Shown here: positions 1-64,000 of the stretch, one piece after another
How the letters are laid out: each line of letters begins with the position of its first letter
Position numbering within the stretch: the first letter of the stretch is position 1
Origin: an uncultured Planctomycetia bacterium
Lineage (GTDB): Bacteria; Omnitrophota; Gorgyraeia; Duberdicusellales; 4484-171
DNA: 64,000 nucleotides
Assembly: GCA_964629655.1 (NCBI GenBank)
Contig: CAZVQU010000001.1
Location: 420,056 to 484,055, forward strand
Direction of reading: 5' to 3'
Position numbers and translations under genes: made by a program
Notes under the pieces: model-generated
Told to the model about the DNA's origin: nothing
The model's database searches: none
The model's input: the letters and a program-made list of their open reading frames with translations, nothing else

Positions 1-25
1 CCGGTCAATCCTAAAACTGGCATGG

Positions 26-1405
26 CTAATTCATCAACTCTTTGTATACTTCTATATACCTAGCAGCAGCTGCTTCCCAAGAAAAATTAAACTTGGTCAC
101 TTTTTCTAAGACAGCCTGCCACCTATTCTTATCCTTAAATACCTCTTGGGCTTTTGCTATAGCTTTTAGTAAGTCGGAACTATCATAGTTATTGAATGTG
201 AATCCTCCGCCGCCACTAGAAACATCAACAACCGTATCGACTAATCCACCAGTATGATTAGCTAAGGGTAAGGTGGCATACTTATAGCTAATCATCTGAG
301 AAAGACCACAAGGTTCAAACCTTGAAGGCAGTAAAAATACATCTATTCCAGCATATATCTTATGGGCTAAGGCCTCATCAAACTCTAAGACTAAGAAAAA
401 TGAATCTTTAAATTTAGCAGCCTTTTTCTTTAGTATTCTGTGATACCTGGGTTCACCTACGCCTAAAATAACTAATTGGCACTTTGAAGCAATTCCATCT
501 ATAGCCTCTAAGAGTATATCTATACCTTTTTGTTCAGCTAGTCTGCTAACCATACCCGTAAAAAGGACATCCCCATCCTCTTTTAAACCCAGCTCCCTTT
601 GAAGATTGGTTTTATTGATAACTTTATCAGCAAGGCAATCTGGAGAATACTTCTTATATATAAGATTATCTACCTTCGGATCCCAAATAGTATAATCAAT
701 AGCATTAAGAATTCCTATTAAATTCTTACCCTTCTTGCTTAAAATATCCTCTAGACCGCATCCAAATTCAGAAGTCTGTATCTGCTCAGCATAAGTAGGA
801 CTTACTGTAGTCACTATATCTGAAAAGACAATGCCTGCCTTAAGAAGATTTACCTTACCGTAAAATTCAAAGTACTCTTTATCAAAAAACTTATCAGAAA
901 TGCCTAATAGGGGAAATTTCTCCTTTCCTGATAATCCTTGATAGGCAAGATTATGAATAGTTAAAATGCACTTTGTATTTTTAAAAAAGGTATCGTCCTT
1001 ATAAAGGGTCTTAAGATAAACATTCACTAAGGCTGTCTGCCAATCATTACCATGGATGATATCCGGACAAAAATTTACTTTTTTCAAAACTCTAAGCACT
1101 TCTTTACTGTAGTAAGAAAACCTCTCCAGACTATCAGGGTAATCATGCCCATCCTCTCCCACGTAAATAGAATTACGTAAGAAATATTTATCATTCTTGA
1201 TAAAGAAAACCTCTATCGGACCTTGCTTAGTAATGCCAAAGCCGTCATGCATTTCTTGAGGTTTTATGCCCTTATGCATAGGCATGAATACTTTAACCTC
1301 AACTCCGGCCTTAACTAAACTATCAGGCAAAGCAGCGCTAACATCGCCAAGGCCACCGGTTTTAGCATATGGAAATACCTCTGAAGAGCAAAAAACTACT
1401 TTCAT
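26..1405 (-). CDS. glgA: Glycogen synthase (ADP-glucose type, GT5)
   Basis: N-terminal KTGGLGDV nucleotide-sugar motif (YAKTGGLGDVSAALP). Length of 459 aa is typical. The 4-nt ATGA overlap with upstream polA suggests translational coupling. Confidence 0.85.
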   Translation of the reverse strand: MKVVFCSSEVFPYAKTGGLGDVSAALPDSLVKAGVEVKVFMPMHKGIKPQEMHDGFGITKQGPIEVFFIKNDKYFLRNSIYVGEDGHDYPDSLERFSYYSKEVLRVLKKVNFCPDIIHGNDWQTALVNVYLKTLYKDDTFFKNTKCILTIHNLAYQGLSGKEKFPLLGISDKFFDKEYFEFYGKVNLLKAGIVFSDIVTTVSPTYAEQIQTSEFGCGLEDILSKKGKNLIGILNAIDYTIWDPKVDNLIYKKYSPDCLADKVINKTNLQRELGLKEDGDVLFTGMVSRLAEQKGIDILLEAIDGIASKCQLVILGVGEPRYHRILKKKAAKFKDSFFLVLEFDEALAHKIYAGIDVFLLPSRFEPCGLSQMISYKYATLPLANHTGGLVDTVVDVSSGGGGFTFNNYDSSDLLKAIAKAQEVFKDKNRWQAVLEKVTKFNFSWEAAAARYIEVYKELMN

Positions 1406-3909
1406 GCCACCTCCTCCATATCGCCCCAGTTCTTGCCAGCTTTCAGATTAACTTTGACCGGAACAGTTAACTTTATTGCTCCCTCCATATGCTTCTTTAC
1501 AATAATCTTGGCTCTATCTAGCTCATTGCTAACTACATCAAAAACAAGCTCATCGTGAATTTGCATTATCAGCTTTGTTTCCAAACCTTTTTCTACCAGC
1601 TCCTTGTCTATGTTTACCATGGCTACCTTAATGAGATCAGCGCATGAGCCTTGGATAGGAGCATTGGTTGCCTGGCGCCGGGAAAACTCCCGAAGCTGAA
1701 TATTAGCACTATTAATGTCGGGAAGTTTTCTTCTCCGACCTAAAATCGTAGTTACAAAGCCTTCCTTTTCTACCCGTCTACAGGTCTTACTTATATACCC
1801 TTTAACTTTAGGATATCGGTTAAAATAATCATCAATAAAGTTTTGGGCCTCACCCGGAGTAATCTTTAACTCCTTGGAAAGGCCAAAAGAACTCATCCCA
1901 TAAACAATACCAAAATTTACTCTTTTAGCTATATTGCGTTGAAGATCACTTATTTTTTCTGGTTTAATTCCAAAAAGAAGTCCAGCAGTAAAATTGTGAA
2001 TATCTAAATTCTGATCAAAAGCTTGAATTAAATTCTCATCTCCAGATAAATGAGCAAGTATTCTTAACTCAATCTGAGAGTAATCTCCGGAAAGGATATA
2101 GCCGCTGTCAGAAGAAGGAATAAATGCCTTTCTTAAAGCTTGTGAGAACTCACCCTTTACTGGAATACTCTGCAAATTAGGCGAAGAGCTGGAAAGCCTA
2201 CCGGTTTGAGTCCCAGTCTGATTAAATTGAGCATGTAGCATTCCTTCATTTCTATCAACTTCCTCTATCAAAGGAAGAATATATGTTGTTTTTAATTTAT
2301 TTAAATGCCGATACTCTAATATAAATCCGGCTATAGGATACTTGGAGGATAATTTATCTAAAACCTCCTCATTAGTAGAATATCCTGTCTTTGTCCTCTT
2401 TAAAGGCGTTATGCCTAAATCATCAAAGAGTATAGCCGCAAGCTGCTTAGGAGAATTCAGATTGAACCCCTTACCAGCAATCGCAAAAATTTTACCCCTA
2501 AGGTTATCACATTTCTTATCTACTTCTCTTTGCAAGTTTTTAAGGGTTTCTGTCTGGATCTTTACCCCGTGTTTTTGCATCTTGCTAAGTATTGGAATGA
2601 GCGGCATCTCTACCTCATAGAAAAGTCTATCTAGCCCCTCCTCTTTCAACTTAACTGATAATAATCTATAAAGCTGATAAGCAAAATAAGGAGTAGGCTC
2701 TGCCGGTATCTCGGGAAAATGTTCCCCAAGATAGTGAGAAACTAAAGTAGAAAGAGCATAGTCAGGCAGAGCTGATTCAAGCAAATAAGTAGCAATCTTT
2801 ACATCGAAGAAAAGGCCTTTTGCTTCAATACCTTCTAGATTAGTAAGCTGATTCTTAAAGCCATAAGATATCTTCTTTATCCTTTCATCCTCTAATATCT
2901 CTTTTAACATCGAAGTCAAAACCTTATAGACATGCTTTTTATCCTTATCAAAGACAAAAGAGCCCTCGGGTTGGATAAATAGGGACATATCCTCCTTAGC
3001 TAATTGTTCTAGCGCCTTCCTTGACACCCCCTCCTTTACTTCTAAATCTAAATTTAAAGCCGGAGCCGGAAAACTTTTTAAGAAAGCTTTAAACTCTAAC
3101 TCACAAAACATCTCATAAAGTCCTTTTGAATCCGGTTTTTCTATTTTTAAATCTCGACACTTCACTTCTAATCGGGGATAGGCTAATTGGACCAACTCTC
3201 TGCTTAACAAAACCATTTTTTTATTATCGATTAGTATCTTCCGAATCTTAGGAGAAATTTTATCTAGGTTTTTAAAAATATCCTCTACTGAGCCAAACTC
3301 TTTTATCAGTTTAACTGCACCTACCTTGCCTATTCCCTTAGCACCGGGAATATTATCAGTGCTATCTCCGGCTAATGAAAGATAGTCAACCATAAGTTCA
3401 GGGCCAAATCCATACTCTTCTAAAAAATCATCCTTGGTAACAAATTTATCCTTATTGCAATTGTAAACTTGCACCCTACCGGTCTCAATAAGCTGACAAA
3501 GGTCTTTATCTGAGCTAACTACAACAACTGATAGATCATCCTGCTTTGCTTTCTGGCAGAGCGAAGCAATTACATCGTCAGCTTCAAAACCTTTTTTCTC
3601 TACTATCTTTATTCCCAAAGATGTAACTAATTTTTTAATTAGAGGAATTTGTGATTTTAAGTCGTCCGGTAAAGGCGGCCTATTAATCTTATATTCTTTA
3701 AACTTTTCCTGACGAAAAGTCTTCCGCGAAACATCAAAACACATTCCGATATAATCAGGACCGAATTTAGAAATTATCTTGTTTAGTGTCCGGTAAAATC
3801 CATATACCGCGCCTACAGGAAGACCTCTGGAAGTAGAAAGCTTTACGGCAAAGAAAGAACGATAACAAAGGGCTGTACCATCAACCAGATATAATGTTTT
3901 TTTGGACAT
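1402..3909 (-). CDS. polA: DNA polymerase I
   Basis: N-terminal 5'-3' exonuclease/FEN fold (LYLVDGTALCYRSFFA). Pol A motif A (DYSQIELRILAHLS), motif B (RxxAKxVNFGIVYG) and motif C (IHDELVFD) are all present. The Exo I/II/III proofreading motifs are not evident at 835 aa, so the architecture is Taq-like. Confidence 0.9.
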   Translation of the reverse strand: MSKKTLYLVDGTALCYRSFFAVKLSTSRGLPVGAVYGFYRTLNKIISKFGPDYIGMCFDVSRKTFRQEKFKEYKINRPPLPDDLKSQIPLIKKLVTSLGIKIVEKKGFEADDVIASLCQKAKQDDLSVVVVSSDKDLCQLIETGRVQVYNCNKDKFVTKDDFLEEYGFGPELMVDYLSLAGDSTDNIPGAKGIGKVGAVKLIKEFGSVEDIFKNLDKISPKIRKILIDNKKMVLLSRELVQLAYPRLEVKCRDLKIEKPDSKGLYEMFCELEFKAFLKSFPAPALNLDLEVKEGVSRKALEQLAKEDMSLFIQPEGSFVFDKDKKHVYKVLTSMLKEILEDERIKKISYGFKNQLTNLEGIEAKGLFFDVKIATYLLESALPDYALSTLVSHYLGEHFPEIPAEPTPYFAYQLYRLLSVKLKEEGLDRLFYEVEMPLIPILSKMQKHGVKIQTETLKNLQREVDKKCDNLRGKIFAIAGKGFNLNSPKQLAAILFDDLGITPLKRTKTGYSTNEEVLDKLSSKYPIAGFILEYRHLNKLKTTYILPLIEEVDRNEGMLHAQFNQTGTQTGRLSSSSPNLQSIPVKGEFSQALRKAFIPSSDSGYILSGDYSQIELRILAHLSGDENLIQAFDQNLDIHNFTAGLLFGIKPEKISDLQRNIAKRVNFGIVYGMSSFGLSKELKITPGEAQNFIDDYFNRYPKVKGYISKTCRRVEKEGFVTTILGRRRKLPDINSANIQLREFSRRQATNAPIQGSCADLIKVAMVNIDKELVEKGLETKLIMQIHDELVFDVVSNELDRAKIIVKKHMEGAIKLTVPVKVNLKAGKNWGDMEEVA

Positions 3910-3951
3910 CAGGAGTTAGAAATTATAGATTAAATGGCTGGTAAAAGTACC

Positions 3952-4788
3952 TTATTTTTTTTGGGTAATACGAGAAATAACTTCCAAAGCATCCCCGAGT
4001 TTCTTTTCTGCAGATAAATAATCATCGCTTTCTATACAATCCAAAGCAGTCTTAACGTCGCCGAGAATCTTCCTTCTTAAATAGAGTCTTTTTGCTTGTT
4101 TATGAAGCTTTACGGTTTTGTTCAAAATTTCCTCGTCTTCAGGATTTAAAAAGAATATTGCTTCAAATTCTTTTACCGCGGTTTCGTAGTCCTTCTCAAT
4201 AAAGGCTTGATTACCAATATTAAAGCGAAGTTTTGCTTCTTTTATCGCCTCTAGTTTTTCCTGAGAGCTCTTATCAATAATCTCCCTAGACAATTTAGCT
4301 GCTTGCTTCTCTAGCATCTCTCTTTTCACTCTAGGATATATGCCCAATTTAAGAAGGTGCTGACGGGAAACCTCCCACCAATAATCTCCCTCCCGGCCTA
4401 ATTCATATCTCCTCTGCCAATAGTAACTGGCATCCTTTATATTGCCTTTTTTCTCAGCTATAAATGCTAAATTGGTATAGGCTGATAAAAAGCTGGGGTC
4501 GATTTCTAATGTCTTTTTATACATCTCTGCAGCCTGGATAATCTCACCCTGACTCTCGTAAATCACCCCGATATCATTATAGGCCTGGGCATAGTGGGGA
4601 TCTATCTGGACAGCTTTCTGGTACCAAATTAAAGCACCTTCAATATCCCCCAGAGATTGCGCCCTATAACCTTCTTCCCGGTAAGCTTTGGCGTCTTCTT
4701 TCAAAAGAGACTCCGCTTGGGAAGAAAGCAAAGGAAAGATGAACAGGAAGATTACAAGGAAGACCCTCATCGATTTTAACTCTATCAT
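3952..4788 (-). CDS. Secreted TPR-repeat protein
   Basis: N-terminal signal peptide (MRVFLVIFLFIFPLLSSQA). Repeated A/Y-rich 34-residue TPR-like units (AYNDIGVIY, AYTNLAFIA). Confidence 0.6.
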   Translation of the reverse strand: MIELKSMRVFLVIFLFIFPLLSSQAESLLKEDAKAYREEGYRAQSLGDIEGALIWYQKAVQIDPHYAQAYNDIGVIYESQGEIIQAAEMYKKTLEIDPSFLSAYTNLAFIAEKKGNIKDASYYWQRRYELGREGDYWWEVSRQHLLKLGIYPRVKREMLEKQAAKLSREIIDKSSQEKLEAIKEAKLRFNIGNQAFIEKDYETAVKEFEAIFFLNPEDEEILNKTVKLHKQAKRLYLRRKILGDVKTALDCIESDDYLSAEKKLGDALEVISRITQKK

Positions 4789-4818
4789 GAATAAGCAGTT
4801 ATGTCAAGAAAATTCCCT

Positions 4819-6555
4819 CTATTCTATTAGATAAATGTGCTCTATTTGAGAAAAAGCACCGCCGTAAATAGTAGGATAAAGGTTCCCGAACTTATTTCTT
4901 ACCGCATAAATCGAGTAAGGAACCACTGTGTAGATAAGCGGGAGCTGCTCAGCTACTATTTGCTGCCAACGTGAGAATAGAGCTTTTCTCTTCTCTTCAT
5001 CAAGAATTCTAGCAGTCTGATTAAAAATATCTTCAATTTCAACCTCATATTGGTCTAAAGGTTCTTTACTAAGGTTCCACATATGCAGATTGCCCTTGTA
5101 AGACCAGACATTTTTGCCAAAATAAGGTTCAATTCCTCCGGTAAGACCGATTAGAATCATTTCCCAATCAAGAGTAGCCGTTAGCTTACTCACCAGATTA
5201 TTAAAATCAAGAGGTAAAAAGTGTATCTTTACGCCAATTGCCTCTAAGTCTTTTTTGACCAATGTAGCAATTTGGACCCGCTGGGTATTCTCAGCCGGAG
5301 TAAAAAATGTAATCTCTAAAGCTCGGCCTCCCTTATCCTCTAAGATTCCATCTCTATCTCTATCGCTAAAGCCTATATCAAAAAGGATATTTTTTGCTCT
5401 TTTAGAATCATAAGAATACTTCTTAACCTTGTCGCTATAATAATATATATTTGCCGGACTCACCGGAGAATGTTGGGGTATGCCCAACCCATTCATTAAA
5501 ATATCAACAATTTTCTCTCGGTTTATAGCATAAGATAGCGCTTTACGGAAATCTTTATTCTTGAACCACTCTAGCTTATGAGGTTTAACAAAAGGTTTAT
5601 CAGTATGAGGATTAGTGCCTGAATTCTGATTAAGAACTACGAAATTGGACATTAGAGAAGGTCCTGAATTATAAATTGTAAAATTACCCTTGCTTTGATC
5701 CGGCCCTAAGATACCTAGATCTTGAGGCCTTATGGAATAGTGGTCAATCTCACCTTCTAAGAATCTCAACATCGCCGTATCAGGATTAGCAAGAATAACG
5801 AAGAGTATCTTGTCTAAATAAGGGACTTGATTCCGGCAAGAGTCTTTCTTCCAATAAAAAGGATTTCTCTCTAGTATCACTCTTTCTCCGGGAAGATATT
5901 TTGCTAATCTGAAAGGCCCGGTTCCAACAATATCGGCTAGTTTTGTATCTAGCCCCATACTAAAAGTAAACTTACCTTCTGCGACTAAAGAAGCATATTT
6001 ATGAACCGGCAGAATTTCATGAGAAAGAGCACGCAAGAAAGGTGCAAAGGTAAAGGGAAGTGTAAACTTTACTGTATAATCATCAACTCTCTCGACAATT
6101 ATCTTCTCTCCCTCTACAGTAAAAATATCTCTACTGCTAGTAGGAATATCAGGATTATAAATTAAATCATTAAAGGTAAAAACAATATCTTTGGCAGTAA
6201 ATCTCTCGCCGTCATTCCACTTAACGTCTCTGCGCAAATGGAAAATCCACTCCTTTCCGTCATCAGAAGTTTCCCAATTTAAAGCTAAATTTCCTAGCAC
6301 CTCTAAAGTTACCGGATGAGTACGGGTTAAGCCTTCAAAAATATATCCGGTAATTTGAGTAGTCGAAGTTTCTTGGGCAACTATCGGATTAAATGACTTA
6401 GGGTCAGTGATAGTTGAGAGAACTAACTCCCCGCCTCTTTGGCCACAGGCTATTTGATAATCCTCATAAGGCTTCTTAAAAGGCTCGGAAGCTAAAGCCT
6501 GCGGAACCAAGAGCAAAGTGCTTGTTGTTATGATTAAAAATAAATTATTCTTCAT
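4819..6555 (-). CDS. ABC transporter substrate-binding protein, family 5 (peptide/nickel type)
   Basis: Signal peptide. Length of ~578 aa and motifs typical of OppA/DppA-like SBPs (ILERNPFYWKKD, FTLPFTFAPF). No permease or ATPase genes are adjacent. Confidence 0.65.
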   Translation of the reverse strand: MKNNLFLIITTSTLLLVPQALASEPFKKPYEDYQIACGQRGGELVLSTITDPKSFNPIVAQETSTTQITGYIFEGLTRTHPVTLEVLGNLALNWETSDDGKEWIFHLRRDVKWNDGERFTAKDIVFTFNDLIYNPDIPTSSRDIFTVEGEKIIVERVDDYTVKFTLPFTFAPFLRALSHEILPVHKYASLVAEGKFTFSMGLDTKLADIVGTGPFRLAKYLPGERVILERNPFYWKKDSCRNQVPYLDKILFVILANPDTAMLRFLEGEIDHYSIRPQDLGILGPDQSKGNFTIYNSGPSLMSNFVVLNQNSGTNPHTDKPFVKPHKLEWFKNKDFRKALSYAINREKIVDILMNGLGIPQHSPVSPANIYYYSDKVKKYSYDSKRAKNILFDIGFSDRDRDGILEDKGGRALEITFFTPAENTQRVQIATLVKKDLEAIGVKIHFLPLDFNNLVSKLTATLDWEMILIGLTGGIEPYFGKNVWSYKGNLHMWNLSKEPLDQYEVEIEDIFNQTARILDEEKRKALFSRWQQIVAEQLPLIYTVVPYSIYAVRNKFGNLYPTIYGGAFSQIEHIYLIE

Positions 6556-6922
6556 CCGCTAAAGGTGAAGGCTCTTTGGGCGGTGTCGATTCTTCGAGAG
6601 TAGATAGTTCTTGAGTAGCATCTACAGCGAAGTCTTCGGTAATATTCTCGTTTTCAATTTCAGTAGTTAAACTTTCATATTTACCCATCAAAGATCTTCC
6701 TCTTGCTTTGGAAAGATAAGCTAAGGATATCGAAGTAAGGAAAAAACAAACAGCTAAAACTACGGTTACCTTTACAAAGAAAGCGCTAGTCTTGGTGCCA
6801 AAGATTGATTCTACTCCTCCTAAAGCCTCAACAAGGCCTCCACTTCTGCCTCTTTGGATAAGAATCATTCCAATCAAAGCCACCACAACAATAACATGGA
6901 CAATTAAAACTAGATCATACAT
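6545..6922 (-). CDS. secG: Preprotein translocase subunit SecG
   Basis: Two TM helices with a glycine-rich loop (LIQRGRSGGL). The position immediately downstream of tpiA is the conserved one. The C-terminal acidic tail is unusually long. Confidence 0.7.
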   Translation of the reverse strand: MYDLVLIVHVIVVVALIGMILIQRGRSGGLVEALGGVESIFGTKTSAFFVKVTVVLAVCFFLTSISLAYLSKARGRSLMGKYESLTTEIENENITEDFAVDATQELSTLEESTPPKEPSPLADEE

Positions 6923-6970
6923 AATCGTTTCTCTCCTTTAATGAGCACATCCCTAAAGGAATAGTGCGGA

Positions 6971-7729
6971 TTATCCTAAGGAATTTTTAACTATTTCTAC
7001 AAAAGAAGAACTATCTAAAGAAGCTCCTCCTACTAACGCTCCATCGATATCATCCTGCTGCATTAATTCTTTTATATTAGCCGGTTTAACGCTCCCCCCG
7101 TAGAGAATACGCAGATTATCGGCTACCTCTTCTGAGCAATTATCAACTAACCAACCTCGGATAAAACTATGAACTTCTTGAGCTTGCTGAGAGGTTGCAG
7201 TCTTTCCAGTGCCGATTGCCCATACTGGTTCATAAGCAATGATTAAATTTAAAAGCGCATCTTTTTCCAAACCTTCTAAGCCTCCAGCTAACTGGCTCTT
7301 TACAACATCAATAGTCTTGTCCGCTTCACGCTCTTCTAAGGTTTCACCTACGCAAAAAATAGAAATTAAATCTGTCCTTTGAGCTGCCTTTATTCTTTTA
7401 TTTACACTCTCATCACTCTCGTTAAAGTACTTTCTTCTCTCGGAGTGTCCGATAATTACATATTTACAACCGGCATCCTTTAGCATTTCCGGTGAGATTT
7501 CACCAGTAAAAGCACCTGAAGCTTCCCAGTAAACATTCTGAGCTCCTAGAAAGATATTAGAATCTATTAAAAGGTCTGAAACGTCAGAAAGTGCTGTATA
7601 TACCGGGCAAACGATAATCTCTGCCTCTTGAATATCAATAAGCTCTCTCTTTAAGCTATTAACTAGCTCGATTGCTTCCTTAATAGTCTTGTTCATCTTC
7701 CAATTACCAGCAATAACGGGTTTTCTCAT
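6971..7729 (-). CDS. tpiA: Triosephosphate isomerase
   Basis: Canonical N-terminus (VIAGNWKMN). Catalytic motifs IIGHSERR and AYEPVWAIGTG. Confidence 0.92.
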   Translation of the reverse strand: MRKPVIAGNWKMNKTIKEAIELVNSLKRELIDIQEAEIIVCPVYTALSDVSDLLIDSNIFLGAQNVYWEASGAFTGEISPEMLKDAGCKYVIIGHSERRKYFNESDESVNKRIKAAQRTDLISIFCVGETLEEREADKTIDVVKSQLAGGLEGLEKDALLNLIIAYEPVWAIGTGKTATSQQAQEVHSFIRGWLVDNCSEEVADNLRILYGGSVKPANIKELMQQDDIDGALVGGASLDSSSFVEIVKNSLG

Positions 7730-7777
7730 AATTTATTCCTTCCTCATCAATAAGGTTCCTAATAATAACTTATACTT

Positions 7778-8962
7778 CTATTTATCAGCTAGGGCTGCAA
7801 CCCCTGGCAATACCTTACCCTCTAAATACTCTAGAGATGCTCCGCCACCAGTAGAAATATGTGACATTTTACAAGAAAGAGAAAACTTTGCTACTGCAGC
7901 TGCGGTGTCTCCTCCGCCAATAACCGAGGTTGCCCCTGAGACAGCAATAGCTACAGCTAAAGCCTCTGAGCCCCCGGCAAATGCATCTTTTTCAAAAATT
8001 CCTACTGGTCCATTCCAGACAATGGTTTTGGCTTCTCTTATTTTATCACAGAAAAGCTTTATTGTCTTAGGGCCAATGTCAACAGCCATCCAACCGACAT
8101 CAACAGAAGCACCTTCAGTAGTTTTAACATTAGCAGCTTCCTTAATATTGTCAGTGATGACATGATCAACTGGCAAGAGGATCTCAACACCCTTTTTTCC
8201 TGCCTTTTTGAGTATTTTCTCTACCGTTTCAAATGATTCTTCCTCGACGCGAGAAGAACCAACGTCAACGCCTCCAACCTTCATGAAGGTATAAGCCATT
8301 GCCCCGCCTATTAAGAGGCAATCAGCTTTATCAATCATGTTCTCGATAACTGGAATCTTATCAGATACTTTTGCACCGCCAAGTATAAAAATAAAAGGTT
8401 TAGAGCTTGAAGTTAAAACCTTGCTGAAGTACTCTATCTCTTTTTGAACTAAAAACCCTGACACTGACTCAAGATGATGAGTTACTCCTTCAGTAGAAGC
8501 ATGCGAGCGATGACAAGTTCCAAAAGCATCATTAACAAACACATCTCCCAATGCCGCTAATTCCTTAGCAAACTCAGGATCATTTTTTATCTCGGCGGTA
8601 TGGAATCTTAAATTCTCAAGAACCACAACATCGCCTTCACTCATCTGGCTAACAGCAGCTTTAACTGCCTCGCCAACACAATCGTCAAGCAGCCTGACTG
8701 ACTTTTCCAATAACCTGCCTAGGTGCCTAGCTACTGGCCCTAAGCTAAATTCCTTCTTCCTCTCGCCCTTGGGTCTTCCCAGGTGGCTAATTAGAATAAG
8801 CTTTCCGCCGGCTTGGATAATATACTTTAAAGTCTGTAAAGCCTTCTGGATTCTATTGTCATCAGTAATGTTTAGATTCTCATCCAGGGGTACGTTAAAA
8901 TCAACTCTGGTAAGCACACGCTTACCCTTAAGGTCAATATCTTTTACTGATTTTTTATCCAC
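7778..8962 (-). CDS. pgk: Phosphoglycerate kinase
   Basis: RVDFNVP N-terminal motif. Nucleotide-binding loop GGGDTAAAV. Length 394 aa. Confidence 0.92.
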   Translation of the reverse strand: MDKKSVKDIDLKGKRVLTRVDFNVPLDENLNITDDNRIQKALQTLKYIIQAGGKLILISHLGRPKGERKKEFSLGPVARHLGRLLEKSVRLLDDCVGEAVKAAVSQMSEGDVVVLENLRFHTAEIKNDPEFAKELAALGDVFVNDAFGTCHRSHASTEGVTHHLESVSGFLVQKEIEYFSKVLTSSSKPFIFILGGAKVSDKIPVIENMIDKADCLLIGGAMAYTFMKVGGVDVGSSRVEEESFETVEKILKKAGKKGVEILLPVDHVITDNIKEAANVKTTEGASVDVGWMAVDIGPKTIKLFCDKIREAKTIVWNGPVGIFEKDAFAGGSEALAVAIAVSGATSVIGGGDTAAAVAKFSLSCKMSHISTGGGASLEYLEGKVLPGVAALADK

Positions 8963-8980
8963 CTTTTAACTCCGGGCTTC

Positions 8981-9982
8981 TTATTTAACCATATACTTAA
9001 TTAAATCTACGACTCGGCAAGAATAACCCCACTCGTTGTCATACCAAGATAAAATCTTAACCATATCGCCAAAACAAAATGTTTGTTTAGCATCTACTAT
9101 TGAAGATAGTGGATTCTTCTTAAAATCAATAGATACTAACGGCTCGTTGCTTACTCCCATTATTCCTTTCATCTTGCCATTAGCAGCCTCGGTTAAAACC
9201 TTATTTACCTCTTCAGTTGTAGTCTCTTTCCCTAGCTGGAATACAACGTCAACTATAGAAACAGTAGGGGTGGGGACTCTTATTGCTAAACCATCAAGTT
9301 TTCCTTTCAGCTCAGGGATAACTAATCCTACTGCCTTAGCTGCACCAGTTGTAGTTGGTATCATTGAAAGCGCAGCTGCTCTGGCTCTGCGTAAATCAGA
9401 ATGCGGATAATCTAACACCTTTTGGTCATTAGTGTAAGAATGAATCGTAGTCATAAGTCCTTTCTTAATATCAAAAGCATCTTTTAAAGCCTTTGCTACT
9501 GGTGCTATACAATTAGTAGTACACGAAGCGTTAGATACTATATTATCTTTGCCGGCATCGTACTTCTCTTCATTTACCCCTAAAACAAAGGTAGCAACAT
9601 CCCCTTTAGCTGGGGCTGATATTATAACTTTCTTTGCTCCAGCCTTGAGATGTAATCCGGCCTTCTGGGCATCACGGAAAAATCCGGTTGATTCTACTAC
9701 TACCTCTACTCCCAAATCTGCCCAGGGAAGATTAGCAGGATCTCTCTCTGATAAGACTTTAATCTTCTTTCCATCAATCACAAGAGAATCTCCCTCAGCT
9801 TTTACCTCATTGGAAAGAATACCAAAATTTGAGTCATATTTTAGAAGATAAGCTAAGGTAGCTGCATCAGTAAGGTCATTCACAGCTACAATATCAACAT
9901 TTGCTTCACCTCTTTCTAGCGCTGACCTCAACACTAATCTTCCAATTCTACCAAACCCATTAATACCTACTTTTATTCCCAT
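8981..9982 (-). CDS. gap: Glyceraldehyde-3-phosphate dehydrogenase
   Basis: NGFGRIGR Rossmann motif. Active-site ASCTTNC. Confidence 0.92.
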
Positions 9983-10009
9983 TTCTTCCTCCTTTTCTTG
10001 AAATAACCT

Positions 10010-11011
10010 CTAAATTTTTACCTCTCTTAAACATTCACTTGCTAATTCCGGCGGTGTAGAATTTATGTAAAATCCTGTTCCCCACTCAAACCCAGCAATT
10101 TTAGTTAACTTAGGCATAAGTTCAACATGCCAATGGCAAAGTTCATTAGTCTCACCGTTAAGTGGACTAGTGTGGATAATAAAATTGTAAGGCGGATTAT
10201 CTAGTAATACTTTCATCCGTAAAAGAATGTCTTTTAATATTCTTGCGAAGCTATTGATTTGGCCTTCACTGATATCGATAAATGAGTGCTGATGCTTCTT
10301 GGGAACTATGCACATCTCAAATGGTGAACGTGAAGCAAAAGGGCAAAAGGCATAAAAGTCATCATTCTCGCAAATCTGGCGTTTTTGCTCTTTCTTCTCC
10401 TGGTCTATCATGTCACAAAACACACAGCTTTTCTTATCCTCAAAATACCGCTGCATGCCTTCAAGTTCTCCACTAACCCGTCTAGGAACCACCGGTAAAG
10501 ATATAAGTTGAGTATGGCTATGTTCTAGGGAAGCTCCAGCAGCTAAACCGTAATTTTTAAATATCAATACATATTTGAAACGTTTATCTTCACCTAATAC
10601 AAGACTTCTTCTCTTGTAAGCAGTTATTACTCTTTTAATCTCATCAACACTTAAATCAGCCAGCTGCCTATCATGACTAGGGGTCTCTATAATGACCTCA
10701 TGCTGGCCTACCCCCCTCATAATATCAAAAATTCCTCTACTCTTCTTTCCTAAATCAGATACATTTTCTAAAGCTGGATACTTGTTAGGCACTGTTCTGA
10801 TTAACCATCCCGGAGTATCTCCGTCAGTAGCCGAAGGCCTATCAGCATCAACCTCAGGAGGCGTCAGCTTTTCATTACCTTCACAAAAAGGACAAGAGTC
10901 GTTTTCAGCAATAGCATCTTTCTCAGGCTTAAAATCACTGGGCCTTTTTCCCCGTTCAGTAGCAATAATAACCCAACGTCCGATTATAGGATCTTTTCTT
11001 AGTTCTGGCAT
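10010..11011 (-). CDS. galT: Galactose-1-phosphate uridylyltransferase family protein (HIT superfamily GalT-type)
   Basis: Zn-binding CxxC (SCPFCEGNE). His-x-His nucleotidyl-transfer motif (EHSHTQ). Length 333 aa. Confidence 0.65.
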   Translation of the reverse strand: MPELRKDPIIGRWVIIATERGKRPSDFKPEKDAIAENDSCPFCEGNEKLTPPEVDADRPSATDGDTPGWLIRTVPNKYPALENVSDLGKKSRGIFDIMRGVGQHEVIIETPSHDRQLADLSVDEIKRVITAYKRRSLVLGEDKRFKYVLIFKNYGLAAGASLEHSHTQLISLPVVPRRVSGELEGMQRYFEDKKSCVFCDMIDQEKKEQKRQICENDDFYAFCPFASRSPFEMCIVPKKHQHSFIDISEGQINSFARILKDILLRMKVLLDNPPYNFIIHTSPLNGETNELCHWHVELMPKLTKIAGFEWGTGFYINSTPPELASECLREVKI

Positions 11012-11088
11012 ATCTTCTAAATTGGCCTAGAATTCAGTGTTTTTCTGGGAAATTATTATAGCAATCGTAAGGCAAAATGCAAAGGATT

Positions 11089-12288
11089 TTATTGAAGGAT
11101 TAGTTTTAAAAATCTCTTCTTGCCAACCTTAAAAATTGCTCCTTGAGGAGAAATCTTTAAGCTCTGTTCTTTCAAAACAGTAATTACTTTAGCCTCTGAA
11201 TCTAGGAGAGAAATACCTCCTTGAGATAAGAGCCTGCGAGCTTCATTTTTAGAAGCCACCAGCTTCGCATTATGTAGAATCTCTATTATATCTACTGTAG
11301 ATTCTTCTACTTTCAATGTCGGTATCTCTTTAGGCAATTGGCCTTGAGAAAATACCTTTTCGAACTCTTTTCTTTCCTTTGCCCCTCTTCCTTTCGAATG
11401 GTAAAAAGAAACAATACTCTCAGCTAAATCTAGCTTAACCTCTTTAGGATGATTATTTTTTAACTCTTCGGGGTTAAAATCACTAAGAAGCCTGATGTAT
11501 TCCCACATAACCTCATCGGAAATACTCATTATTTTGCCAAACATAGATTTAGAACCCTCGGTTATGCCGATATAATTATTCAAAGACTTTGACATTTTAT
11601 TTTTCCCATCTAAACCTACTAAAATAGGCATAGTAACAATTGCCTGTGGAGATTGCCCGAGGATTTGCTGGAGATGCCGGCCAACAATTAAGTTAAACTT
11701 TTGGTCAGTTCCGCCAAACTCAATATCAGCTTCCATCTTATAAGAATCATACCCTTGTATTAAGGGGTAGATTATTTCTAAAACGGTAAGGGGTTTACCT
11801 TCTTTTATTCTCTTCGAGAAGTCGTCACGCTCTAGTATCCTGGCTATAGTATAAGAAGATAGTAGAGATAAAAACTTAGGCAGTCCTATTTTTTTATACC
11901 AAATGCTATTGTTGATTATCTTGGTCTTCTTTTTGTCTAAAATTTTAAATACTTGCTGGATATAGGTAGCGGCATTGGCTTTGATTTCTCTATCGGTTAA
12001 GACCGGGCGCAAGGTGCTTCTTTGAGAAGGATCCCCTATCTTAGCAGTAAAATCACCTATAATAAGGTAAACCTTATGGCCTAAATCCTGCAGTTTACGT
12101 AATTTTCTAAGAAGTACACTATGTCCTAGGTGGATATCTTTTGCGGTGGGATCAAAGCCAATCTTTAGCTTAAGAGGCTTATTCTTCTTAAAAGAGTTCT
12201 CTAGCTTAAGAGCTAACTCTTTCTCAACAATTAAGTCAACTGCATTCTCTTTTATGAGTTCAAGATGTTGGGATATCTTGCTCTTCAT
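11089..12288 (-). CDS. tyrS: Tyrosine--tRNA ligase
   Basis: Class I HIGH motif (DIHLGH) and KMSKS motif present. C-terminal S4-like domain. Confidence 0.9.
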   Translation of the reverse strand: MKSKISQHLELIKENAVDLIVEKELALKLENSFKKNKPLKLKIGFDPTAKDIHLGHSVLLRKLRKLQDLGHKVYLIIGDFTAKIGDPSQRSTLRPVLTDREIKANAATYIQQVFKILDKKKTKIINNSIWYKKIGLPKFLSLLSSYTIARILERDDFSKRIKEGKPLTVLEIIYPLIQGYDSYKMEADIEFGGTDQKFNLIVGRHLQQILGQSPQAIVTMPILVGLDGKNKMSKSLNNYIGITEGSKSMFGKIMSISDEVMWEYIRLLSDFNPEELKNNHPKEVKLDLAESIVSFYHSKGRGAKERKEFEKVFSQGQLPKEIPTLKVEESTVDIIEILHNAKLVASKNEARRLLSQGGISLLDSEAKVITVLKEQSLKISPQGAIFKVGKKRFLKLILQ

Positions 12289-13828
12289 CTATTTTTGCTG
12301 AAAGACCGATCTTTGCTGAACCTTGATCGATTTTTATTATCTTAACCTTAATCTTCTCGCCGGCCTTAAGCTTCTCCATGGCTTCTTTTTCTATCTCTCC
12401 AGAAAAAACTAAGCCCTCTAAAGCTTCATCTATGCCTACAAACACACCGAAGTTAGTAATCTTGATTACTTCTCCTTCTACGACTTTTCCTATCGGGAAT
12501 TTCTCGAGAATCTGAGGCCAAGGATCTTCCTTTAATTGTTTTATGCCTAGAATAACTTTTTTGTTACTTCGATCTAGGCCTAGAGCTTTCCACTCATAAC
12601 CATGCCCTCTTTTTAAAACTTCTTGGGCCCGAGTAAGCCTCTTGGTCCAAGAAATGTCTTCGTTATAAATTATTCCTTCCAAACCATTATCTAGCTCTAC
12701 ATAGGCACACCCATCACCGAAACCGCTGACTTTACCAGCGATTACGCTATCAATAGTGATTAGCTTCTCTACATCTTCCCAAGGATCTTTCTCTAATTGT
12801 TTTATGCTCAAGGAGATCTTTCTTTCGGCGGAATCAACGCTGATTATCCTTGCCTCTACAGTATCACCAATAGCAAAGGCATCCTGCAAATTGATGAATC
12901 TCTTTGTCCACGAGACTTCGCTTATATGGACTAAACCTTCGATTCCCTTTTCCAGCTCTACGAATATCCCATAATTTTGGATATTAGTGATTCTTCCCTT
13001 AATTAAGGACCCTACCGGGAACTTATCGTCTATTTCTTTCCAAGGATCAGGTGTAGTTTGCTTTAAACCAAGAGAGATTTTGCCCTTCTCCTTATCGAAC
13101 CTTAAAACCATTACTTGGATATCATCTCCGACAGCAACAATCTCTGAAGGATGGGTAATCTTTTTCCAGCTCATATCAGCTATATGAAGAAGCCCGTCTA
13201 CTCCACCTAGGTCAATGAAAGCACCGAAGTTAGTGATACTCTTTACGCGCCCTTTTATTATCTCACCGTCTTTAAGTTCTTCCCAAATCTTCTTGCGAGC
13301 AACTTCCCTCTCTGCCCTAACAGCATCTTTACGAGAAACAATGAAACTGCCCTTAACCTTATTCATCTTTATGATTTGGAACTTAAACACCTTGCTCATC
13401 ACATCTTCATCCTCAAAGGTTCTAAACGAAGACAGGCTCTGAGGAAGAAATCCGTCCACTCCAAAGATATTCACTATATACCCGCCTTTTACTTTGCGCG
13501 AAACCATACCCTCTACCAGGTCTCCCTCTTTGAAACTTTCAACCAGAGTTAACCATCCTTTTGCCTCTCTAGCTCTCTTAAAAGAAAGGACGATTTTTCC
13601 ATCCTCATCTTCAACGTTCTCGACATAGATATCGATCTCTTTTAAGCTTTCTATGTCGACTCCTTTGAACTCATCGCGAAGGATTACCCCCTCAGATTTG
13701 TAGCCGACATCGACTATAACCTCAGTAGGGTTTACGACAATAACCTTGCCAGTTATAATCTCCCCCTCTTTTAATTCCTTGATCGAATCATAGTAAGCAT
13801 TAGCCAATTCTGTAGATACCTTTTCCAT
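12260..13828 (-). CDS. rpsA: 30S ribosomal protein S1
   Basis: Multiple tandem S1 OB-fold repeats (GxV..I..FG.F..L). Length 522 aa. Confidence 0.85.
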   Translation of the reverse strand: MEKVSTELANAYYDSIKELKEGEIITGKVIVVNPTEVIVDVGYKSEGVILRDEFKGVDIESLKEIDIYVENVEDEDGKIVLSFKRAREAKGWLTLVESFKEGDLVEGMVSRKVKGGYIVNIFGVDGFLPQSLSSFRTFEDEDVMSKVFKFQIIKMNKVKGSFIVSRKDAVRAEREVARKKIWEELKDGEIIKGRVKSITNFGAFIDLGGVDGLLHIADMSWKKITHPSEIVAVGDDIQVMVLRFDKEKGKISLGLKQTTPDPWKEIDDKFPVGSLIKGRITNIQNYGIFVELEKGIEGLVHISEVSWTKRFINLQDAFAIGDTVEARIISVDSAERKISLSIKQLEKDPWEDVEKLITIDSVIAGKVSGFGDGCAYVELDNGLEGIIYNEDISWTKRLTRAQEVLKRGHGYEWKALGLDRSNKKVILGIKQLKEDPWPQILEKFPIGKVVEGEVIKITNFGVFVGIDEALEGLVFSGEIEKEAMEKLKAGEKIKVKIIKIDQGSAKIGLSAKIDEEQDIPTS

Positions 13829-13901
13829 TTTTCTTTAGTCCTCCTTAAAAAATTTTTACAATTATCTCCTAAATCACTACATTTGTCAATGGTAAACCTT
13901 T

Positions 13902-14471
13902 TTAAAGGTTTTTTATCTTATCCATGACTTTTCGGGTAATATCCTCATAGTTATCACCCTCCTCTATATTGTCAACTCTAGAAAAAATAACCTTTATTAC
14001 ACCTTTGTTAAAAAACCTCGCTCCCTTAGAAGACTCTTTTCCAACTCCGTAAATTCTTGCCACAACTATAGGGACTTTAGCCTTCCTGCAAAGAAAACCT
14101 ACCCCATTATTAGCTGCTTCCAGGCTAACTCCACGCGTACCCTGGGGAAAAATAGCTAAAGGTTTATTCTTAAGCACCTTGAGCGCTAAACGCACAGCCC
14201 TAATATCATTCTGCCCTCTCTTTAAAGGTGTTAGGCCTATACTCCTAAAGTATGAAGCAGACATCTTGCTGTTAAATAACTCCTGTTTAGCAAGAAAGCT
14301 TACCTTACGCGGAGAAGCAACAGCCAAAAGGGGTGGATCTAAGTTACTTAAGTGGTTTGCGGCTAAGATAAAAGGACCTTTCTTGGGAATAGATCCTTTT
14401 CCTTCTATCTTTAGGGTATAAAATAATTTTAAATAGCAATATACTAAAAAAGCAGATGCCCTATAAATCAT
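13902..14471 (-). CDS. plsC: 1-acyl-sn-glycerol-3-phosphate acyltransferase
   Basis: HX4D acyltransferase motif (ANHLSNLDPP) and FPQGTR motif. Confidence 0.7.
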   Translation of the reverse strand: MIYRASAFLVYCYLKLFYTLKIEGKGSIPKKGPFILAANHLSNLDPPLLAVASPRKVSFLAKQELFNSKMSASYFRSIGLTPLKRGQNDIRAVRLALKVLKNKPLAIFPQGTRGVSLEAANNGVGFLCRKAKVPIVVARIYGVGKESSKGARFFNKGVIKVIFSRVDNIEEGDNYEDITRKVMDKIKNL

Positions 14472-15855
14472 AAACTTTTCTCTTACCTAAAACAACGAGC
14501 CTTTCAGCTTCTTTTCTGCTCTTACTTTCGGCATAAACTCTTACAATTGGCTCTGTCCCGGATTTTCTAAACATAAGCCAGCAATCCTTAGCTATCAACT
14601 TTATTCCATCAAGCGTATTTATCCTTTCGATTTTTTTGCCATGAAGCGAAGTTGGTAATTTCATATCTGACAAACCCTTCCTAATACTTTTTACCGGAAT
14701 AGCTGTACGACTATAGTAATAACGTCCATATTTCTTGTAGAAATTAGCTAAGATAGTATTGAACTTTTTGCCTTCCTCAGCAACCATTTCCAAAAGAAGA
14801 AGAAATGCTGCTGAGCCATCTCTTTCAGGGATATAACCTTTAAAGCCAATCCCTCCGGCCTCTTCTCCGCCGATACAAATAAGATTATTTTTAAATAAAT
14901 TAGATATGTATTTAAAACCTACCGGGGTCTCATAGCAAGCCACTCCTAACGAAAGAGCCACCTTATCAATCACATTGCTACCAACAACTGTTTTAGCAAT
15001 TCCGCCCTTAGCCTTTCGGTTCTTAACCATATGGATAGCTAAAAGAGGTAAGATAACCTGAGCATTTATGTAATTACCGTTACCGTCAACCATAGCAATT
15101 CTGTCAGCATCGCCGTCTAGAACTATCCCCAAATCATACTTTCCTTTTTTCATCTTAGCTATAAGTTCTCCTAAACTACTAGCTATCGGTTCGGGACGAA
15201 TCCCGCCGAAAGAAGGATTAATTTCATTATGCAAGTAATCTATCCTGATGTTGCTTGGGCCTAATACTCTCTCAACAAAATCGTCGCCGGAACCATACAT
15301 TACATCAACCAAGACTTTCAGTTTTAGTTTTTTTATTCTTTTTATATTTATGAATTTTTTTAAGAAATCCATATAATCGACAGTTAAATCTTTTACGGCT
15401 AACAAATTCTTCTTTTTGGCCAAAGCTATATCGATATACTTAAGTTTACTCCTACCTAAAAGGCTTTCCACCTTATCGGTAAGAAACTTATCGGCGGAAC
15501 CGCCCTCAGGGGTCTTAATCTTTAAGCCGTTAAATCTTGCCGGGTTATGAGACGCTGTAATCATAACGCCTAAATCATACTTCTTGTTTCGACAATGGAG
15601 ACTTACGGCCGGAGTAGGCACATCTCTATTCGATAGGGTAACTTTTATTTTATTGGCTGCCAGGACACAACCTACAGTTTGGGCAAATTCTTTGGATAAG
15701 AATCGACGATCATACCCAATAACAACCTTTTTACTCTTAGTCTTTTTGTTCCCTTTTAAGTAATCAGAGATTGCTTGAGAAACAATCTTTATGTTTTCAA
15801 AAGTAAAATCTTCAGCTATAATTGCTCGCCATCCGTCCGTGCCAAACTTAATCAT
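14461..15855 (-). CDS. Phosphoglucomutase/phosphomannomutase family protein
   Basis: Active-site phosphoserine loop TASHNPARFNG. Mg-binding DGDADR. Four-domain length of 464 aa. Confidence 0.8.
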   Translation of the reverse strand: MIKFGTDGWRAIIAEDFTFENIKIVSQAISDYLKGNKKTKSKKVVIGYDRRFLSKEFAQTVGCVLAANKIKVTLSNRDVPTPAVSLHCRNKKYDLGVMITASHNPARFNGLKIKTPEGGSADKFLTDKVESLLGRSKLKYIDIALAKKKNLLAVKDLTVDYMDFLKKFINIKRIKKLKLKVLVDVMYGSGDDFVERVLGPSNIRIDYLHNEINPSFGGIRPEPIASSLGELIAKMKKGKYDLGIVLDGDADRIAMVDGNGNYINAQVILPLLAIHMVKNRKAKGGIAKTVVGSNVIDKVALSLGVACYETPVGFKYISNLFKNNLICIGGEEAGGIGFKGYIPERDGSAAFLLLLEMVAEEGKKFNTILANFYKKYGRYYYSRTAIPVKSIRKGLSDMKLPTSLHGKKIERINTLDGIKLIAKDCWLMFRKSGTEPIVRVYAESKSRKEAERLVVLGKRKVYDL

Positions 15856-15866
15856 TGGTCCTCCTT

Positions 15867-16430
15867 TTAGCTTTTATAAAAATTATGCTCTTGTATGTAA
15901 TTAGCTACTTCTTCCTTGACTAAACCTTTTATCGAAGACCCCTTTTTTACTAATTCCCGTATTTGAGATGAAGATAGCTCTATCTGCCGAATATCTACTA
16001 CTAAATAAGGGCTTCTCTTGTCTAAGGGATATTCCCTGCGATTAGCAACTACTACTTTGACCTCTTTCTTAATATCTTCATAATTCTTCCAAGAAGAAAA
16101 TTCATTTGCTAAGTCTGAACCAATAATAAGATAAAATTCATCCTCGGGATACCTCTTCTTTAATTCCCGAACAGTATCAATAGTAAAAGAAGTACCGCCT
16201 CTTTCTATCTCTAAGTCTAATATTCCAAAAGCCTCATTACCTGAAGTTGCCAATTTTACCATTCCCAACCTTGCCTGTCCATCAACACCGTTGTTTTTTT
16301 TATGCGGAGATGTGCTTGTAGGGACAAAAAAAACCTTATCTAACTTAAGAGCATCCAAAATATCTTGGGCTATGATAAGATGGCCAGTGTGAGGCGGATT
16401 GAATGTTCCTCCGAGTATCCCTATCTTCAT
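15867..16430 (-). CDS. nadD: Nicotinate-nucleotide adenylyltransferase
   Basis: GGTFNPPHTGH (H/T)xGH nucleotidyltransferase motif. Length 187 aa. Confidence 0.8.
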   Translation of the reverse strand: MKIGILGGTFNPPHTGHLIIAQDILDALKLDKVFFVPTSTSPHKKNNGVDGQARLGMVKLATSGNEAFGILDLEIERGGTSFTIDTVRELKKRYPEDEFYLIIGSDLANEFSSWKNYEDIKKEVKVVVANRREYPLDKRSPYLVVDIRQIELSSSQIRELVKKGSSIKGLVKEEVANYIQEHNFYKS

Positions 16431-16432
16431 CT

Positions 16433-17683
16433 CTACTTCCTTATCTGTCCTGTTCCTGTAACTACATACTTATATGTAGTTAATTCCTCTAACCCCATTG
16501 GCCCTCGGGCATGAAGTTTGTCAGTAGAAATTCCGATTTCTGCTCCCAAGCCAAATTGATAACCATCACTAAAACGGGTAGAAATATTACTAAAGCAACA
16601 GGCAGAATCCACCTCTTTTACAAACCTATTAGCATTCCTAAGATCTTTAGTAAGAATGCTATCGGTATGGTGCGAACCATAGAGATTAATATGCTCGATT
16701 GCTTCCTGAACCGACCTTACGATTCTTACTGAAACAATCAAATCAAGGTACTCTGTAGTCCAATCCTTATTATTTGCTTTCTTTATACCGGATAATAGTT
16801 TTACTGTTTTAGAATCCCCTCGCATCTCAACGCCGCATCTATCAAACTCTTTCTTAAGATAGGGTAAAAATTTACTTGCTGAAGATTGGTGGATGAGAAT
16901 AGTCTCAACAGCATTACAGACCGAAGGCCTTTGCGCCTTAGCATTTACACAAATTTTTAAAGCCTGCTTTAAATCAAACTTTTTATCTACATAGATATGG
17001 CATATCCCTTTGTAATGTTTTATTACTGGTATCCGGGAAGTATTGGCAACTTTTCTTATCAGAGCCTCGCCTCCTCTAGGAATAACCAAATCGATATGCT
17101 GATCAGCTCCTAAGAGTTCATTTACTACTTTATGGTCTGTTTTATCAACCACAAAAAATACCGGAAAGTTAATGCCACTCCTTCGCAAAGCTCTTCCCAA
17201 GACTTTACCTATGGCCTTATTAGAGTTTATAGCATTGCCTCCGCCTCTTAATATTCCAATATTAGAGGTTTTAAACAGCAGGCCGACACAATCACTAGTG
17301 ACATTAGGTCTTGCCTCGTAGACGATCAAAACAACGCCTATCGGAACTCTCACCTTCTTAACTACCATCCGATTAGGTCTTTTCCTTGTTAATATAGTCT
17401 CACCGACAGGATCGGCTAAGTGTGCTACTGCCTTTAGAGAAGTACTCATCTCTTCCAAGCGCTTATTGCTTAAAGTAAGCCGGTCAATAAAGTTCTTTTT
17501 TAAGTTCTTCTTAACGGCTTGGGCGATATCTTTCTTATTCTCCCGCAGGATAAATTTCTTCTCATCTTTTAAAGCTTTAGCCATATTTTTAAGAGCCTTA
17601 TTCTTCTGGCCAGTAGTTAACTTTGCTAGATTATAACTAGCGGCTCTGGCTTGTTTTACTAATTTTTTAACGTAGCTACTCAT
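16433..17683 (-). CDS. proA: Gamma-glutamyl phosphate reductase
   Basis: ALDH-like fold. Start moved to the internal ATG (MSSYVKK) at 17683, which removes the 47-nt overlap with proB in the longest ORF. The proB-proA order is conserved. Confidence 0.85.
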   Translation of the reverse strand: MSSYVKKLVKQARAASYNLAKLTTGQKNKALKNMAKALKDEKKFILRENKKDIAQAVKKNLKKNFIDRLTLSNKRLEEMSTSLKAVAHLADPVGETILTRKRPNRMVVKKVRVPIGVVLIVYEARPNVTSDCVGLLFKTSNIGILRGGGNAINSNKAIGKVLGRALRRSGINFPVFFVVDKTDHKVVNELLGADQHIDLVIPRGGEALIRKVANTSRIPVIKHYKGICHIYVDKKFDLKQALKICVNAKAQRPSVCNAVETILIHQSSASKFLPYLKKEFDRCGVEMRGDSKTVKLLSGIKKANNKDWTTEYLDLIVSVRIVRSVQEAIEHINLYGSHHTDSILTKDLRNANRFVKEVDSACCFSNISTRFSDGYQFGLGAEIGISTDKLHARGPMGLEELTTYKYVVTGTGQIRK

Positions 17684-17696
17684 ATTAATCTCTTGT

Positions 17697-18773
17697 TTAT
17701 TTCTTATGATAAGACCAGCCTTGGGCCACCTTAACAAAATCATCCCTATGAATTACTTCCTTGCTAAAACGCTTAGTCTTATTATTCTTAAAATCATCGG
17801 AGCTATAATTAACTAGGCCGCAACCTACGGCTTCTCCTTGGCTACCAACTATTACAACTGCATCACCTTTGTTGAATCCTGGCGTAACTTTTGTAATCCC
17901 AACGCCCAACAGGCTTTTACCTTTATTTAATAGAGCATCTTTAGCGCCGTCATCTATAGTAATTACACCTTTTATTTGTTTACTATCAATCCAGCGTTTA
18001 CGTGATCTTTCAATTTTCTGACTTGGCAAAAAGAGCGTACCAATGCCATCACCTTTTACTATACGTGAAATAACATCTTTTTTCATGCCATTGGCAATTA
18101 TTGTTCTTATTCCCGAAAGATTAGCTTTTGTTGCAGCCATCAATTTTGTATCCATGCCGCCCTTAGTATGGGTCTTGTCCTGTTTCTTAACCAAAGCCTT
18201 TATCCTGTCGTCTATCTGGGTAACTTCCTTAACCAGCCTCTCTCCATCAAGCAAACCTTCTATGTCGGAAAGGATTATCAACTGCCCGGCTCCAATTAAA
18301 TCAGCTACGAATGCTGAAAGACGATCATTGTCACCAATGCCAATCTCCTCATGAGACACAACATCGTTCTCGTTTATTATCGGCATAGCGCCAATAGCTA
18401 GAAGTTTTTCTATAGTCTTTCGAATATTCACAAACCGCCTACGATTATCAAAGTCATCCCAGGTAAGAAGAACTTGAGCACATATTCGTCTATGCTTTTT
18501 AAACTCAGCATTAAACATATCCATCAAGGTAATTTGGCCCAAAGAAGAAATCGCCATAAGCGCATGCACATCCTTAGGCTTCCTCTTTAACTTGAGCTGG
18601 TTTAGGCCGCAAGCAATCGCCCCTGAGCTTACCAAAATAACTTTATAGCCTTCTCGCTCAACCGAAAGGATATCCCCCACCAGTCGCGAGACTAACTTTG
18701 AATTTAGTTTACCCTTGGGAGCAATAACGCTACTTCCGATTTTTACTACAATTTTTTTCGCTTCTTTTGCCAT
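17697..18773 (-). CDS. proB: Glutamate 5-kinase with C-terminal PUA domain
   Basis: Amino-acid kinase fold (VVKIGSS, SDIEGL). C-terminal PUA-like region. Confidence 0.85.
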   Translation of the reverse strand: MAKEAKKIVVKIGSSVIAPKGKLNSKLVSRLVGDILSVEREGYKVILVSSGAIACGLNQLKLKRKPKDVHALMAISSLGQITLMDMFNAEFKKHRRICAQVLLTWDDFDNRRRFVNIRKTIEKLLAIGAMPIINENDVVSHEEIGIGDNDRLSAFVADLIGAGQLIILSDIEGLLDGERLVKEVTQIDDRIKALVKKQDKTHTKGGMDTKLMAATKANLSGIRTIIANGMKKDVISRIVKGDGIGTLFLPSQKIERSRKRWIDSKQIKGVITIDDGAKDALLNKGKSLLGVGITKVTPGFNKGDAVVIVGSQGEAVGCGLVNYSSDDFKNNKTKRFSKEVIHRDDFVKVAQGWSYHKK

Positions 18774-18788
18774 AATATCCGCCTCAGA

Positions 18789-19706
18789 TTACAGCTGGCC
18801 TAAACTTTTAGATATCTTTTTTTTAAGAACCTCAACTGTTTTGGGTTTATTTATTGACATAGCCAGAAACCCCTTCTTAGCCTTCTTTCTATCTATTGTA
18901 TCAATTTTAGTCAACAAGTAAAAAATTTTTTTCGTCTCTAGCAAAGATTCCTCGAATAGGGAAACCTCTTTCTTCAGCTCTTTATAGTCTTCCTCAGCTG
19001 ATAGCTTATCGCTTAACAACAAGAGTATTTTACTACGAAAAATGTGCCTTAAAAATTTATTTTCTGCCAAGTGTAAAGAATCTCTGCTCTTCTTGAAAGG
19101 TGGATTGTCCAAGACTACAAATCTCTCAAACTCATAGTCGCTATTGGCCCAAAAACAAGTGGTAGTAGTAAAAGCATATTCTGCCACCTTACGCTCCTGA
19201 CCGGTCAAGGCATTAAAAAGAGAGGTTTTCCCACTATTGGCAAATCCTAAAATGGCTACATCATTAGGAATACGATAATCTAAGGTTACTTCTTTCTCTT
19301 GGAATCCTTGGGCCGGTACAAGGTAATCACGCTTATAATTGCCCTTGCCGCCTCTTCCGCCCTTGCATATCAGGAATTCTGCGCCTTCGCCAACTAAATC
19401 AGCTATAACTTTATCATCTTCTAAGACTAGTGTCCCTGAAGGAACATTAACAATTAAATCTTCGGCGTCTCTGCCTTTCTGATTTTTCGCCCTTCCTTTA
19501 TCTCCATTAGAAGCAATAAACTTCTTACTGCCTTTAAACTTGCTCAAATCATAGAGATGAAGATTGACTCTTAAAATAACATCTCCACCTTTGCCTCCAT
19601 CTCCTCCGGAAGCAACCACTTTGCGTGAAGAGAGACTGGTCAAAGTTGAACTTCCTTGGCCACCTTTGCCTGAACGAAGATAGATTGTTACCTTATCGAT
19701 TATCAC
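18789..19706 (-). CDS. obg: GTPase Obg/CgtA
   Basis: Gly-rich Obg fold (GGDGGKGGDV, GGRGGKGN). G1 P-loop GFANSGKTSLFNALT. The YAFTTT switch region is present. Short (305 aa) with no extended C-terminal domain. Confidence 0.8.
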   Translation of the reverse strand: MIIDKVTIYLRSGKGGQGSSTLTSLSSRKVVASGGDGGKGGDVILRVNLHLYDLSKFKGSKKFIASNGDKGRAKNQKGRDAEDLIVNVPSGTLVLEDDKVIADLVGEGAEFLICKGGRGGKGNYKRDYLVPAQGFQEKEVTLDYRIPNDVAILGFANSGKTSLFNALTGQERKVAEYAFTTTTCFWANSDYEFERFVVLDNPPFKKSRDSLHLAENKFLRHIFRSKILLLLSDKLSAEEDYKELKKEVSLFEESLLETKKIFYLLTKIDTIDRKKAKKGFLAMSINKPKTVEVLKKKISKSLGQL

Positions 19707-20056
19707 TTTGATGAACTTTGAGAAACCTGCTTGCCAGCAGGTAGGGGCGATGTAACAATGCGGGTAATCTTAATAGCAGTGTAAATCTGACGATGTCCTC
19801 TTTTTATACGATATTTTTTTCTACGCTTGTACTTATAAACTATGACCTTCTTGCCTTTCTTCTCCTCGACTATTTGTGCTTCTACCCTTGCCTTATCAAC
19901 ATAAGGAGTCCCTATTTTCACTTTTTTGCCATCAACTAGAAGAAGAACCTTATCGAAAACGGCCTTATCCTTCTCGCCCTTTATCCTTTGGACTTCAAGG
20001 ATATCGCCCTTTTCTACCAAATATTGCTTTTTATTGATCTCAACTACTGCTAACAT
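19703..20056 (-). CDS. rplU: 50S ribosomal protein L21
   Basis: MLAVVEINKKQY...KRGHRQ matches the L21 family. Start set at the ATG at 20056, although longer TTG/ATG starts exist at 20083 and 20074. It overlaps obg by 4 nt. No rpmA (L27) gene lies between rplU and obg. Confidence 0.8.
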   Translation of the reverse strand: MLAVVEINKKQYLVEKGDILEVQRIKGEKDKAVFDKVLLLVDGKKVKIGTPYVDKARVEAQIVEEKKGKKVIVYKYKRRKKYRIKRGHRQIYTAIKITRIVTSPLPAGKQVSQSSSK

Positions 20057-20136
20057 AGGGTAAGATATTAACATATTGACCAAAATGCGTCAAGCCATAA
20101 AAAAGGGGGAAATTAAAATGGACACATGCCCATTTC

Positions 20137-23100
20137 TCACTCCTCGCTCGCGCAGCGCTCCAGGGAAATAATGTTAAACGTAAGACCGGCAGCATCTTTG
20201 AATTCCTGGACCATGCGCGCACCGAGGATCTGGGTTACGTTCCCAAAACCTCCTGAAATTTCTACGCTGGTCGTTAAATCAATTCCTCCTTTGGTGGCAC
20301 TCAGTGCTGACGATACAGACATCTGTTGATTACCCTCAACGTAATGATACACCGAATCATACTTCGGGGGTAAGTTAGAACGTGAAGGACGCTTTTGCGG
20401 TTCACGCGCAAACGCTAACTGAGGAAACTGAATATCCGGACGACGATTGACTATCTTTAACACTAGATCTGACCTGTCCGTCTGCTCGTCAAGGTATTTC
20501 ATGCGTCCGGGCACATAAAAATACTGCTTACCGGGGACGTTGAGCCGGTTAAAGAACTTTTCTTTACTCATACCTTCAATGGAAAAACCTTCAATCAGGC
20601 TAAAGAATGCGACACCATCTTTTTCCAGCACCCGCTTTACTTCACTAATTAAGACATGCTTATTCTTTAGATACACACCGACGGCGACCGGAACTAATAC
20701 TCCTAAGAATTCACCATCTTCGTAAGGCAGGCCGTTCTCAACATCCCAGAGCTTTAATCTACTGCGAAAATCATGCATAAACCGATCAAACAGCATTTCG
20801 CGGGCTTCAAAGCTTACCGCGTTGATTCTTTGCTTCATCAAGCCATAATTTGGTAAATACAACTCTTCTTTATTGATGAATTGTAATTCAATATTAGGAA
20901 AATTTTCCTGGATATCCTGAACAACAACCCCGGCGCCCACCCCGATAATCAGTAACTTCTTAGGACTTTCCTTTGTCGAGCGGCGATTAAGTTCATCAAG
21001 GAATTGTGAAACTTCCCCTTCAAAAATACGATCATCGACCCAAAGCCCGCGGGTAGTATTATTCATCCCGTAAGGATTCTTAATTGAAGATGAGGCTGCG
21101 CTACCGCCGGTGATACTCAAAGGTTGCTGGTAATCATCACTTTGCTTTATTTCTCCCCGCGGCCGCACATCCCGTAAAGAAATATTCTTAATGACCCTTA
21201 CATATTCCGGCCACCCTCCACCTTGCTCTGCATTCTCAGCGATGTATTTTATGGCTTTACTGTATACCGATGAAAATTGGCTCTGATCGATACTATATTT
21301 ACGCATTAGTAATGCTACCTGAAGGTTCACATCTGCGGAAACTCTGGCACCAATTTCATGATGTTCTGAGTAATGATCATAGGGCTCCAATATGTCATCG
21401 GTCAACCGAGCAGTGGGAACCAGCGACAAGGTACCGTATGTGCCCAACACCTGATTGCGGGCCGATTGAAACTCTTCACTGCTTGTATCCAGTTGCAATA
21501 GTTTCCTTTTGTGCACAGAGGTATCAAACGTTGCCTCCTGTTCGATAAATCCTCCCAGATAATAGAGTTCCGACGGCGTAAGAAAGGTAATAATCCCGGG
21601 AATACTTTCTCCGGAACTTGTTAATAATTGTCGCAGGCGCCGATAGCCAAGAACCCGCTCTAACCATGATAACGTTTGTTCAGTTGGAAAATTAGTATTT
21701 TTTAACACCTCCTTGGCAAGTTCTGTGCGATGATAGGCATAGGTAAGCACTTCCGAGAAATGATGAATAAAGCTAGCCCGGTTCGCCAGCGCAAAACCAA
21801 ATCGATCAGCAAATTCATGATTAACTTGTTTGTCTTTCTCATTGTCAATAACAAATCCTTTATATCCTTGACTATTCTCAAGGATAAGGAACTCATACAA
21901 ATGTGCGATCTCACTACTTAAACTGAATGCACCTCCCTGTATGCTCACTTCCGTAATCATCGCCAATGGTGATTGGAGGGAAATATTGTCACGGTTAAGC
22001 AAACCAGTAGAAAATGATCCACCACCCCAGGGATTACTCATATAAAAATACCATCGATGACGATGCATGAATCCCTTGGGCAATAACGCTAGCACCGAAT
22101 CATCCCATAACCGCAGATACTGCGCATAAGCCAAACCCCAGAGAAAATCTCCTAAATCATCTTGGTTTATTTCCTGCTGTCGTAATATGCCCTTGATTTT
22201 TTCTGCCTCCCGAACAGAACGTGCTCGATTTCCTCCAGGAACAAGCGATTCGTTTAATGCAAGCATTAAAAGATCCTGGACACCCATTGCCTGTATTTCT
22301 CGATCACTATAGTATCCATTCTGTCTTGCTTTGTGACGAATGATGGGAACTACAACTGTATCTATCCATGATTGATACCCGCCAACCATATCACCAGTTA
22401 CCAGACTGATTAAAGCATTTTCTGCCTCAACAGAGGATATTACTTCGTCTCTGGCCAGTCTTACCAGGAGAGAAAGACAACCATGAAAGAGCTTCGTCAT
22501 TTCGTCTTTTCGATCATAATCTTTCATAGTATTGATTTCTCTCATGCGATTAACGTAAGTCTCAACCGTTGCCACACTCGATACGGGCACAACTTCAAAC
22601 AGGACAAACATATTCCAATATTTTCTATACGTATCCACCTGCGCTGCCATCAGCCGCAATATGTCCTCTAAAACTTTAGCATCACCCCTCCACTTATGTG
22701 TCGTTCCCACAAACGCATAAAACAAGCGCTTCATCGAATCATCCTGGCAGGCGACAGGCAACGGAACCACTTTTAAAAGAATTGCTCTTCTTTGAGGAGA
22801 GAGGCGACTTAATTGATGAAAAACTTCGCTAACATAGTAATCAGATATGAGCTTTCTAAAAATAGTAGCAAGACTTACATCGCTTCCCAAAACAGTTTTC
22901 CATATATCAACTCCCCCCGGTACCGACGTTATTTTCCCTTGTGAGAATCCAATGTAATTTAAGGTGGGAATCAAATTGTAACTAATATTCGCTACATGCT
23001 TACTGTTCATCCAGGCATAGGCATCAATGTGATCGAGAACAAATAATTGTTTCTCTAGATTTATCTTGGACAGAGGGGTAATGATGTATTCTTTGAATTT

Positions 23101-25293
23101 CTTAAGTTCTTCTCGTGAATTTATCTCTCCTTCAATACTGATGGCAATCCTTTGCCGAACAACATCATCAAACTCACTAAGCAACGCTTCTTTTTCAACG
23201 GCAATGCGAGCCTGTTCATCCGGATAACGCACATAAATATCAACACCTGATAAATAATGTGACGGTTCGTTCGTTTCCCATGTCTTGTACAAAACATCCT
23301 GCGAGAAGGGAGCATCGGGCGTAACGTTAACTGCAAAAGGCTTGACCGCTAAAGATGTTTTCTCAGCATAGGCGTTAATTTTATCAAATACTGCAACCGG
23401 ATCGATCCCTACAAGATATTCGGTAGTATACGTTTCCTGAATGACCAATTTTACCTTATCGCCTAAGGCAGTTTTGAGCACTCTCCCTGCAGTATCAATA
23501 TTTGCCTTCTTATAATCGCTGAACCCTGCAGCGACGTGCCTACTACCGGCAAAGCCGATGATCTTTGCATGAGGATTCTTTTTTAATATTTCAAAGACAT
23601 GTAAGGCCATCCCTTCATCGACCGTCACTCGCTCTCCCTGAGCATTCGTTACATACCCATACTCATCTCCCATGCCAGGAACGGTTGTATGTGCGGTACG
23701 TGGATCAAAAGCAGTCACCTTGATACCGGCGCTGCGAGCAGCACTGAAAATATCTTCATAGGCCGCAAAAGCTGCTTCAGGAAATCCCACGGGTATGTCG
23801 GAATAAATAATTCCGTCAAGCATCCTTGGGTTACCGCTTTTCATGTAAAGATCGATGTACTCTTGATACTGCTCGTCTATCTCAAGAACGATATCGGTCA
23901 ATCCGCGGTCCCGCATGATACTCATTACATTAACCATGACATTCTTATGATCTACACTGGAATGTTCTTCACCAAGCATAACCACCTGCGCTCCTTGTTC
24001 AAAAAGATCAACGATAGTCTGGGTGATGTTTGTCCGGGCGTTTTGTTCAATGTACTGCATCACTGATGCTTCAGAGGCTAATATCGGCTCGGGCACTGTC
24101 AGCGTAAGTGTTTTAACCGGAGCGATGCTACATGCAGTAAGAAACATCGTTCCCAGTGTGAAGAATGTCCGACGCGTCATGCGTATTGGCGATGAACTCA
24201 CCGAGACATTGAGCCACTCTTCGGAATCAGAAAATCCCAGGCCACCGGAAAAGTACCTCCGTTTGATTTGCCTTCGTTCATAGGGATCGTAATCTTTTCG
24301 TATGTAATTATAAATGCCTTTCTTAAAGGACTCGACATACTGGTCATAAATCGTGTTCTTTATATCTTTGTCTTCTATGTCGATACCGGTTACCTTATTT
24401 TTATCGATGTAATATTGATAAATTGAATTTCTTAATTTCTGCTTAAACCAGGCCGCCAGAATGACCGAATGATATATCTGCCTGAGCCTGGCAAAATGTT
24501 GTTTATGGTTTACTTCCCCTGAGAGTTCGGGAAGGATAGTTTCTTTCATGATGCAGGAAGTCACTTTATTGATTTGCTCGGCCTGGGTAAGTGGCTTCTC
24601 TTGCTGTTCGCTGTGGCGGGAGAGTGCAAGATAATCTTCTTCGAGAAGAACTTTTAAACTGGCGTCGGTAATCATGGCTATGGTTCCGTCTTCGATAACC
24701 TTCGCCTGTCCGGGCACAATCCAGACCTTATTAAACGTATTGACTGGAACGTTTATAGTGGCAGCAAGCTTGTATATCTCTTTATAAGTCATCTCCCAAT
24801 AGTCCTTACCGGTAGCAGTATCCGGATGCATGAATGATGCGATGAGTTGCTTTAATAAGTAATCCTGAGCCAGCATGTCTTTCCCCAGATCAGTGACGCC
24901 TAAGCTATCAGGAATTATCCTGTCCTGTTCATAAGGAGAAAGATTCACCCATAAATCCTGTTCAGGGGTAGTAAGCGCTGCCAGGAAATATTTGATAAGA
25001 TCGGAGGCTTCTTCTTCACTTATTTCATCCTTATCCTGGGTATCAATAACGAACTGAAGTTTAAGTGGGTCCTTGGGATCAAGCTGTATGCCTTTGAGTA
25101 CAGGATAAGAATGGGTATATGAAGGAGCGAGCAACTGTTGAGCTGACGGTAGATCAAGTGCTACAGCATGGGCTTGTTCATCATTTACGCCTAATCGCTG
25201 GACATAGAAATACATGGAGCCTGCTGCAAGACAAACTGCAACATAGAGCCCTATTGCCCTAAAACCAATAGTACCTTTCTTATGGTGAGTCAT
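20137..25293 (-). CDS. Giant (1718 aa) multi-domain membrane/lipoprotein: N-terminal TM segment, internal Tat-type lipoprotein signal, ChaN/Tiki/TraB-like GxxH domain, long helical middle, C-terminal spermidine-synthase-like Rossmann methyltransferase fold
   Basis: Single uninterrupted ORF. TM helix at residues 14-31. TRRTFFTLGTMFLTAC at residue ~372 fits a Tat motif plus lipobox. Paired GxxH motifs (GEEH, GSRH) follow. C-terminal GxGxG (LLIIGVGAGVVVQD) precedes an acidic residue, as in PABS/class I methyltransferases. Confidence 0.6.
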   Translation of the reverse strand: MTHHKKGTIGFRAIGLYVAVCLAAGSMYFYVQRLGVNDEQAHAVALDLPSAQQLLAPSYTHSYPVLKGIQLDPKDPLKLQFVIDTQDKDEISEEEASDLIKYFLAALTTPEQDLWVNLSPYEQDRIIPDSLGVTDLGKDMLAQDYLLKQLIASFMHPDTATGKDYWEMTYKEIYKLAATINVPVNTFNKVWIVPGQAKVIEDGTIAMITDASLKVLLEEDYLALSRHSEQQEKPLTQAEQINKVTSCIMKETILPELSGEVNHKQHFARLRQIYHSVILAAWFKQKLRNSIYQYYIDKNKVTGIDIEDKDIKNTIYDQYVESFKKGIYNYIRKDYDPYERRQIKRRYFSGGLGFSDSEEWLNVSVSSSPIRMTRRTFFTLGTMFLTACSIAPVKTLTLTVPEPILASEASVMQYIEQNARTNITQTIVDLFEQGAQVVMLGEEHSSVDHKNVMVNVMSIMRDRGLTDIVLEIDEQYQEYIDLYMKSGNPRMLDGIIYSDIPVGFPEAAFAAYEDIFSAARSAGIKVTAFDPRTAHTTVPGMGDEYGYVTNAQGERVTVDEGMALHVFEILKKNPHAKIIGFAGSRHVAAGFSDYKKANIDTAGRVLKTALGDKVKLVIQETYTTEYLVGIDPVAVFDKINAYAEKTSLAVKPFAVNVTPDAPFSQDVLYKTWETNEPSHYLSGVDIYVRYPDEQARIAVEKEALLSEFDDVVRQRIAISIEGEINSREELKKFKEYIITPLSKINLEKQLFVLDHIDAYAWMNSKHVANISYNLIPTLNYIGFSQGKITSVPGGVDIWKTVLGSDVSLATIFRKLISDYYVSEVFHQLSRLSPQRRAILLKVVPLPVACQDDSMKRLFYAFVGTTHKWRGDAKVLEDILRLMAAQVDTYRKYWNMFVLFEVVPVSSVATVETYVNRMREINTMKDYDRKDEMTKLFHGCLSLLVRLARDEVISSVEAENALISLVTGDMVGGYQSWIDTVVVPIIRHKARQNGYYSDREIQAMGVQDLLMLALNESLVPGGNRARSVREAEKIKGILRQQEINQDDLGDFLWGLAYAQYLRLWDDSVLALLPKGFMHRHRWYFYMSNPWGGGSFSTGLLNRDNISLQSPLAMITEVSIQGGAFSLSSEIAHLYEFLILENSQGYKGFVIDNEKDKQVNHEFADRFGFALANRASFIHHFSEVLTYAYHRTELAKEVLKNTNFPTEQTLSWLERVLGYRRLRQLLTSSGESIPGIITFLTPSELYYLGGFIEQEATFDTSVHKRKLLQLDTSSEEFQSARNQVLGTYGTLSLVPTARLTDDILEPYDHYSEHHEIGARVSADVNLQVALLMRKYSIDQSQFSSVYSKAIKYIAENAEQGGGWPEYVRVIKNISLRDVRPRGEIKQSDDYQQPLSITGGSAASSSIKNPYGMNNTTRGLWVDDRIFEGEVSQFLDELNRRSTKESPKKLLIIGVGAGVVVQDIQENFPNIELQFINKEELYLPNYGLMKQRINAVSFEAREMLFDRFMHDFRSRLKLWDVENGLPYEDGEFLGVLVPVAVGVYLKNKHVLISEVKRVLEKDGVAFFSLIEGFSIEGMSKEKFFNRLNVPGKQYFYVPGRMKYLDEQTDRSDLVLKIVNRRPDIQFPQLAFAREPQKRPSRSNLPPKYDSVYHYVEGNQQMSVSSALSATKGGIDLTTSVEISGGFGNVTQILGARMVQEFKDAAGLTFNIISLERCASEE

Positions 25294-25466
25294 ACAACTT
25301 ACCTTATATATAAATGTACCATATACAAAGAGTGGTTTTTAGAGTAATGGAAGGATGAAATGAAAGCGTTTACGGAAAAGAATGGGCATGCTTCTATTTT
25401 TGGCTGAATCTGTGGTGAACAAAAAAAATAGAAGCGTTGTCCCTGTTTAATTTATCTAAATCCAGC

Positions 25467-25760
25467 TTAGAATCTAGGCCGGTTTCCCTGGTCAAACCCT
25501 TGCTTAGGCGGTTTGGCCTTATTTACCTTTAAGGCTCTTCCGTTTAAATCTTGACCATCTAAAGTTTCAACTGCTTTCTGAAGCTCTTCGTCAGTCTCAA
25601 AGGCTACAAATCCAAAGCCCTTAGATCTGCCGGTATACTTATCTTTTATTACCTTCACATCTTTTGCCTGAAAACCTTTACCTTCAATAAAGCTCTTTAG
25701 CACATCTTCATCCACGCCATACTCTAAATTGCCTACGTAAATTTTATTCTCTTCGCTCAT
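25467..25760 (-). CDS. RRM-domain RNA-binding protein
   Basis: RNP-2 (IYVGNL) and RNP-1 (KGFGFVAF) motifs. Length 97 aa. Confidence 0.75.
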   Translation of the reverse strand: MSEENKIYVGNLEYGVDEDVLKSFIEGKGFQAKDVKVIKDKYTGRSKGFGFVAFETDEELQKAVETLDGQDLNGRALKVNKAKPPKQGFDQGNRPRF

Positions 25761-25971
25761 CCTGCACTCACCTTTTTAGTTTCTGAAGCCTGTCCCAAAA
25801 ATAAATTCACAAACCCTTAACTCCTTCTCTCCCTGTATCATCCCTCCTATATAAATGGTTATTCGTCTCAAAAGAAAACAAGCACAACACCATACATACT
25901 CATTGTCTTCTGTTATTTTGTTCTATTATATCGTATTTTAACAATATATGACTTAAAAAATATCCTTTGAA

Positions 25972-26196
25972 CTATTTAACCTGCTCAACCTCTTTAACTT
26001 CTGGGACTACCTCTTTTAATCTTTGTTCTATCCCCATTTTGAGAGTATGAGTACTCATTGGACAGCAACCACAAGCGCCAGTTAAGCGAACCTTAACTAT
26101 ACCATCTTCAGTAACATCAACGAGTTCTACATTACCGCCGTCAGCTTGCAAAGCTGGTCTTATTCCCTCTAACGCTTTTTCAACTTTTTCTCTCAT
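25972..26196 (-). CDS. NifU/Nfu-like Fe-S cluster scaffold domain protein
   Basis: 74 aa with a CxxC pair (GACGCCPMS), typical of the NifU C-terminal domain. Confidence 0.65.
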
Positions 26197-26205
26197 ACTA
26201 ACCTC

Positions 26206-28671
26206 CTAATTTAACTTCTTAGCTACCCGGACAGCTTCGACGCCGTCGCTAGCATATCCAGCGCCTAGAGACCGAGCAAAACTCTTGGTTACTACAGCGC
26301 CGCCTACTATGAATCTACAATTTAACCCCTCTTCCTTAGCTTTGTCAACAACTTCCTTCATGCTAACCATTGTGGTGGTCATCAAAGAAGAAAGCCCTAC
26401 TATCGAAGACTTATGGCGTTTAATTTCTTTAATTATCCTTTGAGCTGAAACATCTTTACCTAAATCAACAACGTCAAAACCATGGTTTTTCAACATAAGA
26501 GCCACAATGTTCTTCCCAATATCATGGATATCCCCTCTTACCGTAGCGAGAAGAACAATAGTCTTCTTGCCTCTTGCTAAATCATCCTTTTTAAGATAGG
26601 GTTGGAGCACTTCGAAAGCTATCTTCATAGCTTCAGCACTGGCAATAAGCTGAGGCAAGAAAAATGTCTTTTTGTCAAAAAACTCTCCTACCTTATTAAT
26701 AGCCGGGATCATTGTCTTACGCACAAGCTCACTAGCCTCACAACCCGAAGACACAGCCTCCCTTATAAATCCTCTTATGTCTTCTCTATTGCCTTCGAGG
26801 ATAGCCGTATAAACTTTCAACTTAGGACTATCGGCTATTAGAGACTTTTTTGTGTTTGAAAAACCAGAAAACGAAAGTTTTTCCAAAAATTTAGTGGCAT
26901 TCTTATCTTTCCCCAACAAAAGATTCTCAGCCAACTTTGAATATTTAGCCTTTAGCTTTGAAGGATTAGCAATAGCTAGGCTTAAACCTTTTCTCCTAGC
27001 CAAGGCTAAAAAAACTGAATTAATTAAGGCCCTTTCAGGCATACCAAAGGAAATATTCGAAAGGCCAACAACACTATTGCACTTGAGATTATTAGAAACC
27101 CAAGCTATAGTTTTCAAAGTCTCTAGGGCTGCTTTAGGCTGTGAAGATACAGCTAAAGCCATCGCATCAACGATAATATCATTTTTGGAGAATCCGCTTT
27201 TTTTTGCCTGTTTAAGGATATCGGAAATAATTTTCCTTCTCTGGACAAAAGTCTTAGGCAGGCTTTTGCCCTTAAGAGGAAGAAGAATAAACATTGCTCC
27301 ATATTTAGTAGCTAATGAGAGTAGCTTTTTTAACTTATGCTTCTCACCGCTTATAGAATTAATTAAAGCTCTTCCCGGATAAACTCGCAAAGCTGCCTCT
27401 ATCGCCTCAACCTGAGAAGAATCAATAACCAAAGGAAGGCTAGAGTTAACTGCCAACATATTAATAACACTTTTTAGGGTTTTGATTTCATCTATACCAG
27501 CAGTTCCAACATTAACATCTAAAAGCGAGGCTCCAGCTTTCTCCTGCTCTCTTGCCAAGTGACGAATAAAAGAAGTTCTTCCTTCACGCAATTCTTTCTG
27601 TAAAACCTTCTTGCCGGTAGGATTGATTGCCTCACCGATAATAGTAAAAGATTTCTTGCCTTTAAGAATAACACTTTTTCTGGCAGAACTTAACACGCTA
27701 GGAATCTTCTTCAATGGTACTGTTGGCTTTAGGCCAGAAACTTTTCTTTTTAACCTCTTTATGTGTTCCGGTGTAGTGCCACAGCATCCTCCTAAAAAAC
27801 CTACCCCGGCTGAAACTAATTCCTTGGCGAAAAAAGCAAACTTCTCAGGACCCATATCAAAAGAAGTCTTACCCTTTACCAATTTCGGCATACCAGCGTT
27901 AGGCTTTGCAATAAGAGGAACTTTAGCATAAGGCTTTATTGCTTTGATTAATTTAAGCATCTGCTGAGGACCGGCGGAACAATTACAGCCAACAGCATCA
28001 GCACCTAAACTTTGTAAGATATTTAAAGCTGTCAGAGGATCGGTTCCATTGAGAGTCCGGCCATCTGACTCATAAGTCATTGTTACCATAGTAAACTTAT
28101 CAGTAAGCTCTTTAACCGCTATGAGAGCAGCTCTAGCCTCTTGAATATCCATCATGGTCTCGATACCAAAAATGTCTACCCCGGCTGCGAGCAAACCCCT
28201 TACCTGCTCTTTAAAAATATCAACTACCTCTTCAAACTTAAGCGGCCCGAAAGGCTCTATGAACTTGCCAGTAGGACCAATATCACCAGCCACTAAGGCT
28301 CTACCCTTAACAGCTCTTTTAGCAATTAAGGCAAGCTTTTTATTAACTTCGCTTACATTATAATTACCATAAGCTTTAAGCTTAATCCTATTGGCACCAA
28401 AAGTAGAGGCATAGACTATGTCTGCCCCGGCTTCTTGATAGTCGGTATGGACTGCCGAAACAACCTTAGGATTTTTAAGAGACCAGATTTCAGGTGATAC
28501 CCCTTGGGACATGCCTCTTTTCTGCAACTCGGTCCCGGTAGCTCCATCAAGAACTACAATCTTATTATTTAAGAGTTTGATTTTATTCTTCACTTTCTCC
28601 TTTTTACTGTTTAGATTCAACTCCGGCAACTGCGGTAACTGATTTTTCAGGAATAAGCATATACTCACCAC
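26206..28671 (-). CDS. metH: Methionine synthase core (Hcy-binding, pterin-binding and B12-binding modules; no reactivation domain)
   Basis: Hcy S-methyltransferase domain (VLDGATGTEL, GGCCGTTPEHI). Pterin-binding module. B12-binding DxHxxG motif (GDIHDIGKNIV). The length of 821 aa lacks the AdoMet reactivation module. The true start may be internal or non-ATG, given a 68-nt overlap with the upstream gene. Confidence 0.85.
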   Translation of the reverse strand: MVSICLFLKNQLPQLPELNLNSKKEKVKNKIKLLNNKIVVLDGATGTELQKRGMSQGVSPEIWSLKNPKVVSAVHTDYQEAGADIVYASTFGANRIKLKAYGNYNVSEVNKKLALIAKRAVKGRALVAGDIGPTGKFIEPFGPLKFEEVVDIFKEQVRGLLAAGVDIFGIETMMDIQEARAALIAVKELTDKFTMVTMTYESDGRTLNGTDPLTALNILQSLGADAVGCNCSAGPQQMLKLIKAIKPYAKVPLIAKPNAGMPKLVKGKTSFDMGPEKFAFFAKELVSAGVGFLGGCCGTTPEHIKRLKRKVSGLKPTVPLKKIPSVLSSARKSVILKGKKSFTIIGEAINPTGKKVLQKELREGRTSFIRHLAREQEKAGASLLDVNVGTAGIDEIKTLKSVINMLAVNSSLPLVIDSSQVEAIEAALRVYPGRALINSISGEKHKLKKLLSLATKYGAMFILLPLKGKSLPKTFVQRRKIISDILKQAKKSGFSKNDIIVDAMALAVSSQPKAALETLKTIAWVSNNLKCNSVVGLSNISFGMPERALINSVFLALARRKGLSLAIANPSKLKAKYSKLAENLLLGKDKNATKFLEKLSFSGFSNTKKSLIADSPKLKVYTAILEGNREDIRGFIREAVSSGCEASELVRKTMIPAINKVGEFFDKKTFFLPQLIASAEAMKIAFEVLQPYLKKDDLARGKKTIVLLATVRGDIHDIGKNIVALMLKNHGFDVVDLGKDVSAQRIIKEIKRHKSSIVGLSSLMTTTMVSMKEVVDKAKEEGLNCRFIVGGAVVTKSFARSLGAGYASDGVEAVRVAKKLN

Positions 28672-29227
28672 TTAAGCTAATTCCTAATTGCTCTAACTTT
28701 AAAATATCATAAATGATTTTCTGATTCTCCAATGAGAAATCACCATAACCAGCAGAAAAACGTCTCGAAGTTAACTGTTTGTTTTCTCTAGAAAGTTGCC
28801 GGTTAAAATAATTTATAATCCAGCTAAGTGCATTATCCGTCATCTCACTAGCCACAGCATCAAAAATTACAGCTGCAGTCACATCCTTGCCGGCAGAATC
28901 TCTTGAAATTATTTCAACTATTTTTGAACCAGAAGTGGCTGCCATTAAAAGAACTTCTTTTGAATCAACTAGAAATTTTGCTAAAGACTCACTCTCAAAA
29001 GTAATGCCCTCTGCTAGCACAATCTTAGAAGCTTCTATCTTATTTATAGGAAGTATTACTCCTGCACCCTTTAGCTCAGCAATCTCTAAAGCTTTTTCAA
29101 TGTAGCCTTCAACCTCATCTCTCTGTTTATCGTCAAGTTTAGTTACACCCTTAGCAAACCCAAGACGGCTATATATTCTATCTTTAGGAGGAGAAATGGC
29201 TATCTGGTCAAAATATTCTATCTGCAT
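28604..29227 (-). CDS. Stand-alone methionine synthase reactivation (AdoMet-binding) domain protein
   Basis: 207-aa protein resembling the C-terminal activation domain of MetH (RRFSAGYGDF, LIPEKSVTAV). Encoded immediately upstream of, and overlapping, the metH core. Confidence 0.6.
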   Translation of the reverse strand: MQIEYFDQIAISPPKDRIYSRLGFAKGVTKLDDKQRDEVEGYIEKALEIAELKGAGVILPINKIEASKIVLAEGITFESESLAKFLVDSKEVLLMAATSGSKIVEIISRDSAGKDVTAAVIFDAVASEMTDNALSWIINYFNRQLSRENKQLTSRRFSAGYGDFSLENQKIIYDILKLEQLGISLSGEYMLIPEKSVTAVAGVESKQ

Positions 29228-29267
29228 GTTTTCTAAGGCTATTCTCTTTTTCCAAAAAACTTACATA

Positions 29268-29342
29268 TTGGTTGCCCCGTCTGGACTCGAACCAGAAATA
29301 GCTGATCCAGAATCAGCCGTGCTACCGATTACACCACGGGGC
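29268..29342 (-). tRNA. tRNA-Gln (anticodon CUG)
   Basis: Minus-strand sequence TGCCCCGTGGTGTAATCGGTAGCACGGCTGATTCTGGATCAGCTATTTCTGGTTCGAGTCCAGACGGGGCAACCA. 7-bp acceptor stem UGCCCCG/CGGGGCA. Anticodon loop UUCUGGA. T-arm GGTTCGAGTCC. CCA is encoded. Confidence 0.85.
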
Positions 29343-29431
29343 AAGTTCCTATTATTGTAGTATTTCCAACGGGTTCTGGCAAGCATAATATAGTAATTTC
29401 CATTTGGAGACTGACAAGGCACAAACAGCCA

Positions 29432-29494
29432 AAAACCCTTATAAAATAAGGAAAAAAGGCCTATTTTCCCCTAAAATGAGAAAAACCCTTGAAA
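29432..29494. repeat. Imperfect 20-nt direct repeat (AAAACCCTTaTAAAATAAGG / AAAACCCTTgaAAAATAAGGG) upstream of the plus-strand fibre operon
   Basis: Two copies about 42 nt apart in the 300-bp AT-rich leader, between tRNA-Gln and the first gene of the operon. Confidence 0.35.
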
Positions 29495-29645
29495 AATAAG
29501 GGATAAATGCAATATTGACCTGTAAACATTTTCAAAATATCTTTATTATTACCTTGAAAAAATATAGAAAATATGTTACATTTTAAAGGATACTTGTGTT
29601 TGATGTTGGGAGGCGTCAAAGGCAGATTTTTGATTGGATTTTGGA

Positions 29646-31025
29646 ATGGAAAAAAAGGCACGTTTAGTAACACTTTTATTAATCTGCTTTCTGCTTCCCT
29701 TAAACATTTGGGCTGCAGCAAGCCTCTCAGTGGTTCCTCTCGAAGGAGGCAATAGCCTTCGCTTTGGAAGAATAACCTCCGACAGTACAATAAGCAAACA
29801 AGTCAGGATAAGAATTACTTCTGATTTAGGAGTAAAATACCAGGTCGAACAAAGACTGCTCGAGCCTTTGCGAAATGCTAGAGGCGAATCACTAAATGCT
29901 GATGTCTTTAATTTCTACACCTTAAGGGGCTCAAACCTAACTGGTAGCCTTTACCAAGACACACCTTACAGAGTAGATACTTTCAAAAGAATTCTTTATG
30001 TTTCAGCTGCTGCCGGTACCGGCGATTCTTTTTCAGTTATTTATTCAATTGACCCAAGTAAAATAAACATCTCGGGAAATTTCTTTGGTAGAATTTTATT
30101 TACTTTTACTCCTCTAGGCGCCGGTGGCACCCAAAGAGAAGTTATCCTTAATGTTTACTTTGAAACTGAGAAGAACTTTCAGGTAAGTCTAAGAACATCT
30201 TCTCAAAGCTCCCGAACCTTAAGACTTTCGTCAAGTAAGGATCAATTAGAGGGTTACTTACAAATTAGTGCCGAAGGTTCTTTAGGGCAAAAATACGAAG
30301 TAAAGCAAGTAGTCCAGGAGCCATTTAAAAATGAGAAGGGCGAAGTTATTCCCTTAGAGCTAGTTAAAGTATTCGCATCAAGCAGTAAAGGTCAAACCTA
30401 TGCCTCCTCTCCCACTCCTCTGGCTAGAAAGACTCTCCTGATATACGGTTCCGAGGCCCGAGGAGAAGGCGATGAAATCGTAGTTAACTTTTCTGTCAAC
30501 ACTGAAGACTTTGAAGAATTGCCGAGCGGTCATTTTAAAGCCCTAGTATTATATAATATCGAATCTCTGGGCTCTTTGATAAAAAGACTACCAGTAGATA
30601 TATCTTTAGAGATAAAGCCGATATTTGATATCGAAGTCGTCTCTGAATCTGTGGGGGGCTTATATTTTCGAAACTTAAAGCCCGACTCAGGATTAATAGA
30701 AAAAGAAATAATCATTAAAGTCCAAACTAATCTCAATCGGCCTTACAACGTTGTCCAAAATCTAAACACTCCGCTTGCTAATCAAAGCGGAAATACTATT
30801 CCTTTGCAATCCTTCCGCTTAAGAGAAGAAGAAAGTAAAGATAATCCAGGAAATATAATTTTTTCTCAATATACTCCTTTAAATTTAGGAGATACTAGAG
30901 TTTTTGCTTCTAATTCAACCGGTGATTCTTCAGAATTCAAAATCATTTATTCTTTGGAGGTTCCAAGGGACATGGTTGGCGGGGACTACTTTACAGGATT
31001 AAACTACTCTCTAGTAGAGAAATAA
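29646..31025 (+). CDS. Secreted protein with three tandem pilin-like (spore-coat-U/Csu-like) domains; candidate tip adhesin or fibre subunit
   Basis: Start set at the ATG at 29646 (MEKKARLVTLLLICFLLPLNIWAAAS signal peptide). The ORF-track start at 29634 is a TTG. Three ~140-aa repeats each carry a conserved core: LGVKYQVEQRLLEPLRNARGESL, LGQKYEVKQVVQEPFKNEKGEVIPL and LNRPYNVVQNLNTPLANQSGNTIPL. Confidence 0.6.
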   Translation: MEKKARLVTLLLICFLLPLNIWAAASLSVVPLEGGNSLRFGRITSDSTISKQVRIRITSDLGVKYQVEQRLLEPLRNARGESLNADVFNFYTLRGSNLTGSLYQDTPYRVDTFKRILYVSAAAGTGDSFSVIYSIDPSKINISGNFFGRILFTFTPLGAGGTQREVILNVYFETEKNFQVSLRTSSQSSRTLRLSSSKDQLEGYLQISAEGSLGQKYEVKQVVQEPFKNEKGEVIPLELVKVFASSSKGQTYASSPTPLARKTLLIYGSEARGEGDEIVVNFSVNTEDFEELPSGHFKALVLYNIESLGSLIKRLPVDISLEIKPIFDIEVVSESVGGLYFRNLKPDSGLIEKEIIIKVQTNLNRPYNVVQNLNTPLANQSGNTIPLQSFRLREEESKDNPGNIIFSQYTPLNLGDTRVFASNSTGDSSEFKIIYSLEVPRDMVGGDYFTGLNYSLVEK

Positions 31026-31058
31026 ATTATAAAACCAAAAAAAAGGAGGTGAATTGGT

Positions 31059-31685
31059 GTGAAAAAATTGATTGCAGCCTTAATGTTAATCTCACTTGTA
31101 AGTTCAGCGAGTATTTGTTCAGCAGGAACTACTGCTAGTGTAGGTGTTCAGGCTACTGTTCCACAACAGTTGGAGCTAAGTAGCTGGATTCGCTATGCTC
31201 CTCCGGGAGTTGATCCTTACGGAACAGGCTCAGGGGATGCCGCAAGCTTAGACTTTGGTACTCTTGCCTTTGATGATACCTATCATACATGGACAGCCTC
31301 GAAATACTTTACTGTATTTCTTCTGGCTAGCTCATCAGGAAGGCCCTATAGGATTGAACAGACAAATACAGGTTTTGTTCTTGGCAGCACTACTCTTGAT
31401 AACAACTTGATTTTGACTCCTGACTATCAGTCAGGTGACGAGATAGTATCAGGAACTGCTCAAGGAAGCATACCTTCAGGAGACAGTTTCGGTGCTAAGA
31501 CATTAGCTTTGGGAACCAACAAGATAATCTACAATGGCACCTCAGGGCTATCAAGAATAGCAAGAGCATACTATGGTCTAGCTACAGGGGATGCTGGTGA
31601 GCCCTCGGGGGCAGAACCAATCACTGGAGACCAAATCTCAGGAACATATGCGGGAACAATAACTTTTTCTGTTGTTCTCCAATAA
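31059..31685 (+). CDS. Secreted single-domain pilin-like subunit (spore coat protein U / CsuA/B-like)
   Basis: GTG start at 31059, preceded by an AAGGAGGTG RBS. Signal peptide. The RPYRIEQ core is shared with the repeats of the upstream protein. Gly/Ser/Thr-rich. The C-terminal alternating strand GTYAGTITFSVVLQ is characteristic of SCPU-domain donor-strand pilins. Confidence 0.55.
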   Translation: MKKLIAALMLISLVSSASICSAGTTASVGVQATVPQQLELSSWIRYAPPGVDPYGTGSGDAASLDFGTLAFDDTYHTWTASKYFTVFLLASSSGRPYRIEQTNTGFVLGSTTLDNNLILTPDYQSGDEIVSGTAQGSIPSGDSFGAKTLALGTNKIIYNGTSGLSRIARAYYGLATGDAGEPSGAEPITGDQISGTYAGTITFSVVLQ

Positions 31686-31842
31686 AGTTAAGTTGTAGAG
31701 ACATAGTACAAAACTTTTAAAGAAATCTACTACACAAAGATGGCCACCGGTAGATTATCCAGATTAACACAGATATTCTGTGTTAATCTCGGTTTTAAAA
31801 ATACTGTGGCCGTCTTTGTGTATAGTACAAAGAAGGAGATAA

Positions 31843-32640
31843 GTGCTTAAGAAAACTATTTTCCTATTTTTACTGTTTTTGTTGCCTTTCTCATCGTTTG
31901 CCTTAAGGATTGATAACCCTAAGATCAAACTCCAACTTTCTCCAAGCGACAATTACAGTGGAACTATTATTGTAGACAACCCCTCTAGTGATGAAGTCTC
32001 GGTAAAGACATACTTAGAAGACTTTACCTATGTCACTCCTTTTGATGGCGCTAAAGAGTTTTATGCTCAGGGCACAACAAAAGCATCCCTTTCGAAATGG
32101 ATAACCTTTTCTCCTCGAGAGTTCACATTGCAACCTTTTTCACGCCGAAGAGTTAATTTTTCAATAAGTCCTAAGTCTTCTTTCAATTCTGTTCGTTGTG
32201 GAGTTCTATTCTTTGAGACATCTATCGGAACTACCTATGAGAATGGCAAGGCGATAAATGTTGTGGGCAGAATCGGTTCTTTATTCTTTGTTGAACCAAA
32301 AAATAAGAGCAAGCGAGCAACTTTCACTAGTATTAAAGGCCTCTCTCATTCTTTAACCGGTGATTTTACTAACTCCGGTAATTCATTTATCCATGCTCAA
32401 GGCACATCCTATACCATAGATAACGAAGGCATGGTTAAAGATAGAAGTGTTTTAGAAGAAAGTTACCTTTTACCTAATGATAGTACCAAATTGCAAATGG
32501 CTTTATCTAGCGATTTAGCACCTGGCACTTACACGATGGTAATTACTTTTGATTTAGAGGAGGATGATTCTTTGGTTAAAGAAATTGATTTCTCTCTCTC
32601 AGGTTCAGGAAAAGTTACCGTCTTAGATGAGAGAAATTAA
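31843..32640 (+). CDS. Putative periplasmic PapD-like fibre chaperone
   Basis: Signal peptide (MLKKTIFLFLLFLLPFSSFA). N-terminal LRIDNPKIKL...GTIIVDNPSSDEVSV resembles the first β-strands and conserved Arg of Ig-fold pilus chaperones. The ~240-aa mature length fits two Ig-like lobes. Its stop overlaps the downstream start (TAATG). Confidence 0.45.
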   Translation: MLKKTIFLFLLFLLPFSSFALRIDNPKIKLQLSPSDNYSGTIIVDNPSSDEVSVKTYLEDFTYVTPFDGAKEFYAQGTTKASLSKWITFSPREFTLQPFSRRRVNFSISPKSSFNSVRCGVLFFETSIGTTYENGKAINVVGRIGSLFFVEPKNKSKRATFTSIKGLSHSLTGDFTNSGNSFIHAQGTSYTIDNEGMVKDRSVLEESYLLPNDSTKLQMALSSDLAPGTYTMVITFDLEEDDSLVKEIDFSLSGSGKVTVLDERN

Positions 32641-35516
32641 TGCCGAAAAAAATCAAAATTCTTTTATTGTTTGTAGTTTTTTTATTTTGCTTCTCCTCTA
32701 TTCTCTATCCCCAATCTCGCTCTTGTAGGTATTTATTAGAGCTGGGTAAGTGGGAATTAAGAGACGACAACTACGAAAAAGCCCTCCATTACTTTCAAAT
32801 TGCTCAATTAATAGATCCCGAATCAAAGGAAGCCCTGTCTTATATTAACTTAATAAAACGGGCGCTTGAAGGCAGAATTATCCGTGATGAGATCTATGAC
32901 GAAGAAGAGATTGCCAGCTCAACAGAATCTATTCTGGAAGGAAAAAGCAAAGATAAAGAAAAGCAACGAGAAGTAATAAGTGATACTCTGACTTCTTGGG
33001 AGAAAAAAATAGCTGGAGGGAAAAAAGATCAGGAAAAAATTACTGTCTTCCCCCCTCTATACCTTAAAACTATCCAAGAGATCGAGGAAGAAAAAGGAAT
33101 CAAAGAAATAAAAGATACGGAAAAAGTAAAAAGAAAAGTAGCTCCTCATAAGAAAAAAACAGCTAAAAAAGAAGAAATAATCTACCTTACCTCTGAAACT
33201 AGGGATGAATTCCCTCTAACCATAAAAATCGCCCCCGGTGAATCATTCAAAATTGACTCTGAAACCTTAAAAAGATTTCTGATAGTCTCTCCGGGAGTAA
33301 TTAAAGTAGATAAGCTTGCCATTAATGCCTTGGGCGTCACTGCTGCCAGCCTCGGCTCTTCATTCTTACATGTTTGGGATGACGTCGGCAGGTGGACCTT
33401 TAATATAAAAATTATCCCTCCACGAGTAGTAGTGAAAACCGAACAACTTTGGGAAAAGCCTGATGGCTTTAAATTCATGTATAGTGCTGACTACAGCCAA
33501 TATTACAGAGGTGATAAGTTTGCTGACATGGAAAGGCAAACACTCACCTATGATGAAGGAGCAGCTATCGTCGGACCAACCCCCTATGGGGAGTTAGATG
33601 CTTCTGTAAATTGGTCACGGCTTAATAAGCAAAAGGAAGTAACCGGCTATACTGTAGGCTTAAGCGAAGGGCGTTTCTTGAATTTTAAAGATTTTTATAT
33701 CCGTGGTTTTGATTTTAGAGAAACTTTCTCGTCTTTATCATTCCCAGGAGAAACCTTAAAGGGTGTAGTCTTTAGATCACCGGCTTTTCATGAAAAAATC
33801 GAATATACTCTGCTTTACGGGCGACAAAAGCAATACTCATCAGGAATCATCTCTCCAGGGGTTATCGAAGAAGAAGACTCTTATATTGAAGGCTTACGGC
33901 TGAGCTTGTTCCCGCATAATAAACATAAGTTTTTCTTTAACTATGCTCACGGATTTGGCGAAGACAGAGAAGATTATCTTAAAGACGAGGTTTTCTCTTT
34001 CCAAAGTGAGCACAATTTCGGAAATCTTGATATCATAACTGAAGTAGCTTCAGATAAAGACTCTATAGGAGCCAACTTCTCTTCAAAAATCCAGATGCCC
34101 AAACTTAACTTAAATCTTTCTTTTCGCGATATCGAGAAGGATTTTGTTACTATCTCAGGTAGACCGCCTAACACCGGAGAAATTGGAGCTATCGCTGGTC
34201 TCGATTGGAATCCAAACGATAAGGTCTCCCTAAACTCAAGCCTAGATGTCTATAGAGATAGAGAGTTTTTTAATCCTGAAAACGAAAATGACCCTAATTT
34301 TAATTGGAATAATTATTTGAATATACGCTTATCACCCACTTCGAACTTAGCTACAAGTCTGTATTATATTAATTCTCCAGGCCTTCTCTCACCCCAAAGA
34401 AGTTTAAATGCCACTACTACCTATAGCAAAAGGTTTAACTGTAACCTCTTTGGTGATAGATCAATTAATACATTCCTTGGCTACAATTACCAGAGGAGCA
34501 TTAATCCCCTTTCACCGACCTCTGACTACAGACGTGACGGCATACTTAGCGGCTTACGCCTTCAATTAGCCGGAGACCTATATTATTACCTTAACTATAA
34601 CTTCTCCTGGGTAGATGAACTCTATACTGGTGAGGAATCAAAACCTTCGGTTACTGAGACCGGATTAGACTTCTACCACACCTTTAATCCTAATTTATCT
34701 TCTAACTTACGCTTAAGTTACCGTGATGAAGAGAATGCATCTGCTCTACACTCCTTCCTCTCTGGAGAAGATAGCCTCGAAGGAAGCCTAAACCTTACTT
34801 ACAGCCCTAAAAAAGGTGCTGAATTCTTCCTTGATGGAAGAGTAAGAAATGTCTGGGCCGAGAATGCTGGCACAGAAGAGTTTATCGAAGCTGACATACG
34901 ACTAGGAGCACGCTTATCCTGGGACAACTTCTTCAGCTGGTCACCGGAGACAACAATACAAGGTTTTGTATTCAAAGACTCTAATGGTAACGGGGAAAAA
35001 GATGATGATGAAATTGGAATACCTGGAGTAGAAATAATTGCCGGCCCTAAAAAAGTTACCAGCACCAAAAGTGGAAAATTTACTACTACAGTAAAGGCAA
35101 AAAGGATAATTGCTAATATCAACTTTAATAGTGCACCTAAAGGCTATATTTTAACTACTCCGGCATCTTTTAATTTAGATACCTCTACTGGCGAAAAACA
35201 TAACATAAATTTTGGCATATCTCCTCAATCAGGAATATACGGAGTTGTTTTTTACGACTCTAACGGAAATAATAAGCTGGATAAAAAAGATACTACTATT
35301 TCGGGAGTAAAGATAATCCTCAATCAGAAGAAAAAAACAGTTACCAATAGCGAAGGTGTTTATTTCTTCGGTGGTATTCCTACCGGAACCCATAGCTTAA
35401 CCTTTGATGTTAATTCTATACCTTTAGAATATTTGCCTAAGGTCTCGATAAAAAAAGAGGTAGATGTTTCTGAAGGACTTACCTACACCTACCATATCCC
35501 CTTGCAAAAGAAATAA
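32640..35516 (+). CDS. Large outer-membrane assembly-platform-like protein: TPR + CpaC/secretin-type N-terminal domain + Tyr/Asn/Ser-rich β-barrel-like region + two C-terminal CnaB/SdrD-B-like β-sandwich domains (usher analogue?)
   Basis: Signal peptide. TPR helix pair. A K/E-rich linker. GESFKIDSETLKRFLIVSPGVIKVD...LGSSFLHVWDDVGRWTFNIKI matches the pilus-formation N-domain found at the N-terminus of CpaC-type secretins. About 450 aa of alternating-polarity β-strands end in Y/F/W-rich strands. Two C-terminal repeats (GFVFKDSNGNGEKDDDEIGIPGVEI, GVVFYDSNGNNKLDKKDTTISGVKI) follow. Confidence 0.55.
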   Translation: MPKKIKILLLFVVFLFCFSSILYPQSRSCRYLLELGKWELRDDNYEKALHYFQIAQLIDPESKEALSYINLIKRALEGRIIRDEIYDEEEIASSTESILEGKSKDKEKQREVISDTLTSWEKKIAGGKKDQEKITVFPPLYLKTIQEIEEEKGIKEIKDTEKVKRKVAPHKKKTAKKEEIIYLTSETRDEFPLTIKIAPGESFKIDSETLKRFLIVSPGVIKVDKLAINALGVTAASLGSSFLHVWDDVGRWTFNIKIIPPRVVVKTEQLWEKPDGFKFMYSADYSQYYRGDKFADMERQTLTYDEGAAIVGPTPYGELDASVNWSRLNKQKEVTGYTVGLSEGRFLNFKDFYIRGFDFRETFSSLSFPGETLKGVVFRSPAFHEKIEYTLLYGRQKQYSSGIISPGVIEEEDSYIEGLRLSLFPHNKHKFFFNYAHGFGEDREDYLKDEVFSFQSEHNFGNLDIITEVASDKDSIGANFSSKIQMPKLNLNLSFRDIEKDFVTISGRPPNTGEIGAIAGLDWNPNDKVSLNSSLDVYRDREFFNPENENDPNFNWNNYLNIRLSPTSNLATSLYYINSPGLLSPQRSLNATTTYSKRFNCNLFGDRSINTFLGYNYQRSINPLSPTSDYRRDGILSGLRLQLAGDLYYYLNYNFSWVDELYTGEESKPSVTETGLDFYHTFNPNLSSNLRLSYRDEENASALHSFLSGEDSLEGSLNLTYSPKKGAEFFLDGRVRNVWAENAGTEEFIEADIRLGARLSWDNFFSWSPETTIQGFVFKDSNGNGEKDDDEIGIPGVEIIAGPKKVTSTKSGKFTTTVKAKRIIANINFNSAPKGYILTTPASFNLDTSTGEKHNINFGISPQSGIYGVVFYDSNGNNKLDKKDTTISGVKIILNQKKKTVTNSEGVYFFGGIPTGTHSLTFDVNSIPLEYLPKVSIKKEVDVSEGLTYTYHIPLQKK

Positions 35517-35780
35517 TTACTTTATTAACGCAGTCTTTAAAAGGACTCTCTGGCCCTCTCGGGTTACCTCCTCTATAGCTATTACTCTTTCCTCTTCGAC
35601 TATGACCCCATACTCAACCTCTTCGCTGGCCTCATCAACCTCTGTCGGTATAACAAATTCTTCATTAATCTCAACCCTTTGAGGAATAGTAAAAGAAGCT
35701 CTAACGACGGTAGTATTGCCAGCTAACACAGAAATAGGGATAATGACTAACAGCACAGAGATTAAAACATACTTACTCAT
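35517..35780 (-). CDS. Small secreted acidic protein
   Basis: 87 aa with signal peptide (MSKYVLISVLLVIIPISVLA) and a Glu/Val-rich C-terminus. Convergent with and abutting the plus-strand operon. Confidence 0.4.
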   Translation of the reverse strand: MSKYVLISVLLVIIPISVLAGNTTVVRASFTIPQRVEINEEFVIPTEVDEASEEVEYGVIVEEERVIAIEEVTREGQRVLLKTALIK

Positions 35781-36012
35781 CTTGGCCTCCTTTCTTATCC
35801 TTCATCTCTAACTTCAAATCCTGGATTATTTGTTTTTTCAGCCAAAGATCCTTAGACACATGGACTATCTCTTTAATTACATGAGAACGGGCAACTTTCT
35901 TTCCGATTGCAAAATAGAGATCTTTTACTATCTTATCGAGAAAATCCAGCTCCTCCCTATTTATGAAGGAAACTACTTTGAAAAGGATTTGTTTTTTGCT
36001 ATGTTCTTTCAT
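35773..36012 (-). CDS. Small putative DNA-binding protein (ribbon-helix-helix-like)
   Basis: 79 aa. An N-terminal alternating hydrophobic strand (KQILFKVVSF) is followed by two predicted helices. Its stop overlaps the start of the downstream small secreted protein by 8 nt. Confidence 0.3.
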   Translation of the reverse strand: MKEHSKKQILFKVVSFINREELDFLDKIVKDLYFAIGKKVARSHVIKEIVHVSKDLWLKKQIIQDLKLEMKDKKGGQDE

Positions 36013-36071
36013 TTTTCTAAAATTAAAAAAGCCCTTTTAAGGCACACTCGATACCTAAAAAGGGCTACAAT

Positions 36072-36100
36072 AAAAAAACCCTAAGGCAACTATCTTAGGG
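36072..36100 (-). terminator. Rho-independent terminator (minus-strand orientation)
   Basis: Hairpin CCCTAAG-(8 nt loop)-CTTAGGG at 36079-36100. On the minus strand it is followed by a run of seven T (plus-strand A-run 36072-36078). Confidence 0.5.
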
Positions 36101-36436
36101 TTTACTAACTCCCCCCTTTGGGTAACCCCTCTATCCTGGCAGGACAGGTGGTTTTGCGTCTCCCAATTACTCGGGATTTGCCTTTGTCCGAAGAGACCTA
36201 ATTGTCAATCAGCTTACAATTAATTGATAACACATTTTTTGCAAAAAAACAAGTATATAAAAGGATAAAATTGCTTTTTTGCACTTTTACATTTAGACTA
36301 AAAAACCCAATACCTGATTGCCTTTTTTACTCTAGCTATGTTAGAAATGGGGGTTCTGGGAAAGATTTTACCTCAAAGCTGTGGGAAAAAATACCAGAAA
36401 GGTACTCATTCGGAAGTAGAGGGAGAGCAGAAAAAC

Positions 36437-36610
36437 CTACCAGCAATTCTCTCTAATCCACTCATCAGCCCGCTCAATTGCTTTCCAGGTATTATAGGCA
36501 TCATCAGCTAAACCCTTGCCAATGCCCCCTACTCCCATCTTTACTGTTTGACAACCGCTTACGACTACAAGAAAGACAAAAGAAAGTAAGCCTAAAATCA
36601 CCCTACGCAT
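36437..36610 (-). CDS. Small putative lipoprotein (57 aa)
   Basis: Read manually. MRRVILGLLSFVFLVVVSGCQTVKMG... has a lipobox (VVSGC). The ATG overlaps the last codons of gltX. It is below the 60-aa cut-off of the ORF track. Confidence 0.3.
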   Translation of the reverse strand: MRRVILGLLSFVFLVVVSGCQTVKMGVGGIGKGLADDAYNTWKAIERADEWIRENCW

Positions 36611-37916
36611 CAAAACCTCCTTGTTTCCAATAATTAATCAATCTACTTAACCTTTGACAAACTTTATCTTTCCCTAAAACTTCCATTGTCTCAAATAATC
36701 CCGGGCCAATTCTCTTTCCGGTTAAAGCAATGCGAGTAGGATGAACCAAATCTTTCATCTTCAACCCTAAATCTCCAATTGTAGCTCTAAACTCTTTTTC
36801 GATTGCCTCGGTATTAAACTCCTTAATCCCACTTAATCTTTTTATCAAAGCCTTAATCTCTTTTGAAAAATTTCTTTCTAGAATGCCTTTTGTATCTTCA
36901 CTATAGCTAAACTCATCATAAAAGCAAAATCGAGCCCAGTCAACTAAATCCGATAGTTTAAAAATCCTTCCTTGGAAAAGAGCAGCAACCTTCTCTAGAT
37001 AGCTTCTTTCTACCCCTTGGGGAAGAAAATCTTGAGTCTTTAAAAAACTTTCGACTAAATCAGTGAGCTCTTCTACTTTCATTGCCTTTATATACTCAGC
37101 GTTTACCCAATTGAGCTTATCGAGAGAGAATATTGCTCCGGTTTTATTAACATTCTTTACCTCAAAGATACTCTTCGCTTCGTCTAAAGAAAATATCTCT
37201 TTATTATCTCCCGGTGACCAACCTAAAAGCAAGAGATAATTAGCTATAGCCTTAGATAAATAACCCATTTCTTTGTACTCTCTGATTGAAGTTGCCCCAA
37301 ATCTCTTGGAAAGTCTTCCTCCTCCCGGAGATAAAATTAACGGAGCATGAGCAAATTGGGGCACTTTGAAACCTAACCCTTTATACATTAAAATTTGCTT
37401 AGGAGTATTAGATATATGATCCTCGCCTCTTATTACGCAACTTATCTTCATCAGGGCATCGTCAATGCAACAGCTAAAGTTATAAGTTGGAGAGTTATCG
37501 CTCTTTATGATTACTTCTTCGCTCTTAGGCAACTCAGTAAAGGTAATTTTTCCACGGATTAGATCATCTATTACTACACTCTGAAAATCATACTTAAAAA
37601 ATATTGCTCCCTCTTTATGATAAGCTTTGCCTTCTTTAACTAGCTTATTGGCATATTCAAGGTAAATATCAAAACGCTTAGACTGGTAGTGAATCTCATC
37701 CCAATCCATACCCAGCCATTTTATGCTTTCTAAGATCTCATCGAGGTATTCTTTCTTAGAACGCTCTAAATCAGTATCTTCGACTCGTAGAATAAATTCA
37801 CCACCGATATGCTTAGCATAAAGCCAATTAAATATACAGGTACGTGCTCCGCCAATATGTAAATACCCCGTAGGAGAAGGGGCAAATCTTACTCTTAAAC
37901 CATTTGAATTACTCAT
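36603..37916 (-). CDS. gltX: Glutamate--tRNA ligase
   Basis: RFAPSPTGYLHIGGARTCIFNWL HIGH-region signature. KMSKS-like LSKR. Start set at the internal ATG (MSNSNGLRVRF). Confidence 0.85.
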   Translation of the reverse strand: MSNSNGLRVRFAPSPTGYLHIGGARTCIFNWLYAKHIGGEFILRVEDTDLERSKKEYLDEILESIKWLGMDWDEIHYQSKRFDIYLEYANKLVKEGKAYHKEGAIFFKYDFQSVVIDDLIRGKITFTELPKSEEVIIKSDNSPTYNFSCCIDDALMKISCVIRGEDHISNTPKQILMYKGLGFKVPQFAHAPLILSPGGGRLSKRFGATSIREYKEMGYLSKAIANYLLLLGWSPGDNKEIFSLDEAKSIFEVKNVNKTGAIFSLDKLNWVNAEYIKAMKVEELTDLVESFLKTQDFLPQGVERSYLEKVAALFQGRIFKLSDLVDWARFCFYDEFSYSEDTKGILERNFSKEIKALIKRLSGIKEFNTEAIEKEFRATIGDLGLKMKDLVHPTRIALTGKRIGPGLFETMEVLGKDKVCQRLSRLINYWKQGGFDA

Positions 37917-39849
37917 CTTTGATCCTTTCTGAAAATTCATCAAAATCGATCTTAAGTTTACTTAATACTTCACGGGCGTCTTCTGTGTTATTAGTCTTTA
38001 TATATATTTTAGCCAACAGTTTTTTGACGGCAGAGAAATCTCGATTAAAAAGCAGACTACTCCGGCAATGCGAGAATGCTCTTTCATAATCTTTGTTTTT
38101 GTAATAAATCTTTCCTAAAAGATAATGGCTTTCATAGTGGTTGGGTAAAACTTCTAATACTTCCTCTAAATACATCTCACTATTATTATAAAATTTTAGC
38201 ATATATAAAACATAAGCCATATTGTAAAGTCCATCCATATTCGGAGATTTAAGCTTTAGGTTGTTAACCAAGTCCACCTTTTTCGGACTTTTTAGCCTAA
38301 AATTGACTAAATAAGGCTTTAGGCTCTTTTCAATTAATTCTTCTTTTACAAAAATAATACCGTCTTTACCGAAATATACGCACTTAAACCCCTCCTGGTA
38401 GATAAACTTTATCAAAGGAGGCGGGGTAGTTCTTATATAGCTGATGATAAAACCCTGTAATTTATATTTATCGAGGGCCTCTTTAAAAGCTTCTTTATTT
38501 CCTTCAAGGATTTTTCTGTAGAAAGTAAAAAATTCCGAACCGTAGACCTCACCCCGGCCATCAATAAAAACTTTTCTCTGGGGGTAGAAATTAAATATCA
38601 AATAAGATCCCGAATTAAAATCATTAAACATCCTCTCCGGCAAATTAACCTTATTCATGAACTCACCCATACCTTCTTGGTATACCCCTCTGCCCTGACC
38701 CAAGGCAATGCTTTCGATAGAAACTACATTATCCTTGCCTAAATAACTTCTTCCTAAACCATAAAGACGAGTAATTGCCTTAACTACACCTATGTTGATC
38801 CAGATAATAATAAAAAGTAGTATTAGCCTTACTAACAAAAAGCTTTTTTCTCTAATTATTTTACGAGTTAAAAAATCCTTAATATACTCGTATCTATCTA
38901 CAAACACAACAATTCCCACCGGAACTAAAAAGTATAAATTTCTTATAGAATTTATAGAAAATAACACAACAAATAACCAAAGCCCTATGTAGAAAGGCCT
39001 TAGCTTCTTGGGAAAAGCGAAACACAACCCGGTGAATATTAAGTATTTAAAAAATATAATTCTCTCCGAAAAAACCTTAAACGGACTAGTTAATTCCTGA
39101 ATGTAGCTGTAAAACACCTTCTGCTCACCTGAAAGAATATCTCCAATAACCTTAAAAGGGTAAATCAGAGTTTTGATCGGCTGGGGATTAATCAGACAGG
39201 CAAAAAGTGAAAATAAGAAGACAACTTTCACTGTATTATAAAAGCTTTTTTCAGTTTCTTGCATGTTAATTCTTTCCAATAATAGATAAATTAGCAAAAT
39301 CACCGGACCCAAAAAGAAGAATCCGTGGATATTTACCCAGAAAAGCTGGATGAAAGGAAGAAAAAAAAGAAATTTTTTCTTTTTAAAAATAAAAGGGATT
39401 AAAAATAAAATTAGAAAAAGAAAACTAAAATTATCTGGCCTTAAAGTGAATCTTGAAAAAGATATCTGAAGCCCGTAAAAAACAAGAAAGAAACTCACTA
39501 CCCAGTCAACCTTAAAAGCTATAAATACCAATAGTAAAAAGGCTAGACCAAAAACTGCGCCTTTTAAAAAGAAAAGCCCGTTGATTCCAAAATTATTATA
39601 GAAGAAATAAATAAAGACTTGATAAAACCACTCGTGGTTCACCCACTTTTGCCCCTCCTTAGTAAAGGAAAAAACATCCTCTTTGAGAACTTCTCCTTGG
39701 GTAACTATATGTTCTCCGCTTTTTACGTGAAAAAGATAATCCAAACCAGTGAGATTATAAGAACTATTTAAAAAAAGTAAAGCAAACAGTATAAACACGG
39801 CCGGTAATTTTAAGAATCCTATTATTTTGGTCACAATTCTTGATGCCAT
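37909..39849 (-). CDS. Polytopic membrane protein with C-terminal TPR repeats (possible GT-C/PMT-like glycosyltransferase or O-antigen-ligase-like)
   Basis: About 10-12 hydrophobic helices over the first ~400 aa. The C-terminal ~150 aa have TPR-like repeats (YNMAYVLYMLKFYNNSEMYLEEVLEV, LLGKIYYKNKDYERAFSHC). Confidence 0.5.
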   Translation of the reverse strand: MASRIVTKIIGFLKLPAVFILFALLFLNSSYNLTGLDYLFHVKSGEHIVTQGEVLKEDVFSFTKEGQKWVNHEWFYQVFIYFFYNNFGINGLFFLKGAVFGLAFLLLVFIAFKVDWVVSFFLVFYGLQISFSRFTLRPDNFSFLFLILFLIPFIFKKKKFLFFLPFIQLFWVNIHGFFFLGPVILLIYLLLERINMQETEKSFYNTVKVVFLFSLFACLINPQPIKTLIYPFKVIGDILSGEQKVFYSYIQELTSPFKVFSERIIFFKYLIFTGLCFAFPKKLRPFYIGLWLFVVLFSINSIRNLYFLVPVGIVVFVDRYEYIKDFLTRKIIREKSFLLVRLILLFIIIWINIGVVKAITRLYGLGRSYLGKDNVVSIESIALGQGRGVYQEGMGEFMNKVNLPERMFNDFNSGSYLIFNFYPQRKVFIDGRGEVYGSEFFTFYRKILEGNKEAFKEALDKYKLQGFIISYIRTTPPPLIKFIYQEGFKCVYFGKDGIIFVKEELIEKSLKPYLVNFRLKSPKKVDLVNNLKLKSPNMDGLYNMAYVLYMLKFYNNSEMYLEEVLEVLPNHYESHYLLGKIYYKNKDYERAFSHCRSSLLFNRDFSAVKKLLAKIYIKTNNTEDAREVLSKLKIDFDEFSERIKDE

Positions 39850-39874
39850 AGTAAATCAGCTCACTTTTATATAG

Positions 39875-40405
39875 TTATACAGATTCTTCCCCTTTATCTA
39901 AAGCCTTTAGGTTTTGGTTTACGGTATTTTTGTTCTTAAATGTTTCTTTCAAAGCATTAATTAAGGTTTGCTTTTTAAAGATGCCCGGGCTTAAAGAAAG
40001 AAGCGCCCCTAAAGCAACTACATTTGCTACCTTTATATTACCGCAATCAAGGGCTATTTTGTTCAAAGGTAAACTAGCTCCTTTAATATTATCGAATGAA
40101 AACTTACCGCTTATAAGATCGGAGTTAAGAATGATAATGCTCCCCTTTTTGAGCTTACTTTTAAACTTATCCAAAGATGGTTGATTAAAAATCAGGGCTA
40201 CGTCCGGACGGTTTTCGAAAGGGGAAGCTATCGGTGAATCAGAGATCTTTACACAACAATGCGCAGTGCCTCCACGCATCTCAGCACCATAAGAAGGAAA
40301 AAAAGTTGTATGCCTACCCTCTTTAAGGGCAGCTTTGGCTAAAAACTTACCTAAGCTCATTATGCCTTGACCGCCAAAACCGGAAATTAAAATCTCTACT
40401 TCCAT
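39875..40405 (-). CDS. porG: 2-oxoacid:ferredoxin oxidoreductase gamma subunit
   Basis: 176 aa. GFGGQG motif, typical of POR/VOR/KOR gamma subunits. Confidence 0.75.
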   Translation of the reverse strand: MEVEILISGFGGQGIMSLGKFLAKAALKEGRHTTFFPSYGAEMRGGTAHCCVKISDSPIASPFENRPDVALIFNQPSLDKFKSKLKKGSIIILNSDLISGKFSFDNIKGASLPLNKIALDCGNIKVANVVALGALLSLSPGIFKKQTLINALKETFKNKNTVNQNLKALDKGEESV

Positions 40406-41139
40406 TATTCTTTAATAACCCCTAAAGGAAATTCTTTTACCATCTCCTCATCAATCCATTTTACTGCTTCAATCGGAGTCATCTTCCAAATAGTAGGACA
40501 AGGACTTAAAACCTCTACTAGGGAAAAGCCCTTCTTTTCTATTTGGTTAATAAATGCTCTCTTGATATATTGATAAGTCTGCTTAACTCCTTGAGGTTTA
40601 CTTATTGAGCTACGAACAAGATAATTTACACCTTTTAAAGGCGCTAACAACTCACTTACCCTCAAAGGCCAACCTTCACCAAAAGCCGGATTCCTACCCC
40701 AAGGGGTAGTAGTTGTCTTCTGACCGAGGATAGTAGTTGGAGCCATTTGTCCTCCGGTCATCCCATAGCAGGCATTATTTACAAAAATACAGGTTAAGTT
40801 CTCTCCTCTATTTGCTGCATGCAAAGTCTCAGCAATACCAATAGAAGCTAGATCTCCATCACCTTGATAGGTAAATACTGTCAAGTTAGGATGAGACCTC
40901 TTTATCCCGGTAGCAACAGCTAAGGCCCGACCATGAGCAGCTTCGGAAACATCAAAATCCCAGTAATTATACGCTAGGACTGCACAGCCAACCGGAGCGA
41001 TACCTACGACCTTCTCTTTTAAACCCAACTCATCTATTGCTTGAGCCACTAAACGATGCAGGGTTCCATGGCCACAACCAGAGCAATAGTGAGTATTTAC
41101 ATCGCGTAAAGATTCTGGTGGTGAGAATTCATTGTTCAT
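40405..41139 (-). CDS. porB: 2-oxoacid:ferredoxin oxidoreductase beta subunit (TPP-binding)
   Basis: Cys-rich N-terminus (CSGCGHG) and TPP-binding GDG...N motif (YQGDGDLASIG). 1-nt overlap with the gamma subunit gene. Confidence 0.85.
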   Translation of the reverse strand: MNNEFSPPESLRDVNTHYCSGCGHGTLHRLVAQAIDELGLKEKVVGIAPVGCAVLAYNYWDFDVSEAAHGRALAVATGIKRSHPNLTVFTYQGDGDLASIGIAETLHAANRGENLTCIFVNNACYGMTGGQMAPTTILGQKTTTTPWGRNPAFGEGWPLRVSELLAPLKGVNYLVRSSISKPQGVKQTYQYIKRAFINQIEKKGFSLVEVLSPCPTIWKMTPIEAVKWIDEEMVKEFPLGVIKE

Positions 41140-42191
41140 AGGTTTTTCTTTATAGCTCTTGCAATCTCTTTTGCCTGGGGTATTCCTCCTCCGGCTTTAC
41201 CTAAAAAAGAAATTTCTTTATTAGGCAGGACCAACCTCACATCCTCAACCATCTGACCTAAAGACTGCTCTACAACCAATATCTTTTTTGCTCCCTTAGC
41301 TATTTCTCTCAAACCCTTCCCGGGATAAGGCCAAAGGCTTATCGGCCGAAATAATCCGGCCTTTATCTTTTGCTTCCTTAAAATATCTACTGCTTCAAAA
41401 GCAATCCTTGCTTGAGAACCATAAGAGATAATTAAATACTTAGCATCTTTGATCTTGTAGGTAGAGAATTTTTGTTCACTCTTTTTTATTTTCTCCCACT
41501 TTTCTCTCAACTTATCATTGTGCTTCTGGAGCACTTTGTCTCCTAGGAGCAGAGACATTACGGCATTAGCCGATCTTTTTTTAGCCCCGGTTAAAGCCCA
41601 GGGTTTTTTCGGTAACTTCTTCTTAAACACTCTCTCAAAAGATAACTCAACTGGTTCCATCATCTGCCCGATTATCGCATCAGCTAAGACTAAAACCGGA
41701 TTCCTATAGTAATCAGCTAAATCAAAAGCAAGGATAACTAGTTTTACTGCTTCCTCTACGCTCCAAGGCGCTAGGACCGGTGTAAAATAATCTCCATGCC
41801 CGCCGCCCCGGGTAGCCTGAAAATAATCACTCTGGCTGGAATCAATATTGCCCAGGCCAGGGCCTCCACGCATTACATTGATTATAACTGCCGGAAGTTG
41901 GCATCCAGCTAAATAAGAAATACCTTCCTGCTTCAAAGATATCCCTGGGCTCGAAGAAGATGTCATTGCCCTAACCCCTGAAACTGAGGCACCAAAAACC
42001 ATATTAATAGCCGCTATCTCGCTCTCAGCCTGGACAAAAGCCCTTTTCTCTTGCCTCATCCTCTTAGCCATATAAGCTGTTAGCTCATTTTGGGGAGTTA
42101 TTGGGTATCCAGCATAAAACTTACAGCCTGCTCTAACAGCAGCTTCTCCCATTGCCTCATTCCCACTCATTAATTTTATATTTCTTCTCAT
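41136..42191 (-). CDS. porA: 2-oxoacid:ferredoxin oxidoreductase alpha subunit
   Basis: MSGNEAMGEAAVRAGCKFYAGYPITPQNE N-terminal signature of the POR/KOR alpha subunit. Confidence 0.8.
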   Translation of the reverse strand: MRRNIKLMSGNEAMGEAAVRAGCKFYAGYPITPQNELTAYMAKRMRQEKRAFVQAESEIAAINMVFGASVSGVRAMTSSSSPGISLKQEGISYLAGCQLPAVIINVMRGGPGLGNIDSSQSDYFQATRGGGHGDYFTPVLAPWSVEEAVKLVILAFDLADYYRNPVLVLADAIIGQMMEPVELSFERVFKKKLPKKPWALTGAKKRSANAVMSLLLGDKVLQKHNDKLREKWEKIKKSEQKFSTYKIKDAKYLIISYGSQARIAFEAVDILRKQKIKAGLFRPISLWPYPGKGLREIAKGAKKILVVEQSLGQMVEDVRLVLPNKEISFLGKAGGGIPQAKEIARAIKKNL

Positions 42192-42397
42192 TCTTCTATT
42201 TCAACACAGTTATCCGGACAAATTAAAAAACAAAACCCACATCGGCTGCATTTAGCGCCTTTTTTAAAATTAGCAAACTTAACCCCTCTCTTGTTCAAGG
42301 TTGAAGAAAGATTTAAACTCTTTAGGGGACAGCAAAAAATACAAAGTTCGCACCCTTTACACTTATCTTTGACTATCTTTACTTTAGACATGAGCAT
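42188..42397 (-). CDS. porD: 2-oxoacid:ferredoxin oxidoreductase delta subunit (2x[4Fe-4S] ferredoxin)
   Basis: 69 aa with two CxxCxxCxxxCP motifs (CKGCELCIFCCP, CSRCGFCFLICP). Confidence 0.75.
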   Translation of the reverse strand: MLMSKVKIVKDKCKGCELCIFCCPLKSLNLSSTLNKRGVKFANFKKGAKCSRCGFCFLICPDNCVEIEE

Positions 42398-44252
42398 TGT
42401 CTTGTAATAACTTCTTTACCCTCTCAGCTAGGAAAGAAGCACCTAATCCATAGATATCAAAAAGTTTTTCCCTTTTCCCTGCTGGAATAAACTCATCAGG
42501 AAAACCAACCCTTACCACCCTCACCTTATCAAGAAGATTTTCATTCTCACAAAACTCTAAAACTGCCGATCCAAATCCGCAATCTAAGACCCCTTCTTCA
42601 ACGGTGACAATTAAATCAAATTTATTAACCAATTTCTTCAATAGATTTTCATCCAACGGCTTTATAAAGCGAGCGTTTACTAAAGATGCACTGAGGCCCT
42701 CTTCTTTTAATAAAGAAACACACTCACCGGCTGGTTTCACCATTGAACCTAAAGCAATTATACAAACGTCTTCGCCCTCACTTATAACTTGTGACTTACC
42801 TAACTTAATCGGCTCTCTATTACCCAAGGAGTAAGCATAGCCTTTAGGGTAACGGATGCTTACTGGTGAAGAAAGCCCTAATGAAAACTCTAACATATCT
42901 TCCAGCTCCTCCTTATCCTTGGGAGCCATACACACCATATTAGGTACTAACCTTAAATACCCTATATCAAATACACCGTGATGGGTCGGTCCGTCCTCTC
43001 CGACTACCCCCCCTCTATCTACTGCAAATACTACATTCAAATCTTGCAAGGCAACATCATGAAGTATCTGATCAAAGGCTCGCTGCAAGAATGTAGAATA
43101 GACAGCTACAACTGGTTTTAGTCCCTGCTTAGCCAGACCACTAGCAAAACCAACTGCATGGGGTTCGGCAATGCCTAAATCAAACAGCCTCTCGGGAAAC
43201 TCTTCCTGAAATAGATAAAGACCAGTTCCTTTAGGCATGGCTGCGGTTATAGCCATAATTCTCTTATCATCTTTAGCTAGATTCTTGAGCTTCTTAGCAA
43301 AAACTTCACTAAAATCATCACCGGCTCTAGGTTTAGGCTTACCATTAGCAACATTAAAAGAAGAAACTCCATGAAAATTCTCAGGATTCTCTTCAGAAAA
43401 CTTATATCCTTTACCCTTCTTAGTAACTATATGCAGAATCTTAGGTCCTTTCAGGGAAACAACATTATTCAAAGTCGGAATCAATACATCTAAATTATGT
43501 CCATCAATAGGACCAAAATAACGAAACCCTAACTCTTCAAAGAACAACCCTGGAACAACTAAGCCTTTAACCGTTTCTTCAAACTTCCTGGCTCTTTTAA
43601 CCAATCTCTTCATTAAAGAGAAGTGAGTTAAGAATTTCTCTAACTCATCTTTGATCCGATTATAAACAGGGGCTGATATAATTTTAGTAAGATGATTGCT
43701 CAAGGCACCGACTGAAGGAGAGATGCTCATCTCATTATGGTTAACAATTACCAGGATATCACTTTGTGAGTGGCCAGATGAATTTAAGGCTTCAAAACAC
43801 ATCCCTCCAGTTAAAGACCCGTCACCAACAACGGCAATAGTCTTAGAGCTATCTTCTTTTAACCGTTTTGCCTCTGCGATTCCCTGAGCCCAAGAGATAG
43901 CCGTAGAAGCATGTCCGGATATATAAACGTCATATACAGATTCCTTGTGGTTAGGAAAACCACTAATCCCTTCATACTCCCTTAAATTAAGAAAAGTATT
44001 TTTTCTGCCGGTAACAATTTTGTGAGCGTAGGTTTGATGGCCAACATCAAATACAAGAGAGTCCTTAGGCAAATCCAGACAAACCCCCAGAGCGACACAA
44101 AGCTCTACCGCCCCTAAGGATGACGCCAGATGGCCCCCTCTCCTCGACACCACCTTAACAATCAAATCTCTTATTTCTTGATTAAGGGTTTTTAGCTCTT
44201 CTGGGGTTAGTTTCTTTAAATCTTCTGGAGAGTTAACTCTTTCTAAAATCAT
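42384..44252 (-). CDS. dxs: 1-deoxy-D-xylulose-5-phosphate synthase
   Basis: GGHLASSLGAVEL N-terminal signature. TPP-binding GDG motif. Transketolase-like domains. Length 622 aa. Confidence 0.9.
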   Translation of the reverse strand: MILERVNSPEDLKKLTPEELKTLNQEIRDLIVKVVSRRGGHLASSLGAVELCVALGVCLDLPKDSLVFDVGHQTYAHKIVTGRKNTFLNLREYEGISGFPNHKESVYDVYISGHASTAISWAQGIAEAKRLKEDSSKTIAVVGDGSLTGGMCFEALNSSGHSQSDILVIVNHNEMSISPSVGALSNHLTKIISAPVYNRIKDELEKFLTHFSLMKRLVKRARKFEETVKGLVVPGLFFEELGFRYFGPIDGHNLDVLIPTLNNVVSLKGPKILHIVTKKGKGYKFSEENPENFHGVSSFNVANGKPKPRAGDDFSEVFAKKLKNLAKDDKRIMAITAAMPKGTGLYLFQEEFPERLFDLGIAEPHAVGFASGLAKQGLKPVVAVYSTFLQRAFDQILHDVALQDLNVVFAVDRGGVVGEDGPTHHGVFDIGYLRLVPNMVCMAPKDKEELEDMLEFSLGLSSPVSIRYPKGYAYSLGNREPIKLGKSQVISEGEDVCIIALGSMVKPAGECVSLLKEEGLSASLVNARFIKPLDENLLKKLVNKFDLIVTVEEGVLDCGFGSAVLEFCENENLLDKVRVVRVGFPDEFIPAGKREKLFDIYGLGASFLAERVKKLLQDNAHV

Positions 44253-44608
44253 TTTTGATCAGGGATAACAGTATTTACAAAACTCTCTACTATTTTTTTA
44301 TCTCTTTCGGCAATTTCATAAAACTCTATACCAGTATCCCAAATATTAGCTTCGCTATTCTCGGAATCAGATTTTTCTACTACCCAGACTATTCTGCCCT
44401 TGCAAATTATCTGGGCACCACCTAAAAAAACCTCTAATCCCACAAAAGAGGAAATATCCAAGCTTTCCTCAATTATGACCCTTACTCCTCCAGCTCCAAT
44501 ATTTTCGGTATTTGAAATAAGAGTATGTTCTGAAGGAGCGTGAACGATTATTTTACAGGGAAAATTAGCTCTTACGAAATTTCTTTTCTCTACACCATCC
44601 CAAGCCAT
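44249..44608 (-). CDS. PilZ-domain protein (c-di-GMP receptor type)
   Basis: RxxxR (RNFVRANF) and DxSxGG-like (ENIGAGGVRV) c-di-GMP-binding motifs. Length 119 aa. Confidence 0.6.
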   Translation of the reverse strand: MAWDGVEKRNFVRANFPCKIIVHAPSEHTLISNTENIGAGGVRVIIEESLDISSFVGLEVFLGGAQIICKGRIVWVVEKSDSENSEANIWDTGIEFYEIAERDKKIVESFVNTVIPDQK

Positions 44609-44620
44609 ATTAAACCTCGC

Positions 44621-45412
44621 TTATTTGCTTAAATCCTCTTTTTTATATTCAACCCTCTCTATAGATAAAGCTCTTCCGCTCTCCTCATCCACCTCGATTA
44701 ACACTGCCTGCATCCGAACATCACCCTGAGCCAAATTGAACCGTACAGGCATATTAGTAATAAATCTATCGATGATCTGATGTTTTTCTCTACCCAAAAC
44801 AGAATCACAGCTTCCAGTCATTCCCACATCAGTAATATAAGCAGTAAAATTATCTATTATTCTTTCATCAGCTGTCGGTATATGCGTATGTGTCCCTATA
44901 ACCGCACTTACTTTCCCGGAAAGAAAATGTCCAAGAGCTACCTTCTCGCTAGTTGCTTCTGCGTGCATATCAACAAAAACTATCTTAGCTTCTTTCTTTA
45001 CATCTTCCAGGATACTTTTTATTGCTTTGAAAGGGCAATCAACCGGTTGCATGAATACCCGACCCATAAGATTAATAACCCCTATTTTTACGCCTGAGGC
45101 TTGCTTTATTATATACCCTCTACCAGCAGAAGACTCTCCATAATTTAAAGGCCTTATTAAATCCCGAGTGTCCAGAACCTCTCTGGACTCTTTCTTTTTA
45201 AAAATATGGTCCCCACTGGTGACTACATCTATTCCAGCACTAAAAATATCTTCAGCTGTATCAGAAGTTATGCTTGAACCTCCGGCAGCATTCTCACCAT
45301 TAGCTATAATAAAATCTAGCCTTAAATCCTTTCTAACCGAAGGAAGGATCTCTTTGAGGTAATTTCTGGCAGGTTTACCAACAATGTCACCGATAAATAA
45401 TATCCTAATCAT
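44621..45412 (-). CDS. ymdB: YmdB-family metallophosphoesterase (TIGR00282; 2',3'-cAMP phosphodiesterase-like)
   Basis: MIRILFIGDIVGKPAR N-terminus. GENAAGG and GDH motifs. Its position immediately downstream of rny is conserved. Confidence 0.7.
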   Translation of the reverse strand: MIRILFIGDIVGKPARNYLKEILPSVRKDLRLDFIIANGENAAGGSSITSDTAEDIFSAGIDVVTSGDHIFKKKESREVLDTRDLIRPLNYGESSAGRGYIIKQASGVKIGVINLMGRVFMQPVDCPFKAIKSILEDVKKEAKIVFVDMHAEATSEKVALGHFLSGKVSAVIGTHTHIPTADERIIDNFTAYITDVGMTGSCDSVLGREKHQIIDRFITNMPVRFNLAQGDVRMQAVLIEVDEESGRALSIERVEYKKEDLSK

Positions 45413-45477
45413 AATTTATCTATTTTATACCCTATTTATTGGTTCTACAAATAAAATAAAGGTCCTCTAAAAACCCC

Positions 45478-47034
45478 TTATTTAGCGTAATCTACAGCCC
45501 TAGTTTCTCTAATCACAGTAATCTTTATGTTGCCAGGGTAATCTAGCTCCTGCTCTAATTTCTTCTTTATCTCATGAGCAAGAAGGCTAATTTCATCATC
45601 TTTTACCTTCCCGGGCTGAACGATAACTCTTACTTCTCTTCCGGCCTGGATAGCAAAACTCTTATCTACCCCATCAAAAGAATTAGCAGTTGTCTCAAGC
45701 TGTCTCAACCGCTTTACGTAAGTCTCTAGGGTTTCACGCCTAGCTCCCGGACGGGATGCTGAAATAGCATCAGCTACTAGCGCTAGCAAGGAAAGTAAGG
45801 ACTTAAATTCTGCCTCTTCGTGATGAGCTTCGGCAGCATTTATAACTATCTCGTTTTCCCCATACCGCTTTAATAAATCAGCTCCTATTTGAGCATGAGT
45901 CCCTTCTACCTGATGATCAATAGCTTTACCAATATCATGAAGCAACCCGGCTCTCTTAGCTATGCGGGCATCTAAATCTAGTTCTGCTGCCAAAGTACTC
46001 ATAATAATAGAGACTTCTTTTGAATGTTGAAGGGCATTTTGGCCAAAACTAGTACGGTACTTCAATTTACCTAATAACTTTATCAGCTCTGGATGCAGAT
46101 TATGTATTCCAACATCAAATGCTGCGGCCTTTCCTTCTTCTAGAAGCTTTTTATCAAACTCCTGCTTAGTCTTCTCTACTATCTCTTCTATCCTTGCCGG
46201 ATGAATTCTACCATCCTGAACTAATTTTTCTAATGACAGGCGAGCGACTTCTCTGCGAATAGGATCAAAGCCAGACACGCTTACTGCCTCCGGTGTATCG
46301 TCAATAATAAGATCAACGCCAGTCATCATCTCAAACATTCTTATATTACGGCCTTCCCTGCCAATAATTCTTCCCTTTATCTCATCATTAGGCAGAGAAA
46401 CTACGCTTACCGTAGTCTCGGTAGTGTGCTCGACCGCGCATCTTTGAATAGACTGAGAAATTATCTCTTTTGCTTTGGCTTCGGCCTCTTCTTTAACAGC
46501 CTCCTCCATATCCCTAACCATCTTAGCTTTATCCCCTCTTAACTCTTCTTCATACCGTTTGAGTAATAGCTCTCTTGCCTCCTGAGGGGTTAAAGAAGAA
46601 ATTCTTTTTAACTTCTCTTTTTCCTCTTCAATCAAGTTGCCCAAAGCTTTATTCTTATTCTCTACCTCTAAGGATATTTTTTTAACATCATCCTCGCTCC
46701 GACGCAACTCTCTCTCTTTGCTCTCAATAAAATCTAGCCTTTTTTCTAAATTCTCGTCTCTCTGCAGGAGGCGCTTCTCTAGCTGATTTAGATCTTCTTT
46801 TTTAGAAGAATTTTGCCTCTCAAAATCAACTCTTAACTTATAGAGCAACTCCTTTCCATCCAACTCTGCTTTTCTTCTAATCTCCTCAGTCTTAAATTTA
46901 GCTTCCTTTAGTATCTTTTCTGCATCTTCTTTAGATTTTTTCAATTTACTTTTTTCAACAACTTTACCTAACCACCAACCTAAAAGTAGCCCAACGACAA
47001 CGCCAGACAGTATGTAAATAATAGTAGTAATCAT
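45478..47034 (-). CDS. rny: Ribonuclease Y
   Basis: N-terminal TM anchor. Coiled-coil. KH domain ([12 protein letters not shown]). HD domain (LLHDIGKA). Length 518 aa. Confidence 0.85.
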
Positions 47035-47093
47035 ACGCCCTCCTTATAGACGGATATTAACGCTACTGGTACTTTGCAGCGATAATTTATCTC

Positions 47094-47675
47094 TTAAACA
47101 ATAACTTTTTCGCTAACGATTGTATCGACTTTCTGATCCCAGGAAAGATTTGTAGGAAGGTTTTCTAGAATTTGGAATTCAAAGGCAATGCCTACCTTTT
47201 TAGTAGGCGTAGTTATGTTTTGCAAGAAGCGGTCGTAGAAACCAGCACCTCTGCCCAGCCTGTTCTTTTCTTTGTCAAAAGCCAAACCAGGAACAACTAC
47301 CATATCTATCTCTTTAATGTCCACTTCTTTTGTTCTTTCCGTATCTGGTTGCATAACTCCCCTAGATCCGGGAATAAAATCCTGATCTAAATTTGTAATC
47401 TCAAAGATACGTAAATTTTTTGCCTCTAAATCCATTACTGGAAAACAGAATCGTTTGTTTCCTAAATCTCTCCTAACCTTACTCAAAATGTCTACTTCCC
47501 CGCGTAAGGGATAGTAGACCATAATCACTTTTGCTTTTTTATATAAAGGTAGCTCTGATAATTTATCCTCAACATTTTTGCTCCTCCTTTTAATCTCATT
47601 CTTAGTCAAAGACAAAAGACGTTCTAACAATTTCTGTCTTACTTCTTGTTTCTCTCTCTCTAACACCATTTCCAT
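47094..47675 (-). CDS. 5-formyltetrahydrofolate cyclo-ligase
   Basis: 193 aa. MTHFS-like motifs (YYPLRGEVD, VVPGLAFDKEKNRLGRGAGFYDRFL). Confidence 0.65.
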   Translation of the reverse strand: MEMVLEREKQEVRQKLLERLLSLTKNEIKRRSKNVEDKLSELPLYKKAKVIMVYYPLRGEVDILSKVRRDLGNKRFCFPVMDLEAKNLRIFEITNLDQDFIPGSRGVMQPDTERTKEVDIKEIDMVVVPGLAFDKEKNRLGRGAGFYDRFLQNITTPTKKVGIAFEFQILENLPTNLSWDQKVDTIVSEKVIV

Positions 47676-47715
47676 AATCTTTATTATGCTTTTTTTTAGA
47701 ACAAACCGACCTAAA

Positions 47716-47760
47716 ATACTCTTTAACTTGTGGTAGGATTATACCACCTAAATCTTTAAA
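47716..47760 (-). promoter_or_regulatory. Putative sigma-70 promoter with extended -10 (TGgTATAAT) upstream of the MTHFS gene
   Basis: Minus-strand GGTGGTATAAT (plus strand ATTATACCACC at ~47738-47748). Weak -35 TAGATT at 17-nt spacing. Confidence 0.3.
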
Positions 47761-47819
47761 AATCTATGGAAATTTTGTGGTCTAAAACCCTTGTTTTTCC
47801 TTGTTTCTTAGCTTAAAAC

Positions 47820-48632
47820 CTACTTTTGACAAAGAAACCCTACTGCTTGCTGAGAATACTTAACCTTCTTAAATCCTGCTTTCTTTAGCCTTTTTTCTAC
47901 TTGAGCCGGAAAATCAAAGCCCTGCTTCACCTTATACAAAGGAGTATAGTGAAACATTCTCCGACCCGGCTTTAACACCCTGATCAGTTGCTGATAAAAA
48001 TCTTGGGAAAACAGCTCACCGGCTAATTTAAAAGTAGGCGGATCGTGAATAATGCAATCAAAACAATCATTTTTAAACTCACCTATTCCCAAAGCTACAT
48101 CAGCCATGCGAATCTCAATATTTTCAGCGCTAAATAGCTCTTGGGATAAAGGGTTTATTTGGGCTAAATCACGAATATTCTCATCTTTCTCGAAAGTAAT
48201 TACTTTTTTTCCTTTTTTGGCTGCTAGAATAGCTGTATAGCCCGGCCCCATACAAGTATCTAAAACATCTCCATAGGGCTTTAGGAGATTTATCTTGTTT
48301 TTAGTATCTTTTTCAGGGGAACTTAGCCGATGCATCGGAACAGAGCTAATAGAAATCGTAGGCCAGTCAGAAGTAGGCACTAATTTATAGAATTTATTGG
48401 TATCTTCGGAGAAAAAAGCAATCTTCCTAACTCCTTGACTATCTAGTAGATAGCAAAAGTTATCCTTAAAACTCTCGTTTAAATCTAAGATTATTCGATC
48501 ACTAAAAATAGCCTTATCTTCTTCTCGTATAGCTTCAACTTCTTTTTGGCCAAAATTTACTATTAGAAGAAAAGGCTCATTTTTCCTTCTCTTTTTTATG
48601 TAATCAACCTCTTTTTTGGTAATAATCATCAA
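47820..48632 (-). CDS. SAM-dependent methyltransferase with DPPT motif IV (possible RNA m2G/m6A-type methyltransferase)
   Basis: Motif I (VLDTCMGPGYTAI). Motif IV (IIHDPPTF), resembling the (D/N)PP(Y/F) amino-methyltransferase motif. Confidence 0.45.
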   Translation of the reverse strand: MMIITKKEVDYIKKRRKNEPFLLIVNFGQKEVEAIREEDKAIFSDRIILDLNESFKDNFCYLLDSQGVRKIAFFSEDTNKFYKLVPTSDWPTISISSVPMHRLSSPEKDTKNKINLLKPYGDVLDTCMGPGYTAILAAKKGKKVITFEKDENIRDLAQINPLSQELFSAENIEIRMADVALGIGEFKNDCFDCIIHDPPTFKLAGELFSQDFYQQLIRVLKPGRRMFHYTPLYKVKQGFDFPAQVEKRLKKAGFKKVKYSQQAVGFLCQK

Positions 48633-48765
48633 GATAATTATAGAGAAAACATAGCTTTTTACAATAAAAAAAATAAATTTAAATTCCTTGACAACTAATC
48701 CTTCAGCTATAAAATATAAAAGTAGTTGAAAATATTAACTTTTTAAACAAAAGGAGGGTACTCGG

Positions 48766-49032
48766 ATGAACAAAACTGGATTAATAGAAGCAGTAGCTGT
48801 GAAGACAGCCACTAAGAAAGAGGCTCAGGATATAGTAGATACTATCTGGGATACAATCAAAGGTAGTCTCAAAAAGCAAGAAGATGTTGCTATTTCTGGT
48901 TTCGGTACTTTCAAGGTAAAACAGACAAAAGCAAGAATGGGAAGAAATCCCAAGACAGGCGAAACAATTCAAATTCCAGCTAAGAAGAAAGTAGCCTTTA
49001 GAGTATCAAAAGAACTAAAATCCCTTCTATAA
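48766..49032 (+). CDS. hupB: DNA-binding protein HU
   Basis: 88 aa. GFGTFKV...R.GRNPKTGE arm signature. RBS AAGGAGGG upstream. Confidence 0.85.
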   Translation: MNKTGLIEAVAVKTATKKEAQDIVDTIWDTIKGSLKKQEDVAISGFGTFKVKQTKARMGRNPKTGETIQIPAKKKVAFRVSKELKSLL

Positions 49033-49050
49033 TTAAGGGTTTTATAAAAA

Positions 49051-49085
49051 AGAGGGTATACTCGTTAAAGTATACCCTCTTTTTA
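49051..49085. terminator. Bidirectional rho-independent terminator between hupB (+) and the rsmB-like gene (-)
   Basis: 11-bp stem AGAGGGTATAC/GTATACCCTCT with an 8-nt loop. Flanked by T-runs on both strands (TTTTAT on the plus strand and, read on the minus strand, TTTTTATAAA). Confidence 0.55.
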
Positions 49086-49106
49086 TGTCTTCTTTATTCC
49101 TTCTAT

Positions 49107-50054
49107 CTACACTGAAATCTTCTTTATTTTAGCGATAAAAAAACCTTCCATAGTATCATCAGGAATAATTCTTCTAGCTAAGCGCAAAGACGGAGAGAAT
49201 TTTTTATCTTTCCATTGCAATAAACCCTCCCTTGCATTCTTTAAGGGAAGCTCTATTGGTAAAATCTCTAGCTTTTCTTTGAATTTATTAACAAACCAAT
49301 CAATAACACCTTCATTCTCCTCGGGAGAAAAGGTGCAAGTAGAATAAACCAAGGTTCCTCCTTCATTCAAAGCCAAAAATGCAGAGTGAAGAAGTTTCTT
49401 TTGCTTATGTACCATTTCTTTAACCTTTCTCTGCTTCCAGTATTTAAAGCTCTTGGGGTTAGTGGTAAGGAAACGCCCTTCTGATGAACAAGGTACATCA
49501 GCTAATATCTTATCAAAATATTCGGGAAATTTCTTCCTAACCCAGATGCTATCTAATAATATAACCTTGGTTGATTTAATGCCTTGGGTCGTAAGATTAG
49601 CTAACAGTTTATAGTAACGGGGACGGGCTTTTTCTATGGCTGTGACTTCTGCTTGGGGAGCAAGAGAAGAAATTTGAGTAGTTTTAGCTCCCGGTGCAGC
49701 ACACAAATCAAGGATTTTATTTTTATTTTCAGGCTCAAGATAAAGTACCGGCAACATACTCGATAGATTCTGGACATAAACTAAGCCTTCTGTGTAGATT
49801 TTAGTTTTCTGAAAATCCCTTAAAGGTGTATTCAGCAGAAACGCGCCTTGGGGAAAAGGCAACTCCTTATACTTCACCCTTTGATTCACTAAGAGTTTTC
49901 TCAAAGTTTGTAAATCAGTCTTTAAATAATTTATCCTAAAGGTAGTCTTCTTCTTAGCTAAAAAAGTACTGGCTACGCGGGTAAAGCTAGAAGGGTAAAT
50001 CTCCTTTAACTTAAGTAGAAACTCTTGTGGCAACTTATAAATTCCGTCTCTCAT
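49107..50054 (-). CDS. RsmB/NOP2/Sun-family RNA m5C methyltransferase
   Basis: SAM motif DLCAAPGAKTT. Catalytic Cys motifs DVPCSSEG and TCT. Length 315 aa, with no NusB domain. Confidence 0.7.
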   Translation of the reverse strand: MRDGIYKLPQEFLLKLKEIYPSSFTRVASTFLAKKKTTFRINYLKTDLQTLRKLLVNQRVKYKELPFPQGAFLLNTPLRDFQKTKIYTEGLVYVQNLSSMLPVLYLEPENKNKILDLCAAPGAKTTQISSLAPQAEVTAIEKARPRYYKLLANLTTQGIKSTKVILLDSIWVRKKFPEYFDKILADVPCSSEGRFLTTNPKSFKYWKQRKVKEMVHKQKKLLHSAFLALNEGGTLVYSTCTFSPEENEGVIDWFVNKFKEKLEILPIELPLKNAREGLLQWKDKKFSPSLRLARRIIPDDTMEGFFIAKIKKISV

Positions 50055-50097
50055 TCTTTATTTCCTCTAATTACCATACCATAATAAATAAATCCTG

Positions 50098-51126
50098 TCA
50101 CTTCTCTAAAAGATATTCGGCTCTTAATTGGCCACAGGCAGCGTTAATATCCTGGCCCCGCGATTTCCTGAGAGTAAAAAATACGCCTCTTCTCTTTAGC
50201 TCTTGGCTAAAGATATCTACTGTCTCTTTATCAGGAGCTTTTAATTCAGAAGATGCTCCATTATAAGGGATTAAATTGGCTTTAGCATTAATTCTATTAA
50301 GTAGCTTTGCTAACTTCTTAGCATCATCTATACCAGTATTTATCCCCTCTATTAGGACACATTCAAAGGTAACCGGATCTTTAGAATCTTTGCTAAATTC
50401 TCTAATTGCCGGGATCAGTTCCTCTATTGGGTATTTTTTGTTAATCGGCATTAGTTTATTACGGATCTCATTATCAGCTGAATGTAGGGATACTGAGAGC
50501 TTTACCCCTAATTTCAATTTAGCTAATTTCTTAATCTCTGGGCAAAGACCACAAGTCGATAGGGATATTTTTCGTTTTGAAAAATTAATGCCTGCTGAAT
50601 CCATTAATATATTTATACTCTTAATAGTATTTTCAAAGTTATCTAAGGGTTCTCCGATACCCATAAAAACTATATTAGTTATCTTGCCGGGAGCCTTTAA
50701 GCCAGAAACGCTTAAATACTGGTTTACAATCTCGCCGGCAGTTAAGTTCCTCTTAAAGCCCTTTTCTCCACTGGCGCAAAACAAACATTTAAATTTACAA
50801 CCGACTTGGGTTGAAACACAGAGGGTATTCCTTGCCTTCTCAGGAATTACTACTGCCTCAATGGCTAAGTCATCCCTTAACTTAAATAAAAACTTCTCAG
50901 TTCTATCCGGGGATTTTTCTTTCTTCACAAGGCTTAATCTAAGAATGGAGAAATTCTCCTTTAAAAACTCTCTGGTCTTCTTAGAAAGATTGCTCATCAA
51001 ATCAAAATCTTGGACTCTCTTTGCATAAACCCATTCAAAGACTTGCCGGGCAGTGTAGGCAGGATAACCTTTTATCTTTAGAAAATCTTGCAGTTCTCCA
51101 AGAGTATAATTTTTTAAATCTTGCAT
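50098..51126 (-). CDS. rlmN: 23S rRNA (adenine2503-C2)/tRNA methyltransferase, radical SAM
   Basis: CxxxCxxC (CKFKCLFCASG). MGIGEPLDN motif. C-terminal Cys. Length 342 aa. Confidence 0.85.
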   Translation of the reverse strand: MQDLKNYTLGELQDFLKIKGYPAYTARQVFEWVYAKRVQDFDLMSNLSKKTREFLKENFSILRLSLVKKEKSPDRTEKFLFKLRDDLAIEAVVIPEKARNTLCVSTQVGCKFKCLFCASGEKGFKRNLTAGEIVNQYLSVSGLKAPGKITNIVFMGIGEPLDNFENTIKSINILMDSAGINFSKRKISLSTCGLCPEIKKLAKLKLGVKLSVSLHSADNEIRNKLMPINKKYPIEELIPAIREFSKDSKDPVTFECVLIEGINTGIDDAKKLAKLLNRINAKANLIPYNGASSELKAPDKETVDIFSQELKRRGVFFTLRKSRGQDINAACGQLRAEYLLEK

Positions 51127-51162
51127 AAGTGTGCTATTACCTTTATTTATTGTTGAATTTGC

Positions 51163-52191
51163 TTAAGCTTTATGCGGTTGGATTATTACTTTAAGCGAAT
51201 CTTCCCCTTTAGCAACAAGGCTAAACCCTAACCCTGCCTCGGCAAGGCTTAATTTGTGCGTAATCATCTTACCCACAGGCACTGCGCCACTACGAATCAA
51301 CTCCATTGCCACAATGGCATCTTGGGGACTATTACCATAAGAAGGCATAATTTTTATACCATTACGCCAAAAATCATTGACCGGAACAGGAAGAATAACC
51401 CCTGGCTCTGTAGGGGCAAAACATAGTATAGTTCCTCCTCGATCAACAGATTGCAAGGCCTGCTGGAAAGCTGATAAGGCTGAAGTACAAATAATTACAA
51501 GATCAGCAAGCCTGCCTTGATTAATCTGGCTCAAACGGGCCGGAACATCTTCTTTAGCAGATATTACTGAATCAGCTCCGAACTCCTTTGCCATCTTTAA
51601 ACGATGTTGGTTTACATCGGTAACTATTATCCGCTGGGCCCCTGTGGCCCGGGCTAAGAGCAAATGAATTAACCCTGAGATACCACCTCCGAGAATTAAT
51701 ACATCTTGGCCGGACTTTAGATTAGCTTCCCTTTGGCCCCGGACTACGCAGGCTAAAGGTTCAATAAAGGTTGCTTCTTCAAATGATATCTCATCCGGCA
51801 GGAGAAAGGTTCCTCTATCAACATTAATTGCCGGTACCTGTATGTATTGTGCAAAACCGCCGGGGAAAAAGTTCGTGGTATGCAGGGTCTGGCAAGCAGT
51901 ATGATAACCATTCAAACAATATCGACAAGTATTACAGGGAACATGGTGGGAGACACAGACTCTATCCCCTTGTTTGAAGCGGGTAATGCCTTCTCCGACT
52001 CCAACTACCTCACCAGCAACCTCATGGCCTAAAACAAGAGGGGCTTTTTTAATGCGGTACCACTGCATCACATCACTGCCGCAAATACCGCTAGCCTGTA
52101 CCTTTACCAAAAGCTCTCCTGCACCGATAGTTGGTGTAGGCAATTCCTCTAGCCGGACATCATTATTATTGTAATACATTGCGACCTGCAT
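51163..52191 (-). CDS. Zn-dependent alcohol dehydrogenase (MDR family; sorbitol/threonine dehydrogenase-like)
   Basis: GHEVAGEVVGVG Zn motif. Structural-Zn Cys cluster (CNTCRYCLNGYHTAC). Rossmann GGGISG. Confidence 0.7.
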   Translation of the reverse strand: MQVAMYYNNNDVRLEELPTPTIGAGELLVKVQASGICGSDVMQWYRIKKAPLVLGHEVAGEVVGVGEGITRFKQGDRVCVSHHVPCNTCRYCLNGYHTACQTLHTTNFFPGGFAQYIQVPAINVDRGTFLLPDEISFEEATFIEPLACVVRGQREANLKSGQDVLILGGGISGLIHLLLARATGAQRIIVTDVNQHRLKMAKEFGADSVISAKEDVPARLSQINQGRLADLVIICTSALSAFQQALQSVDRGGTILCFAPTEPGVILPVPVNDFWRNGIKIMPSYGNSPQDAIVAMELIRSGAVPVGKMITHKLSLAEAGLGFSLVAKGEDSLKVIIQPHKA

Positions 52192-52203
52192 ATAATTTTT
52201 CTC

Positions 52204-53067
52204 CTAAACAGATTGTTTACTGGCTACAGCACCACTCTTAATGCTATTAAATAATTCCTGTGCTTGATCAACCGTAGCATTTTCGTGTATGATTGCCTGT
52301 AGGCCTCTTGCTACTGCTACAGGATTAGGACTCTGCCAGACATTCCTTCCTAAGTTAATGCCAATAGCTCCTTTTTGCATGCCATCATAAACAAACTCAA
52401 AGACCTCACGTTCGGTCTTACATTTAGGCCCGCCAGCCATAACTACTGGCACCGGACAACCATCTACAACCTTATCAAAATCTTCACACCAATATGTTTT
52501 TACTATTCGCGCACCTAATTCTGCTGCAATGCGACAGCATAGGCCAAGATATCTGGCATCTCGTTTCTCCAGCTCTTTGCCTACAGCAGTAACTGCCATA
52601 ACCGGAATTCCATACCTCTCACACTCATTTACGAGACGGGCAAGATTTAGCAGTGTTTGACGTTCATAGTCGCTGCCAATAAAAACTGAAATCCCTACGG
52701 CAGCAGCGTTAAGGCGAACAACCTCCTCTACCGATGTGGTAATCTCTTCATTAGCTAAATCCTTACCTACCATGCTAGTGCCTCCAGATACCCTAAGGAT
52801 AATCGGTTTACTACCAATAGGGTCTATTGCTGAACGTAAGACCCCTCTAGTTGCAAAAAGGGCATCGCAAAAGGGAAGGAGAGGCTTAATGGTCTCTCCT
52901 GGTTTCTCCAAACACCTAGTAGGCCCTTGAAAATAACCATGGTCAATAGGCAAGAAAAAACAATGGCCGTCAGATTTGATAACTTGATTTAAACGATTTT
53001 GCATTCCCCAATCCATCTTTACACCTCCTAATGAGCACATCCCAAAGGGATAGTGCGAATTATCCAT
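52204..53067 (-). CDS. DhnA-family class I aldolase (FBP aldolase Ia / LsrF / ADH-synthase family, DeoC-like TIM barrel)
   Basis: DhnA/LsrF-type N-terminus (GHCFFLPIDHGYFQGP). Length ~270-287 aa. 8-nt overlap with the upstream ALDH gene. Confidence 0.6.
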   Translation of the reverse strand: MDNSHYPFGMCSLGGVKMDWGMQNRLNQVIKSDGHCFFLPIDHGYFQGPTRCLEKPGETIKPLLPFCDALFATRGVLRSAIDPIGSKPIILRVSGGTSMVGKDLANEEITTSVEEVVRLNAAAVGISVFIGSDYERQTLLNLARLVNECERYGIPVMAVTAVGKELEKRDARYLGLCCRIAAELGARIVKTYWCEDFDKVVDGCPVPVVMAGGPKCKTEREVFEFVYDGMQKGAIGINLGRNVWQSPNPVAVARGLQAIIHENATVDQAQELFNSIKSGAVASKQSV

Positions 53068-54550
53068 ACCAATAATTTACTAATGGTTTTGAGTCCTTAG
53101 TAGTATCTACTATGACATTTTTAAGATTTGTATACTCTAACAAACCTTGATCACCTAGTTCTTTACCGAATCCACTTTGCTTAAATCCACCATAAGTGAG
53201 CTGATTAAAAAACATGCCGTAAGTATTGATCCAAATCGTACCGGCATTAACTTTATTAGCTATATTTTTAGCCTTCTCAATATCTTTTGACCAAATACAA
53301 CCAGCAAGAGCAAAATCACTTCGGTTTGCCAATTCAATCGCTTCTTCTACCTTTGAAAATTTACTTATACAGACTACCGGACCAAAAATTTCTTCTTGAA
53401 AGATTGGCTCATCAGGTGAAACTCCCCCGAACACCGTAGGCTCAAAAAAGAACCCTTTTTCTAATCCCTCTTGGGAAGGGATTTTACCGCCCAATAATAA
53501 CTTTACACCACTGGCTTTAGCTTTCTCTGCATACTCAATAACTTTTTCTCTTTGCCATTGTGAAGCCAAAGGCCCCATTTGAGTTTCAAAGTCTAAACCA
53601 TTGCCTAACTTAATAGCTTTTGCTTTTTTAACAAACCCTTCGACGAATTTATCGTAAATGCTATCTTGCACTAAGATTCTTGACATCGCCGTACACATTT
53701 GCCCTTGATTCAAAAATATAGAGCACAAGGAACCATTAACTGCTAATTCCAAATCAGCATCTTTTAAAATAATACTAGCAGATTTACCTCCTAGCTCCAT
53801 AATCAACTTTTTTACATTTTTAGATGAATACTCTAAGATCTTTTTACCCACAATATTTGAACCAGTAAATGAAATCATATCTACTCGCTTATCTGAACAT
53901 AGTGGCTCACCGGCTTCCTCGCCTGGACCAGGCATGACATTAACCACTCCTTTAGGTAAACCTGCTTCATTGATAATCTTTGCTAACTCCAAAGCTGTAA
54001 GCGGGGTTAAACTTGAAGGTTTCAAAATAACTGCGTTTCCAGCTGCTAAGCTCTGAGCCAACTTCCAGGAAGCAATTAACAGTGGGTAGTTCCAGGGGAC
54101 AATCAAACCGACTACTCCTCTTGCCTGAGGTAGAAGCCGGGCTTTTGCCGATGAAACTTGGGATTTTACCTCTATGGTCTCCTCTTTTAGAATCCTTTCA
54201 AGATTATTACCGAAATATTTAAAAGTTTCAGCTGCAGAAGGTATATCCATAAAAGTTGATTCCTTAAGCGGCTTACCCGTATTTAAAGTCTCCAGTTCGG
54301 CCAATTCACCGCACTTTTCCAAAATACCTTGAGATATCTTAAGCAGGAATTCTTTTCTTTGTGCTAAGGAAATATCTCGCCAAGGCCCTTTATCAAAGGC
54401 ATCACGTGCAGCTTTAATTGCTAGATTCACATCTTCCCGAGAAGCTAAACTAACCTCAGCTATAGTTTCACCGGTAGCAGGATTAATTATTTTATTTTTA
54501 AATTTAGAATCCTTAAATTCTCCGTTAATGAATAAATTATAGGTTTTCAT
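53060..54550 (-). CDS. NAD(P)-dependent aldehyde dehydrogenase
   Basis: ALDH catalytic motifs ELGGKSA and GQMCTA. Length 496 aa. Confidence 0.85.
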   Translation of the reverse strand: MKTYNLFINGEFKDSKFKNKIINPATGETIAEVSLASREDVNLAIKAARDAFDKGPWRDISLAQRKEFLLKISQGILEKCGELAELETLNTGKPLKESTFMDIPSAAETFKYFGNNLERILKEETIEVKSQVSSAKARLLPQARGVVGLIVPWNYPLLIASWKLAQSLAAGNAVILKPSSLTPLTALELAKIINEAGLPKGVVNVMPGPGEEAGEPLCSDKRVDMISFTGSNIVGKKILEYSSKNVKKLIMELGGKSASIILKDADLELAVNGSLCSIFLNQGQMCTAMSRILVQDSIYDKFVEGFVKKAKAIKLGNGLDFETQMGPLASQWQREKVIEYAEKAKASGVKLLLGGKIPSQEGLEKGFFFEPTVFGGVSPDEPIFQEEIFGPVVCISKFSKVEEAIELANRSDFALAGCIWSKDIEKAKNIANKVNAGTIWINTYGMFFNQLTYGGFKQSGFGKELGDQGLLEYTNLKNVIVDTTKDSKPLVNYWYG

Positions 54551-55554
54551 CTTATTTTAACCTGCTTAAATAACTCGAATAAGCGCTTAAACGGTACATA
54601 CCAGCGAGACAACTGCCCTAGCTGACCTTTTAACTTCATTTTTCCTTGAGTAACAGCCACAAAAGGATCTACCTTGCCCAGAAAAACTAATTCCCAAATG
54701 TCCTCTGAAGCTGAAATTACAAAAGGTGCATTAAGATCAAATTCTAATTTTTTTATCTTTCCTTTTTCAAAAATAAATCTATACGATTTGTTGTCCTCGT
54801 CCAAGCTTATGGCTAACTCCAGAGTTAGGTCTAGCTCTTGGCCCTTTTTACTAATAAGCTCATCCTTATTAACCAACTCTACGATTGCCTGCACATGCTC
54901 TTTAGAAAACATCTTATAGCTGTCAGTTTTTTGGGTTAAATCCTGCTTCAAAGCCTTGTCTAAATCATCTAAAACTTCTCTTTTGAATAATCTAGCAACA
55001 CTGGCAATTTTTACTGCCTCTTCTAAAGTTTCAATCAAATCAAAACCATCCTTGAAACTTTGGCCTATGCTAATTACGCCATGATTTTTAATTACCGCTA
55101 GGTTATTAGATTTTAAAGCTTCAATTACTAACTCTGGTTTAGTCATACTTGGAGTTTCCTGCACAACAGCTTTTACATTGCCTAAATAGACTTGGGACTC
55201 AAAGGTTAAATTTTTAAGGTCAGAACATACAGAAAAATAGCCGTTGGCTAAAGGTGGATGGCAATGGATTACTGCTTTGGCTTCAAAACTCTCATAAATT
55301 AATCTATGCATAGGGAATTCTGTACTCAAACGATTGTTTTTTAAATCTTTCTCATTATTAAGATTAATTTTAATAATGTCTTCGGGTTTTAATTGGCCTA
55401 GGGATGTCCCGGTAGCCGTGATAAGAATATTGTCTTTGTCTAACCGGGCGCTTAAATTCCCTGACTTAGCAACTGCCAAATGCAGGTTTTGTAATTTCTC
55501 ACCGATTGCAATTATTTTTCGCTTTAACTGTTTTTCTCGGCCTAATACCATCAT
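54547..55554 (-). CDS. Class II aldolase/adducin-family protein fused to a C-terminal SCP2-like domain
   Basis: The N-terminal ~200 aa have class II aldolase signatures (HCHPP His cluster, GNLSAR). The C-terminal ~110 aa end in an SCP2-type motif (GKMKLKGQLGQLSRW). Confidence 0.55.
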   Translation of the reverse strand: MMVLGREKQLKRKIIAIGEKLQNLHLAVAKSGNLSARLDKDNILITATGTSLGQLKPEDIIKINLNNEKDLKNNRLSTEFPMHRLIYESFEAKAVIHCHPPLANGYFSVCSDLKNLTFESQVYLGNVKAVVQETPSMTKPELVIEALKSNNLAVIKNHGVISIGQSFKDGFDLIETLEEAVKIASVARLFKREVLDDLDKALKQDLTQKTDSYKMFSKEHVQAIVELVNKDELISKKGQELDLTLELAISLDEDNKSYRFIFEKGKIKKLEFDLNAPFVISASEDIWELVFLGKVDPFVAVTQGKMKLKGQLGQLSRWYVPFKRLFELFKQVKIR

Positions 55555-56504
55555 CTTACCTCTAGATATATATGCTTAGTAATAAACTTATTAGGAGTTA
55601 TATCAAATGCCGGATAATAAGCCTTTGCACCTTTGGGGGCAAGAGCTACCCCTTGATAGGTTGTAAGTTCCTTGTCCGGTCTTATTTCAATTTTTATATC
55701 TTCCCCAGTCTTTGCACCAGATAACGGAGCACAAAGCACATAAAAAGGAATTTTAAAGTATCTAGCTATCAAGGCAATCTGGTAAGTTCCAACTTTATTA
55801 GCAATATCCCCATTCCCAGCTAAATTATCTGAACCAACTATGACTTTATCAATTTTTCTCTCACTCATTACCTGCGCAACCATATTATCAGTTATTACTG
55901 TAACGTCAAAGCCTGAACGCATAAGCTCCCAGGCAGTAAGCCTTGAACCTTGTAAATAAGGTCGGGTCTCAGTAGCGAAAAAACGTAACTTCTTACCCTT
56001 AGCTTGGGCAAAATCAGCTATTAGAGGCAGGAGGCCGCTAATATTACAATGGGTAAGAACCACATCGCCACCTTTGAGTAATTTAGAAGCTTGTTTTGCT
56101 TGTTTAATCCGGGAATTTTTTAACATCTCTAAAAAACCCAATATAGCCTTATCCAGAGGCATACCTGCTTTATGCCAGCCTAAAACCATATTAGTTAAAT
56201 ATTTAAACGAAAGAGTGGGTCGAGTCGAGTTTATTGCTTTAGCAACCTTAGACAATGTAGGAGAAAGATTCTTCTTACTTTTATTATTCTTAATAACCAG
56301 AAGAAATATATACATAACTAAGATGACCTGTCCAACAGCCCGGGTTTTCATCTGGCGTATCGCCGAACAAGCTTGTAAGTAGTTTTTAGCCTTTATATAT
56401 TTTTCTTTCTGAGGCAATGAAGTCTCATCGAGTATATGAATAGTGTTACCCTTTAATTTAATTGGCCAAAATAAAGGTGAGTATTTTATATTTTTCTTAA
56501 CCAT
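55551..56504 (-). CDS. eIF-2B alpha/beta/delta-family sugar-phosphate isomerase (MtnA / ribose-1,5-bisphosphate isomerase-like)
   Basis: THCNISG, ETRPYLQGSRLTAWEL, VIVGSDNLAGNGDIANKVGTYQIA and FYVLCAP match the MtnA/e2b2 family. Confidence 0.75.
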   Translation of the reverse strand: MVKKNIKYSPLFWPIKLKGNTIHILDETSLPQKEKYIKAKNYLQACSAIRQMKTRAVGQVILVMYIFLLVIKNNKSKKNLSPTLSKVAKAINSTRPTLSFKYLTNMVLGWHKAGMPLDKAILGFLEMLKNSRIKQAKQASKLLKGGDVVLTHCNISGLLPLIADFAQAKGKKLRFFATETRPYLQGSRLTAWELMRSGFDVTVITDNMVAQVMSERKIDKVIVGSDNLAGNGDIANKVGTYQIALIARYFKIPFYVLCAPLSGAKTGEDIKIEIRPDKELTTYQGVALAPKGAKAYYPAFDITPNKFITKHIYLEVR

Positions 56505-56516
56505 CTTTTACACATT

Positions 56517-57140
56517 CTAGTTTTTAAGTTTTGCAATAATACTACAATAATTCCCAAATCTTTTACTTGGAATCATTACGCATCTTAATCCCACCGTATA
56601 ATAAGTTTTAACCCGCAAAGGTTTAAAACCAGCCTGAGATAAAAAACCAAGCCAGACTTCTAAAGACCTGTAAAAATGGCCTAAATCACGGTTAATAATC
56701 GTTTTAGAGAAAGGCAATTCCAAATAAAAATATCCGTTAGGCTTCAGGGATTTATTCACAAAATTGAAAGCAGTAGTTGGACATTCTACATGCTCAAAGA
56801 TATCGAAGGCAGTTACGACATCAAACTTCCCATCAAAAGGTATCCCCTCATTTATATCGCAGCATTTTATACGTTCTGGTCTAGAAACTATATTTTTAGC
56901 ATTTCCTACGGCGTATTCCGAAATATCTAATCCATGCACCTCAAAGTCTCTTTCAATTATCTTTATAAAAAATCCTAAGGCACATCCTATATCTAGTATT
57001 TTTCCTGAAGAAACCATTTCTTTTAGAATCTTTATTCTTCTTTTCCAGAATATTTTTGACCGTAAACCTTCGTAACCAAAAATATAGTTTGAATCTTTGC
57101 CCATGTAATATTCCCTAACGTATTTATTTTTAACCTTCAT
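56517..57140 (-). CDS. Class I SAM-dependent methyltransferase
   Basis: Motif I ILDIGCALGFF. An acidic residue at the end of β2 (HGLDISE). Confidence 0.6.
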   Translation of the reverse strand: MKVKNKYVREYYMGKDSNYIFGYEGLRSKIFWKRRIKILKEMVSSGKILDIGCALGFFIKIIERDFEVHGLDISEYAVGNAKNIVSRPERIKCCDINEGIPFDGKFDVVTAFDIFEHVECPTTAFNFVNKSLKPNGYFYLELPFSKTIINRDLGHFYRSLEVWLGFLSQAGFKPLRVKTYYTVGLRCVMIPSKRFGNYCSIIAKLKN

Positions 57141-57172
57141 AACTTCTGTCTAATCACCATTACAATAAATTT

Positions 57173-58063
57173 TCATTGGCTAAATATGTTAAAGAAGTTT
57201 TTCTGGGTAATTTTTTCCTTAACCTTATCTTCTAAAGTATCTAAGATCTCTAAATTTTTTTGTAAGTTTCCAGATACCGGATAGTCTGAACCCCAAAGAA
57301 TATGGTCTTGGCCAAATAAATCTAAAGCCAACTTGACATTGCCAGAAGATGCCCCGGATGTATCTACATATACTTCTTTTAGAATCTGGGAAGGTAACCT
57401 GCCTAAATCCTTAACTATCTTTCTTTCCCGTAGCATCATATAGACCCGATCGAACCTATTGCTTAGAAAAGGGACAACTCCGCCTAAGGACGCCAGAATA
57501 AACTTGACCTTGAATTTATCAAGTACCCCTTGCATCATAAGAAGCCCTAGAAAGGTAGATATATCCAAGCTGTACTCTAAAACCGGCATAAGCAAAGGAT
57601 CTTTTATCCGACTATAGCCAATAGGATTAATTGTCTGTGAATGAACAAAAATTGGCAAGTCATGCTTCTGGGCTGCTTCAAATAAAGGAAAGAGCTTATC
57701 GACTATAAACTCACCATTATAACTTGAGGCTAGATTTATTGCTCTAAACCCTCTGCTCTTTAATTCGGCTAACTCTAGGGAAATATTGTTTAAGTTTTCT
57801 ACATCAACCAGGCAAGCTGCGATTATCTTAGAATTCTCTTTTAAAATCTTCTCTGATTCCCTATTGTAGATTTCACTAACCCTTTTAAAACCACCCAATT
57901 TAAAATGGGCATCCGTAGAAGGATAGACTAAAAGGGCCTTATCAATGTTGTTACTATCTAAGAACTCATAGAGCTTATCCTTATCGGCCCAAATACCCTT
58001 GTAAAAAGTAGTATGCTCTGAGAGTTCTTGGGGAATAAAATGGATATGGCTATCAGCTAACAT
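57173..58063 (-). CDS. Amidohydrolase-2 family metal-dependent hydrolase (TIM barrel)
   Basis: N-terminal DSHIH metal-binding motif. Length ~296 aa. Asp near the C-terminus (WGSDYP). Confidence 0.5.
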   Translation of the reverse strand: MLADSHIHFIPQELSEHTTFYKGIWADKDKLYEFLDSNNIDKALLVYPSTDAHFKLGGFKRVSEIYNRESEKILKENSKIIAACLVDVENLNNISLELAELKSRGFRAINLASSYNGEFIVDKLFPLFEAAQKHDLPIFVHSQTINPIGYSRIKDPLLMPVLEYSLDISTFLGLLMMQGVLDKFKVKFILASLGGVVPFLSNRFDRVYMMLRERKIVKDLGRLPSQILKEVYVDTSGASSGNVKLALDLFGQDHILWGSDYPVSGNLQKNLEILDTLEDKVKEKITQKNFFNIFSQ

Positions 58064-58066
58064 AAC

Positions 58067-59527
58067 CTATACGTGCTTTTCTCCCTTAACAGCGCCCTCT
58101 TCCCACTTAGTTACGCCCTTCATTACATCTTGGAAGCATAGCTTAGCTAAGGGGTCAAAATTACTAGTCATAATCCTCTGGATTCGACCCGGCTTTGAGA
58201 AGAATTCTCTCATGCACCAGGCGCCTAATCTTCCGTAATCATCCAATTTGAGGTGTTCGGTGGCCATTACCGGATGTAGGAAATCCCACTTAAGAAAATC
58301 TATTTTTTTAGGATCAATCTCACCCTTCTTTATCCTCTGTCTCCAAATTGGAGAGTTCGGTGCCGGAGTAACATAACCTACCCACAAGATATCCGGATCA
58401 ACCTGATCAGTAAATTCAAATCTCTGCTTTATGATAGCTTCGGTGTCACCATCAAAGCCCATCATAATATCAGCAACAATAGCAATATTGTTCTTTCGCA
58501 AAATCTCAATGGTCTTCTTTATCTGTTCAATAGTTATTCCCTTAGCAATTTTCTTTAATTCTGAAGCAGTAGTAACCTCAATGCCGAATACGCCGGTAAA
58601 CAAACCGGACTCTCTCATCAAAGGCAAAATCTCTTCACAATTAACCCAATCAATAGCCCTGCCTAAAGAAACCCATTTAATTGGGTTTTCTTTTTCTAGC
58701 TTTAACCGACAGAACTTCTCTACTCTTTCTGGGTCAACATTAAAATTATCATCCTGGATTACTACTACTTTTACCCCATACTCTTTATGAAGTACTTCTA
58801 GCTCTTCAATTACTCTCTCTGGAGACTTTGCCCGCCATTTTAAGAAATCTTCCGGATGGCGCGGATCATACTGATCCCACTCATAACAAAAAGTACAAGC
58901 TGAAGGGCATCCTCGCGAAGTTACCATCTCAACAAATGGCTTCCAATGAGTATGACCAACATACTTATCCATAGGGAATAAATCATATGCCGGAAGTGGT
59001 AACTTATCTAAATCTGTATTCAAAAGTCTATGTGGCCCCATAACTGCCTTACCCTCTACTCTTGAACTTACTCCGGCAATATCCTTTATCTCTTCTGACT
59101 TCCCTATCTTATTAATTAAATCACAAAAGGCCTCTTCTTCGCCCATAACTACATAGTCAATAGCTGGGTTACTATCCAAAGTAAATACTGGCATTGAAGA
59201 ATACCATAAGCCTCCGGCAATTATCTTGGTATCGGGGAGAACTTCCTTTATTGACTTTGCTGACTGGTTAAAGTAATGAAGAATAGCAAATCCTCCATAG
59301 GAATGAAGCATGTCTCCGAGGACAACTATATCCGGATTCTTTTCTTTCACTTTTTTAATCATTTCCTCGTTTTCTATTTCTAAGGCTTTACAATCTAAAA
59401 CCTCTAAATCCTTATACCCTTTTTCTCTAGCATAAGCAGCCCATTGAGCATAAAGCTGGTTAGGCCCTAAGTGTTTACCGTGTGTTGCCCAAGCGCCCGA
59501 CTTCGGTGTTAAAAATAAAATTTGCAT
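58067..59527 (-). CDS. Class B radical SAM enzyme with N-terminal cobalamin-binding domain
   Basis: B12-binding Rossmann-like N-terminal domain (IVVLGDMLHSYGG). CxxxCxxC (RGCPSACTFC) at ~residue 210. Length 486 aa. Confidence 0.8.
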   Translation of the reverse strand: MQILFLTPKSGAWATHGKHLGPNQLYAQWAAYAREKGYKDLEVLDCKALEIENEEMIKKVKEKNPDIVVLGDMLHSYGGFAILHYFNQSAKSIKEVLPDTKIIAGGLWYSSMPVFTLDSNPAIDYVVMGEEEAFCDLINKIGKSEEIKDIAGVSSRVEGKAVMGPHRLLNTDLDKLPLPAYDLFPMDKYVGHTHWKPFVEMVTSRGCPSACTFCYEWDQYDPRHPEDFLKWRAKSPERVIEELEVLHKEYGVKVVVIQDDNFNVDPERVEKFCRLKLEKENPIKWVSLGRAIDWVNCEEILPLMRESGLFTGVFGIEVTTASELKKIAKGITIEQIKKTIEILRKNNIAIVADIMMGFDGDTEAIIKQRFEFTDQVDPDILWVGYVTPAPNSPIWRQRIKKGEIDPKKIDFLKWDFLHPVMATEHLKLDDYGRLGAWCMREFFSKPGRIQRIMTSNFDPLAKLCFQDVMKGVTKWEEGAVKGEKHV

Positions 59528-59562
59528 CTGACCTTCCTCCTTTTTTTACTTAAAATGTTAAA

Positions 59563-60330
59563 CTATTTTCCCGGGTGATTTTGTTTAAACGGTATCACTG
59601 GCTTCTTCCAAGGCGTTTGCTGGTTTATCACTGCTAACTCTAAAGGGCAGGTGTTGCCGCTTTGAGTAAGAGCAAACAAAACTGTATCAGCTATTGCCTC
59701 CGGCTCCATTAATCTTCCCTCTTCTTGCGATATATCTTTTAGCTTACCGGTTAAGGGGGTTCTGGTTACTCCCGGAAATATTGAAGTAACTTTAATCCCA
59801 AAATCGCGCATCTCCCAGAAAAGCCCCTTAGCAAAAGCTCTCAGGGCGACTTTTAAAGAAGTATAAACTATGAAGTTGCGCGGTGGAGGATCAACCATAA
59901 CTGAACCACTGGTAATATTTACAATATGTCCGCCGCCAGCATCTTTCATCTGATTAACAACTAAGCGCGAAAGCATAACGTAGCTATAATAATTTGTGTA
60001 CATGATTTTTTCTACATCCTCTACTGGCTGCTGCCAAAAAGGATGTTGGCTTGAGACTCCGGCCCCATTAACAACAACATCAATTCTCCCAAATTTCTCT
60101 AAGGTCTTACTGACTAAATTCTCTAAATTACTCTGCTTGGTAACATCACACTTTATGCATAATACTTTATCTTTTTCAGGAAGTGCTTTCTTGATATCTT
60201 CTAGGATCTCCTCTCTTCTTGCGGCAAGAACAAGGCTAGCGCCTTGAGCGGCTAACTTGTTAACTACACTTTTGCCAATCCCACCGCTTGCTCCAGTTAC
60301 AATGCAAACTTTCTCCCTTAACTTACCCAT
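59563..60330 (-). CDS. Short-chain dehydrogenase/reductase (SDR)
   Basis: TGASGGIGKSV cofactor motif. NGAG. YxxxK (YTSLK). Confidence 0.8.
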   Translation of the reverse strand: MGKLREKVCIVTGASGGIGKSVVNKLAAQGASLVLAARREEILEDIKKALPEKDKVLCIKCDVTKQSNLENLVSKTLEKFGRIDVVVNGAGVSSQHPFWQQPVEDVEKIMYTNYYSYVMLSRLVVNQMKDAGGGHIVNITSGSVMVDPPPRNFIVYTSLKVALRAFAKGLFWEMRDFGIKVTSIFPGVTRTPLTGKLKDISQEEGRLMEPEAIADTVLFALTQSGNTCPLELAVINQQTPWKKPVIPFKQNHPGK

Positions 60331-60339
60331 ACTTCCTCC

Positions 60340-61833
60340 CTACTTTTTAATATCCTTATTTTTAGATATACTTTTAATTCTATCTTGAGATATAATAGTC
60401 GTCCCCCAGGATTTTCCTGCGTGTATTTCCAAAACTATTTTTTCATCTGTCTCTTGTAATATAATTCCTTCAATCATCCGCCCGTTTTTCAGGTAGATCT
60501 TATCAAAAAGGGCTATTTTTCTAAAAGATAAATCAGTTGTTTTTTCTAAACGAGTAATATCTTTATCAATAAACCCTGAGTAATCAGACAATGACCTTGC
60601 TTCTTCTAAAGCCATTAAAGCCTCTATTTTATTCCCCAAGTTTTCTTCAATTCTGGAAAGAGTTAGGTGCGCCGGCCTCCAAGAAGGGTGGTGCTTTATA
60701 ATATCCTCTACGATCTTCTTTGCCTTACTATTATCACCAACCGCGCTATAAGAATAAGCTATGCTATTAAGAATATTGATATCATCAGGAATGATTTCAA
60801 GTTTCTTGCGGCAATTTTCTATTTCTATGTAATATTCTTTCATTGCCTCTTCTTTCTTACCCTGTTGAGTGTAAATATCTCCTAAATCATTATGAATGTA
60901 GAGGTATCCAGGTAAATATTCAAGTATTTTTTTATACTCTACTAAAGCCTTATCAAGTAGTCCCTCGTCGCGATAAAGACTTGCCAAGCTGTAATTAAAA
61001 TTAAGATTATCCGGTAAAATCTCTAATGCATTTTTTAGATGAACAATTGCTTCGCTATAATCCTCGATATTCATAAGGGCAAGACCTAAACTATTATGGA
61101 GATAACTATTCTCGGAATCGATGAGTAAACCGGATTTATATTCGGAAATAGCTTTTTCATAATTGCCTTTTTTATAATAAAGATCGCCTAAAAGAATTCT
61201 GGCTAAAAGAAAATCGGATTTTATCTGTAAAACTTCTTTTAATAATTCTTCAGCCTGAACATAATTGTTATCAGCGATATAAAAACGGCTTAAAAAATAA
61301 TATGGTTGGATATAATTTGGGCCAATTTTTAAAGCTTTATTTAGCAGAAGATAAGCTTCCGCTTTATCGCCAGCCGAATAAGCTTCAATGCCTTCGTTTA
61401 CGCAAAATAGTATATATCCAGAGTAGACCTCTTCGTGAAGGCCTTTTATCGCTGCCTCAGCTGGAAATTCGGCTTCAGCTCTTTTAAGAAGGCTAAGCGC
61501 CTCTTTATACATCTGTCTATTCAAATATATCCGGCCAAGGGCAGAATAAACATTCGCATTTTTGGGTTGAGTTTGAATTGAATTTTTATATTCTTTGATT
61601 GCAGCATCTTCATCCTCTAATTTCATATAAACGTTAGCCAAATTAGAATAGAGAACAGAAGAAGATTCAACCTTTAGGGCTTTCTGAAAATACGATATTG
61701 CTTCTTCATACAAATCCTGCTTGAAGCAACCAACGCCTTTATTATTAAGAAAAGCGGCTAAGTGAGGCTTGCTAGTATACGCTAAAACTAGCAACAGGAT
61801 AAAAACGAGCGACCACTCAATTATTCTCTTCAT
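60340..61833 (-). CDS. Secreted TPR-repeat protein
   Basis: Signal peptide or TM anchor. At least 8 TPR-like repeats (AISYFQKAL, AIKEYKNSIQ, and others). Confidence 0.6.
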   Translation of the reverse strand: MKRIIEWSLVFILLLVLAYTSKPHLAAFLNNKGVGCFKQDLYEEAISYFQKALKVESSSVLYSNLANVYMKLEDEDAAIKEYKNSIQTQPKNANVYSALGRIYLNRQMYKEALSLLKRAEAEFPAEAAIKGLHEEVYSGYILFCVNEGIEAYSAGDKAEAYLLLNKALKIGPNYIQPYYFLSRFYIADNNYVQAEELLKEVLQIKSDFLLARILLGDLYYKKGNYEKAISEYKSGLLIDSENSYLHNSLGLALMNIEDYSEAIVHLKNALEILPDNLNFNYSLASLYRDEGLLDKALVEYKKILEYLPGYLYIHNDLGDIYTQQGKKEEAMKEYYIEIENCRKKLEIIPDDINILNSIAYSYSAVGDNSKAKKIVEDIIKHHPSWRPAHLTLSRIEENLGNKIEALMALEEARSLSDYSGFIDKDITRLEKTTDLSFRKIALFDKIYLKNGRMIEGIILQETDEKIVLEIHAGKSWGTTIISQDRIKSISKNKDIKK

Positions 61834-61864
61834 AGTAAATTGTTTATGCTACTGACTTTTAGTT

Positions 61865-62989
61865 TCAGTTAACTATTTTTCTTAAGTTGGAACCGAGAAA
61901 AAATATGCTTATACCGACTACAATGAATAAAGCCTTAAACCCTGCTATCGATACTAGCAATCCTCCTAAAAAAGCACCCAGGCCTCCAAAGCTAAAACGT
62001 AAAGCGCTATTTAAACTTGAAGCATCACGTAAAATCCTATCAGGGAATAAGGTAAGATGGGATGCTAATCCAACATGAGTAAGAGCCATGCCTGCACCCC
62101 ACAAGGTTATCATTAAAAAAATTAGCTTATAATTTCCTATAAAGACAAGAGAAAAAGCAAATGCACTCATTAGGACAAAACCAATGCTGCTTATCTTGAT
62201 ATTTCCGAAACGAGTACTTAAAAAGCCTCCGGAAAATTCGAATACTATCGCAGCTAGAGTGGAAACGGTAAAAACTGAACTTATAACTATTTGGGATAGC
62301 GAAAAACTCTCACTCAAATAAATACCTAAACGTTGCTGTAAGCCGTGGTAAAGGAGGCTTCCTAACATAACTACGATAAAAAAATTAACTGCTTTTTTAT
62401 CTTTTAAGGTATCAAGATAACTTATCTTGAATTTATCCACCCTGAAATCAAAGTCTTCTAGTCGAGTGAGTACTAAAATAAATACCAGCAAGCTTGCAAT
62501 TGATGGTATTAGATAAAGCCGTAAGGGAAAGTCGGAAAAGAATCCGCTTAAGAACACACTGATTAAGTTTGAAATATAAGAAAAAGCAAAAAACACCCCG
62601 ATAGATTTTGCTTTATCCTTAATAGGGATAACCTTGCCGATAGTTATAAGAACCAAAGGCACAAAACTACAACCAAAACAACCCATAAGAAATCTAGACA
62701 TAAAGGCCTGCTCTATGCTCTTTGATAAACTAAACCAAAGAGAAGATAAAAAGAATCCTAAAGTTGTAATCAGAAGAATCTTTCTCACCCTGACTATCCT
62801 GGTAAAAGGACCCCAAATAAGGGCGAATACTCCATAAGGAAGCATATAAAGCCAAGTGAGTGGCAAAGCATGATCCTTAGCTATCCCAAAGTAAACAGCT
62901 ATCGATGGTATTAGAGCTGCCGTAGCCGCAACACCAAAGGATATCACAAAAAACATCAGGCAAAAGATGTAAAAACTTATCTTGGACAT
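61865..62989 (-). CDS. MFS transporter
   Basis: About 12 TM helices. Length 374 aa. Confidence 0.65.
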   Translation of the reverse strand: MSKISFYIFCLMFFVISFGVAATAALIPSIAVYFGIAKDHALPLTWLYMLPYGVFALIWGPFTRIVRVRKILLITTLGFFLSSLWFSLSKSIEQAFMSRFLMGCFGCSFVPLVLITIGKVIPIKDKAKSIGVFFAFSYISNLISVFLSGFFSDFPLRLYLIPSIASLLVFILVLTRLEDFDFRVDKFKISYLDTLKDKKAVNFFIVVMLGSLLYHGLQQRLGIYLSESFSLSQIVISSVFTVSTLAAIVFEFSGGFLSTRFGNIKISSIGFVLMSAFAFSLVFIGNYKLIFLMITLWGAGMALTHVGLASHLTLFPDRILRDASSLNSALRFSFGGLGAFLGGLLVSIAGFKALFIVVGISIFFLGSNLRKIVN

Positions 62990-63417
62990 TATTCTTTTTC
63001 TATAATTTCCTTAAATCTCTTTAAATTATCTTGAGAATGCTTATTTATTAACTCCTCAACCTGAGAATCAGTATATTTGGCCTTAACGTCCATGGTAAAA
63101 TCCTGAATCCAAGTCATCTCAATCCCACCATCTACATCTCTATAGAGCCAGATAATCTTCATATACTGGAAAGGAAACATCGGCTCTACCTTACAAGCAT
63201 AAGCGAACTTATCATCCTTAAAAAGCAAACGATAAGACTTCCAGCTATTTCCATTCTTATGGGTGAGTTGAAAAGTAATCTTATTGTCTTTAGTTTCTAA
63301 AACATCTGACGCTGTATATTCGTCAAACAACTCTTTCCAACGGGAAATATCATTACTAATATCAAATACCAACTCATATGGTGCATTGATTATGATTGAA
63401 TTTGCTGTATGTGCCAT
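62989..63417 (-). CDS. SRPBCC-fold protein (polyketide cyclase/dehydrase-like, Polyketide_cyc2)
   Basis: 142 aa, with a ...W...YK pattern. Its stop is coupled to the downstream MFS start (1-nt overlap). Confidence 0.45.
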   Translation of the reverse strand: MAHTANSIIINAPYELVFDISNDISRWKELFDEYTASDVLETKDNKITFQLTHKNGNSWKSYRLLFKDDKFAYACKVEPMFPFQYMKIIWLYRDVDGGIEMTWIQDFTMDVKAKYTDSQVEELINKHSQDNLKRFKEIIEKE

Positions 63418-63441
63418 AAGCCTCCTTTTTTTAAAAAATAA

Positions 63442-63927
63442 TTACAAAACCGCAACTACTCTTGCCCAAGCAGCGCCGGTATTTATTATTCTTACCGGAA
63501 AACAAATAACTTTAAATCCAAAATTCGGCAATTTATCTAAATTAGCTAACCGCTCAATATGAGCAAACTCTCTTTTTCTACCGTGAAAATGCGCTGGCCA
63601 AAGATGCCTAGGATCTTTATTTTTCATAAAATCCTTGATCATAAACTTATAAGGTCTGTCAATGCCCATAGTATCTACTCCAAATATCTTTATTCCTTTA
63701 TCAAGAAGATAATCTATGGCTGATGAGTTTATACCTGGGTAATCACTAAAATATTTAGGTGTCCCGTGTAAATGGTCGGAACCAGTATGTATAAGAACAA
63801 TATCCAGAGGCTTTAAAGTATAACCTATCTTCTCTACAGCAATTTTTAAGTCTTCGGCCCCAATAATCTCCTCTGACCTTTTACCGGTAAGGTCTAGCTT
63901 TACACCATCGCAGTTACACCACTCCAA
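63442..63927 (-). CDS. Cyclase-family protein (kynurenine formamidase-like); N-terminus probably extends beyond the ORF-track start
   Basis: Motifs typical of the central and C-terminal part of cyclase-family proteins are present (IVLIHTGSDH, KIFGVDTMGID). The N-terminal HxGTHxDxPxH motif is not present, so the true start probably lies upstream toward the window edge. Confidence 0.5.
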   Translation of the reverse strand: MEWCNCDGVKLDLTGKRSEEIIGAEDLKIAVEKIGYTLKPLDIVLIHTGSDHLHGTPKYFSDYPGINSSAIDYLLDKGIKIFGVDTMGIDRPYKFMIKDFMKNKDPRHLWPAHFHGRKREFAHIERLANLDKLPNFGFKVICFPVRIINTGAAWARVVAVL

Positions 63928-64000
63928 AGGTATCTCATCAGCTGTTTTTGAAGGCCTACCCTCAGACTTACTCCCGTAATGGAAGGAATAATCAAGGTGA

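Follow-up and report, generated by a model that had tools for sequence, protein, structure and literature searches.

A gene array that continues past the window edge

At the end of the window, by which we mean the whole analysed stretch of 64,000 nucleotides, lie eight adjoining minus-strand open reading frames with intergenic gaps of -1 to 35 nt (Table 1). The original prediction had listed eight consecutive minus-strand genes here, and both the array and all eight domain or family calls were confirmed, each with Pfam support. The outermost gene, the PF04199 cyclase, is truncated by the window edge rather than degenerate, since its frame stays open up to base 64000 and contains ...HLDYSFH..., a piece of the metal-binding motif; on contig L001, which is 100% identical to window positions 54552-64000, the full-length protein has 265 aa. 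Beyond the edge, L001 runs into the complete cyclase and then into ACP and KS-beta.

Table 1 Cluster genes located within the window
Feature	Coordinates	Strand	Evidence
PF04199 'cyclase' family metal hydrolase/cyclase, 5' end cut	63442..64000	-	Pfam 67.1 bits, profile positions 51-142 only
SRPBCC protein	62989..63417	-	Polyketide_cyc2 32.2 bits, Polyketide_cyc 31.6 bits
MFS transporter	61865..62989	-	MFS_1, 101 bits
TPR protein, N-terminal hydrophobic segment	60340..61833	-	TPR families (Pfam)
Classical SDR	59563..60330	-	adh_short 163.5 bits, KR 55.7 bits
Radical SAM (rSAM) enzyme	58067..59527	-	Radical_SAM 86.6 bits, B12-binding 40.0 bits (cutoff 32.1)
Amidohydro_2 enzyme	57173..58063	-	Pfam, 64.4 bits
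Methyltransferase, class I SAM	56517..57140	-	Pfam Methyltransf_23, 57.5 bits
MtnA-like 5-(deoxy/methylthio)ribose-1-phosphate isomerase	55551..56504	-	IF-2B 191.8 bits
Class II (Zn) aldolase with C-terminal SCP2	54547..55554	-	Aldolase_II 114 bits; SCP2 22.8 bits (cutoff 21.3)
NAD(P)-dependent aldehyde dehydrogenase (ALDH)	53060..54550	-	Aldedh, 562.8 bits
LsrF-like DhnA-type aldolase/thiolase	52204..53067	-	NF006081 358.3 bits (cutoff 297)
Zn-dependent alcohol/polyol dehydrogenase (Zn-ADH)	51163..52191	-	ADH_N and ADH_zinc_N

In the Ca. Susulua loci, whose rSAM is 91% identical to that of the window, the order is AMP-ligase, PNP, DUF2621, ApbA, TIGR04076, KS, KS, ACP, cyclase, SRPBCC, MFS, SDR, rSAM, Amidohydro_2, MtnA, aldolase and ALDH. 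Relatives further encode KS-alpha, a TIGR04076 and a DUF2621 protein, an ApbA-like reductase, an MTA-phosphorylase-like nucleoside phosphorylase (the PNP) and an AMP-ligase. What the eight genes show is one end of a cluster that has about 20 members and is common to many uncultivated anaerobic bacteria; the five genes downstream in the window, from the MtnA-like gene to the Zn-ADH gene, also belong to it. The biosynthetic character originally proposed for the locus holds, but its boundaries had been drawn wrongly in both directions: the unit extends past base 64000 and downstream to 51163, and the 'compact' eight-gene tailoring locus is instead the in-window part of a probable type II PKS cluster of approximately 20 genes, with KS-beta and ACP just past the window edge. 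Housekeeping RlmN and RsmF genes come next in the same co-directional array.

Conservation of the cluster and its exporters

A relative of the rSAM is encoded in 217 species-representative genomes, and co-conservation was counted in 36 species-representative genomes in which the 10-kb flanks of the rSAM gene are complete. Core genes are found together in 28-35 of these 36 loci, most of them in 34-35: KS-alpha, KS-beta, ACP, TIGR04076, cyclase, SRPBCC, SDR and Amidohydro_2 in 35, ApbA and MtnA in 34, aldolase and MFS in 32, DUF2621 in 31 and PNP in 28. The ALDH was counted in 21, a figure limited by the 10-kb flank, and the pair of LsrF-like and Zn-ADH genes in 7. Cyclase homologues have a median identity of 71% in their 35 loci, and across 80 species genomes the identity of rSAM homologues is 73-93%; the largest group of these 80 loci places the rSAM gene between KS-beta and ACP. 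The same gene set is kept across three different gene orders, with the nucleoside block (PNP, MtnA, aldolase, ALDH and associated genes) split around the PKS genes in one, downstream of them in another and upstream in the third; in several loci the LsrF-like gene lies between aldolase and ALDH. The grouping is far beyond chance; best conserved of all is the rSAM, on which every cluster variant centres. Its neighbours are strongly co-conserved with it, a check that the original prediction had proposed.

Besides the rSAM itself, five of the eight genes first grouped together are kept in 32-35 of the 36 loci, but two are not. The TPR gene is confined to L001, L010 and L011, which makes 2/36 among loci with full flanks, and the methyltransferase gene to L001, the same sequence as the window (0/36), its similarity to the methyltransferase of a cluster type without PKS being a generic 27%. 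These two genes, one lineage-specific and the other strain-specific, are late insertions in the window's lineage and not part of the core.

The MFS transporter is a probable exporter. MMPL, LolA-like and DUF1302 genes lie on the flanks of the cluster in the closed ORM2a genome as well as in metagenomic variants. Among Desulfobacterota and metagenomic variants they either stand beside the MFS gene, which the ORM2a locus (L039) keeps, or occur where no MFS was detected (L100, L112). A hydrophobic, exported product, as first suggested, is plausible.

A probable type II polyketide synthase core with cyclisation genes

For KS-alpha, the top scores came from AntD (366 bits) and the actinorhodin KS (358), with FabF at 338; it is thus nearest to anthraquinone and actinorhodin synthases, yet only slightly nearer to PKS ketosynthases than to FabF. 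It passes the PRK07314 subfamily cutoff (437 against 387), and both KS proteins score high against FabF models. KS-beta scored 289 bits with FabF and 204 with the actinorhodin CLF, and so is nearer to the former. The active-site positions read Cys/His/His in KS-alpha and Lys/Asp/Asn in KS-beta, which is predicted to be catalytically dead; its Lys stands where CLFs have Gln.

The SRPBCC protein matched TcmN (2rez) with 101.5 bits (E 3e-28) and WhiE and ZhuI with 88-89 bits, and keeps residues matching TcmN W28, F32, Y35, W65, S67, R69, F88, M91, W95, W108 and Q110. The earlier 'polyketide-cyclase-like' label had the family right but was too cautious, as these matches point to a genuine TcmN-type (TcmN/WhiE/ZhuI) monodomain aromatase/cyclase. 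The PF04199 cyclase contains an HxGTHxDxxxH motif, with weak PDB matches only (isatin hydrolase, kynurenine formamidase), and some loci also hold a cupin gene. The SDR is a probable polyketide ketoreductase. For the 'amidohydrolase', the Amidohydro_2 family stands, but its best PDB matches (ACMSD, IDCase, PtmU3 and LigW at 37-47 bits), together with an N-terminal HxH and a C-terminal Asp, place it in the ACMSD/IDCase/LigW decarboxylase branch.

The radical SAM enzyme and the nucleoside block

The CxxxCxxC motif of the rSAM (C207/C211/C214) is invariant, and its best Foldseek matches are OxsB, TsrM, AprD4, MgmA, TokK and CysS, with MqnE a weak and partial structural match only. The enzyme scored 200 bits against the BchE family (cutoff 481) and 140 against HpnJ (cutoff 578). 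It has the class B architecture originally assigned, with an N-terminal B12-binding-type domain, and forms a subfamily of its own. Cobalamin dependence, the other half of that assignment, is suggested only by the domain, and among PDB sequences the enzyme matches AprD4 best, which is not known to bind cobalamin. Membership of a housekeeping BchE-like clade had been named as the outcome that would tell against a biosynthetic role; BchE is the nearest named family, yet the score lies far under its cutoff, and the biosynthetic role stands.

Where a cluster has no PKS, the rSAM is still accompanied by the nucleoside block. Within the block, the PNP is nearest to the hexameric MTA phosphorylase 1jds. 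The MtnA-like protein exceeds the cutoff of TIGR00524 (203.9 bits against 185.85) and falls below that of the equivalog TIGR00512 (227 against 279); it scored 184 and 160 bits against the T. maritima and B. subtilis MtnA, and its conserved TxCN and GADR motifs align with the HCN Cys and GSD Asp of MtnA. In the aldolase, E79, H97, H99 and H158 are invariant and the Zn ligands are present. The N-domain of its AF2 model (pLDDT 85.5) matches FucA and DrdA, and the SCP2 domain, whose signature matched human SCP2 (BLASTP E 5e-5), is placed after the C-terminal end of the aldolase fold, the part that in FucA lies over the aldehyde site. This fusion is universal and ancient in the system and is retained at 35% identity in PKS-less clusters; neither DrdA/FucA-type aldolases nor the stand-alone tandem aldolase of L135 carry it. 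The ALDH has generic BADH-like matches, none above an equivalog cutoff, and its ELGGKS and GQMCTA motifs, with the Glu and Cys of irreversible enzymes, apparently make it non-acylating; every variant has an aldehyde-oxidising enzyme, be it ALDH, AOR or an XDH-family enzyme. By type, the AMP-ligase belongs with long-chain/aryl ligases and not with the acetyl-CoA-synthetase-like ones.

The LsrF-like gene probably starts near 53016, and its homologues are 260-270 aa long and 78-93% identical. Proteins 79-81% identical to the window copy are also found outside the cluster, which argues for a small, common metabolite as substrate. A Zn-ADH gene always accompanies it, the pair standing alone in L134 and L135; the nearest families of the Zn-ADH are threonine 3-DH, scyllo-inosose 3-DH and galactitol-1-P 5-DH.

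Three divergent versions of MtnA, aldolase and ALDH have substituted for one another at the same site, whereas rSAM identity remains at 73-91%, which argues that their function is selected within the cluster. In PKS-less clusters, seen in at least seven diverged metagenomic loci, AMP-ligase, rSAM, PNP, MtnA, aldolase-SCP2 and ALDH form a colinear, self-contained set adjoining lipid exporters, and four or five of about ten genes are given to the nucleoside block. Shunt genes were not seen near some PKS-type relatives, namely L112 (both 10-kb flanks) and L094 (downstream of the rSAM only). Phosphorylase, isomerase and class II aldolase together make up the published DHAP shunt (PMC10986504, PMC12632272).

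Proposed pathway and alternatives

With about even confidence, we read the locus as a vertically conserved, roughly 20-gene anaerobic type II PKS cluster that makes an aromatic lipid for export and carries its own 5'-deoxyadenosine shunt. From the gene content, co-conservation, family membership and catalytic residues described above, we infer the chemical steps, their order and the role of the shunt as follows. The KS-alpha/KS-beta pair and the discrete ACP would build a poly-beta-keto chain on a starter that the AMP-ligase may load; folding and aromatisation would be the task of the TcmN-type aromatase/cyclase and the PF04199 cyclase, SDR and ApbA-like reductase would reduce carbonyls, and the ACMSD-type enzyme would take off a terminal aryl carboxylate. 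The BchE-like class B rSAM could functionalise a C-H bond without O2, by C-methylation or by a BchE-like oxidation/cyclisation, probably on a carrier-bound intermediate, and the hydrophobic product would leave via MFS or, in other lineages, MMPL/LolA-like/DUF1302. The cluster-dedicated DHAP shunt (MTA-phosphorylase-like, MtnA-like, class II aldolase, ALDH and, in some lineages, Zn-ADH and LsrF-like enzymes) would convert 5'-deoxyadenosine, the inhibitory rSAM co-product, into DHAP and acetaldehyde and then acetate or acetyl-CoA. We know of no characterised biosynthetic cluster with such a dedicated shunt, which counts against this reading, as do the PKS-type relatives without shunt genes in the 10 kb examined and the TIGR04076, DUF2621 and ApbA-like proteins, for which the scheme has no firm step.

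By-product disposal also leaves unexplained the SCP2 fusion in every aldolase version, the long-chain-type AMP-ligase and the heavy share of block genes in PKS-less clusters. All three favour an alternative that we consider possible though rather unlikely, in which the block handles an adenosylated pathway intermediate, the kind of substrate on which the PNP_UDP_1 enzymes of rSAM pathways (HpnG, MqnB) act. The rSAM would add the 5'-deoxyadenosyl radical to a hydrophobic acceptor, as in HpnH/HpnG (hopanoids) or MqnE/MqnB (futalosine); the phosphorylase would take off adenine, the MtnA-like enzyme would give a 5-substituted ribulose-1-phosphate, and cleavage by the SCP2-fused aldolase would liberate DHAP and an aldehyde that exceeds the acceptor by two carbons. 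Oxidised by the ALDH, this would yield an acid that the AMP-ligase activates as PKS starter or, in PKS-less clusters, as an exported lipid. The placement of SCP2, the self-contained block beside lipid exporters, the constant presence of an aldehyde oxidiser and the non-acylating residues of the ALDH fit such a route. It is opposed by the class B, BchE-like architecture of the rSAM, which the known adenosylating enzymes HpnH and MqnE lack, by the poor MqnE match, by the closeness of the MtnA to bona fide MtnA and the fact that the PNP matches an ordinary MTA phosphorylase best, by the roughly 80% identical extra-cluster copies of the LsrF-like and Zn-ADH proteins, suggesting a small common substrate, and by PKS-type relatives without the block nearby.

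The aromatic product could itself be questioned: KS pair, ACP and rSAM might build or modify a fatty-acid-type membrane lipid (ladderane-like, branched or membrane-spanning), which is close to the 'lipid-modification locus' of the original prediction and to antiSMASH 'ladderane' calls, reported and unexplained in Omnitrophota and Desulfobacterota (PMC9902471). The FabF-like scores of both KS proteins lean this way, and lipid-type exporters and the SCP2 domain would suit such a lipid; the small margin of KS-alpha, the nearness of KS-beta to FabF and its Lys count against the aromatic reading. We nevertheless regard it as improbable, given the aromatase/cyclase with intact predicted catalytic residues in 35 of 36 loci, the second cyclase and occasional cupin, the conserved aryl-acid decarboxylase family, the nearness of KS-alpha to AntD and the actinorhodin KS, and a ladderane rSAM model that scored 82 bits on the cluster rSAM (cutoff 360); neither a dehydratase nor an enoyl reductase was detected in the cluster. 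Already disfavoured, and to us very improbable, is that a secondary-metabolite operon and a housekeeping methionine or 5'-deoxynucleoside salvage operon without ties to the rSAM are neighbours by chance or shared regulation. DHAP-shunt genes do make independent operons in other bacteria (PMC10986504), the LsrF-like and Zn-ADH genes also occur alone, and RlmN and RsmF follow directly in the array, but these two are found in 6-8 of the 36 loci against 32-34 for the nucleoside block, which lies inside or beside the cluster in all three gene orders, has had divergent versions replaced in place and accompanies the rSAM even where the PKS is absent.

The biosynthetic array extends beyond the window edge

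The original prediction read eight minus-strand genes at the right edge of the window as a compact biosynthetic or lipid-modification locus. Searches against Pfam bore out all eight family calls, namely a class I methyltransferase, an Amidohydro_2 protein, a Radical_SAM enzyme with a B12-binding domain (hereafter rSAM), an SDR, a TPR protein, an MFS transporter, an SRPBCC/polyketide cyclase and a PF04199 cyclase. The interpretation as a biosynthetic unit stood, and its compactness did not: the unit runs past the window edge and also downstream, and the locus forms a fragment of a predicted type II PKS cluster that is widely conserved among anaerobic bacteria and has an unusual accessory set of rSAM and nucleoside-processing genes. 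At the edge itself, the Pfam match of the PF04199 cyclase spans profile positions 51-142 only, and because its frame stays open to base 64000 and includes part of the metal-binding motif, we consider the gene cut by the window rather than decayed. Contig L001, which is 100% identical to the window over 9449 bases, continues for another 1339 bases and supplies further cluster genes beyond 64 kb: a complete 265-aa cyclase, a 77-aa acyl carrier protein (ACP) and a ketosynthase-like protein represented by its last 278 residues.

In the other direction, the minus-strand genes form a tight co-directional run. Five genes, spaced by -8 to 12 nt, follow immediately on the methyltransferase gene and encode, in order, an MtnA-like isomerase, a class II aldolase-SCP2 protein, an aldehyde dehydrogenase (ALDH), an LsrF-like DhnA-type enzyme and a Zn-dependent dehydrogenase (Zn-ADH), after which come the housekeeping genes RlmN and RsmF. 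A perfect hairpin just past the RsmF stop codon marks the array end and is the sole convincing terminator-like structure in this 15-gene array. Promoter-like sequences are no more numerous than in shuffled sequences (53 vs 44.7 +/- 6.2); given this count and the lone convincing hairpin after RsmF, operon limits inside the array cannot be set. Neither cobalamin nor SAM riboswitches were found in the cluster region of the window or in six related loci, and composition gave no sign of recent horizontal transfer (GC 0.35-0.40 in the cluster region, 0.33-0.43 in the whole window).

The missing upstream part is seen in Ca. Susulua stagnicola (locus L003), whose rSAM is 91% identical to that of the window. 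Upstream of the cyclase, this locus encodes an AMP-ligase, a PNP_UDP_1 phosphorylase (PNP), a DUF2621 protein, an ApbA/PanE-like reductase, a TIGR04076 protein, KS-alpha, KS-beta and the ACP, in this order. For the window genome, the genes upstream of the contig edge were inferred from such relatives, KS-alpha from 35 of 36 loci, and the PNP, whose gene lies outside the window, was likewise read from them.

Positions of the features discussed in the window and in homologous loci
Feature	Locus	Position	Strand	Remarks
Eight genes of the original prediction	window	56517-64000	-	
Segment shared with contig L001	window	54552-64000		
Radical SAM enzyme	window	58067-59527	-	N-terminal B12-binding-type domain
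Co-directional run of genes	window	right edge down to 49107	-	
Hairpin past RsmF	window	49047-49084		16-bp stem
LsrF-like ORF as annotated	window	52204-53067	-	287 aa
LsrF-like + Zn-ADH pair	window	51163-53067	-	
LsrF-like + Zn-ADH pair	L134	10001-12018		apart from the cluster
LsrF-like + Zn-ADH pair	L135	2500-5897		apart from the cluster
Two B12-binding rSAM genes, 4HBT thioesterase, FabD-like acyltransferase, ACP	L134	1-3145	-	Deltaproteobacteria MAG
TIGR04076 protein	L003	3472-4056		194 aa, two TIGR04076 repeats
DUF2621 protein	L003	2146-2412		88-90 aa in the three loci
DUF2621 protein	L087	1762-2031		
DUF2621 protein	L094	1281-1553		
Tungsten-type aldehyde:ferredoxin oxidoreductase	L112	11477-13342		locus without nucleoside block
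XDH-family molybdenum enzyme and Moco biosynthesis genes	L094	12370-15893		locus without nucleoside block
c-di-GMP-I-GGC riboswitch aptamer	window	36117-36191	-	60.3 bits, gathering score 59
ORF downstream of the aptamer	window	35773-36012	-	79 aa
ORF downstream of the aptamer	window	35517-35780	-	87 aa, signal-peptide-like N-terminus
Four secreted or outer-membrane-like proteins	window	29634-35516	+	463, 208, 265 and 958 aa, with signal peptides
tRNA-Gln(CTG)	window	29269-29343		
Long ORF	window	20137-25293	-	1718 aa

The gene set is conserved through three gene orders

To characterize how widely the cluster is distributed, we collected relatives of the rSAM. The protein collection contains 802 of them at E <= 1e-10; identity in the best 120 clusters ranges from 73 to 91%, and Omnitrophota account for nearly all of these. 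A scan with one genome per species recovered a relative in 217 genomes, of which the best 80 loci were compared by calling ORFs in all of them and matching these to 23 reference proteins. The best 80 loci are mostly from Omnitrophota, with a few from Desulfobacterota, including the closed genome ORM2a (CP113000.1), and rSAM identity across these species-level genomes is 73-93%. Co-occurrence was counted in those 36 loci whose 10-kb flanks are complete.

This analysis revealed a large and stable core. TIGR04076, KS-alpha, KS-beta, ACP, cyclase, SRPBCC, SDR and Amidohydro_2 are each present in 35/36 loci, the ApbA-like reductase and the MtnA-like isomerase in 34 each, aldolase-SCP2 and MFS in 32 each, DUF2621 in 31 and PNP in 28. 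ALDH (21/36) and AMP-ligase (11/36) are less frequent, both counts being limited by flank length. The LsrF-like gene and Zn-ADH occur as a pair in seven loci, and RlmN and RsmF in eight and six. The same gene set is carried in three gene orders: the window-like order A has the phosphorylase upstream of the PKS genes and MtnA and aldolase downstream; order B runs KS-alpha, KS-beta, rSAM, ACP and, further on, Amidohydro_2, PNP, MtnA and aldolase; order C has AMP-ligase, PNP, MtnA, aldolase and ALDH all upstream. The co-conservation of the neighbours with the rSAM, which the original prediction presupposed, was thus found for the core genes in most of the full-flank loci and in all three orders, and the persistence of the set despite rearrangement argues strongly for a single functional unit. 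By this comparison, the TPR gene (2/36) and the methyltransferase gene (0/36) are late insertions in the lineage of the window, whose methyltransferase is not orthologous to that of the PKS-less clusters described below.

Two observations concern the labels of public genomes. Contig JAIWAR010000017.1 (L034) belongs by its label to a Methanosarcinales archaeon MAG; it contains the bacterial cluster together with RlmN and RsmF, 61-77% identical to those of the window, and is probably mis-binned. Many TPA MAGs titled 'uncultured Planctomycetia' contain the same Omnitrophota-type cluster and look like the same lineage.

A predicted type II PKS core with aromatase/cyclase and envelope export genes

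Against the PDB, KS-alpha scores highest with AntD (366 bits), from the anthraquinone synthase of Photorhabdus, and next with the actinorhodin KS (358), FabF being just behind (338); its Cys/His/His triad is intact (C165, H306 and H343 in L003). KS-beta carries Lys/Asp/Asn at these three positions, and its ADKASS motif is also present on L001; it matches FabF more closely than the actinorhodin CLF and has Lys where CLFs have Gln. Judged by these residues, KS-beta is a predicted dead, CLF-like partner. The ACP is a discrete PP-binding protein with a GVDSTE motif on L001 (PF00550, 47 bits in L003). The window SRPBCC protein aligns to the aromatase/cyclase TcmN with an E of 3e-28, WhiE and ZhuI being nearly as good, and keeps the residues corresponding to TcmN W28, F32, Y35, W65, S67, R69, F88, M91, W95, W108 and Q110. 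For the Amidohydro_2 protein (PF04909, 64.4 bits; no NCBIfam match), the HxH motif and the C-terminal Asp are visible, and the best PDB matches are the decarboxylases ACMSD, IDCase, LigW and PtmU3, at just 37-47 bits. The PF04199 protein keeps its metal motif and has weak matches to solved structures. A cupin and a CBM_11-like protein are extra in some loci, and no dehydratase, enoyl reductase or oxygenase was detected among the cluster genes. Taken together, the gene set is predicted to encode a type II PKS together with cyclases for the first and second rings, reductases and a putative aryl-acid decarboxylase, a cluster identity that is well supported and, in our judgement, very likely correct.

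The flanks of the ORM2a cluster hold MarR and MMPL genes on one side and LolA-like and DUF1302 genes on the other, and the MMPL/LolA-like/DUF1302 export set also recurs in metagenomic variants. The set suggests a hydrophobic product that would be delivered to the envelope.

Two small proteins accompany the core. The TIGR04076 protein, always encoded just upstream of KS-alpha, is the second most conserved cluster gene product (median identity 76%), and each of its repeats contains three invariant Cys (GxC, FCxG, TCPDGG). The DUF2621 protein goes with the rSAM and the ApbA-like reductase, distant lineages included, and is weakly similar (E 0.01-0.03) to the C-terminal PCP_red domain of the protochlorophyllide reductase BchB, a likeness worth noting since the nearest named family of the rSAM is BchE.

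The radical SAM enzyme is a hub of three modules

The rSAM has a CxxxCxxC motif (C207, C211, C214) that is invariant in 32 sequences, and an N-terminal B12-binding-type domain (PF02310, 40.0 bits > 32.1). We also searched its predicted model, whose pLDDT of 70 is mediocre and supports the architecture only, with Foldseek; the top matches, OxsB, TsrM, AprD4, MgmA, TokK and CysS, are all class B. AprD4 is also the best PDB sequence match (40.5 bits), an enzyme that has a B12-binding-type domain but is not known to bind cobalamin. We assign the rSAM a class B (B12-binding-domain) architecture with putative cobalamin use.

Named families were tried and rejected. BchE (TIGR02026) scored best, at 200.1 bits vs an equivalog cutoff of 481.35, ahead of HpnJ (TIGR03471, 139.7 vs 577.6), HpnR (TIGR04367, 88.7 vs 650) and the ladderane rSAM (TIGR04072, 81.7 vs 360), and PhpK was far below its cutoff. 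A housekeeping, BchE-like role was rejected in view of the neighbouring PKS genes and of the hosts, in whose lineages we know of no phototrophs.

Among 1.84 billion representative proteins, the nearest relatives beyond the family are 35-49% identical, and these too occur in PKS or shunt contexts. One relative lineage (rSAM 49% identical) has the rSAM, a DUF2621-like protein and ApbA, then a KS; another has two rSAM genes (54% and 38% identical) around the same PKS set; a third (~56% identical) combines the rSAM with a tungsten-type aldehyde:ferredoxin oxidoreductase, ApbA, TIGR04076 and the PKS set, and no nucleoside genes were found within 10 kb in it. The fourth lineage (~46% identical), represented by at least seven diverged loci, lacks the PKS and retains AMP-ligase, rSAM, PNP, MtnA, aldolase-SCP2, ALDH, MMPL, LolA-like and DUF1302 genes. 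These contexts make the rSAM the hub of three modules: the PKS; DUF2621 with ApbA; and the nucleoside block (PNP, MtnA-like isomerase and aldolase-SCP2) with ALDH and AMP-ligase.

The PKS-less loci (L092, L096, L097, L099, L100, L101 and L106) share the order AMP-ligase, rSAM, PNP, split MtnA, aldolase-SCP2, ALDH, MMPL, LolA-like, DUF1302, optionally preceded by CBM_11-like, PadR and methyltransferase genes, and the single metagenome Ga0180301 contains four diverged versions of this cluster. In L112 and L094, an alternative aldehyde-oxidising enzyme adjoins the rSAM or the cluster.

A nucleoside-processing block with replaceable parts

A phosphorylase, an MtnA-type isomerase and a class II aldolase together constitute the DHAP shunt for 5'-deoxyadenosine and MTA (PMC10986504, PMC12632272). 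Here, the PNP has its best PDB match in 1jds, the hexameric MTA phosphorylase from S. solfataricus (94 bits), with DeoD-type enzymes scoring lower. The MtnA-like protein scores 184 and 160 bits against T. maritima and B. subtilis MtnA, and its HCN Cys and GSD Asp line up with the conserved motifs of 1t9k and 2yrf; it passed the subfamily model TIGR00524 and failed the equivalog TIGR00512 (227 vs 279). The aldolase shares the fold of FucA and of DrdA (6btd/6btg), which is a 5-deoxyribulose-1-phosphate aldolase, with its own Zn ligands and catalytic Glu (E79, H97, H99, H158) invariant in 38 sequences. The SCP2 lipid-binding domain of the aldolase is unusual. It scores above the Pfam cutoff, the same match being recorded for most homologues, and the SCP2 signature aligns to human SCP2 (hand-entered sequence) with a BLASTP E of 5e-5. 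In the PKS-less clusters the fusion persists over its whole length, at 35% identity. The PNP was also tried as HpnG (43.5 bits vs a cutoff of 187) and as futalosine hydrolase (20.5 vs 124.7), and both were rejected.

Also unusual is that MtnA, aldolase and ALDH have each diverged into three versions, with 35-45% mutual identity, and that these are swapped in place. In Omnitrophota, the 'type 2' versions resemble those of the PKS-less clusters (52-70%) no less than they resemble one another; the rSAMs of the same loci are 73-83% identical to other Omnitrophota copies and ~46% to the PKS-less type. This pattern indicates that the function of the block was retained while its parts were replaced.

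In several loci the LsrF-like and Zn-ADH pair lies between aldolase and ALDH; elsewhere it stands alone (~80% identity), and there the next gene encodes a tandem class II aldolase of 415 aa from which SCP2 is absent. The LsrF-like enzyme passes NCBIfam NF006081 (358.3 bits > 297). No lsr operon context (LsrK, LsrG, LsrACDB) surrounds its gene, the neighbours being ALDH, Zn-ADH, aldolase and MtnA. The Zn-ADH itself is similar to dehydrogenases of sugars and polyols. Since C4-oxidised 5-deoxyribulose-1-phosphate is 3-hydroxy-5-phosphonooxypentane-2,4-dione, a known LsrF substrate, the pair may turn a shunt intermediate into DHAP and acetyl-CoA. It may thus represent an undescribed, acetyl-CoA-yielding branch of the DHAP shunt, with the substrate inferred; our literature search found no link between LsrF and 5-deoxyribose. 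The annotated LsrF-like ORF is probably too long: homologues have 260-270 aa and cover 91% of it, which places the likely start at a Met near 53016. Beside the stand-alone pair in L134 lies a further group of B12-binding rSAM and acyl-processing genes, listed in the table.

Proposed function and alternative readings

We propose that under anoxia the type II PKS would build an aromatic, probably phenolic or quinonoid, lipid-like polyketide, which would be shaped by the TcmN-type and PF04199 cyclases, reduced by the SDR and ApbA-like enzymes and decarboxylated by the Amidohydro_2 enzyme. The rSAM would contribute an oxygen-independent methylation or a BchE-like oxidation, probably on a carrier-bound intermediate, as in the largest group of loci its gene is flanked by KS-beta and ACP. 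The nucleoside block would remove 5'-deoxyadenosine. This by-product role is the more conservative of two readings of the block, and we give the complete model an even chance. One competitor, a chance adjacency of two operons, is highly improbable, being contradicted by the three gene orders and the in-place replacements. A fatty-acid or ladderane-type lipid role is also improbable, weakened by the intact aromatase/cyclase and by the dehydratase and enoyl-reductase genes not being detected.

The second reading of the block is a serious if unlikely contender. In it, the nucleoside block would act on an adenosylated pathway intermediate and lead to a two-carbon-extended aldehyde and then to an acid activated by the AMP-ligase. 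Such a role would account for features such as the SCP2 fusion throughout the system, the long-chain-type AMP-ligase, the self-contained and colinear PKS-less clusters and the finding of an aldehyde-oxidising enzyme in every variant (ALDH, AOR or XDH-family), and it has a precedent in HpnG and MqnB, PNP_UDP_1 enzymes that act on adenosylated intermediates in rSAM pathways. The class B architecture of the rSAM, unlike that of HpnH and MqnE, argues against it, as do the ordinary MTAP-like and MtnA-like sequences, the LsrF-like proteins ~80% identical outside the cluster and the PKS-type relatives without the block nearby. Spelled out as chemistry, the rSAM and the nucleoside block would form a previously undescribed anaerobic two-carbon homologation route, a proposal we regard as doubtful. 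The 5'-deoxyadenosyl radical may be added to a hydrophobic acceptor and the adduct trimmed by the MTA-phosphorylase-like, MtnA-like and SCP2-fused aldolase enzymes, which may release DHAP and an aldehyde keeping ribose C4' and C5'; the aldehyde may then be oxidised and the acid activated by the AMP-ligase, to serve as PKS starter or, in PKS-less clusters, as an exported lipid acid.

The linkage of the rSAM to nucleoside-processing enzymes is tight and repeatedly re-assorted. Two meanings are possible: this is the first biosynthetic cluster to bring along a disposal route for 5'-deoxyadenosine, or it is a new use of the SAM adenosyl group as a building block. If homologation were true, it would be the third use of SAM as adenosyl donor in lipid/quinone-type biosynthesis, after hopanoids and futalosine, and the first in which DHAP-shunt enzymes are used as biosynthetic steps.

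Comparison with characterised systems

To our knowledge, type II PKSs are known almost only from aerobic actinomycetes, and tailoring in the known systems depends on O2-dependent oxygenases. The predicted type II PKS described here is conserved in uncultivated Omnitrophota, in at least 80 species-level genomes, and occurs also in Desulfobacterota, e.g., ORM2a from a benzene-degrading culture, and a BchE-like rSAM appears to stand in for the oxygenases. Like whiE/tcm-type clusters (TcmN, WhiE-ORFVI, ZhuI), it combines a KS-alpha/KS-beta pair, a discrete ACP and a monodomain SRPBCC protein with the TcmN catalytic residues, and the cupin of some loci could by analogy resemble TcmJ of tcm. It differs from them in its KS-beta, with Lys/Asp/Asn instead of the CLF Gln and closer to FabF, in the absence of oxygenases, and in its hosts, Omnitrophota and Desulfobacterota, both lineages known as anaerobes. 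We know of no characterised type II PKS cluster that contains a BchE-like rSAM, TIGR04076, DUF2621, an ApbA-like reductase or the nucleoside block. The Photorhabdus ant cluster, a Gram-negative type II PKS, provides the best KS-alpha match; among its genes are those for a ketoreductase, an aromatase and a cyclase and one that resembles an AMP-ligase gene. AntE (6smo_C), however, matches KS-beta over the N-terminal part only (124 bits), the AntI-type lyase and AntB-type transferase were not seen here, and ant has neither rSAM nor nucleoside block. Aryl polyene/flexirubin-type clusters share the FabF-like KS pair, ACP, ketoreductase, AMP-ligase and the MMPL and LolA-like envelope-lipid export set; the present cluster departs from them in lacking dehydratases and in having an aromatase/cyclase, a putative decarboxylase, the rSAM and the nucleoside block.

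The nucleoside block parallels the DHAP shunt (MtnP/MtnK-MtnA-Ald2; DrdK-DrdI-DrdA) in its predicted phosphorylase, MtnA-like isomerase and class II aldolase with catalytic residues kept, but it is embedded in a biosynthetic cluster, carries SCP2 on the aldolase, has an MtnA below the equivalog cutoff and has ALDH attached, in some lineages with the LsrF-like enzyme and Zn-ADH as well. The LsrF-like enzyme scores above the NF006081 cutoff like LsrF itself, the 3-hydroxy-5-phosphonooxypentane-2,4-dione thiolase of AI-2 processing, but has no lsr operon genes nearby and is always partnered by the Zn polyol dehydrogenase. The rSAM agrees with the BchE/HpnJ branch in domain order, CxxxCxxC motif and class B fold. 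With HpnH-HpnG and MqnE-MqnB the system shares the encoding of an rSAM together with a PNP_UDP_1 enzyme and, as predicted here, a hydrophobic or aromatic product, a resemblance of logic only: the rSAM is not of the HpnH or MqnE type, and those pathways have no MtnA or aldolase steps.

No published description of this cluster was found in the literature. In a 2023 catalogue of KS-CLF pairs, Ca. Omnitrophica is one of 14 phyla that make up an unexplored clade outside the actinobacteria; the catalogue gives neither a cluster analysis nor a product (PMC10132072). A study of the Cariaco Basin reported antiSMASH calls of the 'ladderane' class, left unexplained, from both Omnitrophota and Desulfobacterota (PMC9902471). 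The cluster described here is a concrete candidate behind unexplained 'ladderane' or 'aryl polyene' genome-mining calls in these phyla. The rSAM identity of 73-93% is unusually high for secondary metabolism and points to an important envelope component or a redox-active molecule.

Other features of the window

Outside the cluster region, the window contains a c-di-GMP-I-GGC riboswitch aptamer with two short minus-strand ORFs downstream of it, a plus-strand group of four genes for secreted or outer-membrane-like proteins, a tRNA-Gln(CTG) gene and one very long minus-strand ORF.
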